The translations under genes were made by a program, and so were the position numbers. Below are positions 1 through 64,000 of a stretch of 64,000 nt of DNA, piece by piece. Positions within the stretch are counted from its first letter, which is position 1. Every line of letters begins with the position of its first letter. The DNA is from Fibrobacteria bacterium (GTDB taxonomy: Bacteria > Fibrobacterota > Fibrobacteria > UBA11236). The stretch covers positions 32,001 to 96,000 of the forward strand of contig JAYTHY010000006.1 of NCBI GenBank assembly GCA_043732185.1. The letters run 5' to 3'. The notes beneath the pieces are model-generated. The model did not search any database. It worked only from the letters and a program-made list of their open reading frames with translations, and had not been told where the DNA came from.

Positions 1-45
1 ATCGCCAGCCTAGTCCAGGTATAGGAAATTCCTATACTTAATTGC

Positions 46-1269
46 ATGGAATCCAATCCACTAGGGCTGCCCCCGGCAACCCCTCCAGCCCTAGAGACTT
101 CGGAATCCTTAGAGCCCCAGCGCAAGGCCGGACGCATCTGGGTCCTGACCAAAATGGGTGCCTTTGTCGCTACCCTAGCTTGCCTTTTTCTCAATCGAAA
201 TCTTTCCGCCACCCTCTTTCTGTCCCTGTCGCTGTGCATGGGGTTTTACGCATCGTTCAAGCTCAGTCATGAGGATATCGAACGACCTCTAACATTGTTC
301 TGGTTGGAACTGGGTGAAAAGCTGCTAGGTAATCTGATATTCCTGGTTCTCTTCCTCCGTCTGGCCTGGGATCCGAATGAACTCTTCCCCACTATGCTAT
401 GCGCGGGGCTCATCGCGCTTACCCTGCGCAATGTCTTCTACCTAATCTTTTCCATCGCACTCCTCAAAGAGAATCGAGCATTACCTCTTAAATCCATCTG
501 GGGTAAAATTACCACCCTTGCATTGAATATCACCATGCTCCTCTACGTCTGGAACTCGGAGCATTATTCCCGCATCATGATGGTGGTTAGCGAGCTGCTT
601 ATTATCGCTACCAGCGTAGGCTATCTGTATTTCTATTATCGGGATGAGAAGTCCCGTCAACCCGTCTCCTTGGCTACCCAGGTCACCTTCAGCCGGATTT
701 TTCTGACTCCCGTTTTCATCTGGGTCTTCTTTTACGACAACAATCTCAGCTATCAAGACAACCACCTTGTTTTCAAAATCCTAGCGGCGCTATTGGCTAT
801 TTTTTTCGTAGCCAGCGACGGACTGGACGGTTATCTCGCGCGCAAACGCGGTGAGGTCACGCAGCTCGGAAAATTTCTAGACCCATATTCCGACAAGATT
901 TCCAATATGGGGATCTTCCTCTGTTTTCTCGCATCTGGTTATGCGGCCGTGTGGATGGTTGCCGTAATATTCTTCCGCGAATCCACCATTGAAACCTTAC
1001 GTACGCTGGGTGCCGCATCCGGTGTAACCATCGACGCACGAAAAAGCGGAAAATGGAAAACGGCATTGCAAGGAATTGCGATTATCGCTATCCTCGTACT
1101 GGAAATCGTGGACACGCTTGTCCGTCGTTTTAACCCCGAGCCAACCTTATGGTCCGATATTTGGGCGTACCTGCCCTATTCATTGATGTGCGTGGTGACA
1201 GGAGTTACGCTGCTATCCGGCGTGGATTACTTTGTAGCCAATAAAAAAGTGCTTAAGCGCTACTTTTAA
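46..1269 (+). CDS. pgsA: CDP-alcohol phosphatidyltransferase (PgsA-like) with a degenerate N-terminal duplicate domain
   Basis: The C-terminal half has the full signature SDGLDGYLARKRGEVTQLGKFLDPYSDK plus GKWKTALQ. The N-terminal half is hydrophobic with remnant motifs. Confidence 0.85.
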   Translation: MESNPLGLPPATPPALETSESLEPQRKAGRIWVLTKMGAFVATLACLFLNRNLSATLFLSLSLCMGFYASFKLSHEDIERPLTLFWLELGEKLLGNLIFLVLFLRLAWDPNELFPTMLCAGLIALTLRNVFYLIFSIALLKENRALPLKSIWGKITTLALNITMLLYVWNSEHYSRIMMVVSELLIIATSVGYLYFYYRDEKSRQPVSLATQVTFSRIFLTPVFIWVFFYDNNLSYQDNHLVFKILAALLAIFFVASDGLDGYLARKRGEVTQLGKFLDPYSDKISNMGIFLCFLASGYAAVWMVAVIFFRESTIETLRTLGAASGVTIDARKSGKWKTALQGIAIIAILVLEIVDTLVRRFNPEPTLWSDIWAYLPYSLMCVVTGVTLLSGVDYFVANKKVLKRYF

Positions 1270-1322
1270 CGCCATTAACAAAAACAATCCCTCTTCTTAA
1301 AACAGAAGTGAACTTTTCAAAA

Positions 1323-2354
1323 TTAATGATTGTGCCGGTGATGAATATCGGGTAAATGGGCATGGGAATGTGCCAAAGCGCTATGCGTGTGCCGATGGGA
1401 ATGATAGGTAGAGGCAAGCATTCCAGAATGCTCGTGCGCATGGTGTCCATCGTCGTGGCGATGGCCATGGACATGCTCTGTACTTTCATGCGAATGAAAA
1501 TGCGCGTGCCGATCTCGGAACAGCAAGGCAAGGCTTCCTGTAAACAATAAAGTGGCAACTCCATGAATCCACGTCAGATCTTCCCTGAGCAGAATAGAGG
1601 AGATGAGCAGACCGAAAAAGGGCGCTGCGGAGAAAATCATCTGACTCCGCGTAGCGCCCAGAACCTGTGCGGCACGAATGTACAGGGCTATGCTGGCGCC
1701 ATAAGAAAACGCCCCCAAAGCGAGTCCCCAGATTAGAGTCATAACGGCGGGGTGGAAAGGCGTGACAAGGATGCCGACAGTTAGATTTGCGCTACCTGCG
1801 GTCAATCCTTTCCAGAATGTGGTTTGCAGAGGATTTAGTCCGTCGATTAAGGCTGTCAAGTGATTATCCAATCCCCAGCAAAGACAAGCCAAGGTCACCC
1901 ATGCCCCAGCCCTAAGGCCGGCAGAGCCTTCACCCACGGATAGCAGTACACTTCCGGATAAGCATCCCACTCCTCCAATCCAGCCCCAAACGCCCAAATT
2001 GTCTTTGAAAAAAAAATGTCCTAACAGAACCGTCAGGACCATTTCCAGGATCAGCCATAAGGAAACCGATCCGGCTGCGGCTAGTTGCAGACCATTGAGT
2101 AAAAACAGTGGACCGAGGACACCACCAAAAAATATGGCAAAAGTCAAACGGATTCGGTTACGGCTCCCCAGATGGCCCGAGAATCCAAAGGATCCCCTGC
2201 TTATGAGAAGAACCAGGGCAACCGCCAAGGCTGCTCCTAAATACAATATTCCTGCAAGCTGGAAGGCAGAAAATGAGCCAAGCAAGATTTTGCTGAACGG
2301 CGCAGCTGCGCCGAACAATAGCGCCGCGAAGAAGGCCTGAAGAATCGGGTTCAT
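1323..2354 (-). CDS. DMT/EamA family transporter with His-rich C-terminal tail (CnrT-like, possible metal export)
   Basis: About 10 TM segments in two EamA repeats (AALLFGAAAPFSK, CWGLDN). The tail is HAHFHSH...HLPDIHHRHNH. Confidence 0.85.
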   Translation of the reverse strand: MNPILQAFFAALLFGAAAPFSKILLGSFSAFQLAGILYLGAALAVALVLLISRGSFGFSGHLGSRNRIRLTFAIFFGGVLGPLFLLNGLQLAAAGSVSLWLILEMVLTVLLGHFFFKDNLGVWGWIGGVGCLSGSVLLSVGEGSAGLRAGAWVTLACLCWGLDNHLTALIDGLNPLQTTFWKGLTAGSANLTVGILVTPFHPAVMTLIWGLALGAFSYGASIALYIRAAQVLGATRSQMIFSAAPFFGLLISSILLREDLTWIHGVATLLFTGSLALLFRDRHAHFHSHESTEHVHGHRHDDGHHAHEHSGMLASTYHSHRHTHSALAHSHAHLPDIHHRHNH

Positions 2355-2392
2355 GCTAAAGTCACATCCTTATTGTGGATAAGGCTTACAGC

Positions 2393-5300
2393 CTAAAAAA
2401 CCGTCACCCTTTTCAGGAACGCAGTCCGACCCAATCTCTTTATTTTCACTACATACACACCCCTGTCAAGGCCCGGTAGCGTGAGCTGCCCGACATCACT
2501 AGCGGCCCCAGCGATCACTTTCCGAACTACAGCCTGCCCGCGAAGATTGATCAGTTCCACAACCAACACCTGCCCCTCCAGACGCCCGAACGTTAAATTT
2601 ATGCCACCGTTTATCAGCTTGGCGGAAATACCACCATATTCTTTGTGCAATGAAATGTGCGGATTTGTCTCAGTCGTCGCATCTGCATAAATAGGGACAT
2701 CATAAAACGTGAGCGCAGCAATATCATTCGCCCCATAGAGGATATTGTCCTCACTCCATGAACGACTGTCGAGGTAGGTAATTTTTGTTGCCGTGGACGC
2801 GGCGTTGAGTGCGAGGGTGAGCGTATTTCCAGATATTGCACCGGAGGCCACTTTTCCGCTCACACCATCCAGATAGAACTGTGAAATGAGAGACGTGGTC
2901 CATTTTACCGCCTGATCGAATTCCAAAGTGATCGCAGTTTTTCCGGTACTGGTGTAATAAGCCCTTTTAATGTTGGGCGGTGTAATGGAGGTGGTGAAAA
3001 CCTTGCCGTAATTGTCCCTTTCCACCAGCGGACTCATTAGGCGGACAAACTGCATATAGCCATCCGCCGAGGTATGGCAGCCCACTCCGGGTCGAACACC
3101 GATGGTCGACATGATACCCATATTCGAATACAGATTGGGTAAGGTCCTCTGTACCTCCCGAAGAATATTGTCCTGTCCTCCAATACCGCCTTGGGCACAA
3201 CCGTTCGGCCAGATTTGGAAAATGTAGTAGTGCTTGATATTGGGATAATCCTCTTTCCATGCCGATGACATATCCACAAAGTACTGTAGATAAGTCTGCC
3301 AGCCCCACAGGCCGCTCGGCCCATCCGAGTTCTGATCGGCCTCGCCTTGATGCCAGAGCACTCCTCGAATGCTGTGCGTCATTTTCGCGCGCTGGAGACG
3401 CGTCAGCAATCGGCCATAAATTGTGTTCGAATCCGTTGGGTTCGTCAGGCTGCGTTGGTGCAAATCGATGCGAGTGCCGCCTACAGCGCCATTGAAGAAG
3501 CAAATTGGAATTTTATACGTTGCGGCCAATTGCCGGCCAAGCTCCAGACCCCAGTATCCGATAGTTGCAGCGCCTCCCCCCGCGGCATGAACGGCATTGG
3601 CCCATCCGCTCCCGGGATTGCCATCACCGCTATTGCCGAAGGTTCTGACCCATTCGCTCGTGGTAGGATTCAGGTCTGTTCCAAAGGTCGTGCCCACGGC
3701 ATTGGATTGCCCTTCGATAATATAGGCGTCGCCGCAAAGCACGTTTGTCACTGTGCTGAGCACAGTCTCAGTCCCACTCGTTTTAGATCCGAATTCGAAT
3801 TTGTATTCCACGAGTCCAGGATCGATGTTTGGAGAAAAATCATAGGCGCCGGACGACATTTTCTGCGCTACGCGCTTAAAAAGGGTGGCGCCGGCATACA
3901 CATTCAAGTAAACGGAATCCGGTGTGGAGGTAAGTGCGCCCTTGTAATAGACAGTGCAAACATTTTTATCATCACGCGCATAGAATTGATTGTTCTCGGG
4001 TTTTTCAATGGCTCCGGGGGTGCGGTACACCCAGGAGTCCACATTCGGTTCCGTTACAACGATATCCGCTGAGTGGGTTACAGTCATACCACCATTGTTT
4101 ATGGAAAGAGTAACGGTCATCTTGCCAGTGCCTTGGGATCGTGTAAGCGTGAGCTTGCCCGGGGTTATTTGTTTACCCGCAGCGATATTGGCGACATTCC
4201 AAGCATAGGAAAGCGCGCCCACACCTTTCGCGTCCAATGCGGCTTGATTGGCGACCTGGGCGACCACGTTTATGGGGTCCCGGCCGTTCCAAGTGGCGGG
4301 AGCCGTCAAAGAGAATATGGGATCTGCTTGGTCTTCCTTGACGGTAATAGTGATATCCTGAGTCTTGACCTCAGTGGGATAAACGGCTTTTAACTGTATG
4401 ACGATATTTTTGTCACCGGTGACGCGCCCGGCAGAATAGGTATAGTTCAATTGGTCCACGGCCAGGATAACTCCCGCCCCGGTATCTTTAAGGATCCAAT
4501 ATATTTTCTGTGCACCCCCGGCCGTTGCCGTCAAAGTCGCGTTTTTCCCTTCGAGCACCGTGATTTGCGTCTGGGAGGCGGAAAAGGTCGTTCCGGTTGG
4601 AACAAGCGGACCCGCCAATGTTTGCATCGGCTTCTGATTTTCATAGGCAAGCTTCATCCACGCCGCGCTCCGCGTTTTGCTGGAGATGACGGCTTCGTCG
4701 ATGCTTCCATTGAAATAAAATCCATGCGATTGATTGCGACCGATATTCGTATTCTCTAAAGGCATTCCTAGTGGACCATTAAAAGTAGCGGTTTGCGAAA
4801 CTTGTGCCCCATTGATGTACGTGCGAATGGTTTTGTCCGACGCGCTCCAGGTAAATCCGACTAAATGCCATTGGCCGATGGAGGGAAAGGCATTATCGCT
4901 GTAAACCAATTCACCCGACCGTTGTGTATGGATGCGCGTTTTATAGGCTGTTCCATTTTTAAGCAGGAAGAGGGAATATCCCGGATCCGACCAACCGCCT
5001 CCGGAACCAAGAACTTGACCTTCTCCACCCAAGATATTTACCCAAGCAGAAACGGAAACATTTCCGGAAATCCTTTGGCTGGTCTTGTCGCCGCAATCGA
5101 TAAAGCTACTGGTACCGTTGAAAGCCTGGGCGCGTCCGACCATGCCTGTAATGTTGGATGCCCCTGTCATGGATGCACCTGTTCCGTTATTGGCATTGGC
5201 GGTAGCGTCTTTGTAAGCTCCAGCCGTGGTACTACCGGCCTCGTTTAAATGCCAGACTCCCTCGAAGCCGTTTGCCGTATCAAACACGGCGGCGCCGTTC

Positions 5301-5689
5301 GATTCACTCGCTGCTGCAGGATTCCCCCAGAACATTTTGATGCCTTGGCGTGCATTGCCGGTAATAGTCGGGATGCGAACCCAGATGGCGGCTTTGCCGT
5401 TGAAAACGTCCCACTCTTCCAATTGGTATGGTAGAGTAGCGCCCGCCATAGTGGAAAAACGGATGTCCTCACCATTGGTTTTCGCCTGGCTGAAGGTGAA
5501 GAAGTCCTTGTCCAACCGTACGAGAACGGGGAAACCGGTTTCGGTAACCCCAGCCGGTAGGTTTGCACCATCCGGAGTGGTGAGGATGAACAAGGAATCG
5601 GAATTGGACCAACCGGGATATTGGGCAAAGCCGTTTCCGCACAGAAATGCAGCGGCAAAAAGCATCATAAAACAGGCATTGTGCTTCAT
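2393..5689 (-). CDS. Secreted modular protein: DUF2341 + LamG/ConA + Ig-like + SASA (sialate O-acetylesterase-like SGNH) + T9SS-like CTD
   Basis: Signal peptide; GEDIRF..LPYQLEEWD (DUF2341); FNGSIDEAVIS (LamG); GQSNA, WHQGEAD and GCH (SASA); C-terminal LINLRGQ...GVYVVKI. Confidence 0.8.
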   Translation of the reverse strand: MKHNACFMMLFAAAFLCGNGFAQYPGWSNSDSLFILTTPDGANLPAGVTETGFPVLVRLDKDFFTFSQAKTNGEDIRFSTMAGATLPYQLEEWDVFNGKAAIWVRIPTITGNARQGIKMFWGNPAAASESNGAAVFDTANGFEGVWHLNEAGSTTAGAYKDATANANNGTGASMTGASNITGMVGRAQAFNGTSSFIDCGDKTSQRISGNVSVSAWVNILGGEGQVLGSGGGWSDPGYSLFLLKNGTAYKTRIHTQRSGELVYSDNAFPSIGQWHLVGFTWSASDKTIRTYINGAQVSQTATFNGPLGMPLENTNIGRNQSHGFYFNGSIDEAVISSKTRSAAWMKLAYENQKPMQTLAGPLVPTGTTFSASQTQITVLEGKNATLTATAGGAQKIYWILKDTGAGVILAVDQLNYTYSAGRVTGDKNIVIQLKAVYPTEVKTQDITITVKEDQADPIFSLTAPATWNGRDPINVVAQVANQAALDAKGVGALSYAWNVANIAAGKQITPGKLTLTRSQGTGKMTVTLSINNGGMTVTHSADIVVTEPNVDSWVYRTPGAIEKPENNQFYARDDKNVCTVYYKGALTSTPDSVYLNVYAGATLFKRVAQKMSSGAYDFSPNIDPGLVEYKFEFGSKTSGTETVLSTVTNVLCGDAYIIEGQSNAVGTTFGTDLNPTTSEWVRTFGNSGDGNPGSGWANAVHAAGGGAATIGYWGLELGRQLAATYKIPICFFNGAVGGTRIDLHQRSLTNPTDSNTIYGRLLTRLQRAKMTHSIRGVLWHQGEADQNSDGPSGLWGWQTYLQYFVDMSSAWKEDYPNIKHYYIFQIWPNGCAQGGIGGQDNILREVQRTLPNLYSNMGIMSTIGVRPGVGCHTSADGYMQFVRLMSPLVERDNYGKVFTTSITPPNIKRAYYTSTGKTAITLEFDQAVKWTTSLISQFYLDGVSGKVASGAISGNTLTLALNAASTATKITYLDSRSWSEDNILYGANDIAALTFYDVPIYADATTETNPHISLHKEYGGISAKLINGGINLTFGRLEGQVLVVELINLRGQAVVRKVIAGAASDVGQLTLPGLDRGVYVVKIKRLGRTAFLKRVTVF

Positions 5690-5730
5690 AGATAATAGCT
5701 CCTATAGGTTAGACATTCGATTCAATTTGC

Positions 5731-7503
5731 TTACAGGCTCTTTTTGGCTCGAATACTGAAGACGGGTCCACTTAAATACTTTTCTCCGATGGGCCAGCTT
5801 AAATTGATATGGTTGACGACTTTCTGCGTGGATTTGCTGGCGCCAAGGCGCAATCCAAACCCCAGGGAATAATGCAGCTTATCGGGATCAAATTTCGAAT
5901 AATTTGGAAAAGTATTGCCGGCATTAGCGAACAATGCAAATGCGGGAACCACGGTACCGACTTCCAGACTTGGAAAAAATCTTTGCTCTGCTTCTAAAAG
6001 CAACCGTGCCTGACCGGCATAATAAAGATTGGGATAGCCGTTCAAGCCGTTGTCCTCACCTAGCAAAATTTGCTGCGCCTGCTCGGACGCAAAATAATTG
6101 GACCACCCCATCGAAAGGAAGGTAGAAGTCAGCATGATAGGCTTCCACTGTAACTCACTGGCGGCGGCGGCATAACCATCATCAAACTTTCCCGCTGGTG
6201 AAATAAAATACCTTAGGGACCCGCTGGTGTGAAAATAAACCGCATCCCAAAAAGCATTGTTGTAAACTGCGGAATGACTGAGATAAAAATCATTATTGTC
6301 TGCGCCCATCCACTGTTGGTTCAACGCCACCTTACTGGAAATTCTCCAACCCGTTTCCAAAGTTTCGCTCCATTTCAAATTATTGAAATTTTGCACGGTT
6401 TTATAATTGTACTGGTACACACTGAAGCTCAATCCTAGGAGATCATCTAATCGCGTATCCGGTACCAGAGCCGTAGGGGCCAGTGGCAATTCTAGCAGAA
6501 TCTTGCCCGGGCTCCCGCCATAGGTATAAGTGTGGCCATCATTATAGCGATCGTGTCGGTCGAAGGTAGGACTTACATTGAATTTGGTCTTATACCCATA
6601 AGAACGTGTGAGGCTTAAATTGAAATCGTGCGTGGCTACCCGATCAAACCGACGCAAGGAAAAGGCTTGCCCTCCTATCGAATCCGCCAGACTGGATCGG
6701 ATTCGACTCAGCTGATTGGCGTCAAAGTACACATACTCGGAAAATTCTACCGCGGAAATGGATGCGGTAAAGGAATAGCGGTCGGTGCGTGTTTCCAGCG
6801 GTTTGGATAAGGATACCAAGGTGGAATAACCATCCGATAACCAAGCTGTATGGGCGGTTAAATGTAGCCTTTGTGCCAATAGTGCATTGTTGTTGTAATC
6901 GAGCCAGCGGGTGTCGCGAAATTGATCGTGCCCGACAAAAAAACCTATTCTTTGGCCGGTGCCAAGTAGGTTGCTTTCTACGGGACCGAACCAGTAGATC
7001 CACTCCCCTCCAAGCCTTTGCAGGCTTACACCCGGCACCGTGGTCCATTGATCATACGTAGTTACAATAACATGTACCGTTCCATCTTTCCAAGCCATCA
7101 CTTCTATGATTGCATCGGCCAGAAATTCCTCAGCCCGAAGGATTTTTTCCGTTTCTAACAAAACGCCTTTGGTGATCACCTCACCTTCTTTGAACAGCAG
7201 TCTCCGACGGATGGTACCTGGACGGGATTCGATATGCAATTTGTTGCCCATATCGAAAAAATATTGCTCCGCATCGCTGTGGACAGTCGTGCCTTCAAAG
7301 GCATCATTGATTTCAAGTTGAATGGAGCGGACTTTGCCGGTAAAGTTTTCCGGTAGATCCTTGGCGCGGGTAAATCCTTCCGTAGGTTTAAAGAAGCGGT
7401 CTGCCTGCGCTTCAACGACAAAGGGGAAAGCCACGGCCGCTACAAACAAAAAAACCGCGATCCGATTGGATATTTTTTGAAATGAAAATTGCATGCGCTT
7501 CAA
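5731..7503 (-). CDS. Omp85/BamA-TamA family outer-membrane protein (POTRA-like + beta-barrel); the start may be the ATG at 7494
   Basis: Signal peptide; IRRRLLFKEGE..ETEKILR (POTRA); ESNLLGTG; LNGYP lid-loop variant; YSLGFGLR. Confidence 0.75.
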   Translation of the reverse strand: MKRMQFSFQKISNRIAVFLFVAAVAFPFVVEAQADRFFKPTEGFTRAKDLPENFTGKVRSIQLEINDAFEGTTVHSDAEQYFFDMGNKLHIESRPGTIRRRLLFKEGEVITKGVLLETEKILRAEEFLADAIIEVMAWKDGTVHVIVTTYDQWTTVPGVSLQRLGGEWIYWFGPVESNLLGTGQRIGFFVGHDQFRDTRWLDYNNNALLAQRLHLTAHTAWLSDGYSTLVSLSKPLETRTDRYSFTASISAVEFSEYVYFDANQLSRIRSSLADSIGGQAFSLRRFDRVATHDFNLSLTRSYGYKTKFNVSPTFDRHDRYNDGHTYTYGGSPGKILLELPLAPTALVPDTRLDDLLGLSFSVYQYNYKTVQNFNNLKWSETLETGWRISSKVALNQQWMGADNNDFYLSHSAVYNNAFWDAVYFHTSGSLRYFISPAGKFDDGYAAAASELQWKPIMLTSTFLSMGWSNYFASEQAQQILLGEDNGLNGYPNLYYAGQARLLLEAEQRFFPSLEVGTVVPAFALFANAGNTFPNYSKFDPDKLHYSLGFGLRLGASKSTQKVVNHINLSWPIGEKYLSGPVFSIRAKKSL

Positions 7504-7524
7504 AATATAACCTTACTCATAAAA

Positions 7525-8003
7525 GGGAAGCGGATCTATAAGCCGGGTTCTGTCTCAGACTCTCGGGCAAGCCCGATCGTATGGGATGATTATCCATCTG
7601 GGACAACGGTTACCCGTTGCCTCAAGCAACCTACCCGATGACCGTCCGGAGCGGAACACTCCGGGAACGCTTGGACTTACGTCCAAGAATTCTGGCCACC
7701 CTATTTGGTCTTGCACCGGATGGGGTTTACCCTGCCATCCCTGTCACCAGGAACGCGGTGAGCTCTTACCTCGCCTTTTCACCCTTACCGGGGAAGGGCC
7801 TTGCGGCCATTCCTTGGAGTTCCGCTTGCGCGGAACTCCACAGCCAGGTTTCCCTGATTGCGGCGGTATATTCTCTGTGGCACTTTCCATCCCGTTACCG
7901 GGTCTGGCCGTTAGCCAGCATCCTATCCTGTGGTGCCCGGACTTTCCTCCAAGAGATTCAGGCCAAAGCCTGAATCTCCCAGCAACCATCCGACCCGCTT
8001 CCC
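7525..8003 (-). ncRNA. rnpB: RNase P RNA, bacterial type A, unusually long (~479 nt)
   Basis: The minus strand carries GGAGGAAAGUCCGGGC, GAAAGUGCCACAGA, GGUAAACCCC, AGAUGGAU and ACAGAACCCGGCUUAU. The termini GGGAAGCGG/CCGCUUCCC pair as P1. Confidence 0.97.
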
Positions 8004-8017
8004 AAAAGCGTCCGTCC

Positions 8018-8026
8018 AAGATAACA
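8018..8026 (-). promoter_or_regulatory. Putative extended -10 promoter (TGtTATCTT) for rnpB
   Basis: The motif lies 14 nt upstream of the P1 5' end. The same nonamer occurs at 43917-43925. Confidence 0.5.
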
Positions 8027-8035
8027 AATACCGAG

Positions 8036-8602
8036 TTACAGGGTCTTGGATTTTGAAGCTTGATACCGATTCCACAGCTTTTGATAGCCTTTATCGGCGC
8101 GGATCGCTTTATCCAACTCCACGCGCCTTTTTTGTTCGCCGTCCAGACATTGCTTACCGCGCGAAGTGGCTGTAAATCGGTCATCGCAGGCCTTTTCCAA
8201 TAGGAACTTTTTCTGCAATAGAGCTTGAATGGCCGGATCATTAGGGTTGGCGCTGTTCCGTTTCGCCTCATTCAATCGCTCGTCCACCTCGGCTGTAGCC
8301 GGTTCGGCCTTTCGGCATTGTTTTAGAAATTCGGTTTTTTCCCGATCACACGCGCGAATTTCCTTTTTGTCCGTTGCGCTCAAAATACGAGTGCTGATGG
8401 CCCGCCGAGCCGAATCGACGCTCGCCATTTCTGCCATTGAGGCTGGTTCCATCACATCGGAGCTACCTGCAACCTCGGTAGTTGCTGTTGTCTGAGATTC
8501 ATTCAATGCGGAAAGTGAATGTTGCATTGGCGGATTCGCCGAGATGAGGCTTGCTTTGAAAAAAACGAGTACAGCCAAACACAAATTGGATCCAGTCTGC
8601 AT
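8036..8602 (-). CDS. Hypothetical exported helical protein with two ACD...KQC Cys pairs
   Basis: N-terminal signal-like segment and a charged helical body; lies 16 nt after the permease stop. Confidence 0.65.
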   Translation of the reverse strand: MQTGSNLCLAVLVFFKASLISANPPMQHSLSALNESQTTATTEVAGSSDVMEPASMAEMASVDSARRAISTRILSATDKKEIRACDREKTEFLKQCRKAEPATAEVDERLNEAKRNSANPNDPAIQALLQKKFLLEKACDDRFTATSRGKQCLDGEQKRRVELDKAIRADKGYQKLWNRYQASKSKTL

Positions 8603-8618
8603 ACCTATCCGCCCTTCA

Positions 8619-9305
8619 TTATAATTTTGGAAATTTTAAGCGTGCCAGGAAAAGGCAGCCTATAGATGCAAATATCAGAAACATCAAACACGCCGCAAAA
8701 AAGATCCAGGAACCGAAAATAAAACTGGAACCGGCCATTACCGCAAAGAAAACCCCCAGCATAGCAAGACTTGTGATCTGTGTCGCGCCTCTTACAGAAT
8801 CCGACACCAAGGACATCCACGTCGCAAAGGCGCACAAGAAGAATCCCACTACAGGGGTGAGCAGCAATGCTTTAATCGTTGACGGGATAAAATCAGATGA
8901 GAGAAGGCCACGGCTGGAAAGGATCGTTAACATGGTGCATTGACCCAGCCAGCCCATGAGTACCGGAAGCGGATAGACCCCAAGCACCTTTCCCCAAAAC
9001 AATGAGCCGAGATCGACCGGTAAACAAAGCAAAATTTCCAGCGTATTGCGTTCCTTCTCACCGGCAAAACTATCCGCGCCTAGTGGCACACTTGCACTAG
9101 GCGCCAGTACCGCCAGCATCAACAATAGCGCGCGAGCCAAAAGTAAAGTTTCTTCATTCGATCCGAACGGACGAAAATAAACCGCAAAGCTTTGAACCCC
9201 TATGAGCAGCAGGGGCGTCAACAAGAAGGGAATGAGAAAACGCGGCTCCTTGAGGATAAGCCGCCATTCGTGCTGGGCGATACGTCGGACATGGGAAAAT
9301 TTCAT
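8619..9305 (-). CDS. ABC-2 type transporter permease
   Basis: ADSFAGEKERNTLEILL..P....LFWGK motif; about 6 TM; TAATG overlap with the ATPase stop. Confidence 0.85.
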   Translation of the reverse strand: MKFSHVRRIAQHEWRLILKEPRFLIPFLLTPLLLIGVQSFAVYFRPFGSNEETLLLARALLLMLAVLAPSASVPLGADSFAGEKERNTLEILLCLPVDLGSLFWGKVLGVYPLPVLMGWLGQCTMLTILSSRGLLSSDFIPSTIKALLLTPVVGFFLCAFATWMSLVSDSVRGATQITSLAMLGVFFAVMAGSSFIFGSWIFFAACLMFLIFASIGCLFLARLKFPKL

Positions 9306-10315
9306 TACACAACCCACCGTGCATAGGCATCGGCCAAAGTGGGTCTTAGGGGTTCCACCCGGGTAATTGGTACATTCCGATATACTAAAAACTGGATGAT
9401 AGCCGGTATTTTTTCCAATAAGTTCAAACCACTGACTAAGATCTTGTCGTTCTTTTCAAAATGGATTTCAATTCCAAATTCTTTCGCCAATCCATCCAAT
9501 TCACCCGTTAACGAAGCGCGTGCGAATCCCATTCGAACCTGGGTTTTAACATCGGCCTGACTCAATATCTCTTCCCGGCTTCCCGTGCGATTGAGTTTAC
9601 CCTTGGAAAGAAAACCAAAATGGCTGGCCACGGTTTCCATCTGTTCCAATCGGTGAGTGGCTACTATGGCGGTTGCGCCCGTAGTATCTAGGTAACTGCG
9701 CAGGTATCCTAGCACTTGACGCTGCGAAACCGGATCGAGGTGATCGGTCGGTTCATCCCAAAGCAGGAGATCGGGCTGGTGCAACAGGCTGCGTGCGAGT
9801 TGCAGTTTCTGGCGATTCCCTTGCGAAAGTTTGGCAACCGGTTTATTGTCCAATGAAAGTCCCAGTTCACCACAGAGCCTGGTGATACGAGCGTCTAATC
9901 CTTGGATGGCATAGAAGGCTCCGAAAAATTCCAAGTATTCCCGCGCATTCAGGCGGCCGTACAGGCCCGGATTTTCAATCAGCACACCTAAACGGGACAA
10001 TAGCGCGTTGCGCACTTTAGATTTGGCTTTCAATGAGGCTTCCGTTTTCAATGAGGCTTCCGTTGTGTCGTCCACCGTGCCGGAAGCACCGACCATGGTT
10101 TCCCCAAAAACCGTCAGCGAACCGCGTTCCGGCTGAACCAAACCGGTGATGCAGCGTAGCAAAGTGGTCTTGCCCGCGCCATTTGGACCCAGCAGAACAT
10201 AAAGGGCGCCGGATGGTATTTCCAAATTGATTTCGTCTAAGGCGGGAACACTTGCTAGACCCGATGGAAAGGAAACCTGCACATCCCGGAAGTTGAGAAC
10301 AGAATCGGCAGGCAT
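9305..10315 (-). CDS. ABC transporter ATP-binding protein
   Basis: GPNGAGKTT, LSQGNRQK, WDEPT and H-loop. Start reassigned to the ATG at 10315 (MPADSV). Confidence 0.9.
   Translation of the reverse strand: MPADSVLNFRDVQVSFPSGLASVPALDEINLEIPSGALYVLLGPNGAGKTTLLRCITGLVQPERGSLTVFGETMVGASGTVDDTTEASLKTEASLKAKSKVRNALLSRLGVLIENPGLYGRLNAREYLEFFGAFYAIQGLDARITRLCGELGLSLDNKPVAKLSQGNRQKLQLARSLLHQPDLLLWDEPTDHLDPVSQRQVLGYLRSYLDTTGATAIVATHRLEQMETVASHFGFLSKGKLNRTGSREEILSQADVKTQVRMGFARASLTGELDGLAKEFGIEIHFEKNDKILVSGLNLLEKIPAIIQFLVYRNVPITRVEPLRPTLADAYARWVV
10029..10064 (-). repeat. Perfect 18-bp tandem duplication (TEASLK x2) within the ABC ATPase
   Basis: ttcaatgaggcttccgtt repeated twice, in frame. Confidence 0.9.
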
Positions 10316-10331
10316 GGAATCGCCGGATGGC

Positions 10332-11696
10332 CTAGCCGGCCACGAACATGGATTCCACCAACAGATCCGGCACTTTAACCGAAGAGAAAGAATCCGAATA
10401 CTCTCGGGACAGCCCCCGGATGGCCAGGAGCAAGTCAAAAAAATTGGAGTTCAAAGTCAACTTGTCCACAGGTTTGATGCGCTTTCCCTGTTCGTACCAA
10501 AACCCTTGCGCGCCTATCGAGATTTCTCCGGAAATGGCAGAGCAGCCCGAACCACCATCCAGCTTGGTGACTAGCAAGCACTCAGGATAAGCGGAAAGCA
10601 AATCATTTAAATCTTCATCGCCTTTGGCTACTATATAATTTGAAAATCCAGTGCCGGCCTTTCCGGAATAACCACGTGAGCCATTACCCGTGGGCCTGCA
10701 ACCCGCCTTTTTTGCCGACTCCAAATTATAGAGATAGGTTTGGAGGATACCGTCCTTGACGATTTCCAGCGCCGAAGTCACCACGCCTTCGCCATCAAAA
10801 AGATGCGAACCGGGCGCCCCGGGAATATGCGGATTGCAAGTGATATTAAGTTTGGGAACCGCAATGGCCTGACCTACTTTTCCCGCAAGCCTGCTTTGGC
10901 CTTTCTGCACCGCATCGGCAAAGAAAGGAGAGCCGAACATGGACAAAATGGAACCGCTCACCCGATTGGAAAAAACCACCGGATAACGACCACTGGGAAT
11001 GGTTTCCGCACCCAAAAGCTCCACGGCCCGTTCCACGGCCTTGCCTGCCATGAAGGTCGCATTGAAGTCGAAGCTGCGCCCACCATTTGAATAGACGCCC
11101 ATCTTTTTGTTCTCGCCCTCTTTTGCCACCACGCCGATGCCGGCGCTCACTACATTGGACCGCGAAGAAAAAACGACACCTTTGGAATTCCGCACCATTG
11201 ACATTCCGGAAGAACGACTGGCACCAAGATAAGGAATATTATCGATACGCTTGTCAGCATCCCGTGCAAGCGATTCCAGCTCAAGCCCCAGGGCTTTCAT
11301 ACGGTCGAGACCAATATCTTCAAGCGCAGGATTGAATGATTTTAAATCGATGTCCGGTAAAGGTTCCGGATCCGGTAAATCCATATCCACCGCATCAGTA
11401 ATCAACGTATGACTCATGGCGTCCTTGACCGTCTGCCTAATCGCCTCTTTGGACATCTTTTCCGTAAAGGCGAATCCAGGACTTCGATTCTTGAACAGCC
11501 GGATGCCAATCCCTCTGGAGTTGGAGATTTCCGTACTTTTAACCTGACCTTCGAAAAGCTCTAAACCCATGCTTTCCGATTCCCCGACTACGGCATCAAA
11601 TTGCTCAGCCCCTTGCCGAGTCGCTTCGCTGCACATAAAATCAATGGCATCGATGGGTTTCAAGGACTCACCACCATCCATGGTCGGATTAGCCAT
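10332..11696 (-). CDS. pmbA: TldE/PmbA family protein
   Basis: GIGIRL, FDGEGV, GILQTYLYN, SGEIS.G..GF; no HEXXXH; TGATG overlap with tldD. Confidence 0.9.
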   Translation of the reverse strand: MANPTMDGGESLKPIDAIDFMCSEATRQGAEQFDAVVGESESMGLELFEGQVKSTEISNSRGIGIRLFKNRSPGFAFTEKMSKEAIRQTVKDAMSHTLITDAVDMDLPDPEPLPDIDLKSFNPALEDIGLDRMKALGLELESLARDADKRIDNIPYLGASRSSGMSMVRNSKGVVFSSRSNVVSAGIGVVAKEGENKKMGVYSNGGRSFDFNATFMAGKAVERAVELLGAETIPSGRYPVVFSNRVSGSILSMFGSPFFADAVQKGQSRLAGKVGQAIAVPKLNITCNPHIPGAPGSHLFDGEGVVTSALEIVKDGILQTYLYNLESAKKAGCRPTGNGSRGYSGKAGTGFSNYIVAKGDEDLNDLLSAYPECLLVTKLDGGSGCSAISGEISIGAQGFWYEQGKRIKPVDKLTLNSNFFDLLLAIRGLSREYSDSFSSVKVPDLLVESMFVAG

Positions 11697-13081
11697 CAGC
11701 GTCCGCCTACCAGGATATTGTCCACTTTGAGAGTCGGTTGGCCAACCATGACGGGAATGGAACCGGAAGCGGCCCCGCACATCCCTGCAGCCATTTCCAG
11801 ATCGTCGCCGACCATGGAAATGAGCGGCAGTATTTCCGGTCCCTTGCCGAGCAAAGTTGCTCCACGCACCGGTTCCATGATTTTTCCACCGCGAATCACA
11901 TAGGCTTCTTCCACCGAAAAATTGAATTCCCCGGTGGCCGGATTAACCGAGCCGCCGCCCATTTTTTTGGCGTACAAACCGTTCTCGATTCCGCCTATCA
12001 TGCTCGCAAGCGAAGAGGTCCCTCTATCGATGTAGGTATTGCGCATTCGAGATACTGGCGCGTATTGATAGGATTCCCGGCGCGAACTTCCAGTGATGCC
12101 TACCCCCGTTTCCTGCGCGCCAACCCGGTCGGACATGTAGCTCTGAAGAATACCGTCTTTGATCAGCACGGTTTTCTGCACCGCATTGCCCTCATCATCC
12201 ACGTTCAAGGATCCCCAGGCGTTCTGAATCGTTCCATCGTCGATAGCCGTTACCGCGGAATGGGCGATTTTTTCCCCGACTTTGCCCGCAAAGGGTGTGG
12301 CCTTGCGTCTCACTGCTTCCGTTTCCAGCAAATGCCCGCATGCTTCATGGAAGATCACCCCGCCGAAGCCGTTGCCCATAACCACCGGCATCTTCCCGCC
12401 CTTTACGTAACCGGATGACAGCATCAAGATGGCGCGCTCAGAGGCCTGCTTGGCAAAATGGGCGATGTCCAGGCTTTCAAAAAATTCGAATCCGCGCATG
12501 GTGCCCGGTGACTCGCTAGCCACAAAAATTTCCCCACCGGATTCCGCCGTGACATTGACCGTAAACCGGCAACGCGTGCGCGTGTCCTCCGTCCAAAGCC
12601 CTTCGCTATTGCAGATGAGCACATGCGAAACCACGTCTCCCGCACGTGAACTCACTTGGACGATTTTATCCGAATAACTTCTCGCCACCTGATCGGCGAG
12701 TTTGATGAGGTCCAGTTTTCTTTCTTGTCCGATTTCCCTGGGATCCTTGGTGATTTTATGGCGATTTTCAAATACCTTGCCGACCAGTTTTACCGTAGGC
12801 TCAGAGCTATGGTTGACGGCTATCCCTCGGCTCATAGCCAGATTGTCGATCAGCTTTATAATGTGGTTCTCTTCATCATTGCTGGAATGCGCATACAAGA
12901 CTTCCGTGCCATATACCAGGCGAATACCAAGCCCGTAATCGGTGCCTGCTGTCGCCGATTCCACTTTTCGGTCCCGGAAGGATACCGACGCGTTACGGGT
13001 CTCTTCTTGAAAAATTTCGACGAAGTCGGCTTTCCGATCCAAACCGGCTTGTAGTATCCGTTCCGCCTTAATTTTATCCAT
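11696..13081 (-). CDS. tldD: TldD metalloprotease
   Basis: FHEACGHLLE, DDEG, RMRNTY and a C-terminal GMCG...SIPV..GQP. Confidence 0.93.
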   Translation of the reverse strand: MDKIKAERILQAGLDRKADFVEIFQEETRNASVSFRDRKVESATAGTDYGLGIRLVYGTEVLYAHSSNDEENHIIKLIDNLAMSRGIAVNHSSEPTVKLVGKVFENRHKITKDPREIGQERKLDLIKLADQVARSYSDKIVQVSSRAGDVVSHVLICNSEGLWTEDTRTRCRFTVNVTAESGGEIFVASESPGTMRGFEFFESLDIAHFAKQASERAILMLSSGYVKGGKMPVVMGNGFGGVIFHEACGHLLETEAVRRKATPFAGKVGEKIAHSAVTAIDDGTIQNAWGSLNVDDEGNAVQKTVLIKDGILQSYMSDRVGAQETGVGITGSSRRESYQYAPVSRMRNTYIDRGTSSLASMIGGIENGLYAKKMGGGSVNPATGEFNFSVEEAYVIRGGKIMEPVRGATLLGKGPEILPLISMVGDDLEMAAGMCGAASGSIPVMVGQPTLKVDNILVGGR

Positions 13082-13136
13082 TATTTTCCTATGCCGTTTA
13101 GGCTATTTATGCATGCGCTGAAATTGATAACACGAT

Positions 13137-13622
13137 TTACTTGTCGCCGGGAAAGAGTGCGTCGAATTGGTCCGAGATCTGGTTTCCAGTCGTCCCTTCC
13201 GGCGGAAAATCTTCGACTTCATTGTTCTTTATGTCCATCAGCACTTCGTTCAGTTTTGCTTTTGCTTTTCCAGCAATCAGCTTGACTAATCCCAAATTGG
13301 TTCGATCATCGAAAATAAGCACCATGATCACATCTTCATCGACAAGAGAAATGTGGATATTCTCTTTTTCGCCTTGGTGGAACATCATCGAAAACTCAGT
13401 CTCACCGATCAAAGTCGCAATGGCCTTGGTCGAAGCGAAACTGCCGGCAGCTAGAGCCGCCAAAGTTGTTGCGTTTATTTTAGGGCTGAAGCCGACTTGG
13501 GAAATAAGATTCCCGTCTTTATTGATAAGGAGCACATACGAGGATGCCGACTCGGTAATAAGATGCGACAGGATTTTGTTGATCCGATCGATATCCTCTT
13601 TGTACAGGACAAAATCGCCCAC
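13137..13622 (-). CDS. mglB: MglB-type roadblock/LC7 protein (putative GAP for MglA)
   Basis: LLINKDG, TLAALAAGSFAST..IA.LIGE.EF..FHQGE, FDDRTNLGLVKL, and an acidic C-terminal helix ISDQFDALF; GTG start. Confidence 0.9.
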   Translation of the reverse strand: MGDFVLYKEDIDRINKILSHLITESASSYVLLINKDGNLISQVGFSPKINATTLAALAAGSFASTKAIATLIGETEFSMMFHQGEKENIHISLVDEDVIMVLIFDDRTNLGLVKLIAGKAKAKLNEVLMDIKNNEVEDFPPEGTTGNQISDQFDALFPGDK

Positions 13623-13624
13623 GC

Positions 13625-15268
13625 CTATTTTTCTTTTTTGAAAAGCCCGTCGAAGAATCCTTTTTTCTTCTCATTGGGATGCGGTAGCTTTTTGGTTTTG
13701 AAGGAATCGTTTTTGGCCATGTCCTCATAGGTGGTCACAATACCGCTGCGATCCACCTCACCAGGCACACCGCCACCACCGGAAGGCGTTGGCCCAGCCG
13801 TGGAAGGAGTAGGCGGCGTCGCTATCGGAAGGGGAGGAGGAGTCGGACTTGAAACCCGTTCACCAAAGGGTGTGGTCGGGAACGCGGCTCCAGGTTGTCC
13901 AGGAAATACTGGCATGGAGCTGGGCATAGGGCTTGGAGAGCCGCCAAATGGGTTCCCGGGGTTGGGGCTAGATTGTCCACCAAAATTTCCCTGGCCGAAA
14001 TTCGGCTGGGCGGGTGGCGCCATTCCCGGCGCCGGAGGTCGATTGGGAGCATTGCCAAAGCCAGGCATACCGGGTGGTAAACCTTGGTCTCCTGGTCGCC
14101 CACCCAAATTAAAAGCCGGTGGAGGCTGGCCAAAGCTTTGAATGCCAGGGCTGGTACCAATGGGATCTAAGGGTTTGGGTGTCAAGCTTGGCCCACCCGC
14201 CGACGGTGTGCCTGGAAATGCTGATTTTGGGGTTTGAAAGCCCTGTAGAAAAGGTGAAACTGGAATGCCAGAGGGTGGCGGTGTGAATCCACTTGGCGGT
14301 GGCGTAAAACCTGCAGGCCCATCCGATTTTGGAGGAAAGGCAGGTGGCGTGCCTGGGCTTTTACTGGCAAAAGGATTGTTGGCGGCAAAAGGATTATTAG
14401 CAGCGAAAGGATTCGCGCTCGGCGCGGCAAGCGGGTTGGCTTGTGGCGCACTGGTTGGGGGCCGAAAGCCGGGATCCGGTGGTCGGGATACTGGGTTCTG
14501 TGGCCCTGGAAAGGAAGGCCGAGCGGCGGGTCCACCAAAGCCAGGAAAAGGTTGGGGCGCGCTTATGGGAGGACGCATAGCAGGCGCCGCGGGCGAAGCT
14601 TGTTGTGTGGGCTTGGCAGCCGAGGCGCCTAACGAGGCCGCATCACCTGGACGAGCGGTGCGTCGAGTCCCTTGAAAGCCCGCGTACTTGGCATTGAACT
14701 TATCGATTACGTATTTTCCAATTCCCTTTAAAGTTGTAAAAACACCCACACCTGTTGCAGCAACTGCTTCATAATGAGGCAGTTTTAATTTATTCAGCAA
14801 TTCATTGAGCTGATCCACGGAATACACATTGGGTAAATCGCGTTTGTTGTACTGAAGCACCAAGGGAATGTTTTCGATGGAATGTCCATATTCCCTTAGG
14901 TTCTCTTGCAGGTTGGCAAAACTTTCCAGGTTTTCCTGAAGCTTATCCACTTGTGAGTCCACTACAAAAACCACGCCATCCACCCCGCGTAGCACAAGTT
15001 TTCGGGTGGCATTGTAATAGACCTGGCCTGGCACGGTATACAATTGGAACTTGGTCGAAAAGCCCTTAATGGATCCCAAATCGAGGGGAAGAAAATCGAA
15101 AAATAGAGTCCGGTCCGTTTCCGTGGCCAAGGACACCATTTCACTTTTATCCTTGTCCGGTATTTTTCGATGAATAATCTGTAAATTAGTGGTTTTTCCG
15201 CTCAGCCCAGGACCGTAATAGACGATCTTGCAGCTGATTTCCCGGGTTGCGTAATTAATAGATGCCAC
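13625..15268 (-). CDS. mglA: MglA family small GTPase with ~350-aa Pro/Gly-rich C-terminal extension
   Basis: KIVYYGPGLSGKTTNL (G1), DRTLFFDFLP (G2), YTVPGQ (G3), NKRD (G4), EAVA (G5); GTG start after GAGGAA. Confidence 0.93.
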   Translation of the reverse strand: MASINYATREISCKIVYYGPGLSGKTTNLQIIHRKIPDKDKSEMVSLATETDRTLFFDFLPLDLGSIKGFSTKFQLYTVPGQVYYNATRKLVLRGVDGVVFVVDSQVDKLQENLESFANLQENLREYGHSIENIPLVLQYNKRDLPNVYSVDQLNELLNKLKLPHYEAVAATGVGVFTTLKGIGKYVIDKFNAKYAGFQGTRRTARPGDAASLGASAAKPTQQASPAAPAMRPPISAPQPFPGFGGPAARPSFPGPQNPVSRPPDPGFRPPTSAPQANPLAAPSANPFAANNPFAANNPFASKSPGTPPAFPPKSDGPAGFTPPPSGFTPPPSGIPVSPFLQGFQTPKSAFPGTPSAGGPSLTPKPLDPIGTSPGIQSFGQPPPAFNLGGRPGDQGLPPGMPGFGNAPNRPPAPGMAPPAQPNFGQGNFGGQSSPNPGNPFGGSPSPMPSSMPVFPGQPGAAFPTTPFGERVSSPTPPPLPIATPPTPSTAGPTPSGGGGVPGEVDRSGIVTTYEDMAKNDSFKTKKLPHPNEKKKGFFDGLFKKEK

Positions 15269-15282
15269 AGGATTTTCCTCGG

Positions 15283-15624
15283 TTACTTAATTAAGGGGCT
15301 GACTTGAGCGATTTCCACCCGGATCAAGCCGGTATTGGCCTGGCTGTCCGCAAGCACAACCAGATAGCCTAATTCTACAACCTGGACAAAGAACTTGCCA
15401 TCGCTTGCTTCAATCATTGTCTGCATCAGTTGACCCGCCTGTGCATTTGCAACAATTTTATTGGCCACCTGCTGTACCGAAACGATAAGGGCGCTGATGA
15501 ATTCTGAAGGAACCGGAGTCCTGAAGTGGGACACAATCTCAATCCCGTCCGGACTGACGATACTCGAACCTTTGACGCCCTTGATCTGGTTTATTCTCTC
15601 CAATATAGTAAGCATTCCATTCAA
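15283..15624 (-). CDS. Roadblock/LC7 domain protein (MglC-like); the start may be the ATG at 15615
   Basis: GVKGSSIVSPDGI, G.L.Q.MIEA..G, YLVVLA...ANTGLIR pattern. Confidence 0.8.
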   Translation of the reverse strand: MNGMLTILERINQIKGVKGSSIVSPDGIEIVSHFRTPVPSEFISALIVSVQQVANKIVANAQAGQLMQTMIEASDGKFFVQVVELGYLVVLADSQANTGLIRVEIAQVSPLIK

Positions 15625-16049
15625 CTCCGTATATAGCCACGTTCATGTAAGAGGCGGGCAATGGCAAGGGCCCCGCGGTCTATCCGAAATTTGAATAAAT
15701 CATAACTTCCCCGGGTTCCGGCGACGACGAGAAAGAATAAGTCCAATTGTCCCAAATTGACTATCAAGTGAAAATGATGTTCATCAAACGACACAGAATG
15801 TTCCAATGGGCCCATCCCCAGCATTCTGTATTGAGCCAACGATTCCTGAAAACTGGCTAGAAAATAAGGGGATTCGATAAAATGGTTTTGCTGGCTCTCC
15901 TCTCCCCAGGCCACGACCAACCCTTCGCGACTGTAGAGAATGGCTCCGGTAATACCCTTCACCAGACTTAAGTATCCAAGGCATCGGTCCAAATCCTGTG
16001 ACTCAACGAGCTTGTTGATGTCAGTGGGTGCCAGATCGAGTTTACTCAT
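15621..16049 (-). CDS. Divergent roadblock/LC7-like protein
   Basis: VKGITGAILYSREGLVV...LGMGPLEH...FLVV pattern; overlaps both neighbours. Confidence 0.65.
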   Translation of the reverse strand: MSKLDLAPTDINKLVESQDLDRCLGYLSLVKGITGAILYSREGLVVAWGEESQQNHFIESPYFLASFQESLAQYRMLGMGPLEHSVSFDEHHFHLIVNLGQLDLFFLVVAGTRGSYDLFKFRIDRGALAIARLLHERGYIRS

Positions 16050-16920
16050 GAGTCAAATTACCTACTGCGTGAGGCCCCATATTGGCGCGCACTTTGGCCG
16101 AAGCGGCCTGTTTTTGAAAAATATTTTCCGCTCGTACCATGGTCAGCAGGGATTGGTTGATGTTTCCAGTTACAAGCTCGAGACATTCTGCGCCCATATG
16201 CAGAGAGGTCACCGTCAAATTCTGGAAGGAAAAACAGATCTTGTGAATTTCTCCACCCTCCAACGCATCACACGTATTGGCAATGGCACCCGGAAGAATT
16301 TGTGGCAGTAAGTTGACCAAGGAGGCGAGATTCGAATTTCGGCTGGTGGACTTGTATCGGTTTTGCGCCTGATTTCCAAGAACCAATGCCTGCGTATTGT
16401 CATCCATCACTAAACTTTGATAGATACCAAAATCTCCCTCACCGAGCTCGAAGGCCGCCATATTAGGTGTGGAAATTGCCGGAGGAACCGGAAGAATGCT
16501 GGCTGCCGCCGAAAAAGAGGCCACTGGAGTGACTGCACCCAATGAGTTCGCGGGAACTTCTGATGGCCGTCCTTGCCATGCCATCCATTCTAAATAGATA
16601 CTCGATTCGAGCAGTGACAAAGCCACCAAATCGTTGGGATGCCGGTGCAGGTGCGAAACCAGCTTCTGTTTCACCTGTTGGTGTTCACCGGTTTCAATCC
16701 CGATTTGGGTCTGTAAGTAAAAAACCATATCCTTGAATCGCGTAGTTTGCTTGCCTTCCAAACTTTGCAAAACATGATTGGCCAAATCGTATTTCTTGCG
16801 CCGAATAAGCAGACATGCATACGCTAGAGTACTCGAACTTTGAATAAAACTCTGGCATATCACATCCCCCATGAGGACGCTTTCGGCGGTTTTAACTTCG
16901 TGCTGGGTTGCCGTGGACAT
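16042..16920 (-). CDS. TPR + linker + degenerate roadblock-like domain protein
   Basis: N-terminal TPR-like helices (HPNDLVALSLL), an Ala/Pro linker, and a C-terminal alpha/beta pattern (DALEGGEIHKICFSF). Confidence 0.55.
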   Translation of the reverse strand: MSTATQHEVKTAESVLMGDVICQSFIQSSSTLAYACLLIRRKKYDLANHVLQSLEGKQTTRFKDMVFYLQTQIGIETGEHQQVKQKLVSHLHRHPNDLVALSLLESSIYLEWMAWQGRPSEVPANSLGAVTPVASFSAAASILPVPPAISTPNMAAFELGEGDFGIYQSLVMDDNTQALVLGNQAQNRYKSTSRNSNLASLVNLLPQILPGAIANTCDALEGGEIHKICFSFQNLTVTSLHMGAECLELVTGNINQSLLTMVRAENIFQKQAASAKVRANMGPHAVGNLTHE

Positions 16921-16928
16921 TCAAATTC

Positions 16929-18020
16929 TCATTTAAGTTGGTAAGTTTTTTTGGTGATTTTCTTATACACCGGTTTATTTCCAATCGGGCCGCTGACCTC
17001 GTTTGGAACCAATGCCCCCTCTTCAACCAGCACTTTTAGAGTCGCAGGTAGATTGTTTTGCCTATCCGCATGATCCACCAGTAGCACTTCAATATTATCG
17101 TACGCAAAATGATTCGCTATTTTCATTGCATACCCTCCCTGTGAGCTCTGCTTGGAAGTCGATGAAAGGTCTAGGCTGAGGAACCAATAGGAAACGAACC
17201 GCAAGACCAGGGCCAGCAGCAAAAACATGAAAGCCGTACCCAGTACCATGGCCGTTTTCCTATCCTTTTCATTTTGGGGATCGGCAGCGGCAGGCAAATC
17301 GATTTCCTCGACCGAATCCGCCACTGGGGCGACAAACCCACCCTCCCATAAATTTACAAGGCATTCGGAGAGTCGGAAAGAGCCAAAGGGAACTTGTTTG
17401 GCGATTTGTGCCACGCTCTTCCGTCCATCAACCAGCCCCAACACCAAATAGTCCCAGCCTAATTGGTCGCCGTCATAGGTTTTTTCCATGAGGTTGAAAA
17501 CGACTTTGGGATCGGGTATGGACTCCTTAAGTCGCGGCCACTCATCTATGCGCCGCATTCCCTCCATACAGGCAAATTCTGTGGAAATATTCAGTTGCAT
17601 GGAAATGGAGGATTGCGCCTTTAGTCCGGTCCCAAAATCATATTGCCCTTTGAGCCATCCAAACAGTTCACAAACCATGTCCTCGGAAATGATCTGTAGC
17701 CATTCTTTCTTGTCCTCATCGGTCAAATGACCTTTGGCGGCCAAGGTTGTCAGCAAGGGACGATTCATTTCTCTGGACATGGACTCCAGTTCATGCATCT
17801 CATCCTTTTCCACCTTGCCGGAGGCGATCAGCATTTCTTTGATAATATCCTCGGGCATCTCGCCATTCACTCTAACTCCATTGACATTGCCAGCGGAGAT
17901 GAAAATTTCAGCCTTTTCTTTCCCGTTAACCAAATTGAGCACACCGGACTTGCGCTGTTGCAACAATAGTTGCAGGACATCGGCCAGAGAGAAGTCTTTT
18001 AAATCCCCGGAAAGCTTCAT
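16929..18020 (-). CDS. DUF4388 (PATAN-like) domain membrane protein
   Basis: LSGDLKDFSLADVLQLL..QRKSGVL, MEGMRRIDEW, LVDGRKSV; one TM near the C-terminus; ATGA overlap. Confidence 0.85.
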   Translation of the reverse strand: MKLSGDLKDFSLADVLQLLLQQRKSGVLNLVNGKEKAEIFISAGNVNGVRVNGEMPEDIIKEMLIASGKVEKDEMHELESMSREMNRPLLTTLAAKGHLTDEDKKEWLQIISEDMVCELFGWLKGQYDFGTGLKAQSSISMQLNISTEFACMEGMRRIDEWPRLKESIPDPKVVFNLMEKTYDGDQLGWDYLVLGLVDGRKSVAQIAKQVPFGSFRLSECLVNLWEGGFVAPVADSVEEIDLPAAADPQNEKDRKTAMVLGTAFMFLLLALVLRFVSYWFLSLDLSSTSKQSSQGGYAMKIANHFAYDNIEVLLVDHADRQNNLPATLKVLVEEGALVPNEVSGPIGNKPVYKKITKKTYQLK

Positions 18021-20236
18021 CGAAAAGTCTCCTTTTCGACGGCAGCGGAAGCAGCCATCAGTTCACCGACATTGACGGGAGTGCGGAGGAGCTTGATATT
18101 GAACAAAAGATAAAATAGCGCGATAGGTAGCCAAGGCAACCAGTGGAAAGGGCCAATCACAAAGCTGGGATACTCCATGAGGAGGTGGTTCACTTGCCAA
18201 AGGCCGCCCATCAGAAATCCTGTTGCCAGAATCCAAACAAACCGCCCCGTGCCCAAACCTAAAAACAAAAGTCCGGTCCCTGGCCAAAGCGAATTAAGCA
18301 CGGCTCCGATACGCAAGCGTTGTACGGTCGAGCGCATGCGCATACGTTTTACCATTTCCATTTTCACCCGGTTATCATGAATTCCGGAAACTGTTTTAAA
18401 ACATGTGTGACAATGCACGCCTTTACGACAAAGACGGCACATGACCCGGTTACAAATTTTGCAGTCGAACAAATCCTTCCCATGGCTATGTTGAGAATGA
18501 TGTCGAAAGCGGAAATGCAGCAACAAGGCGACGATACCGACCATGGCGAGCAGCCAACCACCCATAATTTCATAAATTCCGGTACTGACCCACACACCTA
18601 GAAAATCCAATCCAATCAAAGAATTCCACGCTGCGGTCCAAGCCAACCGATTTCTCAACATGGGATCCATCGCCTTACGTGTGGCCGGATACTCAGGAAA
18701 ATATTCGTCGTTGTCCTTCAAAAACTGGTTGACCCATTGTGGGTCCACCTCGGCTGCTCGATCCAGGTATTTTTTATGCCGAGTCGAATTGTTGGAATAC
18801 AATTCCGCCTGACTGGAGTTGAACCATGTTTCCACCATGTTGGGCGCAATTCTACGGGCTTCTGTGAAAGCGGTGGACGCGCCGGTGTAATCAAATCCCA
18901 CCATAGCCAGATTCCCATTATTGAGAAGCACATACGGATTGGAAGGTTCAATTTGAGACGCCAAGCGGCCAAATTCTCCTGCCTTAATATATTCTCCTTG
19001 CTTTTTATAGGTCAAGGAATAGGCCAGGCTGCGATAAAGACTGTCTTCCTGGGTTTTGGCTTTGAAGGCTTCCATTCGCGTGATTAGGGGTGCTTCATAT
19101 CCGCGATTATAGGCGCGGTGATAAAGATTGACTCCCAGGGTATCATCCAGGTGACGCACCATGGTTTGCTCCCACATAAAGAGGAATGGGATCAAGGCCA
19201 GACCCGTCATCAGGACTTTTAGAAAAGTTTTTTCTTGATTGGTCACATGTTTCCAGAGCAGCATGGTAAAGGCCAGGCCCAATGCCACATACCCCAATCC
19301 ACCTATCATCAGGCTTAAAGGAAGGAGGGCCAAAGCGAAATATCGGATCCAGATTTCCACTTGATTCGGAAGCCGCTCGACCCATAAATGGGTGATGCGC
19401 GAAAAGTATTTTCCGAAGAGAACCAGCAAGGCAACTGCGCCAAAAAAGGCCAGGCCCATGCGAAAGGCACGAGACATATTGACTATGAAAAGAGATTGGC
19501 TGTCGTAATATTGCAGCAATCTGGCAGCCTCGGTGAGCCGCGTCCAAGCGGCGCTCAAATCCCAATTGAGCGGGGGCTTTTCCCGGAACTCCATCTCCAT
19601 CAATATAAAAGGAACCCAAGGACAGAGCGGATCGAGCTTTCCAGCAAACTCGGCAGCCTGTCTCGCGACCAAATATAAGCCCTGGCCCATCGCCTCACGG
19701 GCACGGAGCAATTCCAGCTTCGCGAGTTCGGGAACCTTGATATAGCCTTTTTCCAGCATGTTGCGCTGAACTTCCAGTTGTAATAAATGCGCTCTTTGGT
19801 ACAGCCCGTTTTGGGTAAGAATCCTAGCCATTTCATAGTTAACGGCAATGTTACCTTTGGCCAATTGGGTTGCCATGAGGAGTTCCGTCTCGCCATTGCC
19901 AGCCTTGGTTTTGTCCAAAGCGAGACCCACGCTGAAATTGGCCCATAAATCGGCAAAGGTCGGCGCCTCCGGATTGGTCACGGCTGCAGGATGTGCTTCA
20001 CGCACATGCTGGATAAGGACCGGGAGCTCTGTCGCACTGATGGAATTGGCGAAAAGTTTTATGCTGGGGGGGAAACGTTCTTGAAAATCCCAACGCGAAA
20101 ACACGGTTTCCCGCAGCGATTCCAATACTTGAACTTGGGCCATAAGAGGAGCCGCCAGGCAAAGCAGCAGCCTGATACATCTAATAGGGTTGATCAAATC
20201 ACTCCCAATCCAGGGTGAAACAAGACAAGCCTCCAA
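18017..20236 (-). CDS. Multi-pass membrane protein with TPR repeats and a 6-Cys cluster
   Basis: Signal-like N-terminus; TPRs (EPSNPYVLLNNGNL, APNMVETWFN); several TM blocks; CKICNRVMCRLCRKGVHCHTC. Confidence 0.75.
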   Translation of the reverse strand: MEACLVSPWIGSDLINPIRCIRLLLCLAAPLMAQVQVLESLRETVFSRWDFQERFPPSIKLFANSISATELPVLIQHVREAHPAAVTNPEAPTFADLWANFSVGLALDKTKAGNGETELLMATQLAKGNIAVNYEMARILTQNGLYQRAHLLQLEVQRNMLEKGYIKVPELAKLELLRAREAMGQGLYLVARQAAEFAGKLDPLCPWVPFILMEMEFREKPPLNWDLSAAWTRLTEAARLLQYYDSQSLFIVNMSRAFRMGLAFFGAVALLVLFGKYFSRITHLWVERLPNQVEIWIRYFALALLPLSLMIGGLGYVALGLAFTMLLWKHVTNQEKTFLKVLMTGLALIPFLFMWEQTMVRHLDDTLGVNLYHRAYNRGYEAPLITRMEAFKAKTQEDSLYRSLAYSLTYKKQGEYIKAGEFGRLASQIEPSNPYVLLNNGNLAMVGFDYTGASTAFTEARRIAPNMVETWFNSSQAELYSNNSTRHKKYLDRAAEVDPQWVNQFLKDNDEYFPEYPATRKAMDPMLRNRLAWTAAWNSLIGLDFLGVWVSTGIYEIMGGWLLAMVGIVALLLHFRFRHHSQHSHGKDLFDCKICNRVMCRLCRKGVHCHTCFKTVSGIHDNRVKMEMVKRMRMRSTVQRLRIGAVLNSLWPGTGLLFLGLGTGRFVWILATGFLMGGLWQVNHLLMEYPSFVIGPFHWLPWLPIALFYLLFNIKLLRTPVNVGELMAASAAVEKETFR

Positions 20237-20255
20237 AAATCCCTGAGCCGTAGCA

Positions 20256-21659
20256 TCAGGATTGCGCTTTTAAACCGTATCGTTCAATCTTCCTATAAAG
20301 CGTGGAAATATCCAACCCCAGAATCTTGGCTACGGTCGGTTTATGCCACTGATTTTCGGTAAGCACCCAAAAAATATAAGCCTTTTCGATGTCGTTGAGG
20401 GTCGGTGATACGCCGACCCCAAAGGCGCGTTCCCCAGCTGGCATGGAACCGGAACCTTCCATTTTCCCTGTCCGTGGCAAGGTGTGGCCCTGATCCAGTT
20501 CAGTCACTGTTGTGCTGGGCAAGTCCAGCTCCAACGTTTCAATAGATTCACTGGTACTGAAGGCAATAGCCCTCTCTACCGCATTTTCCAATTGTCGTAC
20601 ATTTCCAGGCCAGGCATAGGCTTGAATTTGCTCTAGAGCGGTTGCGGTGAAAGACTTACGGCCTCCGCTTTTTCTTTGTAAAAAATAGTTTGCGAGCAGA
20701 ATGGAATCTTCACTCCGCTCAGCCAAAGCCGGTGTATTGATACGCAGCACATTGAGCCGATAGTACAGATCTTCCCGAAATTGTCCCTGCGCTACTGCAT
20801 CCTCAAGGTTCACATTGGTCGCGGCTAAGATACGGACGTCGATTCGAGAGGAAGCTGTGCCGCCAACCTGAGTGATTTCCCGCTCCTGGATGACCCTCAA
20901 AAGCTTGACCTGAGTGCGGAGCGGCATTTCCCCGATCTCGTCCAGGAACACGGAGCCACCGTTGGCAACGGCGAATAAGCCATCCTTGTCGGCATGTGCC
21001 GAAGTAAACGATCCTTTCACATGACCGAATAATTCCGACTCCAGCAAACTCTCGGAAAGCGAAGAGCAATTGACCACTACAAATGGTTTTAAGGAACGCA
21101 AGGATTTTTGATGGATGAGCTTTGCCACCAGTTCTTTGCCGGTCCCGCTCTCCCCTGTAATGAGCACTGTGCTTTCCGAGGAGGCGATGGCGTTGATCCG
21201 GTCCTTAAGTTGGAGAAAAATCGGAGATTGACCGATTAACTCAACGCCTTGCCGTCGAATGAAGTCCTTCAGCTCACGGTTTTCAGTTTCCAGTGTCCGC
21301 GTTGCCACGGCCTTCTCGACCACTTTTCCCAAAAAAACCATTTCGAAAGGTTTGGAAATAAAATCAAATGCTCCCAGCTTTACAGCCTCAACGGCCTTTT
21401 CAACTGTCCCATAGGCAGTCATGACAACCACAGGAACCCGCGGGAAGCGGTCGAGCAGCGCCTTGACTAGGGTGAGTCCTGAACCTTGACCTAAAGCCAA
21501 ATCAACCATGGCCAATAAGGGCTCAGGGCCATCCAAGAGCTTGAGTCCGGCTTCAACGCTATGGGCGGAAACCGTCGCATACCCTTTTTTTTCGAAAAAC
21601 ACTTCTAGCAGCGCACAAAGCGATACTTCGTCATCAACGATGAGTACTTTAGGTTTCAT
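20256..21659 (-). CDS. NtrC/PilR-family sigma54-dependent response regulator (REC-AAA+-HTH)
   Basis: VDDE...VDL...KPF; GESGTGKE; ESELFGH; FLDEIGE; FREDLYYRLNV; WPGNVRQL; Fis-type HTH. Confidence 0.92.
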   Translation of the reverse strand: MKPKVLIVDDEVSLCALLEVFFEKKGYATVSAHSVEAGLKLLDGPEPLLAMVDLALGQGSGLTLVKALLDRFPRVPVVVMTAYGTVEKAVEAVKLGAFDFISKPFEMVFLGKVVEKAVATRTLETENRELKDFIRRQGVELIGQSPIFLQLKDRINAIASSESTVLITGESGTGKELVAKLIHQKSLRSLKPFVVVNCSSLSESLLESELFGHVKGSFTSAHADKDGLFAVANGGSVFLDEIGEMPLRTQVKLLRVIQEREITQVGGTASSRIDVRILAATNVNLEDAVAQGQFREDLYYRLNVLRINTPALAERSEDSILLANYFLQRKSGGRKSFTATALEQIQAYAWPGNVRQLENAVERAIAFSTSESIETLELDLPSTTVTELDQGHTLPRTGKMEGSGSMPAGERAFGVGVSPTLNDIEKAYIFWVLTENQWHKPTVAKILGLDISTLYRKIERYGLKAQS

Positions 21660-21722
21660 CCCGGCAATTATCTCACTTTATTCGAATACTGTCTGTTGGC
21701 CAAATGGAAAAGAGTACATAAC

Positions 21723-21747
21723 AAAAACCCGCCCAAAGAGGCGGGTT
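21723..21747 (-). terminator. Rho-independent terminator downstream of rpsT
   Basis: AACCCGCC/GGCGGGTT stem followed by a T-run on the minus strand. Confidence 0.8.
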
Positions 21748-21805
21748 CAACTACCGAAAATTAAGTTTAGCTCCACTCCTATTGGTGAAACCGTCGAATG
21801 CCACC

Positions 21806-22069
21806 TTACGCGGACTTGGCTGCAACGAGCTTGTGGATCTTACGTTTGTAGTTGGAAGCCGTGTTTTTGGTAATGCCGGCTCGACCATTTTGGGCAGCTT
21901 TATCGAGCATGGAAAAAAGATGGGGCATTTCTGCGACCATGGTCTCCTTTTTATCGGCCGTACGTATCTTCTTTAACGTGCTGCGAATGGCCGAACGAAC
22001 GGCGCGATTGGCCAAACGGGATTTTTCTGCGGTAATGACCCTCTTTTGGGCGGATTTGTTCTTGGCCAA
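21806..22069 (-). CDS. rpsT: 30S ribosomal protein S20
   Basis: KSAQKR...NRAVRSAIRS.LKK...LDKAA..I.KNTA; TTG start after GGAGG. Confidence 0.92.
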   Translation of the reverse strand: MAKNKSAQKRVITAEKSRLANRAVRSAIRSTLKKIRTADKKETMVAEMPHLFSMLDKAAQNGRAGITKNTASNYKRKIHKLVAAKSA

Positions 22070-22103
22070 AATTTCCTCCAGTAGCTTTCTAATTCGGAGG
22101 CTA

Positions 22104-22132
22104 AATCTATCAAATCACGTGGTTTTTTGCAA
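22104..22132 (-). promoter_or_regulatory. sigma70 promoter of rpsT
   Basis: TTGCAA-17 bp-TAGATT, with TGn extension. Confidence 0.65.
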
Positions 22133-22226
22133 TCCAGAAGCCTAAAAGCGGCAAAGATTCCCAGCTATACAGCTAGGTCCAGAAGGTGTTGACTGAACCT
22201 TCAAAAGGTGTTTGACGGAACCCTAA

Positions 22227-22880
22227 TCAGCCGGGATAAAACTGGAACGGCACCCTAAAAAGGGCTAAAATCGGATAAATTAGCGGTTTCCAGAACCGAA
22301 ACCAAAGGTCGATCAGTCCAAAACCGGAGCCCAAAGATTCAAAAATCACAATGGCAATCAACGGATACATCCCCAAAGCAGCCATTTTAGCTTCATAGAC
22401 ATCCGCCACCCGGTCCGGCATGAATGTGGTGATGATTTTGGACCCGTCCAAAGGAAATACCGGCAATAAATTGAAAATCGCCAATGAAAAATTGATGAGA
22501 ATGAAGTCTTGCAGCATCAAATACCAACCGGAATTATCGAGGCCATACCCGACAAAGAAATAAACCAGACAGCCAACCAGGGCCAAGATCAGGTTGGACA
22601 ATGGACCCGCAAACGAAACCAAGGGCATGGCGGCACGAGGATTTCTCAGTCTACCTGGATTGACAGGAACCGGCTTGGCCCAACCCAGGGGCATTCCGGT
22701 AAGCATCATCAAGGACCCAACCAGATCCATGTGCACCAGGGGATTCAAGGATAGCCGCCCTAAACGTTTGGCAGTGTCATCCCCTAGCCGGAAGGCTGTC
22801 CACGCATGGGCAGCCTCATGGAAGGATAAAGAAATCGACAAGACGAAAAAGCGCATCAATAATACGGGAAGGATCTCCAT
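22227..22880 (-). CDS. Site-2 protease family (M50) membrane metalloprotease
   Basis: HEAAH, GDDTA..GRLSLNP, AGPLSN, FNLLPVFPLDG. Confidence 0.92.
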   Translation of the reverse strand: MEILPVLLMRFFVLSISLSFHEAAHAWTAFRLGDDTAKRLGRLSLNPLVHMDLVGSLMMLTGMPLGWAKPVPVNPGRLRNPRAAMPLVSFAGPLSNLILALVGCLVYFFVGYGLDNSGWYLMLQDFILINFSLAIFNLLPVFPLDGSKIITTFMPDRVADVYEAKMAALGMYPLIAIVIFESLGSGFGLIDLWFRFWKPLIYPILALFRVPFQFYPG

Positions 22881-22924
22881 AATAAGGTAAAGCTAGCAAA
22901 CTAACAGAATCCCTTTAGAGGCTT

Positions 22925-24319
22925 TTAATGCTCGGCGGCAAACTGCTGAAACCAGTCCAGGCCCGGATAATAGGGCAGTAACATCGGGATGACCTCACCG
23001 AGCAAGTACAAAGAACCGCATACTACAACTAGATCGGGAAGTACTGGATCCGAAGATGTTGGGTGGTCAGAATTTGCTCCGGAAGGAAGGCTGAGCAGGG
23101 CACGCAAGCTTTCCGGCTGTAACTCAATGGGTTGTACCTTAATTCGCTCCGAAGGCTCCATGGCATGCACGAGTTCCGAGTACCGCAAGGCTCGGGGATA
23201 CTTTGCTTCCAGAGATACAAAACGGACTTCCGAGGCAAAACGCAAGACGCTCTCGATCACGGCAGAAAAATCCTTGTCCCGCATCACAGCGAATAGGACG
23301 AGTATGCGTCGACCGGGAAACGCCCGTTTAATATGCGCCTCAAGGGCTGTCGTACCGCCAGGGTTATGAGCTCCATCCAAAAGCACCGGTAACATACCTG
23401 TTCCCTCCAGTAACTGCGTGCGTCCTGGCAGTTTGGCGGAGCGAAGAAATGGAATGAGGACGTCCGAAGAAGGCAGGGGTCCCGAAAGAAATGTTTCCAT
23501 TGCCAGCAAGGATAGGCAAAGGTTTTCCACTTGATGGGCTTCCGGTCTCAACTCTGAGGGAAACCTATACGTGGCATATCTCCCCGTAAATTGAATTTCC
23601 GCTCCGGCCCCCGTGTCACGCACATACTCTCCCAAAAGTACCAGCGGGCTTCCCAAGGCTGAAGCCTTGTTTTCCAGTACCGACAGAAGTGGTGCCCGAT
23701 GTTCTTGCACCACCATAGGTACACGTGCCTTGAGAATGCCGATTTTTTCACCCCAAATTTCAGCAATGGTTTGCCCTAAAATAGCTGTGTGATCAAATGA
23801 TATTGATGTCACCACAGTCACGGCGGGAAGGACGGCATTGGTGGCGTCCAGTCTGCCTCCCAATCCGGTTTCCAACACGACCGCTTCACAATCCATGGAA
23901 CGGAAGAAGTCTAAGGCCAATGCCGTGACGCATTCGAAATAGGTGGCGTTGAGTTCCAGAATTATTTTTTGCGCGCCGCGCAACCAGCTCAGCACATAGT
24001 CCGCGGGGATAGGTACGCCATCGACCAGGATACGTTCACGAAAGCTGACGAGATGCGGCGACGTGTACAGTCCGACGCGCCGATGGCCAGTGGCCGATAG
24101 CAATGCGGCGAGATTGGCACACACACTCCCCTTACCGTTGGTGCCGGCCACATGCAAAAAAATCAAACCGGTATCCGGTCGGCCCAGCCTATCCAATAGC
24201 GCGTTGATATTCTCCAGCCCCAATTTGATGGAAAACTGATTGCGGGCGTAAAAAAAATCCAGGCAGTCCTGGAAGGACTCGGGCAATCGTGGTGGAGAGG
24301 ATGGCGATAGGTCCGACAT
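22925..24319 (-). CDS. folC: Folylpolyglutamate/dihydrofolate synthase
   Basis: HVAGTNGKGS, YTSPHL, LETGLGGRLDATN, LDGAHN; follows accD. Confidence 0.93.
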   Translation of the reverse strand: MSDLSPSSPPRLPESFQDCLDFFYARNQFSIKLGLENINALLDRLGRPDTGLIFLHVAGTNGKGSVCANLAALLSATGHRRVGLYTSPHLVSFRERILVDGVPIPADYVLSWLRGAQKIILELNATYFECVTALALDFFRSMDCEAVVLETGLGGRLDATNAVLPAVTVVTSISFDHTAILGQTIAEIWGEKIGILKARVPMVVQEHRAPLLSVLENKASALGSPLVLLGEYVRDTGAGAEIQFTGRYATYRFPSELRPEAHQVENLCLSLLAMETFLSGPLPSSDVLIPFLRSAKLPGRTQLLEGTGMLPVLLDGAHNPGGTTALEAHIKRAFPGRRILVLFAVMRDKDFSAVIESVLRFASEVRFVSLEAKYPRALRYSELVHAMEPSERIKVQPIELQPESLRALLSLPSGANSDHPTSSDPVLPDLVVVCGSLYLLGEVIPMLLPYYPGLDWFQQFAAEH

Positions 24320-24372
24320 GGTACCCGGTTGAAATTTTTTAGGCGGGAGCGAGACTCAAATTCTAAGTGGCA

Positions 24373-25209
24373 TCAATGGAGATGGGAGAGCAAGGAGGCC
24401 AGAGTCTCCTTCATTTCCGCTCGCGGGACTATCATATCCAGCATGCCTTTTTCCAACAGGAACTCGGCTCTTTGGAATCCAGGCGGAAGGTTTTGCCGAA
24501 TGGTTTCGCGAATCACTCTTTCCCCGGCAAATCCAATTAGCGCACCGGGCTCGGCGATATTGACATCCCCAAGCATGGCGAAGCTGGCAGTCACACCGCC
24601 TGTAGTGGGATTGGTCAGCACGGCAAAGTAAGGAATACGCGCCTGTGACAACTGTGCGATTAAGGCCGAGGTTTTTCCCATTTGCATGAGGGACAAGACA
24701 CCCTCTTGCATGCGAGCGCCGCCAGATGCCGTAACTACAATAGCGGGAATTTTCTGTTCCAAGGCCCGCTTGAGCACCCGAGCGATTTTCTCGCCCTCCA
24801 CCGAACCCATGGAGCCGCCGATAAAGCGGAAATCCATAACTGCCAGGCTAACCTTGATGCCTTTGATTTCACCTTGGCCGGACACCACGCCGGAAAAGGC
24901 GCCCGTATTCTTCTCAGCATCGTGCAAGCTGTCCTTGTATTTCTTCTTGGCGGAAAACTTAAGAGGATCGATGGACTTGAGGTTGGCATCCAAAACCTGC
25001 CAAGTGCCTTCGTCAATTAGGAGCTTAACATAGTCGTTCGCGCCGATGCGAAAATGAAATCCGCAATGTTCGCAAACATACCGATTGGCAGCCAATTCTT
25101 TTCGATAAAGGATTTCTTTGCAGCCGTCGCATTTGACCCATAGATCGACGGGCGTATCCCTCTTGATGAGGGTGCCGATGCCGGATTTTGCCTTGCGGAA
25201 CCATTCCAT
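24373..25209 (-). CDS. accD: Acetyl-CoA carboxylase carboxyltransferase beta subunit
   Basis: LWVKC..C zinc finger, FIGGSMG, SGGARMQEG, PTTGGVTASF. Confidence 0.96.
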   Translation of the reverse strand: MEWFRKAKSGIGTLIKRDTPVDLWVKCDGCKEILYRKELAANRYVCEHCGFHFRIGANDYVKLLIDEGTWQVLDANLKSIDPLKFSAKKKYKDSLHDAEKNTGAFSGVVSGQGEIKGIKVSLAVMDFRFIGGSMGSVEGEKIARVLKRALEQKIPAIVVTASGGARMQEGVLSLMQMGKTSALIAQLSQARIPYFAVLTNPTTGGVTASFAMLGDVNIAEPGALIGFAGERVIRETIRQNLPPGFQRAEFLLEKGMLDMIVPRAEMKETLASLLSHLH

Positions 25210-25422
25210 TAGCTAGCTTGCCGGTCCTTTGAAAACGAGGGGCAATCCAAGATAGCCAAACCGAAAAAGGCTGTCACCTTAGCTGGAAAGTGGCCTTCTC
25301 GTGCTATTTTCCCAACATTGACTTCCACTTTGAGATTTTGGAACCGGGTAATCGAGTGTGAAATTCTAAAAAGTCTCCTTCACGCCGCATGATTTTTTTA
25401 ACTAGGATTCGGGAGGAAATAC

Positions 25423-25875
25423 ATGTCGAAAAACGTGGGTCGACAGGGTCGAAGACTCGAAGCCTTGCTGGCGGGTTTGCTATTCCTTAGCTTTTTTCTG
25501 CCGTGGGTGTACTCCATGGGCGTTCCCGTTCCAGCGCATCAGATACGTGATCGCTTAGCAGGACCGCATCGTTTGGTTTCGGTATTTACATCTGGCTCTC
25601 GACTATCACGAGATTATTCCCTAGCGCTATATCTGTATGCCATTCCCATTTGGGCAATGGTCATTTTGATTCTTTTGTTTTTAAGGCGCTTCCAAGCCTG
25701 GGCGGCCTTTCTAGCTGGGGCGATTTCAGTAGGCGCTTTTATTTTTCTGCGCGGGGAGGTAGACAGCTACCCCATGCACCGCTTGGCCGCGGGAGCATAC
25801 TTAGCCCTAGCCTCCGGCTTGGGACTGGCAGTCTTGCCTCTTTTTCGATTAGGCACCGGAGCCAAGCGAGGCTAA
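25423..25875 (+). CDS. Hypothetical 4-TM membrane protein
   Basis: GGAGG RBS, FFLPW motif and four hydrophobic segments. Confidence 0.7.
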   Translation: MSKNVGRQGRRLEALLAGLLFLSFFLPWVYSMGVPVPAHQIRDRLAGPHRLVSVFTSGSRLSRDYSLALYLYAIPIWAMVILILLFLRRFQAWAAFLAGAISVGAFIFLRGEVDSYPMHRLAAGAYLALASGLGLAVLPLFRLGTGAKRG

Positions 25876-25943
25876 TACCAAAGCTTTTTTTAAGTCAGGT
25901 TACATTGGTTAATAGGTTGTTGAATAGAAGGAATATCACCTAT

Positions 25944-26969
25944 ATGAATATTACCTCTCCGCATCGCATGCAAAAACATCTACACCGGTTTTTCTGGAAT
26001 ATTTTATGCGTAGTGGTTTTCGCCAACGCGCAATCCCCCGCCTTGCGCTTGCAGTCCGCATTGGAAAAAATCATGGGCCCGATCGATACTACCGGTCTCA
26101 CAAATCCCAAGCCATTGCAAATCGCCTGGGTTTACAGTACGCCGTCCGAAGCAGCAGACAGCCATAATTTTGAAGCGCAGATGAATATTTGGAAACCCCT
26201 GTTCAGTACATTGAAAAGCGTAACCTTCACTCCGGTATTGAACTGGCCATCCCCAACGATTTGGAAAAGCGCTGACATCGTAGTCTTTAATTTTCGATTC
26301 GGCCTTCACAAAATATTAAGCGATTCCCAGTATGTGGATCTGGATGCGTATCTCGACCGCGGCAAAGCCTTGATTCCCATTCATGTGGGAGTAGCCTTGC
26401 AAGATGAGGCGCCTAAGCGCTATGCACCCTATATCGGCCTCAGTTGGCAATGGGCAAACACTGGCAACATCAATTCTTCGGACCGAGCCGGAGAAATGAT
26501 TTATACCCGACGCCCCAATCATCCCTTAGCTGTTAACCTGCCGGATACCATGCACTTGACGGAAGAAACCTATTTCAATCTGTACGGCGACACGGCCCAG
26601 ATTCAAATCCTCAACACCTCGCTTGAGAATACGGGAGCGGGAATGGCAGCCGTACCCGTGATGTGGACCAAGTTGTCCCGCAATGGAAAAGTGTTTGCTT
26701 CCGGAGCTGGCCATTATACGAGCACCCACAACGACGCCTATTTCCGCTTGCTTCTGCTTCGAGGTATGGCGTGGGCCTCGGGAGAAAAATTCGACCGCTT
26801 TCGCAGCTTGGTCACTTTAAATGCCAATGTGAAAAATGATGTCGTGAAACTTAAACCCCAAGTACCGAAATCCACTGTTGGTAAAAAATCTGTGACTGGC
26901 TTGTCGTCTGGAATTATTTTTCGCCACGCGCAGAAAAAGTACGGCATAGGCGGTCGATTCACGCCTTGA
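25944..26969 (+). CDS. Secreted ThuA-like (class I glutamine amidotransferase fold) protein
   Basis: Signal peptide; LDAYLDRG..LIPIH, EETY, PVMWT...GKVF...GH, FRLLLLRGMAWA. Start at 25944 or 25968. Confidence 0.75.
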   Translation: MNITSPHRMQKHLHRFFWNILCVVVFANAQSPALRLQSALEKIMGPIDTTGLTNPKPLQIAWVYSTPSEAADSHNFEAQMNIWKPLFSTLKSVTFTPVLNWPSPTIWKSADIVVFNFRFGLHKILSDSQYVDLDAYLDRGKALIPIHVGVALQDEAPKRYAPYIGLSWQWANTGNINSSDRAGEMIYTRRPNHPLAVNLPDTMHLTEETYFNLYGDTAQIQILNTSLENTGAGMAAVPVMWTKLSRNGKVFASGAGHYTSTHNDAYFRLLLLRGMAWASGEKFDRFRSLVTLNANVKNDVVKLKPQVPKSTVGKKSVTGLSSGIIFRHAQKKYGIGGRFTP

Positions 26970-26981
26970 TGGCTGGAATTT

Positions 26982-29579
26982 TTACGTGCGATTCAAGGAC
27001 AACAAGGCCCGTAGCGGTTGACCCATTCCACGGTATGCTGCATAAACGGCGCAAAGGATTCCCAATGCAAAGGATCCTCCCAGGCAAACGTATAAGATTC
27101 GCAAGTCCGGTACCCAAGGCACCTGCCAGATAACCTGGTTGATAGCCAAGGTTGCGGCGAGGCTCAGTCCGTAACCGGTAAGACCCGCCGCCAGGCACAG
27201 GCCGGAATAATGCATCAGGAAAAGCCGAATTAATTTGGCGCGGGGTTCACCCAGCGCGCGTAGCAACAGAATAGTTTTAAGGTTCTCGGAGACCAGCGCC
27301 TCCACGATAAGCCACAGAATGGTCAACCCAATCAATAAGGCAAATCCGGAAAGAAAACGGACCAACCAAACGAGCTTGTCCAAACTATCAATGGTGCGTC
27401 GGATCACATCTTTTAGATTGAGCAATGTGACATTAGGAAAGGCTTCACTCACCTGGGCCTGGAAGGCTTCAGCCTCAGCCATCGGAATCCCATTCACCGT
27501 TCCCAGAAAAGTTTTCGGTGCATCTTCCAAGGCACCGGGTTGGAACAACACAAAAAAGTTGGGTTGAAAAGAAGCCCAGCGAACCTGGCGAAAACTGGTA
27601 ATATGGCCTTGCACTTCCACGCCTTGAACGTCAAAGGAAAGCGTGTCGCCCAGCTTAAGTCGGAGCCGCTTGGCAAAATCCTTTTCTATGCTGACCTCGG
27701 GCAATTTGCCTTCCTGAACGGCTCCAGTCCACCAAACGCCGGAAATCAATTTCTCCGCATCAGAAAGTGTGTCCCGGTAACTCAAGTTGAATCCACGATT
27801 GCGGAATTGCCTTCGGTTGCGATCCTCCAAAGTTTCCTTACCGGATTTGGATTTTTCTCCAGCATCAGCATTCTCGTCCCGCTTGAACGGAAGGCCATTG
27901 ACTTTTTCCAAGCGCGCCCGAATCATGGGCGAGGGCTGCGCAAACGTCTGACCACGGCTACGGATAAGATCCGTAAGGCCTGGCAGCTGTTCTTCTTGGA
28001 TGTCGAACAGAAAAAGTTGGGGAATGATGCGTCCCTTGGGCACGCTGATTTCATTCAAGATGAGGCTTTGCAATTGAGGAATAAGCGTCAACGAGAAGGC
28101 CACAAAACCCAAGGCCGAAAAGGCTAAGAGCGATTTTTCGCGACCCCAGCGAATGGACCCAAGCACAATACGTATGGCATATCCAAACTTGGATCGCATG
28201 CTCCACAATGCGGCAAACAAGGCCCATCCCAAACCGCCCAAAAGCAAAAAGGCCGCCACCATAGAACCCACGGAAAGCGCACTCAAGGTCCATGAATGGC
28301 TATTGCTCATGGCAAAGGCAAAGAAAAATCCGCTCTGGGCCAGACCCATTCCCAGCCGAGGCCAAAGCCCCAGCGGCGCACTTTCCAGTGGCTTGAGCAA
28401 TGTAGCTGGAAGAATTTTACCTAATCCCGCCAATGCAGAAATGCCAAAGAGCAGCGATGTAGAAATCGCCATGAAAACTCCTAGCCAAAGAGTGCTCATC
28501 GGCAACGCAGAGGGAATGGTCACTTGATACAGGCGTGCAATGACTATGGGCAAGCCCTGGGCCCAAAAAGCGGCCAGCAACATGCCGGTTACGGCAGCCA
28601 GTGTCGCGAGAAACAGGTTCTGGGCCAGATAAAGGGAAAGGATTCTGGCGCGGCTGGATCCAAGTACAGTCAGCACGGCTACGGTTTTTCGCTCTCCGAC
28701 CAAGTGGTTTCGGAAAAAAAAGGCCGCACCCACGGCGGCCAAAAGAAAGGACGAAAGGCTTAGCAGTTTAAGGAAAGCAGTCACCATTTGAAAGCTGCGG
28801 CCAAGGTCCGATCCGGATTCCGTATACTCCGTAATCTCGATTTCCGGATCCGGGAGCGCGACATTCAAAGCCACCCGAAGCGCCTGAGTATCGGTTCCCG
28901 GAGGCAGTAGATAAAATCGGTAGCGGAAAATGCGACTGCCCTTTTGGTCGAGCCCGGTAGCTGCCATGTCCGCTATGGGAATGTAGACGCGGCTGCCCAT
29001 CTCCCAAAACTCGAAGTTCCCACCAGGGCGATGGCTGTACGCATCCTTGATGACAAAGTTCTGATTGCCCAAACGAACCGTATCCCCCACGCTCACTTTG
29101 AGTGCCAGAAACAATTCCTTAGGAAAGAGTATTTCGCCAGTGTGCAAATCCGCAATACGACCGGACCAATGATTAGGTTTTGCAACTGAACCTGCAACTG
29201 CACCTGCGCTGGAAAAAGTAAAGTCACCAACCAAGGGGTATGTCGTGGAAATCGCTTTCACCTGAACCAGTCGACTGGTGTTTGCGCCTTCGTGCGAGCG
29301 GGCGCGCAACATGGAAAGAAACCCCCATACCTCCGCGCTACGTGCGCCTGACGGCAAGTGTTTTTTCAGGATTTTCTCTTCCGAATCCGTTAAGGGCCTG
29401 CGCAATTGGATGCGTAGTTCTCCTTCCAACAATTCCTTAGACTGGGATTGAATCTCGGCTTGAAAATTCTTGGAAAGACCGTCGACGACTAAAAATACCG
29501 AAAGCCCCAAGGCATAAATAGCCACAAACGCGATCCAATTTCCCCGACGGTGTTTGAGCAAACGGAGAAACAGCGGCAT
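26982..29579 (-). CDS. ybbP: YbbP-like ABC permease (two FtsX domains)
   Basis: LVQVKA...YPLVG, P.LFLFDIQ..Q, R.FNLSY, RQVRWASFQPNFF. Confidence 0.8.
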   Translation of the reverse strand: MPLFLRLLKHRRGNWIAFVAIYALGLSVFLVVDGLSKNFQAEIQSQSKELLEGELRIQLRRPLTDSEEKILKKHLPSGARSAEVWGFLSMLRARSHEGANTSRLVQVKAISTTYPLVGDFTFSSAGAVAGSVAKPNHWSGRIADLHTGEILFPKELFLALKVSVGDTVRLGNQNFVIKDAYSHRPGGNFEFWEMGSRVYIPIADMAATGLDQKGSRIFRYRFYLLPPGTDTQALRVALNVALPDPEIEITEYTESGSDLGRSFQMVTAFLKLLSLSSFLLAAVGAAFFFRNHLVGERKTVAVLTVLGSSRARILSLYLAQNLFLATLAAVTGMLLAAFWAQGLPIVIARLYQVTIPSALPMSTLWLGVFMAISTSLLFGISALAGLGKILPATLLKPLESAPLGLWPRLGMGLAQSGFFFAFAMSNSHSWTLSALSVGSMVAAFLLLGGLGWALFAALWSMRSKFGYAIRIVLGSIRWGREKSLLAFSALGFVAFSLTLIPQLQSLILNEISVPKGRIIPQLFLFDIQEEQLPGLTDLIRSRGQTFAQPSPMIRARLEKVNGLPFKRDENADAGEKSKSGKETLEDRNRRQFRNRGFNLSYRDTLSDAEKLISGVWWTGAVQEGKLPEVSIEKDFAKRLRLKLGDTLSFDVQGVEVQGHITSFRQVRWASFQPNFFVLFQPGALEDAPKTFLGTVNGIPMAEAEAFQAQVSEAFPNVTLLNLKDVIRRTIDSLDKLVWLVRFLSGFALLIGLTILWLIVEALVSENLKTILLLRALGEPRAKLIRLFLMHYSGLCLAAGLTGYGLSLAATLAINQVIWQVPWVPDLRILYVCLGGSFALGILCAVYAAYRGMGQPLRALLSLNRT

Positions 29580-29600
29580 GATGATTGAACCTTTGGATCT

Positions 29601-30254
29601 TTAGCTGAATCGGCCCAAATGCAAGGTCTTCATTTCCGAACATCGACCCGCCAACTCGCGATTGTGCGTGACGATTACAGCCGTAAGACCTTCCTCTGCG
29701 ATTATGGAAAAAATCAGGGCTTCAACTTCCTGGGCAGTGGTTTCATCGAGATTGCCGGTGGGTTCATCGGCAAAGAGGATTTGAGGTTTAGTTGCCAAAG
29801 CCCTTGCAATGGCGACGCGCTGCTGTTCGCCGCCGGAGAGTTGATGGGGATAGTGATGGCCACGCGAGGCAAGTCCAACACGATCCAGCAGGGATTCCGC
29901 TCGGACACGGCTTTGTTTTTCACCTTGTATTTCCATGGGCAAAGCCACATTTTCCTTAGCCGTCAAGGAAGGCACCAGATGGTATTCCTGAAATATGATG
30001 CCCATGGAACGTCCACGCCAACGCGCCAGGGCATCGACACTTAAAGCGCCCAAGTCCTGGCCCTGAAAAAAGATCTGGCCTGTATCGGGTTGTTCCAGGC
30101 CCGCCAATAGACTGAGCAAAGTGGTTTTTCCGCTGCCCGACTGGCCTAAAATAGCGACGCTCGCGCCGGCCTCGATATCCATATTGAGGCCGTGCAGCAC
30201 CTGAGTGGAGCCATAGGTTTTGGACAGATTGCGGGCAGAAAGAATAACGGTCAA
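29601..30254 (-). CDS. ybbA: YbbA/LolD-like ABC ATP-binding protein
   Basis: GQSGSGKTT, LSGGEQQR, FADEPTGNLD. Probable TTG start at 30254, because the longer ORF runs into a terminator. Confidence 0.85.
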   Translation of the reverse strand: MTVILSARNLSKTYGSTQVLHGLNMDIEAGASVAILGQSGSGKTTLLSLLAGLEQPDTGQIFFQGQDLGALSVDALARWRGRSMGIIFQEYHLVPSLTAKENVALPMEIQGEKQSRVRAESLLDRVGLASRGHHYPHQLSGGEQQRVAIARALATKPQILFADEPTGNLDETTAQEVEALIFSIIAEEGLTAVIVTHNRELAGRCSEMKTLHLGRFS

Positions 30255-30297
30255 TCGGTTTCCCGGAAAACGGGTGGCTGAAGTTTGGTGCCCCTTA

Positions 30298-30334
30298 AAA
30301 TACAAAACCCCGACGCATTCCTGCATTGGGGTTT
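30298..30334 (-). terminator. Rho-independent terminator after the MFS gene
   Basis: AAACCCC..TGCA-GGAA-TGCG..GGGGTTTT followed by GTATTTT. Confidence 0.7.
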
Positions 30335-30388
30335 CGAAAGGAAGAAAAAGACAAGGGCTCTCAGGCGGTTACACCGCCCAAGTCGATA

Positions 30389-31642
30389 TCACGCATTTGC
30401 ATAGGCCGGCGTCTTGGTGCCGGTGCTAGTCGTGCTATTTTTGTTGGCCTTATTTTTTTTGACCCAGAAAAGGAGTACGGTAAACAGGACAACCAACAAG
30501 GCGGGAAAGATAACCATGGTCCCTAAGGTCGCTTGGCCAGCTGCCAATTCAAGATTGTCACCGGTTAAGCCTTTGGCGGCAGCGGCAGCCTTGTCCCCAT
30601 CGATCCATCCGCCGATAATGGGCTGGAAAATGGAGGAGGAAAACATCCCCACGGCTCCAATGACTGACATTCCGATGGCACCACTTTTAGGAATTTTATC
30701 GGCGATAAAACCAATCATATTGGGCCAGAAATAAGCGATTCCAAGCGCATAAATGATTGCTGCAGCATAGGCTCCTGCACCAGTCTGGGTGCTGAAAAGG
30801 TAGACACCAATGGTGCCCAAAATGGCTGAACCAAGTAGTACGCCCGTCTGATCAAACTTTCCAACCATGCTGCCGCCAAAAAAGCGAGCTACAGCCATCA
30901 AGCCGGTGACCAAGGCCAAAATTAGCATGGGCTGTGCGCCGCTCTTGGACAGAATCAAGCCGACCCATTGCTGCGGTCCAAATTCCGAAATGGCGGTCAT
31001 CGACATGCAAACGAACATGAAAAGAAACATTGGTGAAAACATGGCCTTAACATTGGTAGCCAAGGAGTTCGCTTCCATGAGTTTCGATTTTGGAAAGGTC
31101 TGTCCAAAAAAGAGCAGCGCGTAGGCAATGGTTGGGACGAGAATAACCGCGATTTGAGCTTGCCAAGCAAGGTTCATATCCGTCATGAATTTGGAAACCA
31201 GGGCACCGATAACGATTCCTCCCGGGAACCACATATGGAAACGATTCATCTTAGAACTCATTTCAACACCTTCATAGGCGTCAGCAATCATTGGATTGCA
31301 AGCCGCTTCCGTACAGCCATTTCCAAGGCCAATCAGGAAGGTGGAGATAAGCAACCCTACGTAGCTGTTGGCAAATAGAGTTAATAGGATTCCCAATGTA
31401 TGGGCAAAAAAAGCAAACTGCATGATTTTCTTTGGTCCGACCGAATGGTAAAGGAGGCCACCAATGAGCATGGAGAGAGGAAAGCCTAAAAACCACATGC
31501 TATTAATGAAGCCGAGTTGATGTGCCGTGAAATTCAATTCCCTACCCAGCTGGCCCAAAATACCAGCACGAATGCTGAAAGAGAATGCTGTGGTAATCAA
31601 GGCAAAACAGCTGGCGTAGAATAGTCTGTTTTTATTTTCCAT
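30389..31642 (-). CDS. MFS transporter (sugar-type)
   Basis: About 12 TM; G.GNG.TEAA.NP, WFPGG..IG, FWP.M.G motifs. Confidence 0.88.
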   Translation of the reverse strand: MENKNRLFYASCFALITTAFSFSIRAGILGQLGRELNFTAHQLGFINSMWFLGFPLSMLIGGLLYHSVGPKKIMQFAFFAHTLGILLTLFANSYVGLLISTFLIGLGNGCTEAACNPMIADAYEGVEMSSKMNRFHMWFPGGIVIGALVSKFMTDMNLAWQAQIAVILVPTIAYALLFFGQTFPKSKLMEANSLATNVKAMFSPMFLFMFVCMSMTAISEFGPQQWVGLILSKSGAQPMLILALVTGLMAVARFFGGSMVGKFDQTGVLLGSAILGTIGVYLFSTQTGAGAYAAAIIYALGIAYFWPNMIGFIADKIPKSGAIGMSVIGAVGMFSSSIFQPIIGGWIDGDKAAAAAKGLTGDNLELAAGQATLGTMVIFPALLVVLFTVLLFWVKKNKANKNSTTSTGTKTPAYANA

Positions 31643-31808
31643 TTGTATTCCTTCTCCGTTAGAAATGAAAGTTTGAGAAGAGTAAAGTTAATGTATCTGG
31701 GGAGAATGTTCTAGGTCTGGGTAGGGTAAAATTGACGTTTGTGGATTTCTGGCTGCTAAAATTCGAAAAAAGCGCCAGATCTTGAATAATCAAACCAGCC
31801 CTAAAGCT

Positions 31809-31845
31809 AAAAAGACCCACTTTTCGCAATTTGGAAAAGTGGGTC
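31809..31845 (-). terminator. Rho-independent terminator between the two MFS genes
   Basis: Perfect 12-bp stem GACCCACTTTTC/GAAAAGTGGGTC, then TTTTT on the minus strand. Confidence 0.8.
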
Positions 31846-31868
31846 CTTGGTCTAAAAAAGAGGCAGTA

Positions 31869-33416
31869 TCAACCTTCGAACTTGATGACCTTGTAACCGC
31901 CTTGGGTTTTGAAGTACAAGGCAATGATAATGTAAATACCCGCCATGGCCAACGGAATAAACGAATCCGCGGCCAAAGTCTTTCGATCACCGGTTTGGTC
32001 CGCTGTGATCATGGCTTGTTGAGCGGGAGTCTTCTCAGTGGCTGCCTTTGCATCACCCAGTTTTTTTCCGTCAATCGCATAGACCTCTGAGAGGAACAGG
32101 AACTTGGAAGGCTTCTCCGCTTTAACCTCAGCGTAAACGGCGGCATCTGTTCGGCTTAAGGCTTCCGAGGCGAAACGATCTTTGGAATATCCAAGTCCGG
32201 GTCCACCGATAAGACCGGCGGAAAGCATGCCAATACCGCCCATAATGGAAATAGCGATAGCACCACTGCGTGGGAAGCGATCCGAGGCCACGGCCAACAT
32301 AGTGGGCCAGAAAAAAGTCTTACCTAATGCATAGATTCCCAAGGCTATTAGTGCCATTCCAAAGGAGGCCATGCCGCTCGAAAGTCGTAGGCCTATCATT
32401 GCGGTTATGGCGCTAATGATTAGGAGACCGATGGGAGATACCTTTAGATTTTTCTCGATGAAGTGCACGCAGAACCGGAGTCCGAACATAATTGCTGAAG
32501 TCCAAATGAACAAATATTTACCCTGCTCCGAAGTAAACAAGTTGCCGGTAATGTTTTGAATCCATCCATCGGTTCCCAGTTCCACTGCACCAACCAATAG
32601 GTGAGCGATAAAGAGGCCAAACAGCAGGAATGAACCAACTGAAAATTTGGTCAAGACTCCAACGGCAACCATTAGTGCACCGGAAATCCCATAGGCGGCC
32701 CATTGTGGCAAGCCCAAATTGGTCGAGAAAAAGATGGAGAGCAGATAGCAGACAACCAAAGCGCCCACGAGTCCGACATCCTTTAACATTTCGCCAATGC
32801 TGGCGCCCTTTTCCGAAGCTTCAGATTTAGGGAATTTCTGGCCCAAGAACATGAGGCCATAACCAAGGGTCGGTAATAAGTAGAGGGAGAGTTGGATTTT
32901 CCAGCCCACTTGCATTTTGTCATCCAAGATCCAGCCGACCAAAGCACCCAAGACCATACCCAACGGCCAGCTGGCATGGAGGATGTTCAAATAATGGGCG
33001 CGGTTTTTGGGGAAAAGGGTGGCTACCAACGGGTTGGCAACGGCTTCCAATGTGCCGTTTGCAAAGGCGAACATGAACATTCCCCAGGTTAGGAATTTGG
33101 CTGCATTGTCAGGCGTGGTGGCCATGAAGGTGACCACTGCTGAAGCCATATGCAGCACAAATGCCGCCGCGACCAGCTTTCCGTAACCAATTTTGTCAGC
33201 GATGACACCGCCGATAATGATACCGAAACAAAAGCCTGTAAAGCCTGCACCGCCAATGGCTCCCAGCTGTAGGCCAGTGAATCCGAACTCACGACCCCAA
33301 TTGTCAAATATTCCGCCTCTTAGGGCAAAACCCACACCTGCCGCTAGAATAGCAACGAAGCCGGCAAACAAAAGTCTACTTGCATTGGGTGCGATACCCT
33401 CTGATTTAATTGACAT
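31869..33416 (-). CDS. MFS transporter (same family as 30389-31642, with an extra TM/loop insert)
   Basis: ANG.LEAV.NP, WPLG.VLG, FFWPTML motifs. Confidence 0.88.
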
Positions 33417-33631
33417 TAATCATCCTGGTTAGATTTAAAGTTTCGATTTCAACCACTAGGCGGATTAATTTAAGCCAATCGTTGATTTTCGTCTGCATGA
33501 ATTTTTGAAATTTCCCATTACCCTTGGATGATTCAAGCAGAAAGCGTGAAATTAGGGATGAATGCGGCGTTTTTCCCGTTCGTTTTTATTCAGGTCATAG
33601 AAATGTGAAGGGCGTAAGTATGATTTTGGTA

Positions 33632-34366
33632 TCAATCAATAGAATTATTTTTTGGATGGGTGGGATTCCGATGGAAATCGGAGTGGCCGACAGGAACACG
33701 AACTTCCAGTATGGGTTTTAGAAAACGGAATAGGTGTTCCGCGATCCGTTCATGACCATGTGCGGTGGGATGAAGGCCATCCGCTTGATTGAGATCAGGC
33801 TCGCCGGCTACCCCTTCCAATAGAAAGCCGAGCAAGGGCGTCTGATATTTGGCGGCAAGGATTGGGAACATTTTTTCAAATGCTTTCGAGTATTCTATTC
33901 CGTAATTGGGAGGCACTTTGAGTCCAGCAAGGATTACGGTCCATTTCTGGGTACGACAATATTCCAGAACAGCTTCTAGATTTTTCTGAGTCGCTTCTGG
34001 CTTAACGCCTCTTAGGCCGTCGTTAGAACCCAAGGTGAGTATGATGAGATCTGGATTGCTCTTGGCATACCATTTTAACCGACGCACGCCACTCGCTGAA
34101 GTGCTTCCACTTGAACCGCCGTTGAGCACTTGGAATTGATCGTGCCATTGGTTGAGGCGAGTTTCCAACTGTGCCGGAAAAGCCTCTCCCTTTTCAACAC
34201 CATAGCCTTCGGTTAGGCTATCGCCGAGAATCAAAATTTTAAACCGCTTTCCGGTAACACCTTGAGCGAATAAGGCCCATATTGAGAAAAGCATCAACAT
34301 TGACGCCCAAATAGTGCCTTTACGAGAGAAAAGTGGCACCCTACTAAACCGTTTTAGCCAAATCAT
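33632..34366 (-). CDS. tesA: TesA-like arylesterase/thioesterase I (SGNH)
   Basis: LGDSLTEGYG, LGSNDGLRG, PPNYG..Y, DGLHP. Start uncertain (34366 or 34300). Confidence 0.88.
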   Translation of the reverse strand: MIWLKRFSRVPLFSRKGTIWASMLMLFSIWALFAQGVTGKRFKILILGDSLTEGYGVEKGEAFPAQLETRLNQWHDQFQVLNGGSSGSTSASGVRRLKWYAKSNPDLIILTLGSNDGLRGVKPEATQKNLEAVLEYCRTQKWTVILAGLKVPPNYGIEYSKAFEKMFPILAAKYQTPLLGFLLEGVAGEPDLNQADGLHPTAHGHERIAEHLFRFLKPILEVRVPVGHSDFHRNPTHPKNNSID

Positions 34367-34436
34367 GAGCAAAGGTTGTTCATTTCGCTGAAATTCAGTA
34401 TAAATATACAGGATATACATTAGCAGGGAGTTTCTT

Positions 34437-34769
34437 TTGAAAAATAAAGCAAAATCGTTACTAGGTTTGGTTCTCATGGCTGGCCTGACATGGGCTGCGG
34501 CGGACGGAGTAAAATCTGATAAAAAAACGCCAGCTGCAACTGAAAAAAATGCCATCACGGCCGGCGAAAATGATCATTGCCAACGGCCGAGTGCGGAGTG
34601 TCCTAAAGAGGCCAAGTGCCCTAAAGAAATGCATGCTGCGAAATCGGGTCAATGTTGCCGGAAACATTCCGGTAGTGATGCTAAATCAGCCCAAGGGCAT
34701 GGCACTACGGTTACGCCTGAAGGTAAACCGGTTGATGCCGTTAAAGCTAAAGAGCCGGCGGCCAAATAA
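34437..34769 (+). CDS. Small exported Cys/His-containing low-complexity protein
   Basis: GGGAG RBS plus TTG; signal peptide ending TWA; HC..ECPKEAKCPKEMH..CC.KH. Confidence 0.65.
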   Translation: MKNKAKSLLGLVLMAGLTWAAADGVKSDKKTPAATEKNAITAGENDHCQRPSAECPKEAKCPKEMHAAKSGQCCRKHSGSDAKSAQGHGTTVTPEGKPVDAVKAKEPAAK

Positions 34770-34783
34770 CCCTTCCTGTCCGG

Positions 34784-35626
34784 TCAATGTCCGGAGAAAT
34801 ACCACCACGTAAACAGGGCTAAGGCGATCCGATACCAGCCAAAGCCCTGTAAACTGTGATTGGCCAAGAATTTTATGAAGTAGCGAATCGCGAACCATGC
34901 GGATATCAGCGAAACGAAAAAGCCCAAGGCAAATAACGGAACATCTGCCGCGACCAAAAAAGCGCGACTCTTGAACAAATCATACCCCGTCGCAGCAAAC
35001 ATAATGGGCACGGCAGCGAGAAAAGAATATTCCGCCGTAGTCCTTCGATCGACTTTCATAAGCATACCACCAATGATGGTGGAACCGGACCGGGACATTC
35101 CCGGCCAAAGGGCGAGGCATTGAAAGAAGCCAATGGTAAGTGCGTCGCGCCAACCCAGTACATCCAGCGATGTCTTTTCAGGTTTGGGGCGGTAGACTTC
35201 AACCAGGATAAGCCCCAAGCCGCCCAGGACTAGACCGATGGCCACAGTCATGGGGGAAAACAAATGTTCTTTTATATACCCGTGGGCTAGTTTACCGGCG
35301 ATCAAAGCAGGCGCCGTGGTCAACATGAGCAAACCCAATCCACGCCATCCTGCAAGGGTAGTCGGCGCTGCAAGATCAGTGTTAACAGACGAGTTACCCT
35401 GAGTCACGGTCTTCCCTTGGCCGGGTATAAGGCTGAGAAATCGACGCCAGTAGACGCCCACCACCGCCAAAATAGCCCCCAGTTGTATGAAAACTTCAAA
35501 GGCATCCACTCGGGGTCCGGTAAATCCAAGCAAGTGGCCGGCAATAATCATGTGGCCGGTAGAGGAAACCGGTATGAATTCCGTCAAGCCTTCCAATAAG
35601 CCAATTATAATCGCTATTTCGTACAT
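34784..35626 (-). CDS. uppP: Undecaprenyl-diphosphate phosphatase
   Basis: EGLTEFIPVSSTGH, IQLGAILAV, PGMSRSGSTI, AEYSF. Confidence 0.95.
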   Translation of the reverse strand: MYEIAIIIGLLEGLTEFIPVSSTGHMIIAGHLLGFTGPRVDAFEVFIQLGAILAVVGVYWRRFLSLIPGQGKTVTQGNSSVNTDLAAPTTLAGWRGLGLLMLTTAPALIAGKLAHGYIKEHLFSPMTVAIGLVLGGLGLILVEVYRPKPEKTSLDVLGWRDALTIGFFQCLALWPGMSRSGSTIIGGMLMKVDRRTTAEYSFLAAVPIMFAATGYDLFKSRAFLVAADVPLFALGFFVSLISAWFAIRYFIKFLANHSLQGFGWYRIALALFTWWYFSGH

Positions 35627-35781
35627 GGAATGCAAAATTAATTTAAAAGCACTCGTTTCATTGGATCCCATTAACTATTCGTTTGCCTTGGGCATTTTTC
35701 CATGGCTGCAACTAGGACAATAGCCTGGAAAACCCGATTTTTGTTACTATTGTCAGAATACCAACAGATCGGCATTTACAT

Positions 35782-36627
35782 TTGAATTCACCTGAGCATA
35801 TCTATCGTTCCCTATTCCCATCCGGTTCGAAATCCCAGAAAGGGAAGCACCAGCCTTTGGGTGAAAGACTGGATGCACTTTACCATAGTAGTAGAGATTT
35901 TGAGGAAATGCCCACGACGGAAATACCTATTTCCATGCTTATGGCATTGGACAAGTTGTCCCAGTCCAAAGCGACTCCGGAATTGATCTTTCCGCTACCC
36001 GCTGATTCATTACCCCTTGTAGCCGAGTCCTCGACAACACACCGAAAAAGCCAGTTAGCGGTAACGGATCTCAGCGGTCACTTGAAGCGCGTTGCCGCTT
36101 ACGCAAGACTTTTAGCTATCAAAGTGGGCATGGACGATAAGGAAGCGGATTTCGTCAAGCAAATTTCACCCATGCATGACATCGGCAAATGGGCCATTCC
36201 AGACGACATCCTCCACAAGCCCAGCGCTTTGACACCGGATGAGTGGGAGATCATGAAGACGCATACCTCAATGGGTTATGAAATGCTCAAAGATTCCAAG
36301 CTCGATGTTCTACGCATGGGCGCCCTGGTGGCTATTCAACATCAAGAAAAATTCGACGGAACCGGTTATCCCAAAGGGTTAAAAGGGGAAGACATTCACA
36401 TCTACAGCCGCATCACCACCGTGGCGGATGTATTCGATGCCTTGGGCAGTGTGCGTACTTATAAAGATGCGTGGCCGGTTGATGACATCATCCAATACTT
36501 TCAGCAAGGTCGCAGCACCCATTTCGATCCCAATTTAGTGGATTTGCTTTTAACCAATTTGGAAGAATTCATCGCCATCCGCTCTGCGTTCCCTGGATCG
36601 GAACCGGAAGCCCAATCGGCTGGCTGA
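35782..36627 (+). CDS. HD-GYP domain phosphodiesterase
   Basis: H.KRV, MHDIGK, HQEKFDGTGYP, ADVFDAL, R.YK.AW. Start uncertain. Confidence 0.88.
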   Translation: MNSPEHIYRSLFPSGSKSQKGKHQPLGERLDALYHSSRDFEEMPTTEIPISMLMALDKLSQSKATPELIFPLPADSLPLVAESSTTHRKSQLAVTDLSGHLKRVAAYARLLAIKVGMDDKEADFVKQISPMHDIGKWAIPDDILHKPSALTPDEWEIMKTHTSMGYEMLKDSKLDVLRMGALVAIQHQEKFDGTGYPKGLKGEDIHIYSRITTVADVFDALGSVRTYKDAWPVDDIIQYFQQGRSTHFDPNLVDLLLTNLEEFIAIRSAFPGSEPEAQSAG

Positions 36628-36650
36628 TCGGAACCTGGAACGACGCGCGT

Positions 36651-37031
36651 CTAGACTTCGGAGCCTTTTAGCAGAGCCTCTACCTGGCTGATCAAGGTGT
36701 TCAAGCGAAACGGTTTCTGCAAAAAGATTATCCCCGGCATCTCCAGGTATTTATGAATGGAGGCATTGCTGGAACCCGTATAGCCAGACATAAAAATCAC
36801 TTTCACTTGGGGATGATCGACTCGCAGCCTATCCACCATTTCTGACCCATTCATGTGGGGCATGACCACATCGGTCAAAATGAGATCCACGACGGCACTG
36901 GTACTCTGTAACATCTCCACAGCATCCAGACCCTGGCAGGCCTCCAAAACCTTAAAGCCTTTGATTTCTAGCAATTCGCGGATGAGTCCACGCAACATGT
37001 CCTCGTCCTCGACGAGCAGTATGGTATTCAT
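36651..37031 (-). CDS. Single-domain response regulator (REC)
   Basis: LLVEDE, LTDVVMP, FMSGY, QKPF. The ORF extension upstream overlaps the neighbour. Confidence 0.88.
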   Translation of the reverse strand: MNTILLVEDEDMLRGLIRELLEIKGFKVLEACQGLDAVEMLQSTSAVVDLILTDVVMPHMNGSEMVDRLRVDHPQVKVIFMSGYTGSSNASIHKYLEMPGIIFLQKPFRLNTLISQVEALLKGSEV

Positions 37032-37134
37032 CGCCAAGGCATGTCCCGTTGTGAAGTTTAACTTGAAGTATACTCCCCTTTGGACAATGCTGCTCAGGAA
37101 AAAAGGATCCAATCCAAGCTGGGCAGAAGCCGAT

Positions 37135-38268
37135 TCAATCCAGTTCCAAGAATTTATAGGACAGCAAGGAATCCGCAGTTGTTTCGGCGCGAAAATGCGT
37201 GGTGCCCAAAACCCGACCCGTTTCCGTTTCCACGCGCACGGACCATGCGCCCGGAGCCAAGTTGCGCTTAAATGTAAAGCCCCTGAATCCCTCTTTGCGA
37301 CCTCCACGAATGGGAAAGCCGATACGGGACACTTCCACCCAACCACCTGATTTTGGATCTTTGTAGAGCCAACGATGGTACAGGGTGCACGCTATGCCTT
37401 GCGGCAGGAAAACGGATGTGAAACAAAAAATCTTTTCACCAGGCAATTGACGCACTCGACTTTCCGATCGCCTCCAAAAAAAGAAAGGATTCGGTTTCTC
37501 AATTTTCGCGACATAGGAATATTCTTTCTTCTCCAAGCCGCGGCAGATTGCCATTTCTTTTTTTACAAGCGGTACGGGAGGAATGGCATTGCAGGTATAA
37601 AGAAGAATAAGCAATACAGCCATCACATATGTAGGCCATAAAGAACCTTCCGCTTTCGGAGACAACAGTTTCAGTGCCGAGACGAGCAACAGTCCTAACG
37701 CTGTGCTTAGAAAAAACCAGATCGGATGAAGGCTTCGAAACAAATGTGGTAAGGCAAAATTGAGAAAGAGAATGACGCAAATCCCGAAGAGAGTCCATGT
37801 CAAAGTAAAACGATGATAGTGGCTTTCCAGAAATTCATTAAGACCCAACAAGAGCACTAGGCCAATTACAAGTAGGAAGCCGGGCAAATAGCTGGAGCTG
37901 AGGAAATAGAAAACGACCAAGGCGCTGAACAGGCTCCCAAAGCAAAATTGCAGGGCGAACGCTGGGCCATCTGTTTGAACCCAATGGAGAACATCCTTAA
38001 GTTTTTGCCTAAAATCTCGGTTACCTAGCCCTGATATGTCTTGGTTTGTGACTAAAGGTTGGATAGGGTTTTTCTGGGTAGGATTCCGCCGTCCCATCAC
38101 AATCAAGAGGATGGCCGCTACCCCTAAATAGCCGAGCAGAATAAAAAGATCCAATGAGGTGATCGATCGCCCTAGCGTTATGGCATCCCACAGAAACCCC
38201 CCAAAAAAGGCGATCGCAGGAAATGCGGTTTTAAAGCGGGTGGTAATGGGCTGTAGTGGCAATGCCAT
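37135..38268 (-). CDS. DUF2914 domain membrane protein
   Basis: GGFLWDA.TLGR, IPPVPL, LYHRW, GGR..GFRGFT.K...PG.W.VRVET..GR. Confidence 0.8.
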   Translation of the reverse strand: MALPLQPITTRFKTAFPAIAFFGGFLWDAITLGRSITSLDLFILLGYLGVAAILLIVMGRRNPTQKNPIQPLVTNQDISGLGNRDFRQKLKDVLHWVQTDGPAFALQFCFGSLFSALVVFYFLSSSYLPGFLLVIGLVLLLGLNEFLESHYHRFTLTWTLFGICVILFLNFALPHLFRSLHPIWFFLSTALGLLLVSALKLLSPKAEGSLWPTYVMAVLLILLYTCNAIPPVPLVKKEMAICRGLEKKEYSYVAKIEKPNPFFFWRRSESRVRQLPGEKIFCFTSVFLPQGIACTLYHRWLYKDPKSGGWVEVSRIGFPIRGGRKEGFRGFTFKRNLAPGAWSVRVETETGRVLGTTHFRAETTADSLLSYKFLELD

Positions 38269-38398
38269 TTGCGTGCAACTTTCTGGTGGACACCAAAAAT
38301 TATAACTTTCCAAGCTGGAAATAAGCCGCAAAGCGAGGTGTCTATTTCGCTTTTAGCCCGCTGATTCAACGGACGTCCACCCCAATTTCTGGATTCTC

Positions 38399-39199
38399 AT
38401 GCCACTGAAGCCCTTTCACCAAATCGCCGGACTTCCTCCTAAACCGCAGTTTTTGCTTAAAGACCATGCTGGCCGCGAATATGGCGTCATTGAACATTAT
38501 GAAACCGACCGGGCCAAGGCCACCAACCACACTCTTCTGGAATTTTTCTCCTTTGATCCAAATAGCAGCACTGCCATTTTGAAAGATCGTCCAAAAATTT
38601 GGCTCGATGTCGACAAGTGGAAAGTGCTCGAAGGCCACGGCAAAAACCTGCCCGATTTGGATTTTGAAGCCGGACTCAATGCCTATCTGCAGACTTTCAC
38701 TGAAACAGAACGGGACTTGCGTCGGGAACGTGCCAGGCTGGCCCGCTTTTCAGACATCATTCGACTGGCGGAAGAGGATTTTACCATCGCCTATCAGGAA
38801 ATGTTTCCTGGCGAACTGGAACATGAGGATTTTCCCGCTGTAACCATCGGCGGAAAACATTTTATTGTCGATGACCAGTACGGCATTCGGCCGGGAGATT
38901 TCCGAAACCAAGTCACCTTGGTATTTGTCGCCGACCCAAAACGAAAGACCAAGGTCGAGCCAGACACATCCACTATGCAATCGGCACTGCTTTGCAATTG
39001 GATCTTTCGCGAAGGGTATGAAATCGTGCATACAGCCCTGGACGAAGGCCAATGTCATGAGGCCATCCGGGCCTTGGTGGAAAATCCGGAATTGGAAAAA
39101 ATTTATCGTGAACGACTGCTTAAAATGCGCAGGGAGGGCGTGTTGCTTGGGGTTAAAGCCAAGCCCTATACGGCACGGCAAGGAGAAGCACTTAGTTAA
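38399..39199 (+). CDS. Hypothetical soluble protein
   Basis: 266-aa ORF filling the gap between divergent and convergent genes; no motif recognised. Confidence 0.65.
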   Translation: MPLKPFHQIAGLPPKPQFLLKDHAGREYGVIEHYETDRAKATNHTLLEFFSFDPNSSTAILKDRPKIWLDVDKWKVLEGHGKNLPDLDFEAGLNAYLQTFTETERDLRRERARLARFSDIIRLAEEDFTIAYQEMFPGELEHEDFPAVTIGGKHFIVDDQYGIRPGDFRNQVTLVFVADPKRKTKVEPDTSTMQSALLCNWIFREGYEIVHTALDEGQCHEAIRALVENPELEKIYRERLLKMRREGVLLGVKAKPYTARQGEALS

Positions 39200-39204
39200 T
39201 TAGA

Positions 39205-40686
39205 CTATTGAAAAACGGGAATTTGCTCTTTGTAAAGGAGTTGGTTTCCCGCTGCAATGCTTACAACCAGGATACCCGGCACTATCTCGTTATTTTTTAA
39301 TTCGACGTTGATTGTTCTCGAACTTGGAAAGCTCCTCTCAAAAACACAGAAACCTTTGAGGGTGTGCATCGAAATATTCAATGTCCTCTGGAACTTGTCT
39401 TTCACTTGAATCGTAAAGCCTTGAGGATTTTTAAAGGTCGTAACGGAAATTTTGGAATATAGCACATTTTTTTGGCCCCTATTTTCCCTGACGTTCACCA
39501 TAGTGGAATCCGGGAAATCAAACCAAGCCAAAGCGGCACTGCGACCCGAAGACACATACAGGTGCTTTTCATCAGGACTGAGTAGAATATATTCCACCCC
39601 TGTAATTCCTTCGACACCGTCATAGCCGTTTCGGGAATATCCGCCCAAGGTAAGATCTCCGTTTTCGGGATTTCTGTGAAACCAACTTAGGCAGTGGGCT
39701 TGGTAAGAGCCTACAAAAACGAATTTGCCATTCTGGGAAATGGCCACGGCACTGGCTCCCATAAGGGGATCGATATCTCCAGGGGGAAAGCGGAATAGAT
39801 TTTTAAAAGTAAGCGCACCGGTGGTCGGCGACCTAGAAAACCAGGCAATGGCTTGGTCCGAATATCCGGCTACATACAAATAGGAATTGTCAGCCGAAAG
39901 TTTGATGTCCTGCACGCCATCCAAACCGTCCACGCCTGCCTGATTATCTGTGACACTGCTTGCAAAGGTTAAACCTCCGGTCTGAGCGTTCCGCCGAAAA
40001 CACAGAATGCTATTGCCCACGTGATTGCCGACATACACAAACTGCCCATCCTTGCTCACCGTTATTGGCCTTGGATCTTTCAGCCCAGGAAGGCTATCCT
40101 TTGCACTTTCTATATTTCCAGCATAGGTCAAACTTCCATTTCCAACATTTCTGGTGAACCAAAAAACGGCATTGCCTTCGGAAGCCGTTGCGTATACCTG
40201 TCCCCCATCCGCGCTTATGACAAGGTTTCTGACAGCGCTTAGAGCCGGCAAAGAGTCTTTAATCCTGCCAATTGATCCGGAAAACTTTAAACTGTCCGTT
40301 AAGGCATCTCGGTTAAACCAGAGAACGTTGTGAGAGATGAAACCACCAGCATAAATGGTTTCACCATCCGGTGACAGCGCAACGGATTTGGGCTCTCCCA
40401 AAAAATCTCCAGAGAAATCACCGCTTCGAATGAGACCCTCAAAACTTAAATTGCCTGTTTTGGAATCACGGCTAAACCAGGAAATTGCGGAACCGTCGGA
40501 AGCAGATGCATAAAGGGTTTTACCGTTTGGAGTAAAAACAATTCCATGCGCGCCCCTTAAACCGTTAGTGCCTGCATTTACAGTGGAGATAAAACCTTTG
40601 AAGTTGAGCGGTCCAGCGTAGATTTTTTGAAAATAGCCCAAAACAAGCGGGAAAAGAATCAAACCTATGTGGAAATTTTTTCTCAT
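39205..40686 (-). CDS. Secreted lactonase-family 7-bladed beta-propeller with T9SS-like CTD
   Basis: Repeats of SPDG..LYV...AI.WF.R...G.LT; signal peptide; C-terminal TLKG...PGILVVSI. Confidence 0.8.
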   Translation of the reverse strand: MRKNFHIGLILFPLVLGYFQKIYAGPLNFKGFISTVNAGTNGLRGAHGIVFTPNGKTLYASASDGSAISWFSRDSKTGNLSFEGLIRSGDFSGDFLGEPKSVALSPDGETIYAGGFISHNVLWFNRDALTDSLKFSGSIGRIKDSLPALSAVRNLVISADGGQVYATASEGNAVFWFTRNVGNGSLTYAGNIESAKDSLPGLKDPRPITVSKDGQFVYVGNHVGNSILCFRRNAQTGGLTFASSVTDNQAGVDGLDGVQDIKLSADNSYLYVAGYSDQAIAWFSRSPTTGALTFKNLFRFPPGDIDPLMGASAVAISQNGKFVFVGSYQAHCLSWFHRNPENGDLTLGGYSRNGYDGVEGITGVEYILLSPDEKHLYVSSGRSAALAWFDFPDSTMVNVRENRGQKNVLYSKISVTTFKNPQGFTIQVKDKFQRTLNISMHTLKGFCVFERSFPSSRTINVELKNNEIVPGILVVSIAAGNQLLYKEQIPVFQ

Positions 40687-40823
40687 ATTCACGATACATC
40701 TTTGATACGTACTTGATCCAAAGGTAAATAGATTTCCCAAACCTTACCCAAGTTGGGAGTTGACATTGGAAAAAGGCGATACAATTAGGTAACTGCTTCC
40801 AATTATTCCTAAATTACCCAAGT

Positions 40824-42443
40824 ATGCCGGAATACAAATACCTCGATCCTTTTCCACTTGGTTCGGACGTTACGCCATACCGACTCATCACGCGCGAACA
40901 CTTTACTTTAGAACATTTCAATGATAAAGAGGTGCTTCGCGTCGACCCGGAAGCTTTGACAATTCTCGCCCAGGCGGCTTTGGCAGATGTCAATTTCCTT
41001 CTGCGACCAGCACATTTATCCAAACTTCGTGCCATTCTCGACGATCCGGAAGCGTCTGAAAACGATTGCTTTGTCGCCGAAACCCTGCTCAAGAATGCGG
41101 TCATCGCAGCGCGAGGCGAGCTCCCTTCCTGCCAAGACACGGGGACAGCCATTGTAATAGCGGAAAAGGGTGAGTCTGTTTGGACGGGCAGTCATGATGA
41201 AGCGGCACTGGAAGCGGGAATTTTTCGAACCTATCAAGACAAGAATTTGCGTTACTCGCAAATGGCTGCGCTGTCCATGTTCGAAGAAAAAAATACCGGC
41301 AGTAATCTGCCTGCGCAAATTGATATTCACGCCGCTCCCGGTTCGGAATACCATTTTCTTTTCTTGGCCAAGGGGGGCGGTTCCGCCAACAAAACCTATC
41401 TCTTTCAAGAAACCAAATCCCTGTTGAATGAGAAGTCCCTGGAAAAATTTCTTCGCGAGAAATTATTCTCGCTCGGTACAGCTGCGTGTCCGCCGTATCA
41501 CCTGGCAGTAGTCATCGGCGGCACCTCCGGGGAAGCCACGCTTAAAGCTGTAAAGCTGGCTTCAGCGGGTTATTATGATTCTCTGCCTATGAAAGCAACG
41601 GGATCCGGGCAGGCCTTTCGCGATACGGAATGGGAAGAGCGTATTTTACAAATGGCCCAGGAAAGCCGCATTGGAGCCCAGTTTGGCGGAAAGTATTTTG
41701 TGCATGATGTGCGCGTATTGCGTTTGCCCCGGCATGCTGCTTCCTGTCCTGTGGGTATTGGGGTCAGCTGCAGTGCGGATCGCAATATCAAGGGCAAGAT
41801 CACGCGCGATGGAATCTTCGTCGAACAATTGGAAACGGATCCGGGACGTTTTCTAGCGACTTACAAATCCGTAGCATCACAGCCACCCATCGCCATCGAT
41901 CTCAATCAGCCTATGCCGGAGATTCTCGCAAGTTTATCCAAACATCCCATCAAAACCAGACTCAGCTTAAGTGGTCCCCTTATTGTAGCTAGGGATGTGG
42001 CGCATGCCAAAATCAACCAGCTGTTGGCTTCGGGAGGAACCATGCCGCAATATTTTAAAGACCATCCCGTCTATTATGCCGGTCCCGCTAAAACCCCGGA
42101 AGGCATGGCCTCCGGCAGCTTCGGCCCCACTACGGCTGGCCGCATGGACGGCTATGTTGATGCATTCATGGCACAGGGTGGATCGATGGTGATGCTCGCC
42201 AAGGGAAACCGTTCCCCGGTTGTGCGAGAAGCCTGTGCCAAGCACAAAGGATTCTATTTAGGATCAATTGGTGGGCCCGCCGCCATTCTGGCCAAGGAAA
42301 ACATTCTCAAAGTCGAGGTTTTAGATTTCCCGGAACTGGGCATGGAGGCAGTGCGGCGAATATGGGTTAAGGACTTTCCAGCTTTTATCGTTGTCGATGA
42401 CAAGGGCAATGACTTTTTCAAAGGCATGGGGAGCAAGGAATAA
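40824..42443 (+). CDS. fumA: Class I Fe-S fumarate hydratase (FumA/FumB)
   Basis: [40 protein letters not shown]. Confidence 0.95.
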
Positions 42444-42445
42444 TT

Positions 42446-43432
42446 TTGAAATCCCAACCAACGGCACCACTAAAGATTTGTTTCGTCCTATCCTCCATTG
42501 GTGGTCCGCGCATGCTCAACCCACTGTTTTCCGGCACTTTAAAACAGGACGTGGCTTATATCGTTATACAACGCTTGGCCGGGCCGGGCCTGCTCGATGT
42601 TTTAGTGGAGTGTCTACGCGAAGAGCTAAACGTTAGAACCATGGTGGCGGGTCATTCCCTGCACCTGCAAGGCGGCATCCTTCACTTTCTTCCCAATGAG
42701 CGTCATTATGCATTCAAGGGGGACAAGCTTGTAGCCGTTGAACTACCTGCCAAGACTGAGCTTAGCCTGGATCATCTGTTTAAGTCCGTGCTGGACTTTC
42801 CCAATGCCTGCGCGGTAGTGGTACTTTCCGGCATGCTTACAGATGAAGACGGCTTAGCCGGACTCGCCGAGCTTAAAAAGAGAGGCGTGCACATCCTCGG
42901 CGCATTGGAAAATCAAACGCCCGTTTTCGATATGATCGAACAGCTGCGCACCTTAGGACTTATGGGAGAACTCCTTCCGACCAAGCACTTACTCGAACAC
43001 TTGCGTTTTGGACCTGGGGATACAATTGGTTCTCTAAGGAGAGACGGATCTTCAGAAGCCGCAAAAGTTCTGGTCGCCGACGACGAGGAAAAAGTTAGGA
43101 CAGTAATAGTTGAAATGCTGCTGTCGCAGGGGTTTGTCGTGGACTTTGCCGTAGATGGGCTCGACGCTTTACGTAAATTACAAAAACAACATTTCGACAT
43201 ACTTATCCTAGACTTGCACATGCCGGAAATGGATGGGCTCAAGACTTTAGAAGCCCTGAAAAACATTGATCCAAAACTTCCCATTGTAATCATGACGGGC
43301 AGCAACGATACAGCCAAGGTCCAGGCAGCCAAAGAATTCAATGTTTTGGGAGTGCTGCAGAAGCCTTTCGGGTGGGAAAAGCTGAAAAAAATTCTGCCGC
43401 AGCCTAGCAGGCGTGCGGCAGAATTGAAATAA
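42446..43432 (+). CDS. CheB-methylesterase-like domain fused to a C-terminal receiver domain
   Basis: SSIGG, SLDHLFKS, VVLSGM..DG..GL..LK..G; REC motifs ADDE, LDLHMP, MTG, KPF. Confidence 0.75.
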   Translation: MKSQPTAPLKICFVLSSIGGPRMLNPLFSGTLKQDVAYIVIQRLAGPGLLDVLVECLREELNVRTMVAGHSLHLQGGILHFLPNERHYAFKGDKLVAVELPAKTELSLDHLFKSVLDFPNACAVVVLSGMLTDEDGLAGLAELKKRGVHILGALENQTPVFDMIEQLRTLGLMGELLPTKHLLEHLRFGPGDTIGSLRRDGSSEAAKVLVADDEEKVRTVIVEMLLSQGFVVDFAVDGLDALRKLQKQHFDILILDLHMPEMDGLKTLEALKNIDPKLPIVIMTGSNDTAKVQAAKEFNVLGVLQKPFGWEKLKKILPQPSRRAAELK

Positions 43433-43483
43433 TTACAACTCAGTCTAACTCAGTCGGCGGCAAAGCCGACCGCGAGCGCTTGC

Positions 43484-43864
43484 TTAGCCCGCAAAAGTGA
43501 AGGCGCGACTTTTCCGTTTTTGCATGCGGATAAAATTCGCTCGCCGGAAATCATTCCGATGTTCGAGGCAATAGCGCGGATAGACAAACTGCTTTGGGAA
43601 TACCTTGACCATGTATTTGCTATCGCAGCCAATCAAGCAGCAGCAAAACTCCAAATCAAGGACTTCGGTATAATTGTGCTTGAACACCATGTTTTTGACG
43701 TCCACGCTTTCGAATTCCTTCTTATGCTTGGCCCGCTGTTTGATGTCCCGGTGCAATTCGCAATACTTGGCAATCGGGTGGCCCCAAAACTCGCGGCCAC
43801 AACCTGGCTCTTGACAAACCTTAAGCTTGATACGTTTTTTCTTCTTATACTTAGGCAGTTGCAT
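43484..43864 (-). CDS. Small basic Cys-rich protein with two CxxxGC...YCxxH modules
   Basis: CQEPGC...YCELH and CCLIGC...YCLEH; AAGGA RBS and a clear promoter. Confidence 0.75.
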   Translation of the reverse strand: MQLPKYKKKKRIKLKVCQEPGCGREFWGHPIAKYCELHRDIKQRAKHKKEFESVDVKNMVFKHNYTEVLDLEFCCCLIGCDSKYMVKVFPKQFVYPRYCLEHRNDFRRANFIRMQKRKSRAFTFAG

Positions 43865-43916
43865 TTAGCCGGTTCCTTAGGGTAAAAAAAGGGCATACGG
43901 TCCCCTTATTCAGGGA

Positions 43917-43944
43917 AAGATAACAAAATCAGCAGACTTGTCAA
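43917..43944 (-). promoter_or_regulatory. sigma70 promoter for the Cys-rich gene
   Basis: TTGACA-16 bp-TATCTT, with TGn extension. Confidence 0.65.
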
Positions 43945-44129
43945 CCAGTAAAGTCAGTTTTTAACCTTATTTGACTTTTTATAGGCGAAATCTCGCTGAA
44001 AAAGGCATATTTATTTTTTAAATTTTTCCAGCTAAAACCTAGAGTGGGGCATCGGTTATGCGTTTTGGAATTTTCCTACCCACAAGGATTTCAAGCTGTA
44101 TTTCTGATCCAGGGCTATAATTAGGATCC

Positions 44130-45707
44130 ATGCCAATAATCAAATCGAGCCTCCGGCGCTTTCCAAAAAAAGCGCCTGGAATAGGGGTTATTGCCATACT
44201 GCTGCTCTCGGGCTGTTTATTAAGCTCCAAACTGCCGGCACCGGCTGAAAACACGGGAACCATACTTACAGTCGATACACTTTACCCTCAATCCGCCACA
44301 CCGGATCGAAAAGTAGATCTCTTTCAACCACTGCTCGACGCGGCGCTTGCCCCAGGAAAATATACGGCGCCTGAAATCTTTCCCCCCGTAAATGTCAAAG
44401 AGAAATATTCAGGCCAGATAGTTCGCTACACCCTGACTCAACAACATTTTGGCACTTGGACTCCGGACTTGGAATTCAAATGGAATTTGTTTTTACTTCA
44501 GGTCAATTTTCTTTTCCCAACAGGATTGCCGGATACTACAGGCATGGCAGGCAAAACCAAGACGCTCTATGACTCGATTTCTAAAGTCGATGCGTTCACC
44601 CGTTACTTCGATAGCGCCGCAGCGCCCAGTATCCTGAATAGGATTACCACATCTATTAAGCCAGGAGCCATCGGCATCGCGTTAAAACTTTCGGCAGGCC
44701 AGGATACACTCGAAATTCAACAGGTTGTAACTGGCTCACCGGCCCAAAATGCAGGCCTTGTTATTGGAATGAAGATTTTAGCGGTGAACGACTCTTCAGT
44801 AGTCGGCGACTCCGCCATGGTGAGGTTTCAGCGCTTCAGTGTTGGAGATTCCGGCCAACCGGTGACTTTAACAGTTCTCGGTGGGCAAGGTATTCTTAAA
44901 GCAGCTATGATACGCGCGCCCGTCGCCTTTCCTACCGTACTGGCAGACTCGCTGGCGGAAAATGTCGGATACATCTCCATCAGTAGCTTTACGCCCAACA
45001 CGGTGGGATCCAAATCCACCTACACAGAGTTCCGAGATGCACTCACTGCGACCAAGAAATTTCCCATGACGATATTGGACTTCCGGGACAATGGGGGTGG
45101 TTCCGTGGATATCGCGCTAAACATGTGCGACGAAATTTTGACTGCGGAAACGGTGATTATCCGCGAAGTGCAACGGCGTTACCTTGACGCCACCCGCGCA
45201 TCATTAAATGCAGAGGCTACCTCCCTGGCCACCTCTGGTGGCATCGGAGAATTTGCTGTAGGTGGAGGAAAGCGCAAGTACCTACTGCTGGGCAACAGTC
45301 ATAGCGCCAGTGCTGCAGAAATTATGATTATTGCCCTCAAAGAAGGCGCCGCAGCTCCACTCATGGGAACCAAAACCTTTGGTAAGGGTGTTGGACAAAC
45401 AGTAAGGAACACCCCTGGACATGGATTGGCGTTGGTCACCTTTTTAAAGTTCACCGGTGCTTCTGGTTTGGATTATCACAAAAAAGGCATTGAACCCGAC
45501 TATTTGGACTCCGCCTCCGGCGACAGCCTTCTGGTACACGCTACCATGGTAGCCCAAACGCTGCTGGGTAAACCTGCGAAAAAGCTTTCGGCCCTTGGCG
45601 TCAGCGTAGGCGACGCTGATGTTGTTAAACGGGCAGCATTCATCGAATGGAACCGCAACCAAACTATTCGGCCGGCAAAGAGGGATTTCGACATTCCCTT
45701 TCCGTGA
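44130..45707 (+). CDS. S41 C-terminal processing peptidase with PDZ domain, probable lipoprotein
   Basis: LLSGC lipobox, GIG/GSPA PDZ, DFRDNGGG, SASAAE, TFGKG. Confidence 0.88.
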   Translation: MPIIKSSLRRFPKKAPGIGVIAILLLSGCLLSSKLPAPAENTGTILTVDTLYPQSATPDRKVDLFQPLLDAALAPGKYTAPEIFPPVNVKEKYSGQIVRYTLTQQHFGTWTPDLEFKWNLFLLQVNFLFPTGLPDTTGMAGKTKTLYDSISKVDAFTRYFDSAAAPSILNRITTSIKPGAIGIALKLSAGQDTLEIQQVVTGSPAQNAGLVIGMKILAVNDSSVVGDSAMVRFQRFSVGDSGQPVTLTVLGGQGILKAAMIRAPVAFPTVLADSLAENVGYISISSFTPNTVGSKSTYTEFRDALTATKKFPMTILDFRDNGGGSVDIALNMCDEILTAETVIIREVQRRYLDATRASLNAEATSLATSGGIGEFAVGGGKRKYLLLGNSHSASAAEIMIIALKEGAAAPLMGTKTFGKGVGQTVRNTPGHGLALVTFLKFTGASGLDYHKKGIEPDYLDSASGDSLLVHATMVAQTLLGKPAKKLSALGVSVGDADVVKRAAFIEWNRNQTIRPAKRDFDIPFP

Positions 45708-45828
45708 CCGTGTCCTCAGCGAAACGATTTCAACTCCAGCTTATTTTAGAACACCAGACATTTCCCCTGATACCTCCATAAACCCAAATAACTAAATTTG
45801 TATTACTTTATTGGAAGGAGGAAATACT

Positions 45829-46614
45829 ATGTCAAAAAATAATGGAATCCAAGCCCACCCGCTTTTCAAACTGGGTAAAGCCCAAGCCAAACGTGACAGT
45901 CGGAATTTTATGTTCGCCAACTTAGTTAAGGCGCCACTCGTGGTTCCGGCCGAATATGATTTTGATCTCAAGCATACCGGTATTCCCACGCCCATGTTTG
46001 CCAATGATACGTATGGTTGCTGCGTTATTTCCGGTCGCGCCCATCAAACTTTACGGTTTGAATTGATAGAGCAAAAGGCCAAAATCCAAATCACGGATAA
46101 GGAAGTAATTGCCGAATACTTGAAGGAAACCGGAGGTGTAGATTCCGGTTTGGTGGTTCTGGACTCCCTTAAACTGTGGCGTAAAAGTGGGTGGAAAGCC
46201 GCGAAGAAAGTTTACCGCATTCAAGCTTTCACTGAAATTCCTACCAAGGATCATGCGTCTGTTAAACAAGCAATATATATGGATTTGGGAGTGGGTCTGG
46301 GTCTAAGCTTGCCAGTTTCCGCTCAAGCACAATTGCAGGCGGGCAAACCGTGGTCGCCGATTTCAGGTGCTGGCTCAGCCGCAAATTCATGGGGCGGACA
46401 TTATGTATATGTGTGCGGATATACATTAACAGGTCCGGTTTGCATAACCTGGGGTCGTAAGCAACAAATGACATGGGCTTTCATCGACAAGTATTGTGAT
46501 GAAATTTACGCCCTAATCGATGGAGTAAATACGGCCAAAAAGAAAAAAGGACTGAACTCGACTAAAATTGAAAAAGCTATAGCGGGTCTCAAAGGTTCTT
46601 CACGCAACCCCTGA
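45829..46614 (+). CDS. Hypothetical protein with a putative papain-like Cys/His protease core
   Basis: AGGAGG RBS; ND..GCC, WGGHYV.V.GY, ITWG. Confidence 0.6.
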   Translation: MSKNNGIQAHPLFKLGKAQAKRDSRNFMFANLVKAPLVVPAEYDFDLKHTGIPTPMFANDTYGCCVISGRAHQTLRFELIEQKAKIQITDKEVIAEYLKETGGVDSGLVVLDSLKLWRKSGWKAAKKVYRIQAFTEIPTKDHASVKQAIYMDLGVGLGLSLPVSAQAQLQAGKPWSPISGAGSAANSWGGHYVYVCGYTLTGPVCITWGRKQQMTWAFIDKYCDEIYALIDGVNTAKKKKGLNSTKIEKAIAGLKGSSRNP

Positions 46615-46658
46615 GGTGATTCGCGCACCTACTAAAGGTCCGTTCATTCAAAATTGAA

Positions 46659-47819
46659 TTAAATCGGCGGACCTAACTTCTCTTCCAATATGGAAAGAAA
46701 GACTCGAATGCCGATAGCCAATGCCTCATCGTTAAAATCGAAACGTGGGTTGTGCAAAGGTCCATGGGTGAGCCCAAGCCCTAGCCATAAATACACGCCC
46801 GGAACTTTTTCCAGAAAAAACGGAAAATCTTCTCCGGCCATGCTGGGCTTTGGTTCCAGGCATGCTGCTTCTCCGACTACCTTGGTCACGGCACGTCGTG
46901 CCAAAGCAGAAAGATCTAAGTCGTTTATAGTTGCCGGACATCCTTCGACCCACGCCAAGGTGGACCCAAGTCCAAGACCCTGGCACAGATTCCGCGTAAG
47001 GCTTTCCAGTGCCAACTTGAGTTTGGTGCGCAGCGATTCGTTATGCGTTCGTAACGTGCCTCGCAAAAGGCAGTCTTCGGGAATGACATTGTAAGTTCGA
47101 CCGCCCTCCACATGGCCAAAGGTCAAGACCGAGGATTCCATCGGATCCGTGTTTCTGCTAACCAAGGACTGGGCGGCCAGGATAAGTTGTGCGGCGCCGA
47201 AGATAGGGTCTAAGGTTTGATGCGGCTGAGCTCCGTGTCCACCACGACCCAGAACTTTAATTTCAAAATTGTCCACGGAGGCCATAACGGCACCCTTGTG
47301 AACACCTACGACACCCAAAGCGAGATCCGGCCACCCATGCAATCCAAAAATGGCTTCCACTTTTGGCGCCTCAAGGACACCATCCTGCACCATTAACCGC
47401 GCTCCATTGCCACTTTCTTCCGCCGGTTGGAAAATGAGCTTTATATCGGTAGCATAGGACTTGCGCGACCGCCCGAGATGCTTTGCCAACCCTAGTAAAA
47501 TACTGGCATGCCCATCATGGCCGCAAGCATGCATCACTTCATTGGCATGAGAAGACCAGGGTAACTCAGAAGTTTCCTTTAACGGCAGTGAATCCATGTC
47601 CGCCCGTAAGGCCACACTACGGGTTCTATCTCGGCCCGGCCAAAGGCCAACTACGCCGGTGGAATCGGGAAAAGTCACCACTTCGAGTCCAGCTGCTTTG
47701 AGTTCGATGGCGATGAGATCGCGAGTCTTGAATTCTACACCACTTAGTTCCGGTTCCTGATGCATTCGGTGGCGGAGCGCGATGCTTTCCGCAATAATAT
47801 CCTTTGCGAGTGGTTCCAT
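46659..47819 (-). CDS. M20D amidohydrolase
   Basis: H..PELS, LRADMDSLP, MHACGHDGH, FQPAEE, GEDF, LHNP.F. Confidence 0.93.
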   Translation of the reverse strand: MEPLAKDIIAESIALRHRMHQEPELSGVEFKTRDLIAIELKAAGLEVVTFPDSTGVVGLWPGRDRTRSVALRADMDSLPLKETSELPWSSHANEVMHACGHDGHASILLGLAKHLGRSRKSYATDIKLIFQPAEESGNGARLMVQDGVLEAPKVEAIFGLHGWPDLALGVVGVHKGAVMASVDNFEIKVLGRGGHGAQPHQTLDPIFGAAQLILAAQSLVSRNTDPMESSVLTFGHVEGGRTYNVIPEDCLLRGTLRTHNESLRTKLKLALESLTRNLCQGLGLGSTLAWVEGCPATINDLDLSALARRAVTKVVGEAACLEPKPSMAGEDFPFFLEKVPGVYLWLGLGLTHGPLHNPRFDFNDEALAIGIRVFLSILEEKLGPPI

Positions 47820-48748
47820 TATATCCCGGGCACTTTGTTGGTATTGTTCAAATTTTCGGATAGAACAAGCTCAGGCAAAAAATAATCCATCGGGTCGGTC
47901 TTGGAATTGTGGACGCTGAGCTCATAGTGAAGATGCACACCGGAGGCCACCCCAGTCATACCCATGGTGCCAATGGGCTCGCCTCGCACCACTTTCTGAC
48001 CCTCTCGTACTAAGATATCCTGAAGATGGGCATAAGTAGTGAATACGCCTCGACCGTGACTGACTTTTATTCGATTTCCCCAGAGCAAATCCTTTTCAAT
48101 ACTTTCGACAATACCGCCACCTGTAGCAAAAACAGGAGCGCCGGCCCGTAAGGAAAAATCCACCCCAGCATGCAGCGCTTTTCGACCGGTAAAAGGATCA
48201 GGACTGTAGCCGAACTCTCGAGTTAGAATGGCCTCAGTAGACACGGGATATCCGGTAGGTAACCCGTCAACGCGGTCCTTTTGGCGCTGCAAAAGTTGAA
48301 TAGTGGAATCGAAATAACTGGAAATTTTTTGGGCTCGTTCAAGAGAGGCGGAAATATCCGTTTTCATTCCGGAAAAATTTGGAAAGAAGGAAAATAGGCT
48401 GGCCGCTTTTTGCTGCTTTTCACCCTCGATATAGTCGCCACCTGTCATCATTAGGGTATTGATTCTTTGTTCTTCGAGTCTGCCAAGGTCACTTTTGAGT
48501 CCACGCATATCGAGGTCAAGCGCTCCAACCCGTTCTGATAGAACCCGATTTTCCGCCCAAAGTTTTTTTCGCAGTGTAGAGGTATCTGGCCGTTCATGCA
48601 GAAATCCGGCCAACGAAAGCGCAATGCCAAGTCCGGCAAAAACCAGAATGGTGCCGGTCACCAGAAGCCCAAACCGTCGCGAAAAGGAAAATACTTTGAC
48701 CCGGCTGGCATCTTTTGGATAGAAGATGATTCTGAACTTCTTGTCCAT
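47819..48748 (-). CDS. M23 family peptidase (TM + coiled coil + LytM)
   Basis: HAGVDF, YAHL, HLHYE; TAATG overlap with the amidohydrolase. Confidence 0.9.
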   Translation of the reverse strand: MDKKFRIIFYPKDASRVKVFSFSRRFGLLVTGTILVFAGLGIALSLAGFLHERPDTSTLRKKLWAENRVLSERVGALDLDMRGLKSDLGRLEEQRINTLMMTGGDYIEGEKQQKAASLFSFFPNFSGMKTDISASLERAQKISSYFDSTIQLLQRQKDRVDGLPTGYPVSTEAILTREFGYSPDPFTGRKALHAGVDFSLRAGAPVFATGGGIVESIEKDLLWGNRIKVSHGRGVFTTYAHLQDILVREGQKVVRGEPIGTMGMTGVASGVHLHYELSVHNSKTDPMDYFLPELVLSENLNNTNKVPGI

Positions 48749-48793
48749 AGTGGTCTCTACTGCGGGCAGGCCGACCCACCAAGTCGCTTTCTA

Positions 48794-49099
48794 CTAAGGT
48801 TTACGTTGGGCTTCGCCCAACTTGGCTTCTAAATCACTGATGTTCTTTTTGAATTTTTGAATATTTCGTTGCATATCGACACTACTTGGTCGAATTTCAA
48901 ACCCAGCCAGTGACTCCTCCATGATAGCCGAATACGCTTCTTTGCCAAGTTCGGTAAACTCCCTGGTCAACTTTCGTCTTTCCGCCATAAGGTCTAAATG
49001 CAGCTTTCCATTTCTGGCTGCCTCTTCGATTTTGGTGGCGGAAGTCTGGGCGCCGGCCAAGACTGTTCTTTTCAATTTTTCCAGAAAACTGTCGGACAT
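48794..49099 (-). CDS. Hypothetical coiled-coil protein
   Basis: GGAGGGAAGG RBS before MSDSFLEKLK; helical, with an ELG..AY pattern. Confidence 0.65.
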   Translation of the reverse strand: MSDSFLEKLKRTVLAGAQTSATKIEEAARNGKLHLDLMAERRKLTREFTELGKEAYSAIMEESLAGFEIRPSSVDMQRNIQKFKKNISDLEAKLGEAQRKP

Positions 49100-49250
49100 T
49101 TGGATTTCCTTCCCTCCAGTTGCGTAGGATCGGTACCAGGATATGGCAGATTCAGGCCAAAGAGAGCCGTTACCAAGGGTTAATGTAGTAATTTGGTGTT
49201 TACTGCCAGCTTGGCGCAAACCTTGGCCCAAGCAGCACGCTTTAACCAGG

Positions 49251-49511
49251 TCAGGGCTCTTCGGAAAGGGGAGGTCCTTGGTCTTCGGTAGGGTTTTCAC
49301 CGGGTTCGGCCGTCTCCTGCTCCCGTTCCCGTTCCCGTTCCGCCCGCAACGTCTCATTGATGATTTGACGAAAATTGGCATCGACGAAATCAAAAACATC
49401 GTCCTGCTGCGCCTGCGGATCGTCCATCAATAATTCCTGTATACATAGAGCCGTGGAAATCATGATTTCCTTTACCAGCTCCTCATCATACATTTTCAAA
49501 TGATCGGGCAT
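49251..49511 (-). CDS. Small acidic hypothetical protein
   Basis: GAGG RBS before MPDHLK; TATAAT upstream; ER dipeptide repeat. Confidence 0.55.
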   Translation of the reverse strand: MPDHLKMYDEELVKEIMISTALCIQELLMDDPQAQQDDVFDFVDANFRQIINETLRAEREREREQETAEPGENPTEDQGPPLSEEP

Positions 49512-49728
49512 TCGTCCGCCTCTCTCGCCCAACCCTATGGCGTTCATGGATATTATACGCATCAGGAATGGACGGACGCAAGACAAGTAGGCCTGAGGTT
49601 TTTATCTTAGGCGGCCTATATCAGATCAAAGCCCATGCGCTTCGGTTGAGCTGAATTGCTAAAATTGGGTTTGATCTATTTTAAGATATTTGAGGTTTCC
49701 CGCTTTGGGGCCGCATCAAAGGCAGTGC

Positions 49729-51054
49729 ATGTCCATACAAAAACCAGGTGAATCCCGAAGCCTAGGCAGGGCAGGCAGGACCTTTGTCAAAGAAATCCTG
49801 GTTCCCATTCTACTCGCCTTGGTGGTCATTCAGTTCGTCATCCAAGCTTTTAAGATTCCTTCCGCATCGATGGAAAATTCACTCCTAGTAGGTGATTTTC
49901 TCCTTGGCTTAAAATTTGTCTTTGGGTCGCCCATCCCATTTTCCAATCATAAACTTCCTGGCCTTACTGATCCCAAACCCGGTGACGTCTTAATCTTCAA
50001 GTATCCCGGCGATCCGGAATACCCGGAAGGCGACAAAGACAAATACAAGTTTGTGGCCAACCTTTTCCTCTTCGGAAATCTCTACTGGGACAGGTCCCCA
50101 CCCAATGGTTACAACCACTTGGTTTGGTATATGCCTAAAGATTTCATCAAGCGATGCGTGGCACAAAGCGGACAAACCTTGACGGTATCAGGCAAGCGCC
50201 TACTGATCGATGGCAAAGAGTCCCCCTTGCCGCCGCGAGGCCAACACAAAGATCCCCGCGGTTACGATCCCCAGCGCGATTCGCTGGTGTATCGATTACC
50301 GGCCCCTGGCGAAACCTTGGATTTCGATACGCTTTCCCTTAAGGATGCCGTATGGATCCGTTCCTTGGCGTACCAGGAAAATCCCGACAGCAAGGTGGAA
50401 TTGCAGCTCGACTTGATGAAAGACTCCACAGTCGACAACAACTATACCCTACCCTATCTCAATGGGGATCCCGAAAACGGATCGCACGGCGCCGTCTACG
50501 CTCTACTGAACCTGCGCTGGCAGCGAGCATATGAGGGAAGCACCATGTACCTTCATGCTGAAAACATTCCCTTCAGCATCATCCAAAAAGCCGCCCGCAC
50601 TGGTTTCATTAGGACCAACGATCTTCCCGCGTTCTTGACATACAACCCTTCCGACAGTGCTTCCGCAGCCTTGCACCGCGGCGGCCGTCGCGTAGAAAAC
50701 AACGAATACTTTTTCGGCAGTTATTTGGATTTCATCAACCTTAACGTGATCGGACAAGGCAATCAAGCCGGTCGTCATTACTGGATCAAACCGTCTTTGA
50801 ACATAGACGGCAAAAATGTGCATACGTATACCGTCAAAAAGAAATGCTATTTCATGATGGGCGACAACCGGGACAACTCATCGGACAGCCGATATTGGGG
50901 TTTGCTTTCCAAGGACTTTGTCAAAGCCAAGGCATTTATCATTTATTTCTCCTTTGAAAATGCGGACGAAAGCTTCAAGTTCACCAACCCGTTCTCCTGG
51001 CTGCTCATTCCCCAGAAAGTTCGGTGGACCCGTATTGGCAAGCTCATCGAATAA
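49729..51054 (+). CDS. lepB: Signal peptidase I with large internal insertion
   Basis: IPSASME.SLLVGD, FIKRCV, MGDNRDNSSDSRYWG. Confidence 0.92.
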   Translation: MSIQKPGESRSLGRAGRTFVKEILVPILLALVVIQFVIQAFKIPSASMENSLLVGDFLLGLKFVFGSPIPFSNHKLPGLTDPKPGDVLIFKYPGDPEYPEGDKDKYKFVANLFLFGNLYWDRSPPNGYNHLVWYMPKDFIKRCVAQSGQTLTVSGKRLLIDGKESPLPPRGQHKDPRGYDPQRDSLVYRLPAPGETLDFDTLSLKDAVWIRSLAYQENPDSKVELQLDLMKDSTVDNNYTLPYLNGDPENGSHGAVYALLNLRWQRAYEGSTMYLHAENIPFSIIQKAARTGFIRTNDLPAFLTYNPSDSASAALHRGGRRVENNEYFFGSYLDFINLNVIGQGNQAGRHYWIKPSLNIDGKNVHTYTVKKKCYFMMGDNRDNSSDSRYWGLLSKDFVKAKAFIIYFSFENADESFKFTNPFSWLLIPQKVRWTRIGKLIE

Positions 51055-51079
51055 GGCTTGGGTAGGCCCTTCCGGCCTA

Positions 51080-52981
51080 ATGGTATGGCTCGCAGCCGCG
51101 TGGCTGGCGGGTTGTGCCCATATGGAAGCTCCGCCAGGGGGACCGCCCGATACCAAAAAACCGTTTGTGTCCGCCGTGGACCCGGCCCCGGACGCTGTGC
51201 ACATTTCTCCAGAACTCAAAGCCCGCATTGCATTTTCGGAATGGGTGGATCCAGATGTGGAACACGGCAAGGTCTATCTCAATCCGCCATTGTCGAGCAA
51301 ACTGAAAACCAACCTATCCGGTAACCTGCTAACCCTATCCAGTAAAGCACATCTGGATACGGGAACAACCTATTTGCTTGGTGTGCTTGGCAACGTTAAA
51401 GATTTGCACGGCCTACCTTTGGAGAGCCCATTTGAACTTGTCTTTACAACCGGCGGCAAACTGGATTCCGGAAAACTCTCCGGCCACGTTGTGCCCTTTC
51501 AGAATAGACCTACTGCCGGAAGTTTCGTCGCCCTATATCCTCGAGGTGCGGATTTGCGCTTACGCTTTCAGCACTTGAACCGCAAAGGAGACAGCGCTGT
51601 TATACCCACAGCTTTGCCGGATCCGGCCAAAGAACGGCCAGCCTATTTGACGCCCTCGGATTCAGTGGGTCACTTTCAATTCCGCTCGGTTCGACCCGGA
51701 CGCTATGCCCTGCTTGGCTTCCAAGACATCAACACCAATTTGAATCCGGATGTTGGAGTCGAAGCCTTGGCAATTGGGCCTACAGTGGAGGTTTCCGCAT
51801 CCGAGGATAGCAAAACTCTGGCTCTTTTCGCCTATGACACCGTGCCGGTAAAACTGATGGAAGCCAAATGGGTCAAGGAAAGCGGTGAGGGCAAACCCAT
51901 CGACGGCACCGTGCGGCTCAAGTTCAGTCGAGCCCCACATCCCTTACTTTGTCAGCTTCGAGAAAGCTATGCGGTGCATAAAGCCGGATCGAAAGATTCC
52001 GTTGCAAACGGGGTCCGTATTCCCGTCCTTGAGGTGTGTGTCCATCCTGTAACCGGCGAGGTGGAATTGCATACTGCTCCACTGTTAGCGGACAGTCAAT
52101 ATGTTGTCTCTTGTATTGGACTTACCGATCCTTATGGTCATCCCTTGGATAGTGCGCGCTCCCGCGCCCCATTTCGCGTTACTGGCACTGCGGACACGGC
52201 CTATCCGACCATGATTTTTCTAGGGCCCCGCAAGGTGAATGGGGAGCCCGAAAAAATCGGTATGGACAAGCTACTGCCAGGTCGCGGCTTGGCGATTTAC
52301 TTTCCCAGACTGCTCACGGACTCGGTCATGGCCAATTTGAAAAGCCGTCTTGTGGTCAAGGCGGATTCAAGTCCGATTTCTTACACTTTGCTGCGCGCCA
52401 ATCACCATGAGTTTGCGATGCAAATGCCCTCGATCAAACTCGCCGGACAAAGACTCCAATTCAGCCTCCTCCCTTATCGCGCAGATACGGGGAATTATCG
52501 AGCAGATACTGGGAAAGCCTCTTCTCCAGTGCCCTTTGCCGCTTACACACTGATGGACGCCACCAAGCTAGGCTCACTAAAATTTACCACTGAACCTTCT
52601 GCTTTCGGCTCCCGAATGGTGCTGCGCAGCTTGTCTTCACCAGCGGAATTCAGTCGATTGGTCCCATCCGTCCAAGAATTCGTCTGGGATAGCCTGCCTG
52701 AGGGTTGGTATGCATTGGATTATTTTCGCGATGCGAACGGGGACGGCATTTGGAATCCAGGAAGCCTAAGCCCCTGGTCTGTACAAGAGCCCTATGTCAT
52801 GTGGACGGATTCACTTGAAGTGAAACCCAATAGTATCGGTGATGGAAATGCCGCTTCAGGAGCGGTTTCTACCCCAGATTCAGTTGCCTCCACAACTGCA
52901 ACAGATTCTGCAGCCGCAGGTGTCACGGCAATGCCAGTCACGCATAAGCGCAAGAAGTTTTCTTGGCCACCAAGCTGGTAG
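51080..52981 (+). CDS. Ig-like (Big_5) domain lipoprotein
   Basis: LAGC lipobox followed by CA....PPGGPPD; FSEWV; FTTG..LDSG; D.NGDGIWNPG. Confidence 0.75.
   Translation: MVWLAAAWLAGCAHMEAPPGGPPDTKKPFVSAVDPAPDAVHISPELKARIAFSEWVDPDVEHGKVYLNPPLSSKLKTNLSGNLLTLSSKAHLDTGTTYLLGVLGNVKDLHGLPLESPFELVFTTGGKLDSGKLSGHVVPFQNRPTAGSFVALYPRGADLRLRFQHLNRKGDSAVIPTALPDPAKERPAYLTPSDSVGHFQFRSVRPGRYALLGFQDINTNLNPDVGVEALAIGPTVEVSASEDSKTLALFAYDTVPVKLMEAKWVKESGEGKPIDGTVRLKFSRAPHPLLCQLRESYAVHKAGSKDSVANGVRIPVLEVCVHPVTGEVELHTAPLLADSQYVVSCIGLTDPYGHPLDSARSRAPFRVTGTADTAYPTMIFLGPRKVNGEPEKIGMDKLLPGRGLAIYFPRLLTDSVMANLKSRLVVKADSSPISYTLLRANHHEFAMQMPSIKLAGQRLQFSLLPYRADTGNYRADTGKASSPVPFAAYTLMDATKLGSLKFTTEPSAFGSRMVLRSLSSPAEFSRLVPSVQEFVWDSLPEGWYALDYFRDANGDGIWNPGSLSPWSVQEPYVMWTDSLEVKPNSIGDGNAASGAVSTPDSVASTTATDSAAAGVTAMPVTHKRKKFSWPPSW
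52475..52516 (+). repeat. Imperfect 21-bp tandem duplication (YRADTGN/YRADTGK)
   Basis: tatcgcgcagatacggggaat / tatcgagcagatactgggaaa. Confidence 0.8.
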
Positions 52982-53045
52982 TATGGCGCACTTTTCATCC
53001 GGCTACGCTAAAAACCTCTAAAAAAACTACCTTTCCCTGCCAATC

Positions 53046-53549
53046 ATGGATGAGCTCGTACCCATTGCCTCCAGCGTGGAGCGTCCTTCCCTGGAGCGGC
53101 TGGAAAAATATTTGCGCCATCACGGGATACTTTGCCAATGGTGCCAGGAAGATGCCGTTTCGGTAAAATTTCAATTGATGGTTTTACCTTCGGAAATAAA
53201 ACGGGCCCAAGGTCTGCTTGCGGATATTGCCTACAGCAGCCATGACCTCAATAATGTGGAAGATGTTATTGAAATTCAGTTTGATGGAACGGAACGGATT
53301 GAAGTCGCTTCCTGGCTGCAAGTGCTTTTGGATGAAGAGGACCATGAAGGTTCGCCCGTTTACTTTTTCAAAACCGAATTGGAATTTATACTTGATGAGC
53401 TGCATGCCTTCGGTAGAGTGGAGCTTCCCCTGTTCATTATCAAAGGTCTTAAAGGCTTTATACCCAAAGGCCCCCGCCGAATGCAGATGGGGCAAGGGCT
53501 TCAGGAGTTCTTCACCATGATCGAGGCTGTAGCTGAAGGCGACGGATAA
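53046..53549 (+). CDS. Hypothetical protein (N-terminus resembles a DUF2007/PII-like domain)
   Basis: L..YL..HGI.C...LMV..SE..RA..LL pattern; abuts the kinase start. Confidence 0.55.
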   Translation: MDELVPIASSVERPSLERLEKYLRHHGILCQWCQEDAVSVKFQLMVLPSEIKRAQGLLADIAYSSHDLNNVEDVIEIQFDGTERIEVASWLQVLLDEEDHEGSPVYFFKTELEFILDELHAFGRVELPLFIIKGLKGFIPKGPRRMQMGQGLQEFFTMIEAVAEGDG

Positions 53550-55064
53550 ATGCTCAGTCAGCTTTCCGATGCCCCGGACACACGCTATGATATCGTTAAG
53601 ATTCTTGGTCAAGGCGCCTCTGCCACCGTTTATCTCGCCCGACATTTGGCGCTAGGGGAATTACGGGTACTCAAAATTCTGCACAATGACATGATGATGG
53701 ATGCCAAGCGGCGCGCCAAATTCATGCTGGAAGCCCAGGTTTCCGCTCATCTTAAACATCCAGCCATCGTCCAGGTTTTTGATGTGACCCAATCCACTTC
53801 CAAGTTACAGATTGAAATGGAATACATCGAGGGCATGAGCCTGCGACAAACCCTGGAAAAGCAACAGTCGATTCCCCTATCGGTTTCCTTAGCCATTATC
53901 TACGGCATACTTGAAGGCCTTGAACATGCCCATCGCGCTCGGCTTACTTTTGGAAATACGGAATTCGATGGTGTCATCCATCGGGATTTGAAACCGGAAA
54001 ACATTATGATCCGGAAAAATGGGCAACCGGTGATCTGTGATTTTGGCGTTGCCAAAGTGGGCGCAGATTTGATGACGATGACTCAGCACATCAGCGGCAG
54101 CGTTGCATATATGGCACCCGAGCGCCTGCGCGGAGAACCAAGCACACGTTCAATCGATGTCTTTGCCCTAGGCGTGATGTTTTTTGAATTGCACAAAGGA
54201 TTCCGACCCTTTAAAGGCAATAACAAAACCCAAGCGCTGGAAAACATTTTAAAGTGGAATATTGTGGACTTGGAACTGGAGTGGGTCGGCAGCGACGCGG
54301 AGCTGCTTACCATCATCCGAAAAGCCATGGCACAAGATCCTTCCCAAAGATTTCAGGATGCCTCGCAAATGTTAGCCGCCATCCGCCCTATTTATAAGCT
54401 GTACCATGGCGAAGTTCCAGCCGCCACGGTCATTTATGATTTTTTTGCAAGAGGACAATTTACCACGGCGGAATTCCGCGCCTTGCTGCATGAAAAGACC
54501 ACTTGGAAGAGTCGCATCCCATTGTCCATCGGTGCCATGGCATTGGCTGCCGTGGCCTATACAGCTTACCTGGCCTGGCCCAAATCATCGGCTTCAATTT
54601 CTCAAGGCGAGAAAACGCAGCCCGGGGATAGCGACGCGGACGAACAAAAAATACGTGAGCTGCCAAAGGATGAACAACAAAGAGCCTATTTCAATTTAGC
54701 ACAAACACGATTTAATGAAAACCATGATGCCGGCAAAGCGCTCCTATTGGTGACCAAGGCTCTGGATATCTCCTTCCACCCAACCATCGCTTTACTAAAA
54801 GCTGAAGTTTTGCTCGACCAGTCAATGTACAACCTTGCCGAAGTGGAGCTTGCCCGAATTGAATCCTGGCTTCCTAAAATGACCACTGAGAATCAAGCCC
54901 AATACTATTGGCTATTTGCCGATTTGCAAATCCGTAGAGGCATCGGTGGATCCGATACAATCCTTGAAGCAACCAAAGCCGCATTAATCAAGTACCTGTC
55001 CCTAATTCCAAAAAATAATGTGGACGGTCAAAAGAAAGCCAAGCAACTGCTTCTTAGTCTTTAA
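53550..55064 (+). CDS. Hanks-type Ser/Thr protein kinase with TM and C-terminal TPR-like region
   Basis: LGQGASATV, VLK, HRDLKPEN, DFG, YMAPE, DVFALG. Confidence 0.93.
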   Translation: MLSQLSDAPDTRYDIVKILGQGASATVYLARHLALGELRVLKILHNDMMMDAKRRAKFMLEAQVSAHLKHPAIVQVFDVTQSTSKLQIEMEYIEGMSLRQTLEKQQSIPLSVSLAIIYGILEGLEHAHRARLTFGNTEFDGVIHRDLKPENIMIRKNGQPVICDFGVAKVGADLMTMTQHISGSVAYMAPERLRGEPSTRSIDVFALGVMFFELHKGFRPFKGNNKTQALENILKWNIVDLELEWVGSDAELLTIIRKAMAQDPSQRFQDASQMLAAIRPIYKLYHGEVPAATVIYDFFARGQFTTAEFRALLHEKTTWKSRIPLSIGAMALAAVAYTAYLAWPKSSASISQGEKTQPGDSDADEQKIRELPKDEQQRAYFNLAQTRFNENHDAGKALLLVTKALDISFHPTIALLKAEVLLDQSMYNLAEVELARIESWLPKMTTENQAQYYWLFADLQIRRGIGGSDTILEATKAALIKYLSLIPKNNVDGQKKAKQLLLSL

Positions 55065-57850
55065 TGAATTATGGAGAACCCTTTATGTTGAACCCGCTGC
55101 GGGAATTCATCGCCTTCGATTTGGAAACCACGGGGCTCGAAAGGGATGCGGATGAAATCATCGAAATCGGTGCCGTGCGCGTGCGCGATGGGCAATTGGA
55201 AGAAAGATTTTCTTGTCTCCTAAAAGCCGAAAAGCCTCTCAACACAATGATCGAAGCACTAACCGGCATCTCTCCAGCCATGCTGGCCGAGTCCGGACAG
55301 GATCCACAGCTTTCCATCGAGGCGTTCTTGCGCTTTGCCGGAGATCTGCCCCTGGTGGCGCACAATTCCGACTTTGACGTTGCGTTCATTGCCAATGCCA
55401 TTACCAAATTTTCGCTTCCGCCCTTGACCAACCCTGTTTACGACTCCCTACTACTGGCGCGTATTGCCTGGCCTGGCATGGACAATCACCGCCTGGAAAA
55501 TCTGGTCGATAAATTGGAAATCCCTGTCCAAAAAGCCCACCGCGCCTTGCCTGATGCGGAACAAGCAGCCCAGTTGTGGATTATGGGTCAAGTGAAACTT
55601 GCAAGTTACTCTTCGCGAACCCTGGCTCGGCTCAGCCGCGTGCTCGAATCCGGTCCCGCTCAATGGCGCGTACTCTTCACGTCCAGTGTTGAAGCAGGAG
55701 AAGACACGGTTGCCCTGCCAGTACTGGCTCCAGCACTATCCCAACCAGAAGCAATCAACACCCCCGTCGAAGAATTATTTTCCCCCGGCCAAGCCATTGA
55801 CGCAGCGTTCAAATCACTGGGTCGAACGTATCAAAGCAGGCCGCGTCAAATCCGCATGGCTTCCCTGGTAGAACGCAGCTTCAAGGAATCGCGAGTGCTG
55901 GCCGTTGAATCTGAACCGGGTACAGGCCGAATGTTGGCGTGCATAGTAGCCGCCGTACGTCATGGGCTTTCCCGTCGCCGTCCCGTTTACTTTGCTGTTT
56001 CCAGTCGTCAGAGAATGGAAAGCATCGTAGCCACCGAGCTTCCAGTGATGCAGGCATTGTATGGCAAAGAGCTTCGCCTTGCAATGCTCAAGCCGCCCTC
56101 CGCGTACTTGAGCCCAAGAAAATTTTCCGCAATCATGGAGCATCCGGAAACCCGGCTCTTTGCTGAAGAAAAGTTGGCCATCCTTCCACTTATCACTTGG
56201 CTGGAAACCACTTTGGATGGTGATATAAACAAAAATATGGGCTTCAACCAGGATCGAAACAGGCTGCTTTGGTCAAAGTTGTCGTCGGAATCTTACCTGG
56301 GTGAGCCCGATGGACATGCCCATGCCGCCCGGGAAAAGGCCCTGCGTGCGCACCTTGTCCTTATCGATCAGGCTCTTTTTATGGACGATTTGGCAATGGA
56401 TTTTTCCATCTTACCGCCTTATGAAGCCATCGTTTTTGACGAAGCCCATTATCTTCCGGAAATCGGACAAGGTCGATTGGGCCGCGAGGTTGGTTTTTTC
56501 CGCCTGAAATACATCATTCAACTGGTGGCTTTTTCAAAAACAAGTTCCGCCGGTCTCTTAGCGGAAATGGAACGGCAAGCCGCCGAATCGGTAGCTGGAC
56601 CAGAAACGCTGGATACCCTGGAAAAGCTGGAAAAGCTGAAAGAAAAAATCTTTGAGCCGGAAAGGCAATTGCAAAAGTTTTTCAATAAATTGGCAAAGCA
56701 CGCCCAGAAGCGGCGCAAAGATGGTGAGAACCGAATCCGGTACGCGGATAAGCTTGTTATTGAATTTGGCAGTGGGCCGGAACCGGTCACTGCTTCAGTG
56801 GAAGAGTTGGAAGGATTGCTGATTAAGCTGGCCGATGCCTTTCCGGATCTAGCCGCCGATATCCGTAAGGTATCCGACTTGTTACGTTCCTTTCGCGCTG
56901 ATTTGGAACACCTCTCCCATCCTCAGGTTATTGCTGCGGAAACTGAAGAACCCTTTGCAGAGTCAAGCGAGGTATACTGGATAGAGGATTTCCCCAATCC
57001 ACACCGAGCTCATATCCGCTGCGCACCGATGGATATTGGTCCTTGGCTGGCAAAAAAGTTTCTTCCCCAAATGGACTCAGTGGTTTTTGCCTCTCCTGCC
57101 CTCACCCTCGGCGATCAATTCGGCTTCTTCGCCGAACAACTTGGACTCGATTTGCAATCGGACCGTGTCAAAACAGCCTTGGTTAGGAGCAAGGATAAAG
57201 AAGATAAGCCTGTACCCGTTTTCATCGCGCGCTTCAGCCCCGTTCTCAATAATACCGCCTCCGCAGATTCCATGGGCGCACTTATATTGCGTGGATTACT
57301 GGAAATCGTTCACCCCGCATTTGTTTTTTTCACCCATGTTGGAATGCTTAAACAAATTCGTGGAATATTGCAGGAAGGCTTATCTGCCAAAGGCCGCATG
57401 GTTCTGGCGCAACATATCGATGGAAGCCGTGAAAATCTCCTACATCTTTTCCGTCGCCGAAAAGACACTTGTTTGCTTGGTACCGAGACCTTTATGGCCA
57501 ATCTCGGGGACGAGGATCAAATTCCCGAAATTATCATGGTTACCAAGCTGCCGTTTCCGGTTCCCACGGAACCCATTACAGCTGCCCATCTCGATAAGCT
57601 AACAGCATCTAAGGGAAATCCGCTCTACGACTATTTGCTTCCATGGTCCATTTTGCGTCTTAAACAGGAATTGAACCGACTTCCGCATCGTCCGGGTCGC
57701 CCACAAATCATCTGGATCCTGGACCCACGGCCCGTAACCGAGAAATACGGTAAGATGTACCTGCGCGGCCTCGGCCGTGATGTGATCGTTTGTGAAACGG
57801 AACAGGAATTACTTTCCAGGACTCGGGAAGCATTGGGGAAATTTGCTTGA
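55064..57850 (+). CDS. dinG: DEDDh exonuclease-DinG family fusion with degenerate helicase motifs
   Basis: DLETTG, HNSDFD, HRALPDA, FDEAH, KLPFPVP, ILDPR...YG. Confidence 0.8.
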   Translation: MNYGEPFMLNPLREFIAFDLETTGLERDADEIIEIGAVRVRDGQLEERFSCLLKAEKPLNTMIEALTGISPAMLAESGQDPQLSIEAFLRFAGDLPLVAHNSDFDVAFIANAITKFSLPPLTNPVYDSLLLARIAWPGMDNHRLENLVDKLEIPVQKAHRALPDAEQAAQLWIMGQVKLASYSSRTLARLSRVLESGPAQWRVLFTSSVEAGEDTVALPVLAPALSQPEAINTPVEELFSPGQAIDAAFKSLGRTYQSRPRQIRMASLVERSFKESRVLAVESEPGTGRMLACIVAAVRHGLSRRRPVYFAVSSRQRMESIVATELPVMQALYGKELRLAMLKPPSAYLSPRKFSAIMEHPETRLFAEEKLAILPLITWLETTLDGDINKNMGFNQDRNRLLWSKLSSESYLGEPDGHAHAAREKALRAHLVLIDQALFMDDLAMDFSILPPYEAIVFDEAHYLPEIGQGRLGREVGFFRLKYIIQLVAFSKTSSAGLLAEMERQAAESVAGPETLDTLEKLEKLKEKIFEPERQLQKFFNKLAKHAQKRRKDGENRIRYADKLVIEFGSGPEPVTASVEELEGLLIKLADAFPDLAADIRKVSDLLRSFRADLEHLSHPQVIAAETEEPFAESSEVYWIEDFPNPHRAHIRCAPMDIGPWLAKKFLPQMDSVVFASPALTLGDQFGFFAEQLGLDLQSDRVKTALVRSKDKEDKPVPVFIARFSPVLNNTASADSMGALILRGLLEIVHPAFVFFTHVGMLKQIRGILQEGLSAKGRMVLAQHIDGSRENLLHLFRRRKDTCLLGTETFMANLGDEDQIPEIIMVTKLPFPVPTEPITAAHLDKLTASKGNPLYDYLLPWSILRLKQELNRLPHRPGRPQIIWILDPRPVTEKYGKMYLRGLGRDVIVCETEQELLSRTREALGKFA

Positions 57851-58359
57851 AGACAATTTGGTTTAATACGCCGCTCCAATGCTTTAGCGCCTCGGTCAGT
57901 GGCATACTGCTGCTGTGTTTGGCGGGCTGTTATAGCTTTTCCGGCACGACTCTACCCAGCCACTTGCGTACAGTTCATGTCGTTCCCGTGGTCAACCGAA
58001 CCTTAGAATCTTCGTTGGCGGATCAAATCACTCAAGGATTGGAACAGGGTTTCAGCAGTCGCACCAATTTACGCAAAGTGAATGTCAACGCTGACGCTGA
58101 ACTCATTTGTACTCTGATGGATTACTCCCATCGGCCGCAAAGCACCAGCGGAGCGACAGTGACAAGTTACCGAGTGGATCTATTGGTAAGCGTCTTGTTT
58201 GTGGACCGTACCAAAGGAGATACCCTTTACCGGGATGACCATGTGCCCGGCTATGGACAGTATGCCATTGACAAAGGCGAAACGGAACAAACCGGACAGC
58301 GTCAGGCGGTGGAAAGCCTGGTCAAAGTGGTTTTGGATCAAACAGTATCGGGGTGGTAA
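57847..58359 (+). CDS. lptE: LptE-like lipoprotein
   Basis: LAGC lipobox, YSFSG.TLP.HL.TV, N.T.E..L; TTGA overlap. Confidence 0.7.
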   Translation: MKTIWFNTPLQCFSASVSGILLLCLAGCYSFSGTTLPSHLRTVHVVPVVNRTLESSLADQITQGLEQGFSSRTNLRKVNVNADAELICTLMDYSHRPQSTSGATVTSYRVDLLVSVLFVDRTKGDTLYRDDHVPGYGQYAIDKGETEQTGQRQAVESLVKVVLDQTVSGW

Positions 58360-59204
58360 TGAAATTCGTTAAAATGCAAGGCGCGGGCAATGACTATGTG
58401 TATGTAGACCTTTTCAAAGAGAAGGTTGCCGATCCGGTAAAACTCGCGCAAGCGGTTTCCCATCGGCGCTTTGGGGTAGGGGCAGACGGACTGATTCTCA
58501 TCAAACCACGTGCGGATGCGGATGCGGAAATGGTGATGTACAATGCTGACGGCTCTTTGTCGGAGATGTGCGGCAATGGACTGCGCTGCGTCGCTAAGTA
58601 CATGCACGACCACCATTCCCGCGGCCAAAACGATTTTAAACTGATGACAGGTGCGGGTTGGAGACAGGCAAAGGTTGTGCATCGGGACCCCGCAGGCAAT
58701 GCCGATCAAGTGCGTATCGAAATGGGTGAACCCATTTTTGCTGGTTTGCAAATACCGACCACCTTTAGTCTTCCCGAAGTGATGGAAAAAAACATCGAAG
58801 TGGGTGGTCGAACTTTTACTTTCAGCTCCGTGTCCATGGGAAACCCGCATTGCGTGATTTATGTGGATAACGTGGTTGATTTTCCCGTCCATGAAATCGG
58901 TCCTCTGATCGAGACCCATTCATTCTTCCCGCGCAAAGTGAATGTTGAGTTTATTCAAATCATTTCCAAAACCGAGGTTGTGCAGCGCACCTGGGAAAGA
59001 GGCTCGGGTGAAACCTGGGCTTGCGGAACCGGCGCGTCTGCAGTAGCGGCCGTTGGATTCAAACTTGGGAAAACCGGGCCACGCCTGACCATTCACCTCA
59101 CAGGTGGCGACTTGCTGCTTGAATATACTGGCCAAGGTCAGGTGCTAATGAGCGGGCCAGCCGTTGAGGTGTTCTCGGGGGAGTGGTCGGAATCTATTGC
59201 TTAA
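58359..59204 (+). CDS. dapF: Diaminopimelate epimerase
   Basis: KMQGAGND, GVGADG, NADGS..EMCGNG, GNPH, ERGSGET.ACGTG. Confidence 0.96.
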   Translation: MKFVKMQGAGNDYVYVDLFKEKVADPVKLAQAVSHRRFGVGADGLILIKPRADADAEMVMYNADGSLSEMCGNGLRCVAKYMHDHHSRGQNDFKLMTGAGWRQAKVVHRDPAGNADQVRIEMGEPIFAGLQIPTTFSLPEVMEKNIEVGGRTFTFSSVSMGNPHCVIYVDNVVDFPVHEIGPLIETHSFFPRKVNVEFIQIISKTEVVQRTWERGSGETWACGTGASAVAAVGFKLGKTGPRLTIHLTGGDLLLEYTGQGQVLMSGPAVEVFSGEWSESIA

Positions 59205-59721
59205 CTACAAAACCCTGAATCTTTTTATCGGAAAGCTCGAGTAACTTGTCTTCCGCATCTTGTTTCGAATCGAAAAAACCCCAGCGTAGTTTGTAATAGG
59301 GCGCATCAAAAACCATGTCCACGCTGCCACCCAATTGTTTTTCGTAAAGGCTTTTTTTAGCCTGAGCAGCGTCAATATCTGACTCGGCGCTAATCTGAAT
59401 TCGGAATTTGGCTTTTCCAGTAGACGCGACTTCCGGATTCTTTGATTCACTGATTCCACCAGAACCATTGGTAGGTGTGGCCTGTGAAGCAGGTTTTACA
59501 CTGGCCAATACCATTGGCTTGGCGTCCAGCAATTTGTCCAATTCATCCGGTTCACTAAATTTTTTTTCTCCATTTGAAATTTCGGTAACAGGTGCTCCCG
59601 CCACTTTCGGCCTCGTGCCTCCTTCAGATCCCGATCCCCCCTTGGATTGGGACATCTGGTTTGCACAGCCGCCTAGGAACGCAGACAGCAGCATCACCAT
59701 GGCTATACTCAATTTTGCCAT
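59194..59721 (-). CDS. SPOR domain lipoprotein
   Basis: LGGC lipobox, linker, FRIQI...PYYKLRWG.F....AE. Confidence 0.82.
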   Translation of the reverse strand: MAKLSIAMVMLLSAFLGGCANQMSQSKGGSGSEGGTRPKVAGAPVTEISNGEKKFSEPDELDKLLDAKPMVLASVKPASQATPTNGSGGISESKNPEVASTGKAKFRIQISAESDIDAAQAKKSLYEKQLGGSVDMVFDAPYYKLRWGFFDSKQDAEDKLLELSDKKIQGFVVKQ

Positions 59722-59947
59722 ATTGCCTTTCTAGAGGTTGGGAGCGCCTGTTTAGCGCTCATTTGCCCAGGACTAGACTCAAAAGTAACAAACTGGACAT
59801 GCCGATATTATCGTTTGTCATCAAAAAATTCGAGAAGCTCAAATATTCCTGTTATTGCCTATAAGCCAGCGACTACTTGCCACCCCGTAGACTATGCAAA
59901 GCGTCGGATCCCATTCCGCCACCCGGCAACAAGCATAGGTAGGATAA

Positions 59948-60313
59948 ATGGAAATCAGCATTACCAAAAGAGGGGACCTTCAAATCATCCACGTTAAAGG
60001 GAAAATTCGTTTACAGAGTTGGCGCATTCTGGACAAGCATTTGGAATCGTTACTCCTCAAAGGTCACCGTTGGGTGGCTCTTGATTTGGGAGAGGTGAGC
60101 CTAATCTGCAGCACGGGAATTGGGTCGATTCTGCACAACGTCCGGAAGTTCCAGGAACACGAATGCACCTTGATGTTGGTTTCTTCCTCGGATTATGTTC
60201 AAGAACTTTTCGCCCTTTTCGGCTGCCATGCCGTTATTGATGATGTCTTCTTCTCCAACTGGGGTACACTTGAAAAGCGGATGCAATCGCAAGGATTGGC
60301 CGTAATCGAATAA
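59948..60313 (+). CDS. STAS domain protein (anti-sigma factor antagonist)
   Basis: IIHVKG, VALDLGEVSLICSTGIG, V.ELF.L.G. Confidence 0.8.
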   Translation: MEISITKRGDLQIIHVKGKIRLQSWRILDKHLESLLLKGHRWVALDLGEVSLICSTGIGSILHNVRKFQEHECTLMLVSSSDYVQELFALFGCHAVIDDVFFSNWGTLEKRMQSQGLAVIE

Positions 60314-60395
60314 TCACGAGCAAGCTTTCGCTCGCTCCATCCCGATCTTGTTTTCACTATGCTAGATTTTCGCTTCCCTAAATCGGAGCCGTACT

Positions 60396-60839
60396 ATGGA
60401 TTATGAAACAACATTGAATCAGGCTCTCGATCTTCTGGCCGATGGCGAGGAGAAAAAAGCTGGCCGCATCCTACAAACCTGTATCGACACCATCAAAAAA
60501 AACCTCACTGGCACCGATTCCGATCTCATCCAGTTTTATTACTGGGGCCGATGCCTAACCGCCATGGAGGAAGCCGAACAAGCCTTGCTCAAATTTGAAA
60601 AGGCGCTGGCTATCAATCCAAACCATGAAGGATCGCTCTGGGAAACGGCTTCCATTTTAATGCATGACATGGAACGACCCGAAAGCGCAAAGCCCATTCT
60701 GGCAGAAAGATTGGTTAAGCTCTTTCCCGAGAATGAACTGTATCAAGAATCTTTGCGCGTAGTCGAGTTCAGTTTAAAGCTTCGGAAAAACCCACCACCG
60801 ATGGAGAGCGAGGATGCGGAGAATTTGGATTCTAATTAG
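60396..60839 (+). CDS. TPR protein
   Basis: YYWGRCL...EQAL..FEKALAINP; GGAG RBS. Confidence 0.75.
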   Translation: MDYETTLNQALDLLADGEEKKAGRILQTCIDTIKKNLTGTDSDLIQFYYWGRCLTAMEEAEQALLKFEKALAINPNHEGSLWETASILMHDMERPESAKPILAERLVKLFPENELYQESLRVVEFSLKLRKNPPPMESEDAENLDSN

Positions 60840-60867
60840 TCCACTTAGTTTCCACTTAGTTTCCACT
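60836..60867. repeat. Intergenic 11-bp tandem repeat (tccacttagtt, about 3 copies)
   Basis: Seen directly, between the convergent TPR gene and flgL. Confidence 0.8.
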
Positions 60868-60896
60868 CAACTTCTACCAGCACGACCGAGGCACAT

Positions 60897-62075
60897 TTAC
60901 AGGAAGTTCATCAATGTATTCTGCATGGCCTTAGCCCCCATCTGCAGGGAAGCATCATAAATTGTTTTTTGCATGTTGTAATCGGAAATGGCCTGGGCGA
61001 AATCCACGTCTTCAATTCCGGATTGTAATTCCGAGGTATAGACAGTGCGTTCATCATTCCGGATCTGCGTTGACTCAAATCGCTGCACGCGTGCACCATT
61101 GGCAGCCTGAGCCGAAAGCTGACGTTTGAAAGACAAGTCCAATTTATCAATGGATGAAAGTATTTTATCCGGTTTGTTATTCAATGTTCCTTCCATCAGA
61201 TTAATCATGCCCTCCCAGGCATTCGTTTCCAGATTACTGCCAAAGGCTTCACTGGCCGTTGTATTTATCCGAGCGGCGACACCTTCCTCAATTTCGCGGT
61301 TAGAGACGCCATCCAAATCTTTTTCGTTACGACGCAACCAGTTGTAGGACATGTCGATGCCACCGCCCGCTGCAAGGGCCGTAGCGCCTGCAGTTAAATA
61401 GGTCACAGTACCTTTTACATAGTCCACGGTAAAGTCTGTCCCTTCCTTAAGTCCGTTGACCTTAAGAGTACCTGGGATAATCAAATAGGCATTTGCATCG
61501 TGAGTGACTGTATCCTTGGAATCATCCACGTTTTTGTCGATGACCTTAACAGGCACACCGACCGCCGGCATAGTCATGTCACCCGATAAAGCTCCGGGCG
61601 CAGTCAAAACGTGGGACGCGCCTCCACGGATTTCATAGGGCGGCACTTGGGAATTGGTTCCGGAAAAAATATATTCATCCTTGAAGGATGTGTTGGCCAG
61701 CGCAACCATCTGATCGAAAATAGCCCGGACCTCATTTCCGATGAAGAAACGGGTTTCTGAGGTATTGGAATCAGTCGCAGCTTGAATGGCGCGTTCATGC
61801 ATGTTCTGATACAGGTTGTTGGAAGTAGTAAGAGTTGAGTCTACCGTTCCCAAATAGGCCTGCCCGTCATTTACATTTCTCTGAAAGCTATTGAACTGAT
61901 CGATTTCGGAACGCAGTTCCATGCTCTGAGAAGTGCTTACGGGATTGTCCGAGGATTTATTGAGCTTTTTTCCCGTTGACAGCTGTTGCTGAACGCCCTC
62001 AAGTTTGCTGTAATTGGAATAGAGTCGTTCGAGTATGCGGGTACTGATTTGCGAAAAACTGATTCGGTTAGACAT
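60897..62075 (-). CDS. flgL: Flagellar hook-associated protein 3
   Basis: QQLSTGKK...SDNP, LANT....YIFSG, IEDVDFAQAI...LMNFL; follows flgK. Confidence 0.93.
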   Translation of the reverse strand: MSNRISFSQISTRILERLYSNYSKLEGVQQQLSTGKKLNKSSDNPVSTSQSMELRSEIDQFNSFQRNVNDGQAYLGTVDSTLTTSNNLYQNMHERAIQAATDSNTSETRFFIGNEVRAIFDQMVALANTSFKDEYIFSGTNSQVPPYEIRGGASHVLTAPGALSGDMTMPAVGVPVKVIDKNVDDSKDTVTHDANAYLIIPGTLKVNGLKEGTDFTVDYVKGTVTYLTAGATALAAGGGIDMSYNWLRRNEKDLDGVSNREIEEGVAARINTTASEAFGSNLETNAWEGMINLMEGTLNNKPDKILSSIDKLDLSFKRQLSAQAANGARVQRFESTQIRNDERTVYTSELQSGIEDVDFAQAISDYNMQKTIYDASLQMGAKAMQNTLMNFL

Positions 62076-62093
62076 GATTAGCTCCCTGAAGTT

Positions 62094-63785
62094 CTATTGA
62101 ATAGCCATCAGAATTTCCATCATCTGGCTGATGGTCTGTATGTATTTGGCCGAGGCCTTGTAACTGTTTTGGTATTTGATCATATTGGTCATCTCTTCAT
62201 CCATAGAAACACCAGATATCGAACCCTGCTCCGAATCCATCTGGGCAATCAAAAACTCTCTGGTATCTTTCCTAGATTTATTTTCATTATTCTCGATGCC
62301 CATCTTGCCGATCACGGCACTATAGAAATCGCCAATGCTCTGCGTAGGTGAACCATCGGCATCATTGTTCATGGATTTTGCCAAACGAACCTTGGCCAGT
62401 TCAGCGGCATTGCCACCGTTTCCATTTCCAGAAAAACCTGTAGTGTTGTAGGCAATTTTGACCGAAACGCTATCCAAGGCCGCATACCGGGCGTAATTCA
62501 GAAAGGTGATTGTGCCTTTTTCATAGTCGACAACATAGTCCTTACCCGCGCCTTCCTCGAGTACAATTCCGTTGGCTGCGCCGGATGTCATCGTGAGTTT
62601 TACACCGCCTTGAACCAGATTCTGGTATTTTGAATCAATGGCGCTAAGGTCCAGAGTTGGGCTGGCAGCTAGTGGGATTGTAAGTGGTAAGGCTGCGACA
62701 TCCGTGATTTTACCTCCTGCTGCTGCAGCGATATTAGCGCTATCTGCAAGCACGGAATCAGACAACGTCATGGTTCCTGCAGTGGTTTTTGTCGGGTCGA
62801 AAAAATATACGCCCGTGGCTTTGTTCAAAGTATAACCTGCAACGTGTACGGCATTGACCTGAGTAACAATGGCCTTAGCCAATTTATTCAATTGCTCTTT
62901 ATATCCATTCAGAACTTTGCTGCGGGCATCCATTATCCCGCGCAAACTTCCACTGCGCGGTTCAAAGGGCTTGCCGGAAGCCATGAACTTGAGCCGCAGT
63001 TCAGTGGTCTGGGTGCCATCCGATAACGTTCTATCCACTCCATATGTCCCGATTTTTAAAACCTCAGAAGCGCCTACCAGAAGATTGCCTCCTGATGTGA
63101 TGGTCATTCCTCCATTTGAATCCTCAATAGTCTGTATATCAATGAGTTCCGAAAGCTTACGCACAGTCAGATCCCGTTGGTCACGGGCTTCATTGGCTTT
63201 TTGCCCCTTGCTGGCTTCTACGCCGACTATTTTTTCGTTCAAGAGATAAATCTGACCTGTCAAATCGTTCACAGTTTTAGCCTTTTGATCCAGGGGGCTA
63301 TTCATGGAAAGACCGTATGCCTCGATTTCCTTGAAGGCGCTATGCAAGGTATCTGTGAGTACCAGGGCTGAAGATTTTACTGCCTCACGGGAAGAAAGAT
63401 TGGCGGGACTGTTAGCCAAGTCCTGCCAGGAAGCCCAGAACTTATTCATTTGGGCCGCAAGTCCCGTTTCGGTTGGCTCTTTCAGTATGTTCTCCAACCG
63501 GGTATAGGCTGAAGCAATCTCAGTGGTCAAGCCCTTTTCTCCCATCTGTTCCCACGTTTGCCGATCCAGGAATTCGTCGCGGACCCTGGCGATGGTAGTG
63601 ACCTCTACACCAATACCCTGCTGGCCAAAAACGTCGTTCCTAATCGAGGCCGCTTGCAAGTCGACGCGTTTACGGGAATACCCTTCGGTATTGGCGTTGG
63701 AAATATTCTGACCCGTCACGTCAATCTGGGTTTGAGCAACGTTCAATCCGCGCATCCCAATACCTAATGCATCAAATAATCCCAT
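62094..63785 (-). CDS. flgK: Flagellar hook-associated protein 1
   Basis: GQNISNANTEGYSR, G.GV....IAR.RD.FLD, N..RDQRD, SGVSMDEEM.NM..YQ. Confidence 0.95.
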   Translation of the reverse strand: MGLFDALGIGMRGLNVAQTQIDVTGQNISNANTEGYSRKRVDLQAASIRNDVFGQQGIGVEVTTIARVRDEFLDRQTWEQMGEKGLTTEIASAYTRLENILKEPTETGLAAQMNKFWASWQDLANSPANLSSREAVKSSALVLTDTLHSAFKEIEAYGLSMNSPLDQKAKTVNDLTGQIYLLNEKIVGVEASKGQKANEARDQRDLTVRKLSELIDIQTIEDSNGGMTITSGGNLLVGASEVLKIGTYGVDRTLSDGTQTTELRLKFMASGKPFEPRSGSLRGIMDARSKVLNGYKEQLNKLAKAIVTQVNAVHVAGYTLNKATGVYFFDPTKTTAGTMTLSDSVLADSANIAAAAGGKITDVAALPLTIPLAASPTLDLSAIDSKYQNLVQGGVKLTMTSGAANGIVLEEGAGKDYVVDYEKGTITFLNYARYAALDSVSVKIAYNTTGFSGNGNGGNAAELAKVRLAKSMNNDADGSPTQSIGDFYSAVIGKMGIENNENKSRKDTREFLIAQMDSEQGSISGVSMDEEMTNMIKYQNSYKASAKYIQTISQMMEILMAIQ

Positions 63786-63786
63786 T

Positions 63787-64000
63787 TCAAACGCTCCGAT
63801 TAATCAAGTTGCGGATTTGAATTTTGCCAATACGAACAGCACCCTTGGAGGAGTAGGTGTTCATTTTTTCATTCTGCTTGCGCCCGACCACGCTAGTCAT
63901 GATGCCGACCGTGGTATGGATGATTCGGCTGCCATTTTCAACCAACGCCATGTTGATGCAAAGTATGCTTTTAAGTTCGCCAGTGGATTTGAGCAATGCT
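63787..64000 (-). CDS. flgN: FlgN export chaperone, 3' end only (cut by the window edge)
   Basis: Position immediately upstream of flgK; N.ALV.....TY...G...LIN ending. Confidence 0.65.
   Translation of the reverse strand, partial: ALLKSTGELKSILCINMALVENGSRIIHTTVGIMTSVVGRKQNEKMNTYSSKGAVRIGKIQIRNLINRSV

What the first reader, a model, noticed from the sequence alone, without database searches (positions are those of the whole stretch)
13137..21659. Expanded, membrane-linked MglA/MglB system with four roadblock-type domains: candidate bacterial receptor-scaffold-small GTPase module
SEEN: eight co-oriented genes, overlapping or 2-19 nt apart. In order: sigma54 regulator, TPR/Cys-cluster polytopic membrane protein, DUF4388-TM protein, TPR-roadblock-like, roadblock-like, MglC-like roadblock, mglA, mglB. 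mglA precedes mglB, the reverse of the Myxococcus mglBA order. No RomR-like REC protein is in the cluster. KNOWN: in Myxococcus, MglA (GTPase), MglB (roadblock GAP), MglC and TPR effectors set motility polarity. Streptomyces conservons couple a membrane sensor, a roadblock protein and a GTPase. Eukaryotic Ragulator is a hetero-roadblock scaffold that tethers Rag GTPases to a membrane. INFERENCE: the divergent roadblocks form hetero-oligomers linking the two membrane proteins to MglA. This would give an envelope-sensing or polarity system in a flagellated FCB-type organism, where I know of no characterised Mgl system.
Basis: partly seen in the sequence, partly recalled or inferred. Interest (0 to 1): 0.82.

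Follow-up and report, generated by a model that had tools for sequence, protein, structure and literature searches.

The report
Membrane-linked MglA switch with four roadblocks
This is a real, conserved operon of Fibrobacterota in which a Ras-like polarity GTPase carries a long flexible tail and is encoded with its usual partner, three extra partner-like proteins and two membrane proteins; it is an untested variant of a known bacterial switch.

Summary
The eight co-oriented genes are there as described. The spacing is -8 to +19 nt, with a terminator and a promoter-like site just upstream.

All four proposed roadblock domains hold. MglB and the 113-aa protein are supported by sequence. The 142-aa protein and the C-terminal half of the 292-aa protein are supported by confident AlphaFold models whose best PDB matches are roadblock proteins.

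It has a group-1 G domain, then about 350 Pro/Gly-rich residues, then a short conserved basic-aromatic C-terminal motif that may bind membrane.

The organism is a Fibrobacterota bacterium. A four-gene core (membrane protein, PATAN-TM protein, long MglA, MglB) spans two classes. The regulator and the three extra roadblocks are an add-on in some Fibrobacteria families, and Fibrobacter-like genomes keep only mglA-mglB.

A fusion of the extra roadblocks in one family and a passed complex prediction (0.75 against a best control of 0.46) support a hetero-roadblock pair. Any link to the membrane proteins, and the output, remain inferred.

Verdict: a new variant of a known kind, of moderate interest.

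The parts
21725..21748 (-). Intrinsic-terminator-like hairpin after rpsT (10 pairs, 6 G-C, T run). It marks the upstream boundary of the unit.
21667..21695 (-). Sigma-70-like promoter match (9 of 12, with TG), 8 nt upstream of the regulator's start codon. This is a consensus match only.
20256..21659 (-). NtrC-family response regulator: REC, AAA+ sigma-54 interaction domain, lid and Fis-type HTH. It is present at the head of the cluster in families f1 and f4 only.
18017..20236 (-). Polytopic membrane protein of 739 aa. It has a signal-peptide-like N-terminus, two soluble helical regions of about 200 aa each with weak TPR hits, and several hydrophobic segments. It also has an invariant F-x-C-x2-C-x4-C-x2-C-R-K-G-x2-C-x2-C cluster (residues 590-612) in a very basic stretch.
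16929..18020 (-). PATAN (DUF4388) domain protein with one transmembrane segment (258-276) and a C-terminal extracytoplasmic tail of about 85 aa.
16042..16920 (-). 292-aa protein: N-terminal helical repeat (12-116), variable Pro-rich linker (about 120-160) and C-terminal roadblock-fold domain (165-280).
15621..16049 (-). 142-aa divergent roadblock-fold protein. It matches Pfam MAPKK1_Int/LAMTOR3 above the cut-off.
15283..15624 (-). 113-aa single-domain Roadblock/LC7 protein.
14680..15268 (-). MglA G domain (residues 1-196). It shows group-1 features: GPGLSGKTT P-loop, Arg in switch I, TVPGQ and NKRD.
13673..14679 (-). MglA tail spacer (about residues 197-531): Pro/Gly/Ala/Ser/Phe-rich, with length and sequence variable among relatives.
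13628..13672 (-). MglA C-terminal conserved basic-aromatic motif (KGF[F/L]xxLFxK type, last about 15 residues). Proposed amphipathic membrane-binding helix.
13137..13622 (-). MglB (161 aa): a roadblock GAP homologue that aligns with M. xanthus MglB over residues 4-157, including the C-terminal segment.

Best explanation
The locus encodes an inner-membrane-assembled version of the MglA/MglB small-GTPase switch.

Shown:
- MglA is a group-1 MglA whose G domain is close to that of Myxococcus.
- MglB is its cognate roadblock partner.
- Three further proteins carry roadblock folds.
- The cluster is conserved.

Inferred:
(1) MglA is held near the membrane by its long disordered tail. The short basic-aromatic C-terminal motif of that tail would act as an amphipathic membrane-binding helix.
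(2) The polytopic Cys-cluster protein and the PATAN-TM protein form the membrane platform or landmark where the switch acts. They present a cytoplasmic Zn-ribbon-like module and a PATAN domain.
(3) The 292-aa C-domain and the 142-aa protein form a roadblock heterodimer. Together with the 113-aa roadblock, it modulates MglA or MglB, by analogy with MglC and RomY in Myxococcus.
(4) The output is the spatial control of a motility machine, most likely type IV pili. PATAN domains bind the pilus motor in cyanobacteria, and MglA sorts pilus ATPases in Myxococcus.
(5) The NtrC-like regulator adds a transcriptional layer in two families.
For: MglA and MglB identity:
- The G domain matches M. xanthus MglA at E 2.4e-78 over residues 1-190 and T. 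thermophilus MglA at 2.9e-72.
- MglB matches M. xanthus MglB at 3.4e-28 over residues 4-157.
- They are single-copy. The only MglA match and the only two Pfam Robl_LC7 matches in the 4.46-Mb genome (100% complete by its quality figure) lie here.

Roadblock folds:
- 292-aa protein: pLDDT 84.6, with more than 90 over the C-domain. Foldseek top hits are an Asgard roadblock, MglB and MP1 (E about 4e-4, TM 0.55-0.68 on the target).
- 142-aa protein: pLDDT 92.1, pTM 0.87. Hits include T. thermophilus MglB at TM 0.69-0.73, rmsd 2.5 A.

Heterodimer:
- ipSAE 0.75/0.78/0.75 against controls of 0.00, 0.00 and 0.46. The runs agree in at least 87% of contacts, and partner pLDDT is at least 78.
- The mark was reached by 116 of 157 solved complexes and 2 of 215 mismatched pairs.
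- The interface is helix 2 plus strand 3 of both chains.
- In family f2 the domains are fused in one ORF, of 411 aa (two roadblocks) and 500 aa (three). Both are also present as database proteins.

Tail:
- Open frames of about 300-850 aa were seen for nearly all listed MglA matches across the phylum.
- The C-terminal motif was found in 18 of 25 long MglA ORFs, from two classes, although the spacers cannot be aligned.
- Its helical hydrophobic moment lies in the 91st-99th percentile of windows of its own tail.

Membrane pair:
- The membrane protein and the PATAN-TM gene are adjacent in 38 of 38 loci.
- By my hand comparison of the lists, 101 of the 108 genomes with the membrane protein also have MglA.

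Pilus link:
- The PATAN domain of Synechocystis regulators binds PilB1 and PilC (preprint 10.1101/2021.06.11.447907, passages seen).
- PilT is present in 278 of 296 genomes of the phylum, including the own genome.
- A PilB/PilT-like gene pair lies on contig C99.
Against: - No experiment exists, and no RNA run was listed for this DNA, so operon continuity is untested.
- The membrane-helix idea rests on sequence pattern only.
- Families f4, f2 and f5 have other conserved C-terminal peptides instead. Membrane tethering cannot be the general role of the tail.
- The complex pass may come from likeness to solved roadblock dimers. One control with the partner kept scored 0.46. Other pairings (142 with 113, homodimers) were not tested.
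- Nothing tested here connects the roadblocks, the PATAN domain or the Cys cluster to MglA.
- PilT is nearly universal in the phylum, so its co-occurrence says little.
- The membrane protein instead tracks flagellated lineages. 95 of the 108 genomes with it have FlhA, by my hand comparison.
- The topology of the 739-aa protein is my reading of hydropathy and charge, not a prediction tool's output.
Confidence: 0.5

Rival explanations
1. This is a conservon-like transmembrane signalling pathway whose output is transcription. The large extracytoplasmic helical domains of the 739-aa protein would sense an envelope or external cue. The GTPase/roadblock set would relay it. The NtrC-like regulator would then switch sigma-54-dependent genes.
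For: - The NtrC-family regulator heads the unit, directly after a terminator and a promoter-like site.
- It is kept there in families f1 and f4.
- Two proteins have extracytoplasmic parts.
- Actinobacterial conservons set a precedent for membrane sensor + roadblock + MglA-like GTPase (PMC4316618, passages seen).
Against: - The regulator is absent from the cluster in family f2 and in all ten short-type loci. It is therefore not part of the conserved core.
- No histidine kinase is in the cluster.
- MglA is group 1 (TVPGQ, Arg in switch I), not the conservon's group 2 (PMC4316618 passage).
- Sigma-54 -24/-12-like sites in the window are at the chance level (78 found, 72.5 expected).
Confidence: 0.15
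2. The membrane pair and MglA control placement or function of the flagellum rather than of pili.
For: - Flagellar genes lie in the window (FlgK 62094-63785; flagellin-family 60897-62075).
- 95 of the 108 genomes with the membrane protein have FlhA. Of the 188 genomes without it, 38 have FlhA (hand comparison).
- Non-flagellated Fibrobacter-like genus g16 lacks the membrane protein (0 of 101) but keeps MglA (100 of 101).
Against: - These genomes are kin, so the association is largely one or two losses.
- Flagellated genus g24 (FlhA 14 of 14) has neither MglA nor the membrane protein (0 of 14 each).
- G124, G126 and G127 (94-96% complete) have the membrane protein and MglA but no FlhA match.
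- No known MglA system acts on flagella (my knowledge).
Confidence: 0.15
3. The extra roadblock proteins are soluble modulators of the MglA/MglB cycle only (co-GAP, GAP inhibitor or MglB substitute). They would have no physical tie to the two membrane proteins, which merely share the operon.
For: - The short-type loci have the membrane pair, MglA and MglB without any extra roadblock. The two sets are therefore separable.
- Family f2 genomes have the fused roadblocks but no Pfam Robl_LC7 match anywhere (0 of 3 genomes, one of them 98% complete). This is compatible with the extra roadblocks replacing MglB.
- In Myxococcus, MglC and RomY modulate MglB (abstracts of PMC9481161 and PMC7949163).
Against: - All 35 genomes with the 142-aa family also have the membrane protein.
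- The extra genes are inserted between the PATAN-TM gene and mglA, with overlapping stop and start codons.
Confidence: 0.2

Closest known systems
Myxococcus xanthus polarity module (MglA, MglB, MglC, RomR/RomX, RomY) and the T. thermophilus MglA/MglB pair
   Same: - A group-1 MglA G domain (E 2.4e-78 to the M. xanthus protein) and a full-length MglB homologue.
- Extra roadblock-fold paralogues alongside MglB.
- PATAN proteins occur near the system. They are listed as candidates near the pilus regulators in M. xanthus (PMC11580455, passage seen).
   Different: - Gene order is mglA then mglB.
- MglA carries a tail of about 350 aa.
- Four roadblock domains are encoded in one operon. The 2014 survey reports at most two MglB coupled to one MglA (PMC4316618).
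- Two membrane proteins are encoded in the unit.
- No RomR-type protein is in the cluster.
- The 113-aa protein gave no MglC entry in the PDB search.
PATAN-MglB/MglA gene neighbourhoods (Makarova et al. 2006, known to me only as cited; Wuichet & Sogaard-Andersen 2014)
   Same: A DUF4388/PATAN gene lies next to mglA/mglB, as noted for some group 1 and group 5 MglA (PMC4316618).
   Different: - Here the PATAN protein is membrane-anchored.
- It is always paired with a polytopic Cys-cluster protein (38 of 38 loci).
- The long MglA forms would fall outside the survey's 'small (<240 aa)' set.
Actinobacterial conservon (CvnA-D)
   Same: Works alike in outline: membrane protein + roadblock + MglA-family GTPase in one operon.
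   Different: - There is no histidine-kinase-like CvnA.
- No CvnC-type family was reported by Pfam for any of the eight proteins.
- The GTPase is group 1, not group 2.
Eukaryotic Ragulator-Rag (LAMTOR1-5 with RagA/C)
   Same: - Several different roadblock-fold proteins, with at least one predicted heterodimer using the canonical helix-2/strand-3 interface.
- The 142-aa protein passes Pfam's LAMTOR3 (MAPKK1_Int) cut-off.
- The whole is probably membrane-associated.
   Different: - There is no LAMTOR1-like lipidated wrapper.
- The GTPase has no roadblock domain of its own.
- The best fold matches are prokaryotic roadblocks and MglB as much as LAMTOR proteins.
- Homology is at the superfamily level only.
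C-terminal anchors of eukaryotic Ras/Rho GTPases and amphipathic membrane-targeting helices of MinD/FtsA (recalled, not tested here)
   Same: G domain, then a variable disordered linker, then a short basic or hydrophobic C-terminal element.
   Different: - There is no lipidation motif.
- The linker is far longer.
- Membrane binding is untested.
- The own genome has no true MinD for comparison.

Membership tests
MglA family, group 1 | P-loop, Arg in switch I (intrinsic finger), TVPGQ G3 motif and NKxD | tested here: met
   All are read directly in the translation and in the alignment to M. xanthus MglA. The group definition is from a PMC4316618 passage.
MglA family, group 1 | Encoded within four genes of an mglB homologue | tested here: met
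   mglB starts 2 nt after the mglA stop.
MglA family, group 1 | Single-domain small GTPase (<240 aa in the 2014 survey) | tested here: not met
   It is 547 aa. The tail is conserved as an open frame across the phylum.
MglB | Roadblock/LC7 domain with full-length similarity to characterised MglB | tested here: met
   Pfam Robl_LC7 at 44.9 bits (cut-off 23). M. xanthus MglB at 3.4e-28 over residues 4-157.
MglB | Passes NCBIfam's MglB equivalog cut-off | tested here: not met
   87.4 bits against a cut-off of 200. The model is built on the Thermus type.
MglB | GAP activity on MglA | not testable with these tools
   This needs a GTPase assay.
Roadblock/LC7 superfamily (292-aa C-domain) | alpha-beta-beta-alpha-beta-beta-beta-alpha fold | tested here: met
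   The AF2 element order is H165-171, E176-183, E188-193, H196-219, E227-231, E236-242, E245-251, H254-280. The listed Foldseek rows are roadblock-fold proteins and complexes that contain them; rows 1-11 are MglB, LC7, MP1 and archaeal or Streptomyces roadblocks. No Pfam hit. hhalign to the 113-aa family gave only E 0.015.
Roadblock/LC7 superfamily (142-aa protein) | Roadblock fold and profile similarity | tested here: met
   AF2 pLDDT 92.1. Foldseek hits to roadblocks, MglB and LAMTOR2. Its profile reaches proteins that carry Pfam Robl_LC7, for example P0160. Pfam Robl_LC7 itself is below cut-off (E 0.034).
LAMTOR3/MP1 (Pfam MAPKK1_Int) | Pfam gathering score | tested here: met
   29.5 bits against 25. 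14 of the 62 homologues carry the precomputed family.
LAMTOR3/MP1 (Pfam MAPKK1_Int) | Subunit of a Ragulator-type complex (partner LAMTOR2, wrapper LAMTOR1, Rag GTPases) | tested here: not met
   Pfam reported no LAMTOR1 or Rag-type roadblock domain for the cluster proteins. I therefore do not file it as a LAMTOR3 orthologue.
MglC | Sequence similarity of the 113-aa protein to characterised MglC | tested here: not met
   The PDB phmmer search at E<=10 lists Asgard and dynein roadblocks and no MglC entry. That MglC structures are in the PDB is from the abstract of PMC7949163.
PATAN (DUF4388) | Pfam PF14332 above cut-off, with helical insertion | tested here: met
   86.5 bits against 25, spanning residues 4-161 for a 122-position model. 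28 of 28 orthologues match.
PATAN fused to a pseudopilin (T2SSG) domain | Pfam T2SSG in the extracytoplasmic tail | tested here: not met
   The Atlas look-alike clusters carry T2SSG on 11% and 81% of members. Yet 0 of 28 orthologues match it at E<=1, and the profile finds no pseudopilin in the PDB.
NtrC-family sigma-54 activator | REC + AAA+ sigma-54 interaction domain + HTH_8 | tested here: met
   All three are above the Pfam cut-offs. No NCBIfam equivalog passes its cut-off.
Actinobacterial conservon | CvnA kinase-like sensor, CvnC, group-2 MglA | tested here: not met
   No kinase domain was reported in the cluster. The G3 motif is TVPGQ, not GTPGQ (definition).

The most novel reading that the evidence does not exclude
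Fibrobacterota have built a bacterial counterpart of the eukaryotic arrangement of 'anchored small GTPase plus hetero-roadblock scaffold on a membrane'. A Ras-like GTPase is tethered by a long hypervariable linker and a C-terminal membrane-binding helix. It is regulated on a platform made of a roadblock heterodimer (292-aa protein with the 142-aa LAMTOR3-like protein), a further roadblock, MglB and two transmembrane proteins that report on the envelope. This would be an independent origin of Ragulator-like logic in bacteria.
Probability: 0.2. Interest if true: 0.8.

Novelty: new variant of a known kind. Interest (0 to 1): 0.55.

Why it matters
MglA/MglB is the model for how bacteria use a Ras-like switch to set cell polarity. 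Almost all of the mechanism comes from one organism, and in the characterised systems MglA is a small single-domain protein.

Here a whole phylum carries a long-tailed MglA, often with a membrane-binding-type end, encoded with two dedicated membrane proteins. One branch has added three more roadblock proteins. If the inferred contacts hold, four things would follow.
- A tractable case of membrane tethering of a bacterial small GTPase.
- A natural series for asking what extra roadblocks do: a four-gene core, an eight-gene expansion, a fused form without MglB, and a reduced two-gene form.
- A candidate partner set for the poorly understood PATAN domain.
- A regulator of motility or adhesion in relatives of the important fibre-degrading Fibrobacter.

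Against this, PATAN/roadblock/TPR-expanded MglA operons are turning up in several phyla, so the general theme is not new.

Tried and rejected
- Chance adjacency: rejected by conserved order.
- 'MglC-like' label for the 113-aa protein: no sequence support.
- Pseudopilin domain in the PATAN-TM tail: an Atlas lead, not met in Pfam (0 of 28) or in the PDB profile search.
- That same search gave only a weak match of the PATAN helical insertion to the N-terminal domain of the pilus ATPase MshE (E 0.031). This is a lead, not a finding.
- Sigma-54 promoter inside the cluster: the pattern count is at chance.
- hhalign among my shallow alignments of the four roadblock families gave only weak values: 142 with 113, E 0.0022; 113 with MglB, 0.00091; 292C with 113, 0.015; the rest nothing.
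- The PDB profile search for the 142-aa family gave only non-significant roadblock rows (E 0.66-1.2).
- Comparing the MglA C-terminal motif with the genome's own MinD: no true MinD was found.
- Paper search for a recalled MinD motif: 0 papers.
- Paper search for MglA with a membrane-targeting sequence: nothing relevant.
- The search for related loci with the membrane-protein alignment: no conserved stretch was usable. It was replaced by a degenerate Cys-motif pattern.
- The listing of cluster members for the distant relatives of the 142-aa protein: the database was switched off, so their taxa are unknown.
- RNA evidence: no RNA holder was listed, and read laying was not used.
- Hydrophobic moment on the Eisenberg scale was dominated by Arg-rich windows and was uninformative. 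It was redone on another scale.

Full report
**1. What is there**

One search lists eight minus-strand ORFs between 13137 and 21659. Their junctions are +19, -4, +8, -8, -4, +14 and +2 nt.

Upstream, rpsT (21806-22069) is followed by a strong terminator-like hairpin (21748-21725). A sigma-70-like match (21695-21667) then lies just before the first start codon. Downstream, tldD starts 55 nt after mglB, with no predicted terminator between them. In relatives that spacing is variable.

Sigma-54 -24/-12-like sites in the window are at the chance level (78 found, 72.5 expected). No RNA run was listed for this DNA, so co-transcription is inferred from spacing only.

**2. The proteins**

- Gene 1 is a REC-AAA+-HTH sigma-54 activator. 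No NCBIfam equivalog passes its cut-off.
- Gene 2 (739 aa) has only sub-threshold TPR hits.
  - Hydropathy shows a signal-like N-terminus, segments at about 257-355 and 557-575, and a hydrophobic C-terminus.
  - Three CxxC pairs lie at 592-612 inside a very basic stretch.
  - In ten orthologues from four families, the pattern F-x-C-x2-C-x4-C-x2-C-R-K-G-x2-C-x2-C is invariant or nearly so.
  - From the charge distribution I read the Cys cluster as cytoplasmic and the two helical regions of about 200 aa as extracytoplasmic. This is an inference, not a tool result.
- Gene 3 is a PATAN/DUF4388 protein with one transmembrane segment and an outer tail of about 85 aa.
- Gene 4 (292 aa) has no Pfam family.
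  - Its alignment shows a conserved N-terminal part, a variable Pro-rich linker and a conserved C-terminal part.
  - AlphaFold2 (43-row alignment, mean pLDDT 84.6) gives a helical repeat at 12-116, disorder at 120-160, and an alpha-beta-beta-alpha-beta-beta-beta-alpha domain at 165-280.
  - Foldseek against the PDB returns roadblock proteins: an Asgard roadblock, M. xanthus MglB, MP1 and dynein LC7. E is about 4e-4 to 2e-3, and TM is 0.5-0.7 on the target.
- Gene 5 (142 aa) passes Pfam MAPKK1_Int (LAMTOR3) at 29.5 bits against a cut-off of 25.
  - Its model has pLDDT 92.1 and pTM 0.87.
  - It matches roadblocks, T. thermophilus MglB (TM 0.69-0.73, rmsd 2.5 A) and LAMTOR2.
- Gene 6 (113 aa) is a plain Robl_LC7 protein. 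Its PDB matches are Asgard roadblocks and not MglC.
- Gene 8 is MglB. It matches M. xanthus MglB at 3.4e-28 over residues 4-157, including the C-terminal segment.

Its stated refutation test, that the two divergent proteins do not adopt the fold, fails to refute.

**3. MglA is not small**

Gene 7 is 547 aa. Residues 1-190 align with M. xanthus MglA at E 2.4e-78. They carry the group-1 marks: an Arg in switch I and TVPGQ. The group definition is from a PMC4316618 passage.

The remaining 350 residues or so are 24% Pro, 14% Gly, 11% Ala and 8% Phe. Among relatives the spacer varies in length and cannot be aligned, but the C-terminal end is conserved.

- Same-family orthologues end in a block of about 40 residues that closes with KKKGFFDGLFKK-type residues.
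- Chitinispirillia proteins end in a QKGF[L/I/M]xKLFNK type.
- With a simple pattern, 18 of 25 long MglA ORFs from the loci have this motif 1-5 residues from the end.
- Of the other 7, 6 have the family-f4 ending and 1 is cut by its contig end.
- The motif's helical hydrophobic moment lies in the 91st-99th percentile of its own tail.
- Families f4, f2 and f5 have different conserved endings.

I read the motif as a possible amphipathic membrane-binding helix. This is of the kind known from MinD and FtsA, which I recall rather than tested. The genome has no true MinD to compare with.

A 313-aa Fibrobacter succinogenes MglA-like protein was already tabulated in 2010 as a longer 'group II' form without an MglB partner (PMC3000849, table passage seen). 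In the Fibrobacter-like loci I did find a divergent MglB-like ORF of 138-141 aa directly downstream (blastp E about 1e-15 to 1e-16). My paper search found no description of an MglA with a membrane-targeting element.

**4. Who has it**

Near-identical proteins are named 'Fibrobacteria' or 'Fibrobacteres bacterium' by their sources. The own genome (4.46 Mb, 100% complete by its quality figure) has a single MglA, and its only two Pfam Robl_LC7 matches lie at this locus.

I fetched 20 loci around MglA, chosen from the 47 of 61 related genomes that had a match.

| Family | Loci fetched | Content |
|---|---|---|
| f1 | 8 | All eight genes in order |
| f4 | 3 | The same order, with a divergent protein in the 292-aa slot |
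| f2 | 2 | No regulator and no MglB; the extra roadblocks are fused into one ORF of 411 or 500 aa |
| f5 (Fibrobacter-like) | 7 | Only rpsT, mglA (about 320 aa), a short MglB-like gene, and two conserved ORFs (about 153 and 960 aa) without Pfam hits |

A scan of 185,579 species genomes for the Cys motif gave 38 loci. Of these, 36 are titled Fibrobacterota, Fibrobacteres, Fibrobacteria, Chitinispirillia, Chitinispirillales or Chitinispirillaceae, and 1 is titled 'uncultured bacterium'. The last is a 1.5-kb contig labelled Bifidobacteriales that carries the same two genes and is probably misbinned. Several of these loci are the same contigs as my earlier ones, so the two sets are not independent.

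The HMM maps show the following.
- The membrane gene and the PATAN-TM gene are adjacent in 38 of 38 loci.
- All nine HMM hits are in order in 14 loci. Most of the other long-type loci are cut by contig ends.
- There are ten short-type loci, mostly titled Chitinispirillia. Seven of them read membrane gene, PATAN-TM, long mglA, mglB, with no extra roadblock and no regulator.
- Two more of the ten have mglA at the contig end. One of these was seen only by tblastn.
- One of the ten has no mglA within the 1 kb available.

Phylum survey of 296 genomes. G011 is unpublished and is counted within the tallies.

| Query | Genomes with a match | Detail |
|---|---|---|
| Membrane protein | 108 | f5: 0 of 151; all other families together: 108 of 145 (G000 included) |
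| 142-aa family | 35 | Only f1 (20 of 31, not counting G000), f2 (2 of 6), f3 (1 of 1), f4 (11 of 12) |
| MglA | 245 | Open frames mostly 300-850 aa |
| FlhA | 133 | |
| PilT | 278 | |

- The 142-aa family is small overall: 25 cluster representatives at E<=0.001 among 1.84 billion proteins.
- Three of those 25 are repeat proteins that I regard as spurious.
- About ten of the 25 are ordinary Robl_LC7 proteins.

**5. How it probably works**

Shown: a bona fide MglA/MglB pair, three more roadblock folds, a PATAN-TM protein and a conserved polytopic partner, all tightly linked.

Supported but not shown: a heterodimer of the 292-aa C-domain with the 142-aa protein.
- The complex prediction scored 0.75, 0.78 and 0.75 against controls of 0.00, 0.00 and 0.46.
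- The runs agree in at least 87% of contacts, and partner pLDDT is at least 78.
- The mark was reached by 116 of 157 solved complexes and 2 of 215 mismatched pairs.
- The interface is helix 2 and strand 3 of both chains, the canonical roadblock dimer.
- Because roadblock dimers are solved, the pass may reflect likeness only. Other pairings were not tested.
- The natural fusions in f2 are independent support that these domains act together.
- In three f2 genomes no Robl_LC7 match was found at all. The fused protein may therefore stand in for MglB. This is an inference.

Inferred: membrane tethering of MglA by its tail, assembly on the two membrane proteins, and a motility-polarity output.

For the output, pili are my first choice.
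- PATAN domains of cyanobacterial regulators bind PilB1 and PilC (preprint, passages seen).
- PATAN genes are known neighbours of mglA/mglB (PMC4316618).
- The genome has PilB/PilT-like genes.

The membrane protein tracks flagellated lineages, however. By hand comparison, 95 of the 108 genomes with it have FlhA. There are clear exceptions both ways, and the genomes are kin, so I keep a flagellar role as a rival. A transcriptional, conservon-like reading is weakened because the regulator is missing from the older core.

**6. Comparison and novelty**

- The closest known system is the Myxococcus/Thermus MglA-MglB module with its roadblock paralogues and PATAN neighbours.
- The conservon and Ragulator are analogies of layout, not memberships (see the membership table).
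- Notes from this scan report PATAN/roadblock/TPR-expanded MglA operons in Calditrichota, Gemmatimonadota, Myxococcota-like bacteria and actinobacteria. These are unchecked leads, and they lower the novelty of the general theme.
- Particular to this locus are four things: the phylum-wide long-tailed MglA with a conserved terminal peptide, the fixed pair of PATAN-TM and Cys-cluster membrane proteins, the one-to-four GTPase-to-roadblock ratio, and the natural series of core, expanded, fused and reduced forms.
- I found no paper on any of these. Supplements of the 2014 survey were not opened and may list these loci.

**7. Verdict**

This is a new variant of a known kind. Interest is 0.55.

Noticed in passing
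window 42446-43432 (+): A CheB-type protein has the methylesterase domain first (14-185) and the receiver domain last (208-316). This is the reverse of the usual order.
   Followed up: no
window 60897-63785 (-): A flagellin-family gene and flgK show that the organism carries flagellar genes. FlhA lies elsewhere in the genome.
   Followed up: partly
window 10332-13081 (-): tldD and pmbA follow mglB after 55 nt, with no predicted terminator. The adjacency holds in several same-family loci, but with variable spacers and inserted ORFs.
   Followed up: partly
L039, L041-L045, L047 (Fibrobacter-like loci): Downstream of the reduced mglA-mglB pair lie two conserved ORFs of about 153 aa and 950-990 aa. 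Neither had a Pfam family in the L039 copies that I scanned.
   Followed up: partly
L040 8514-10016 and L046 8502-9737: Family f2 fuses the helical domain and two or three roadblock domains into one protein. No Pfam Robl_LC7 match exists anywhere in three f2 genomes, so a canonical MglB was not found there.
   Followed up: partly
L093 (1.5-kb contig titled Bifidobacteriales): It carries the Fibrobacteria-type membrane and PATAN-TM genes (E 6e-114 and 2e-94). It is probably a misbinned contig.
   Followed up: no
window 16929-18020, residues about 55-108: The helical insertion of the PATAN domain gives a weak profile match (E 0.031) to the N-terminal domain of the pilus ATPase MshE. From recall, that domain binds c-di-GMP in MshE.
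   Followed up: no
G000:C6:97444-97740, about 1.4 kb beyond the window's end: A second DUF4388 gene (373-aa frame) lies on the same contig. Two more lie elsewhere in the genome.
   Followed up: no
window 2393-5689 (-): A 1098-aa protein combines DUF2341, a LamG-like domain and a SASA-type carbohydrate esterase domain.
   Followed up: no
genus g4 of the own family (12 genomes of about 2-2.7 Mb, one of 3.8 Mb): The reduced genomes have lost the module together with motility genes. Matches out of 12: MglA 2, membrane protein 2, 142-aa family 2, FlhA 1, PilT 3.
   Followed up: partly

Follow-up and report, generated by a model that had tools for sequence, protein, structure and literature searches.

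A long disordered tail with a conserved MinD-like end on MglA of a Fibrobacteria bacterium, a candidate membrane tether

Ras-like GTPases of prokaryotes are commonly portrayed as soluble proteins, brought to the membrane or the cell poles by partners alone. In the stretch of Fibrobacteria DNA analysed here (64,000 nucleotides, called the window), the small GTPase MglA continues for about 350 residues past its G domain and ends in a peptide that looks like the end of MinD, which raises the question of whether this switch carries a membrane address of its own. The initial annotation, made from the letters alone, had proposed a GTPase that is tethered to the membrane by a long flexible leash, and we followed this proposal up by computation.

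A group-1 MglA with a long extension

The mglA gene is a single open frame (13625-15268, minus strand) that encodes 547 aa from a GTG start, and the ribosome-binding site GAGGAAAA lies 7 nt 5' of this start. The G domain matched MglA of M. xanthus (5ymx) with E 2.4e-78 and 265.9 bits, residues 1-191 aligning without any gap, and MglA of T. thermophilus (3t12) with E 3.3e-72, whereas the next matches after the characterised MglA proteins (Arl, Rab) reached E 7e-06 only, and Pfam gave weak matches to Arf, Gtr1_RagA and Ras. AlphaFold2 predicted a folded domain with block pLDDT up to 93. The catalytic Arg and Gln on which the initial annotation had based an intact G domain were both in place, namely R53 (followed by T54) in DRTLFFD and Q82 in TVPGQ, together with the P-loop GPGLSGKT and NKRD at residues 141-144. 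In the 43-sequence alignment A1, the intrinsic Arg finger (D52-R53-T54) was invariant, and so was the G3 motif TVPGQ (T78 V79 P80 G81 Q82), which replaces DxxGQ. According to the part of the family survey available to us, group-1 MglA is marked by an intrinsic Arg finger beside the G2 Thr, by TVPGQ and by a coupled MglB (Wuichet & Sogaard-Andersen 2014, PMC4316618). By its closest similarity to characterised MglA, the protein is a group-1 member of the MglA family, but its 547 aa, with 350 residues past the G domain, depart from the "single domain, ~190-200 aa" of that group. It is the only MglA of the source genome.

The solved Myxococcus and Thermus proteins (5ymx, 6h17, 3t12) share with it the gap-free G domain, the Arg finger, TVPGQ, NKRD and the adjoining mglB, but they are single domains of 195-203 aa, whereas the window's MglA adds a 350-residue disordered tail and a conserved end module. 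The statement that canonical MglA lacks a tail is right for the solved proteins, but in Fibrobacterota the tail is the rule, and longer homologues were already listed in 2010. These were the "Group II MglA2" proteins of 225-327 aa, including one of 313 aa from Fibrobacter succinogenes, and their C-terminal extension was described there as "of unknown function" (Fremgen et al. 2010, PMC3000849); the portion of that paper available to us gives sizes only, and tail anatomy is absent from it. The 313-aa ortholog in our collection (L076), taken from a complete genome of 3.84 Mb, carries an acidic run and VLRPYKPKDK at its end and is not amphipathic there, and the window's tail is three times longer than that of the 313-aa form.

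The genes around mglA and the parts of the protein are listed in Table 1. The mglB product scored 87.4 bits against the MglB model NF052242, which is under the equivalog cut-off of 200, and mglB follows mglA in most loci. The 113-aa Roadblock/LC7 protein on the other side had 81-99% identity over 17 loci. The membrane segment of the PATAN protein corresponds to a Kyte-Doolittle 19-residue maximum of 2.4 at residue 258. Synteny with the predicted membrane-protein partners was seen in all 17 close loci, as far as each contig reaches, and in 8 of another 12 genomes; in 8 of these 12 the gene of the 739-aa protein adjoins mglA.

Table 1 Features of the mglA gene row and of the MglA protein in the window
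Feature	Position	Strand	Basis or remark
Sigma-54-dependent response regulator, head of gene row	20256..21659	-	Response_reg, Sigma54_activat, HTH_8
739-aa predicted polytopic membrane protein, Cys-rich (CxxC...CxxC...CHxC)	18017..20236	-	Hydropathy peaks 2.0-2.2; no Pfam family
DUF4388 (PATAN) protein, one predicted membrane segment (~257-280)	16929..18020	-	E 1.8e-24
292-aa protein, conserved in the window's family	16042..16920	-	No family match
Roadblock-like protein (142 aa)	15621..16049	-	MAPKK1_Int (LAMTOR3/MP1 family), E 7.1e-07, 29.5 bits, cut-off 25
Roadblock/LC7 protein (113 aa), directly upstream of mglA	15283..15624	-	E 1.2e-08
MglA G domain, group-1 type (residues 1-197)	14678..15268	-	Similarity, motifs, AlphaFold2
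Disordered linker, predicted (residues 198-500)	13769..14677	-	AlphaFold2, composition
ANPFAANNPFAANNPFA, three tandem NPF units (residues 285-301)	14366..14416	-	Units differ by synonymous changes
GFTPPPS x2 (residues 320-333; starts 320, 327)	14270..14311	-	7/7 codon pairs differ synonymously
Fourth NPF (residues 439-441)	13946..13954	-	Sequence
Conserved C-terminal module (residues 501-547, 47 aa)	13628..13768	-	62-83% identity in six distant pairs
SGIVTTYED, hydrophobic/acidic patch (residues 508-516)	13721..13747	-	Kept across the window's family
FKTKKLPHP, polybasic-proline motif (residues 523-531)	13676..13702	-	Kept in the family
KKKGFFDGLFKKEK, Lys-flanked amphipathic peptide, proposed membrane-targeting sequence (residues 534-547)	13628..13669	-	Resembles MinD end
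mglB (161 aa, Roadblock/LC7)	13137..13622	-	Robl_LC7, E 1e-11; starts 2 nt past mglA stop

The conserved end and what it may bind

In the six distant pairs of Table 1, the linkers were only 32-40% identical, so the C-terminal module stands out from them as a conserved island. When the last 60 aa (residues 488-547, module included) were queried alone against 5.8 billion proteins of 300-958 aa, 20 matches were obtained from 37 candidates, and none of those 20 belonged to another protein family; all were MglA-tail orthologs with small-GTPase Pfam domains. Other lineages have MYFTSVNTD, AFLTPEEL or TIISWSAGK at a position comparable to that of the hydrophobic/acidic patch. P529 of the polybasic-proline motif is nearly invariant in A1, and related forms elsewhere are PTRRMPLGP, KRPVNPK and LRPYIPK. 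As a side observation, [KR]x0-1PxxP occurred in the last 32 aa of 38 of 65 orthologs and in 99 of 529 other tail windows (19%), an enrichment that we leave as an unexplained lead; proline abounds in these tails, and the form found in the window's family is KKLPxP, with PxP instead.

The protein ends where the initial annotation had placed its end, with the last 15 aa (EKKKGFFDGLFKKEK) at 13628-13672 of the minus strand and the stop codon at 13625-13627. This end resembles the E. coli MinD end EEKKGFLKRLFGG, which had been quoted correctly, since minD of NC_000913 translates to a protein ending in EEEKKGFLKRLFGG. All 15 non-redundant complete orthologs in the window's family had the motif K-K-K-G-[FL]-F-[DG]-G-[LF]-F, although the protein length varied from 506 to 719 aa, and the motif survived many synonymous changes, for example 8 codons at the Leu position and 5 at a Gly position. 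The ribosome-binding site of mglB was considered as the main cause of the conserved terminal Lys/Glu codons and rejected, because the stretch from the mglA stop to the mglB start differs from ortholog to ortholog in both length and sequence, whereas the peptide persists.

The four large hydrophobic residues F538, F539, L542 and F543 occupy positions i, i+1, i+4 and i+5, and on a helical wheel they lie at 300, 40, 340 and 80 degrees, an arc of 140 degrees. The proposed helical-wheel analysis of the last 15 aa thus placed all four on one face, but the hydrophobic moment was unremarkable for the composition: the best 11-mer of the terminal peptide (muH 0.50) ranked third of 337 tail windows, and the same value was reached by 3023 of 10,000 shuffles of the last 15 residues. 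Because the moment fails to distinguish the peptide from shuffled versions of itself, we dropped it as an argument. The peptide is short and has two Gly inside, and AlphaFold2 predicted no helix at the terminal residues (pLDDT 57-58); membrane-targeting helices of this kind commonly fold only on lipid. The net charge of the last 30 aa was +6. No Cys was present in the window's tail or in the last 6 residues of 77 of 77 complete orthologs, which excludes a lipid anchor of the CAAX kind.

The terminal motif is also rare in the source genome (4.46 Mb): G[FW][FLMW]xx[LFIM]F was found in the last 22 aa of 6 of 16,126 stop-to-stop frames of at least 80 aa, and MglA was the only long frame among the six, the other five being 82-143 aa. 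None of the ParA/MinD-like or FtsA-like proteins among these frames had the motif, and no MinD was found above the model cut-off in this genome (best 70.7 bits vs 212.9).

An MglA of this type was found in 245 of 296 Fibrobacterota genomes. Tails of 91-632 aa were present in all 65 non-redundant complete Fibrobacterota orthologs that we extracted, from many assemblies including complete chromosomes; this sample was picked by hand from the search output, and kin within it are not independent. A candidate for a truly short MglA in the phylum, the 199-aa frame of genome G083, was rejected as cut by the contig end, and the other short MglA frames lay at contig ends or were second copies, which were reported in ~18 genomes. 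Basic amphipathic ends were found in 44 of the 65 orthologs (39 by regular expression and 5 by eye), covering 9 of the 13 families with complete orthologs, and in a tenth (f12) the beginning of such an end is visible before the contig breaks off. They also occurred in 56 of 109 shorter relatives, for instance as KKRGFFKRLFGIK in a record labelled Candidatus Acidoferrum and as GFFLWRWLSKLFK in one labelled Zixibacteria. The last 30 aa had net charges of +2 to +9 with amphipathic ends and of -3 to +1 with other ends. Four sampled families, the Fibrobacter-like f6 together with f5, f8 and f2, have non-amphipathic ends (ELRPYxPK, PTRRMPLGP or acidic); the DSYPTRRMPLGPGQ end was seen in 10 sampled sequences and ELRPY[IVK]PK in 9. 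Since these four families end differently, the tail can work without an amphipathic end, and the design shared by the phylum is "leash plus address label" and not always a membrane anchor.

The amphipathic ends fell into the subtypes GFFDGLF, FLSKFFN, GFFxRLFG, GFFLWRWL and RFIKYLF. On a G-domain tree, the difference between amphipathic and other ends took 1 change over 144 typed rows and at least 31 changes in 200 label shuffles, where the tree is a FastTree of a highly conserved 197-residue domain with 61 of 148 inner branches unsupported, and the count leaves out 16 rows with untyped or truncated ends. A single change means that the amphipathic trait would be old and was retained while its sequence drifted into at least five subtypes.

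With a little better than even confidence, we read the MglA tail as a reversible membrane tether on a disordered leash. The G domain would work as in Myxococcus and Thermus, with its own Arg finger and Gln and with MglB, encoded 2 nt downstream, as its GAP. The last 47 residues would be the address label, in which the hydrophobic patch, the polybasic-proline stretch and the Lys-flanked peptide KKKGFFDGLFKK would together lie against the inner, anionic side of the cytoplasmic membrane. Lipid head groups would be bound by the basic residues, and F538, F539, L542 and F543 would insert as one face of a membrane-induced helix, in the manner of the MinD membrane-targeting sequence. This would keep the G domain within some tens of nanometres of the membrane, or closer, and so beside the predicted membrane proteins of the operon, the polytopic 739-aa protein and the single-pass PATAN protein. 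The MinD sequence is a C-terminal amphipathic helix of which one copy binds weakly, and effective binding needs ATP-driven dimerisation (as given in the part of PMC8155659 available to us), so the attachment of MglA through a single helix of this type would probably be reversible. The polybasic stretch would reinforce it, as perhaps would clustering via the evenly spaced Phe of the linker.

The conserved end might instead be a docking peptide for a protein partner, in an FtsZ-like design with no lipid binding, which we regard as possible but rather unlikely. Where the amphipathic end is missing, the disordered tail is still followed by a conserved terminal peptide, as this reading would have it, and three conserved sub-motifs in the module exceed the needs of a plain lipid anchor; the [KR]x0-1PxxP enrichment near the end, the dedicated partners encoded alongside mglA and the FtsZ precedent of a linker plus a peptide also fit it. 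The PATAN protein, the 739-aa membrane protein, the Roadblock dimer or a pilus/motility component could be the partner. However, the amphipathic and basic character stays constant while the residues change between subtypes, a pattern typical of helices that bind lipid but unusual where a peptide must fit a single pocket, and the end closely resembles the MinD sequence. The end type also does not follow the presence of the PATAN and 739-aa genes, as families f8 and f2 have both genes and no amphipathic end and f14 shows the reverse, with neither gene nearby. Complex prediction of the G domain and two MglB copies with the last 47 aa (alignments A1 and A2) gave a score of 0.02 against a mark of 0.32, which is no evidence either way.

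The linker between G domain and end

The whole tail past residue 197 is rich in P (24%), G (13%), A (11%), S (9%) and F (7.7%). AlphaFold2 gave no secondary structure for residues 198-500 (block pLDDT 42-55, and 42-58 over residues 200-547), and this P/G/A/S/F linker of ~300 aa is predicted to be unstructured. The uninterrupted low-complexity region, the tandem NPF units with a later copy and the two GFTPPPS repeats that had been described were all located, with NPF starting at residues 286, 292, 298 and 439. The repeats have diverged synonymously as had been claimed, not only in GFTPPPS but also in the NPF units (TTC/TTT, GCT/GCC, AAT/AAC).

The initial annotation had expected both the terminal motif and the NPF motifs to persist among orthologs while the linker length varies. 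The terminal motif did so, but NPF copies fluctuated from 1 to 9 within the window's family and numbered 0 or 1 in sampled orthologs of other families. A search for the EH domain PF12763 gave no match in the 100%-complete source genome, and the model was equally silent in 14 prokaryotic control genomes, which makes this an unvalidated negative. The use of NPF as a docking site of the EH type, by analogy with eukaryotes, found no support.

The Phe residues showed a more regular pattern. In the window's tail, aromatics recur about every 10.8 residues and are spaced more evenly than in 98.9% of shuffles, and in the family they recur every 10.4-13.0 residues in 15 of 15 orthologs with linkers of 259-472 aa, the spacing being more even than in shuffles (fraction <=0.011) in 13 of 15. 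Phe is flanked by G or P in the family linkers (GGF 62, NPF 52, PGF 45, SPF 33), and its content is steady at 6.7-8.6% while Gly varies from 8.6 to 24%. Even aromatic spacing is known to tune the phase behaviour of low-complexity domains, and FG nucleoporins look alike. These regularities would suit a linker that is itself the main functional part and gathers MglA by FG-repeat-like cohesion, for instance in a polar condensate or meshwork, which the terminal peptide would only nucleate or orient. We consider this improbable, however, as even spacing was found in 0 of 10 orthologs of f8 and 5 of 24 of other classes, and the linker has the low identity given above and a dN/dS of 0.24. Even spacing, absent in f8 and rare elsewhere, is thus not general to tailed MglA.

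A further reading, to which we also give little credence, joins the two parts: tailed MglA might be a self-organising membrane hub, in which an FG-repeat-like cohesive linker links many weak MinD-like anchors, so that a condensate or brush forms on the membrane, perhaps at a pole. Such a hub would concentrate the switch and gate the access of MglB and effectors, and it would be a bacterial counterpart of the nanoclustering by the Ras hypervariable region, replacing polar landmarks of the RomR/RomX type in Myxococcus.

The dN/dS of the tail was 0.243 (against ortholog L002) and that of the G domain 0.008; the tail is under purifying selection, which acts on the protein. Tail indels in independent metagenome contigs were all multiples of three (+3, +3, +6, +6, -3, -3, -75), as read from Logan contigs of which no single one covers the whole stretch, and one contig of 1188 bases, assembled from a different sample, runs from the mglB start through the terminal peptide and across most of the tail. 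That the tail is an assembly or annotation artefact, or a neutral low-complexity expansion without function, is therefore extremely unlikely and is refuted as far as sequence data reach: its GC (0.58-0.60) is above that of the flanks (0.44-0.47) and spurious ORFs overlap it in other frames, but the tail's presence in 65 of 65 complete orthologs from many independent assemblies, the in-frame indels and the spanning contig speak against this reading, as do the conserved C-terminal island and the dN/dS.

Likeness to known systems and meaning

The likeness to the MinD membrane-targeting sequence lies in the position at the extreme C-terminus and in the Lys-flanked G-F-[FL]-x-x-L-F, and the Candidatus Acidoferrum form quoted above comes very close to the motif of E. 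coli MinD. That protein (270 aa), however, is an ATPase that carries the motif without a long tail, whereas in the window's MglA the motif sits on a leash of ~300 aa behind a presumably monomeric GTPase. FtsZ consists of a GTPase core, a disordered linker of variable length and low conservation, and a short conserved terminal peptide that docks on protein anchors. The core-linker-peptide layout is shared, but the MglA end looks lipid-binding where the FtsZ peptide docks proteins, and the GTPase folds are unrelated.

In eukaryotic Ras and Rho, the hypervariable region is a polybasic stretch with a lipid anchor, far shorter than ~350 aa. Like these proteins, the window's MglA has a Ras-superfamily G domain followed by a flexible, fast-evolving tail, the basic end of which would hold the switch on the membrane; it differs in having no Cys or CAAX box, in using an amphipathic peptide and not a lipid as the hydrophobic part, and in its length. 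FG-nucleoporin and prion-like low-complexity domains have evenly spaced aromatic "stickers", which the Phe at about every 11 residues, flanked by G/P in a P/G/S/A/N/Q matrix, recalls; this is a resemblance of composition only, and such spacing is limited to the window's family and a few other lineages.

In a full-text literature search outside subscription journals, we found no description of a tailed MglA with a MinD-like end, and the supplements of PMC4316618 and PMC3169522 may list such proteins. The sole prior trace found was the 2010 table of longer homologues (PMC3000849, in its available portion). A built-in address on MglA is phylum-wide in Fibrobacterota and occurs likewise in relatives labelled Zixibacteria and Candidatus Acidoferrum, and in most sampled lineages this address, judged by its residues, resembles an anchor that binds lipid directly. 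Should this anchor function, a G domain combined with a hypervariable flexible tail and a basic-hydrophobic anchor would not be a eukaryotic invention but would exist in bacteria in a lipid-free form. With tails of 91-632 aa and at least three kinds of ends, these proteins may offer a natural series in which the effects of leash length and of end chemistry on a spatial GTPase switch can be compared.

Group-1 G domain and reality of the tail

The mglA gene of the window starts with GTG, preceded by GAGGAAAA, and its product carries a complete small-GTPase domain at residues 1-197. The best solved-structure match was M. xanthus MglA 5ymx (E 2.4e-78, gap-free over residues 1-191), T. thermophilus MglA 3t12 matched at E 3.3e-72, and the next families were Arl and Rab at E 7e-06 or worse. 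The group-1 marks given by Wuichet and Sogaard-Andersen (PMC4316618) are an Arg beside the G2 Thr and a G3 motif that reads TVPGQ; the window's MglA has both, and both were invariant across a 43-sequence alignment. mglB (161 aa, Roadblock/LC7) starts 2 nt past the mglA stop. All the catalytic and contextual criteria that were tested place the protein in group-1 MglA, and single-domain size is the sole criterion from which it departs. This tailed protein is the only MglA homologue of the window's genome, a 4.46-Mb bin rated 100% complete.

Beyond residue 197 the tail adds 350 residues, of which P makes up 24%, G 13%, A 11%, S 9% and F 7.7%. As the tail contains no Cys, a CAAX-type lipid anchor is excluded. 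AlphaFold2 with an alignment folded the G domain and gave residues 200-547 no secondary structure (block pLDDT 42-58). The repeats were where the initial annotation had them: NPF occurs at residues 286, 292, 298 and 439, the GFTPPPS pair at 320 and 327. The synonymous divergence claimed for them was found again, the two GFTPPPS units encoding the same peptide with 7/7 codons different. The reading of NPF as an EH-type docking ligand found no support: copies ranged from 1 to 9 within the window's family and were 0 or 1 outside it, and no EH domain turned up in the search made for one, in which the controls gave no match either.

An assembly artefact, the alternative raised initially, fails at the sequence level, because contigs assembled from other samples, and in other studies, carry parts of the tail (one of 1188 bases extends from within mglB across the terminal peptide as far as 14413), their tail indels are all net multiples of 3 (+3, +3, +6, +6, -3, -3 and a 75-base skip), and tail dN/dS is about 0.24. 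With the closest ortholog of unsaturated dS (L002, dS about 0.27) as reference, dN/dS was 0.008 in the G domain, against 0.243 in the linker and 0.239 over the last 47 codons; identities over six more distant pairs were 86-97% (G domain), 32-40% (linker) and 62-83% (last 47 residues). In 15 orthologs of the window's family the end motif was retained through many synonymous codon changes while the linkers ran from 259 to 472 aa, as the first reading had anticipated. The tail thus closes with an island of conservation that follows a rapidly evolving spacer. The spacer has a regularity of its own: aromatic residues came every 10.4-13.0 residues in 15/15 of these linkers, with Phe bordered by G or P, and their spacing was more even than in shuffles in 13/15; even spacing was seen in 0/10 of family f8 and 5/24 of the remaining classes.

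Distribution of tails and end types

The G-domain query matched 245/296 Fibrobacterota genomes at E 1e-30 or better (151/172 among high-quality genomes), and open frames were mostly 300-850 aa among the 150 matches listed. A pattern scan gave 17 related loci, from 16 Fibrobacteria/Fibrobacteres/Fibrobacterota MAGs and one "uncultured bacterium". We cut out 88 mglA loci (pattern-scan and listed-match loci, plus 40 hand-picked to span families). Complete genes numbered 77, or 65 once redundant copies were set aside, and 65/65 had tails, of 91 to 632 aa. An apparent 199-aa tailless MglA was rejected, its frame being cut by the contig end. About 18 Fibrobacterota genomes (mostly f13, also f6 and f11) had two MglA matches each; second copies included a 214-aa open frame in G051 and a 195-aa frame in G040, so short paralogues may coexist with tailed MglA in some lineages.

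Basic amphipathic ends were found in 44/65 orthologs (39 by regex and 5 by eye; f1, f3, f11, f13-f18). The other tails also finish in sharply conserved peptides: DSYPTRRMPLGPGQ in 10/65 (f8, loci L042-L051, consensus AFLTPEELxRLQGxDSYPTRRMPLGPGQ), and an acidic run plus ELRPY[IVK]PK(K) in 9/65 (L072 and L073 of f5; L074-L079 and L091 of f6); 2/65 (f2) had acidic ends. One protein of the f5/f6 type, encoded in a complete genome of 3.84 Mb, has 313 aa, the same size as the Fibrobacter succinogenes entry in the size table of Fremgen et al. 2010 (PMC3000849). Within the open full-text literature that table is the nearest precedent for a tailed MglA, and searches of it gave no account of a membrane-targeting or disordered MglA tail. 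Amphipathic ends were also seen in 56/109 relatives sized 113-361 aa, such as KKRGFFKRLFGIK in one recorded as Candidatus Acidoferrum and GFFLWRWLSKLFK in one recorded as Zixibacteria, and clusters of long MglA-like proteins in the ESM Atlas were commonest in Fibrobacterota, Zixiibacteriota and Myxococcota. On an unrooted, weakly supported G-domain FastTree (160 rows, 16 untyped ends excluded from the count), amphipathic versus other ends required 1 change, vs at least 31 in 200 label shuffles. From such a tree, together with the taxon codes, we infer that the amphipathic end is apparently the old one, the others apparently having replaced it later.

Gene row around mglA

Features of the mglA region in the window
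Feature	Position	Strand	Description
TldD/PmbA metallopeptidase gene pair	10332-13081	-	comes after mglB
MglB C-terminal extension	13137-13230	-	about 30 aa, acidic, ending DQFDALFPGDK
mglA	13625..15268	-	single open frame, 547 aa
Contig pile-up	15188-15274		MglA N-terminus and P-loop
Two Roadblock-superfamily genes	15283-16049	-	directly upstream of mglA; Pfam
DUF4388/PATAN protein	16929-18020	-	a single segment near residues 257-280 predicted to span the membrane
739-aa protein	18017-20236	-	no Pfam family; several strongly hydrophobic stretches; Cys-rich CKIC...CRLC...CHTC

The gene row (sigma-54 response regulator, 739-aa protein, DUF4388/PATAN, 292-aa protein, two Roadblock-family proteins, mglA, mglB) was intact in 17/17 close loci, within the reach of their contigs. 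Its core, with the 739-aa protein kept beside the PATAN gene and mglA (and mglB in 7/8), recurs in 8/12 further genomes of other families; among these 12, core partners were not found adjoining mglA in f5, f6 and f14. Upstream of mglA, the 113-aa Robl_LC7 protein is 81-99% identical across loci and the 142-aa protein has MAPKK1_Int (LAMTOR3/MP1 family) as its best Pfam match; counting MglB, three Roadblock-type proteins surround one GTPase, reminiscent of Ragulator-type heterodimers. The LFPG of the MglB end is retained in the consensus of 17 orthologs, and both TldD/PmbA genes lie downstream of mglB, at varying distance, in 8/17 close loci. Summed word depth in the pile-up was 30-88 vs 3-9 beside it; made of short contigs with loose ends, it suggests a very conserved P-loop stretch common to the mglA of other organisms. 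Elsewhere the window's genome encodes four PilT-family ATPases that score above their model cut-off; two of these genes are neighbours on one contig. For MinD, nothing in this bin, rated 100% complete, exceeded the cut-off (best 70.7 bits vs 212.9).

A putative membrane tether

The window's MglA ends in ...SGIVTTYEDMAKNDSFKTKKLPHPNEKKKGFFDGLFKKEK, and E. coli K-12 MinD, translated from minD, in ...EEEKKGFLKRLFGG, exactly as the initial annotation had given it. The two are alike, and the MglA peptide is a putative MinD-type targeting sequence. Its hydrophobic residues are spaced i, i+1, i+4, i+5, and the motif is rare elsewhere in the window's genome. Basic amphipathic character is retained through at least five sequence subtypes, with a charge of +2 to +9 in 15 representative amphipathic ends vs -3 to +1 in four other ends. 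We think it somewhat probable, judging from sequence, that the tail is a reversible membrane tether on a disordered leash. Three results count against a tether: AlphaFold2 with an alignment predicted no helix for the last residues of the protein, the hydrophobic moment of the terminal peptide is ordinary for its composition, and four families (f2, f5, f6, f8) have no amphipathic end.

The main rival is that the tail end docks a protein. FtsZ has this architecture, a linker plus a terminal peptide that docks protein. Conserved end types other than the amphipathic one, and a basic-proline element that recurs ahead of the end, speak for docking, which we nevertheless regard as unlikely.

On MinD, PMC8155659 reports that a single copy of the targeting sequence binds too weakly and that dimerisation gives avidity, so binding by a GTPase monomer that bears a single peptide of this kind would be transient unless it clusters; clustering of MglA through the evenly spaced linker aromatics is our hypothesis. 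The Lys-flanked G-F-F-x-G-L-F peptide would rest on the anionic inner leaflet, the polybasic-proline stretch preceding it may aid attachment, and the linker would be the leash that holds the GTPase switch in a thin sub-membrane layer. The predicted segment of the PATAN protein would put its PATAN domain at the membrane, and with the hydrophobic stretches of the 739-aa protein it means that the GTPase module is encoded alongside predicted membrane proteins. The leashed MglA would thus be placed beside membrane-embedded partners from its own operon.
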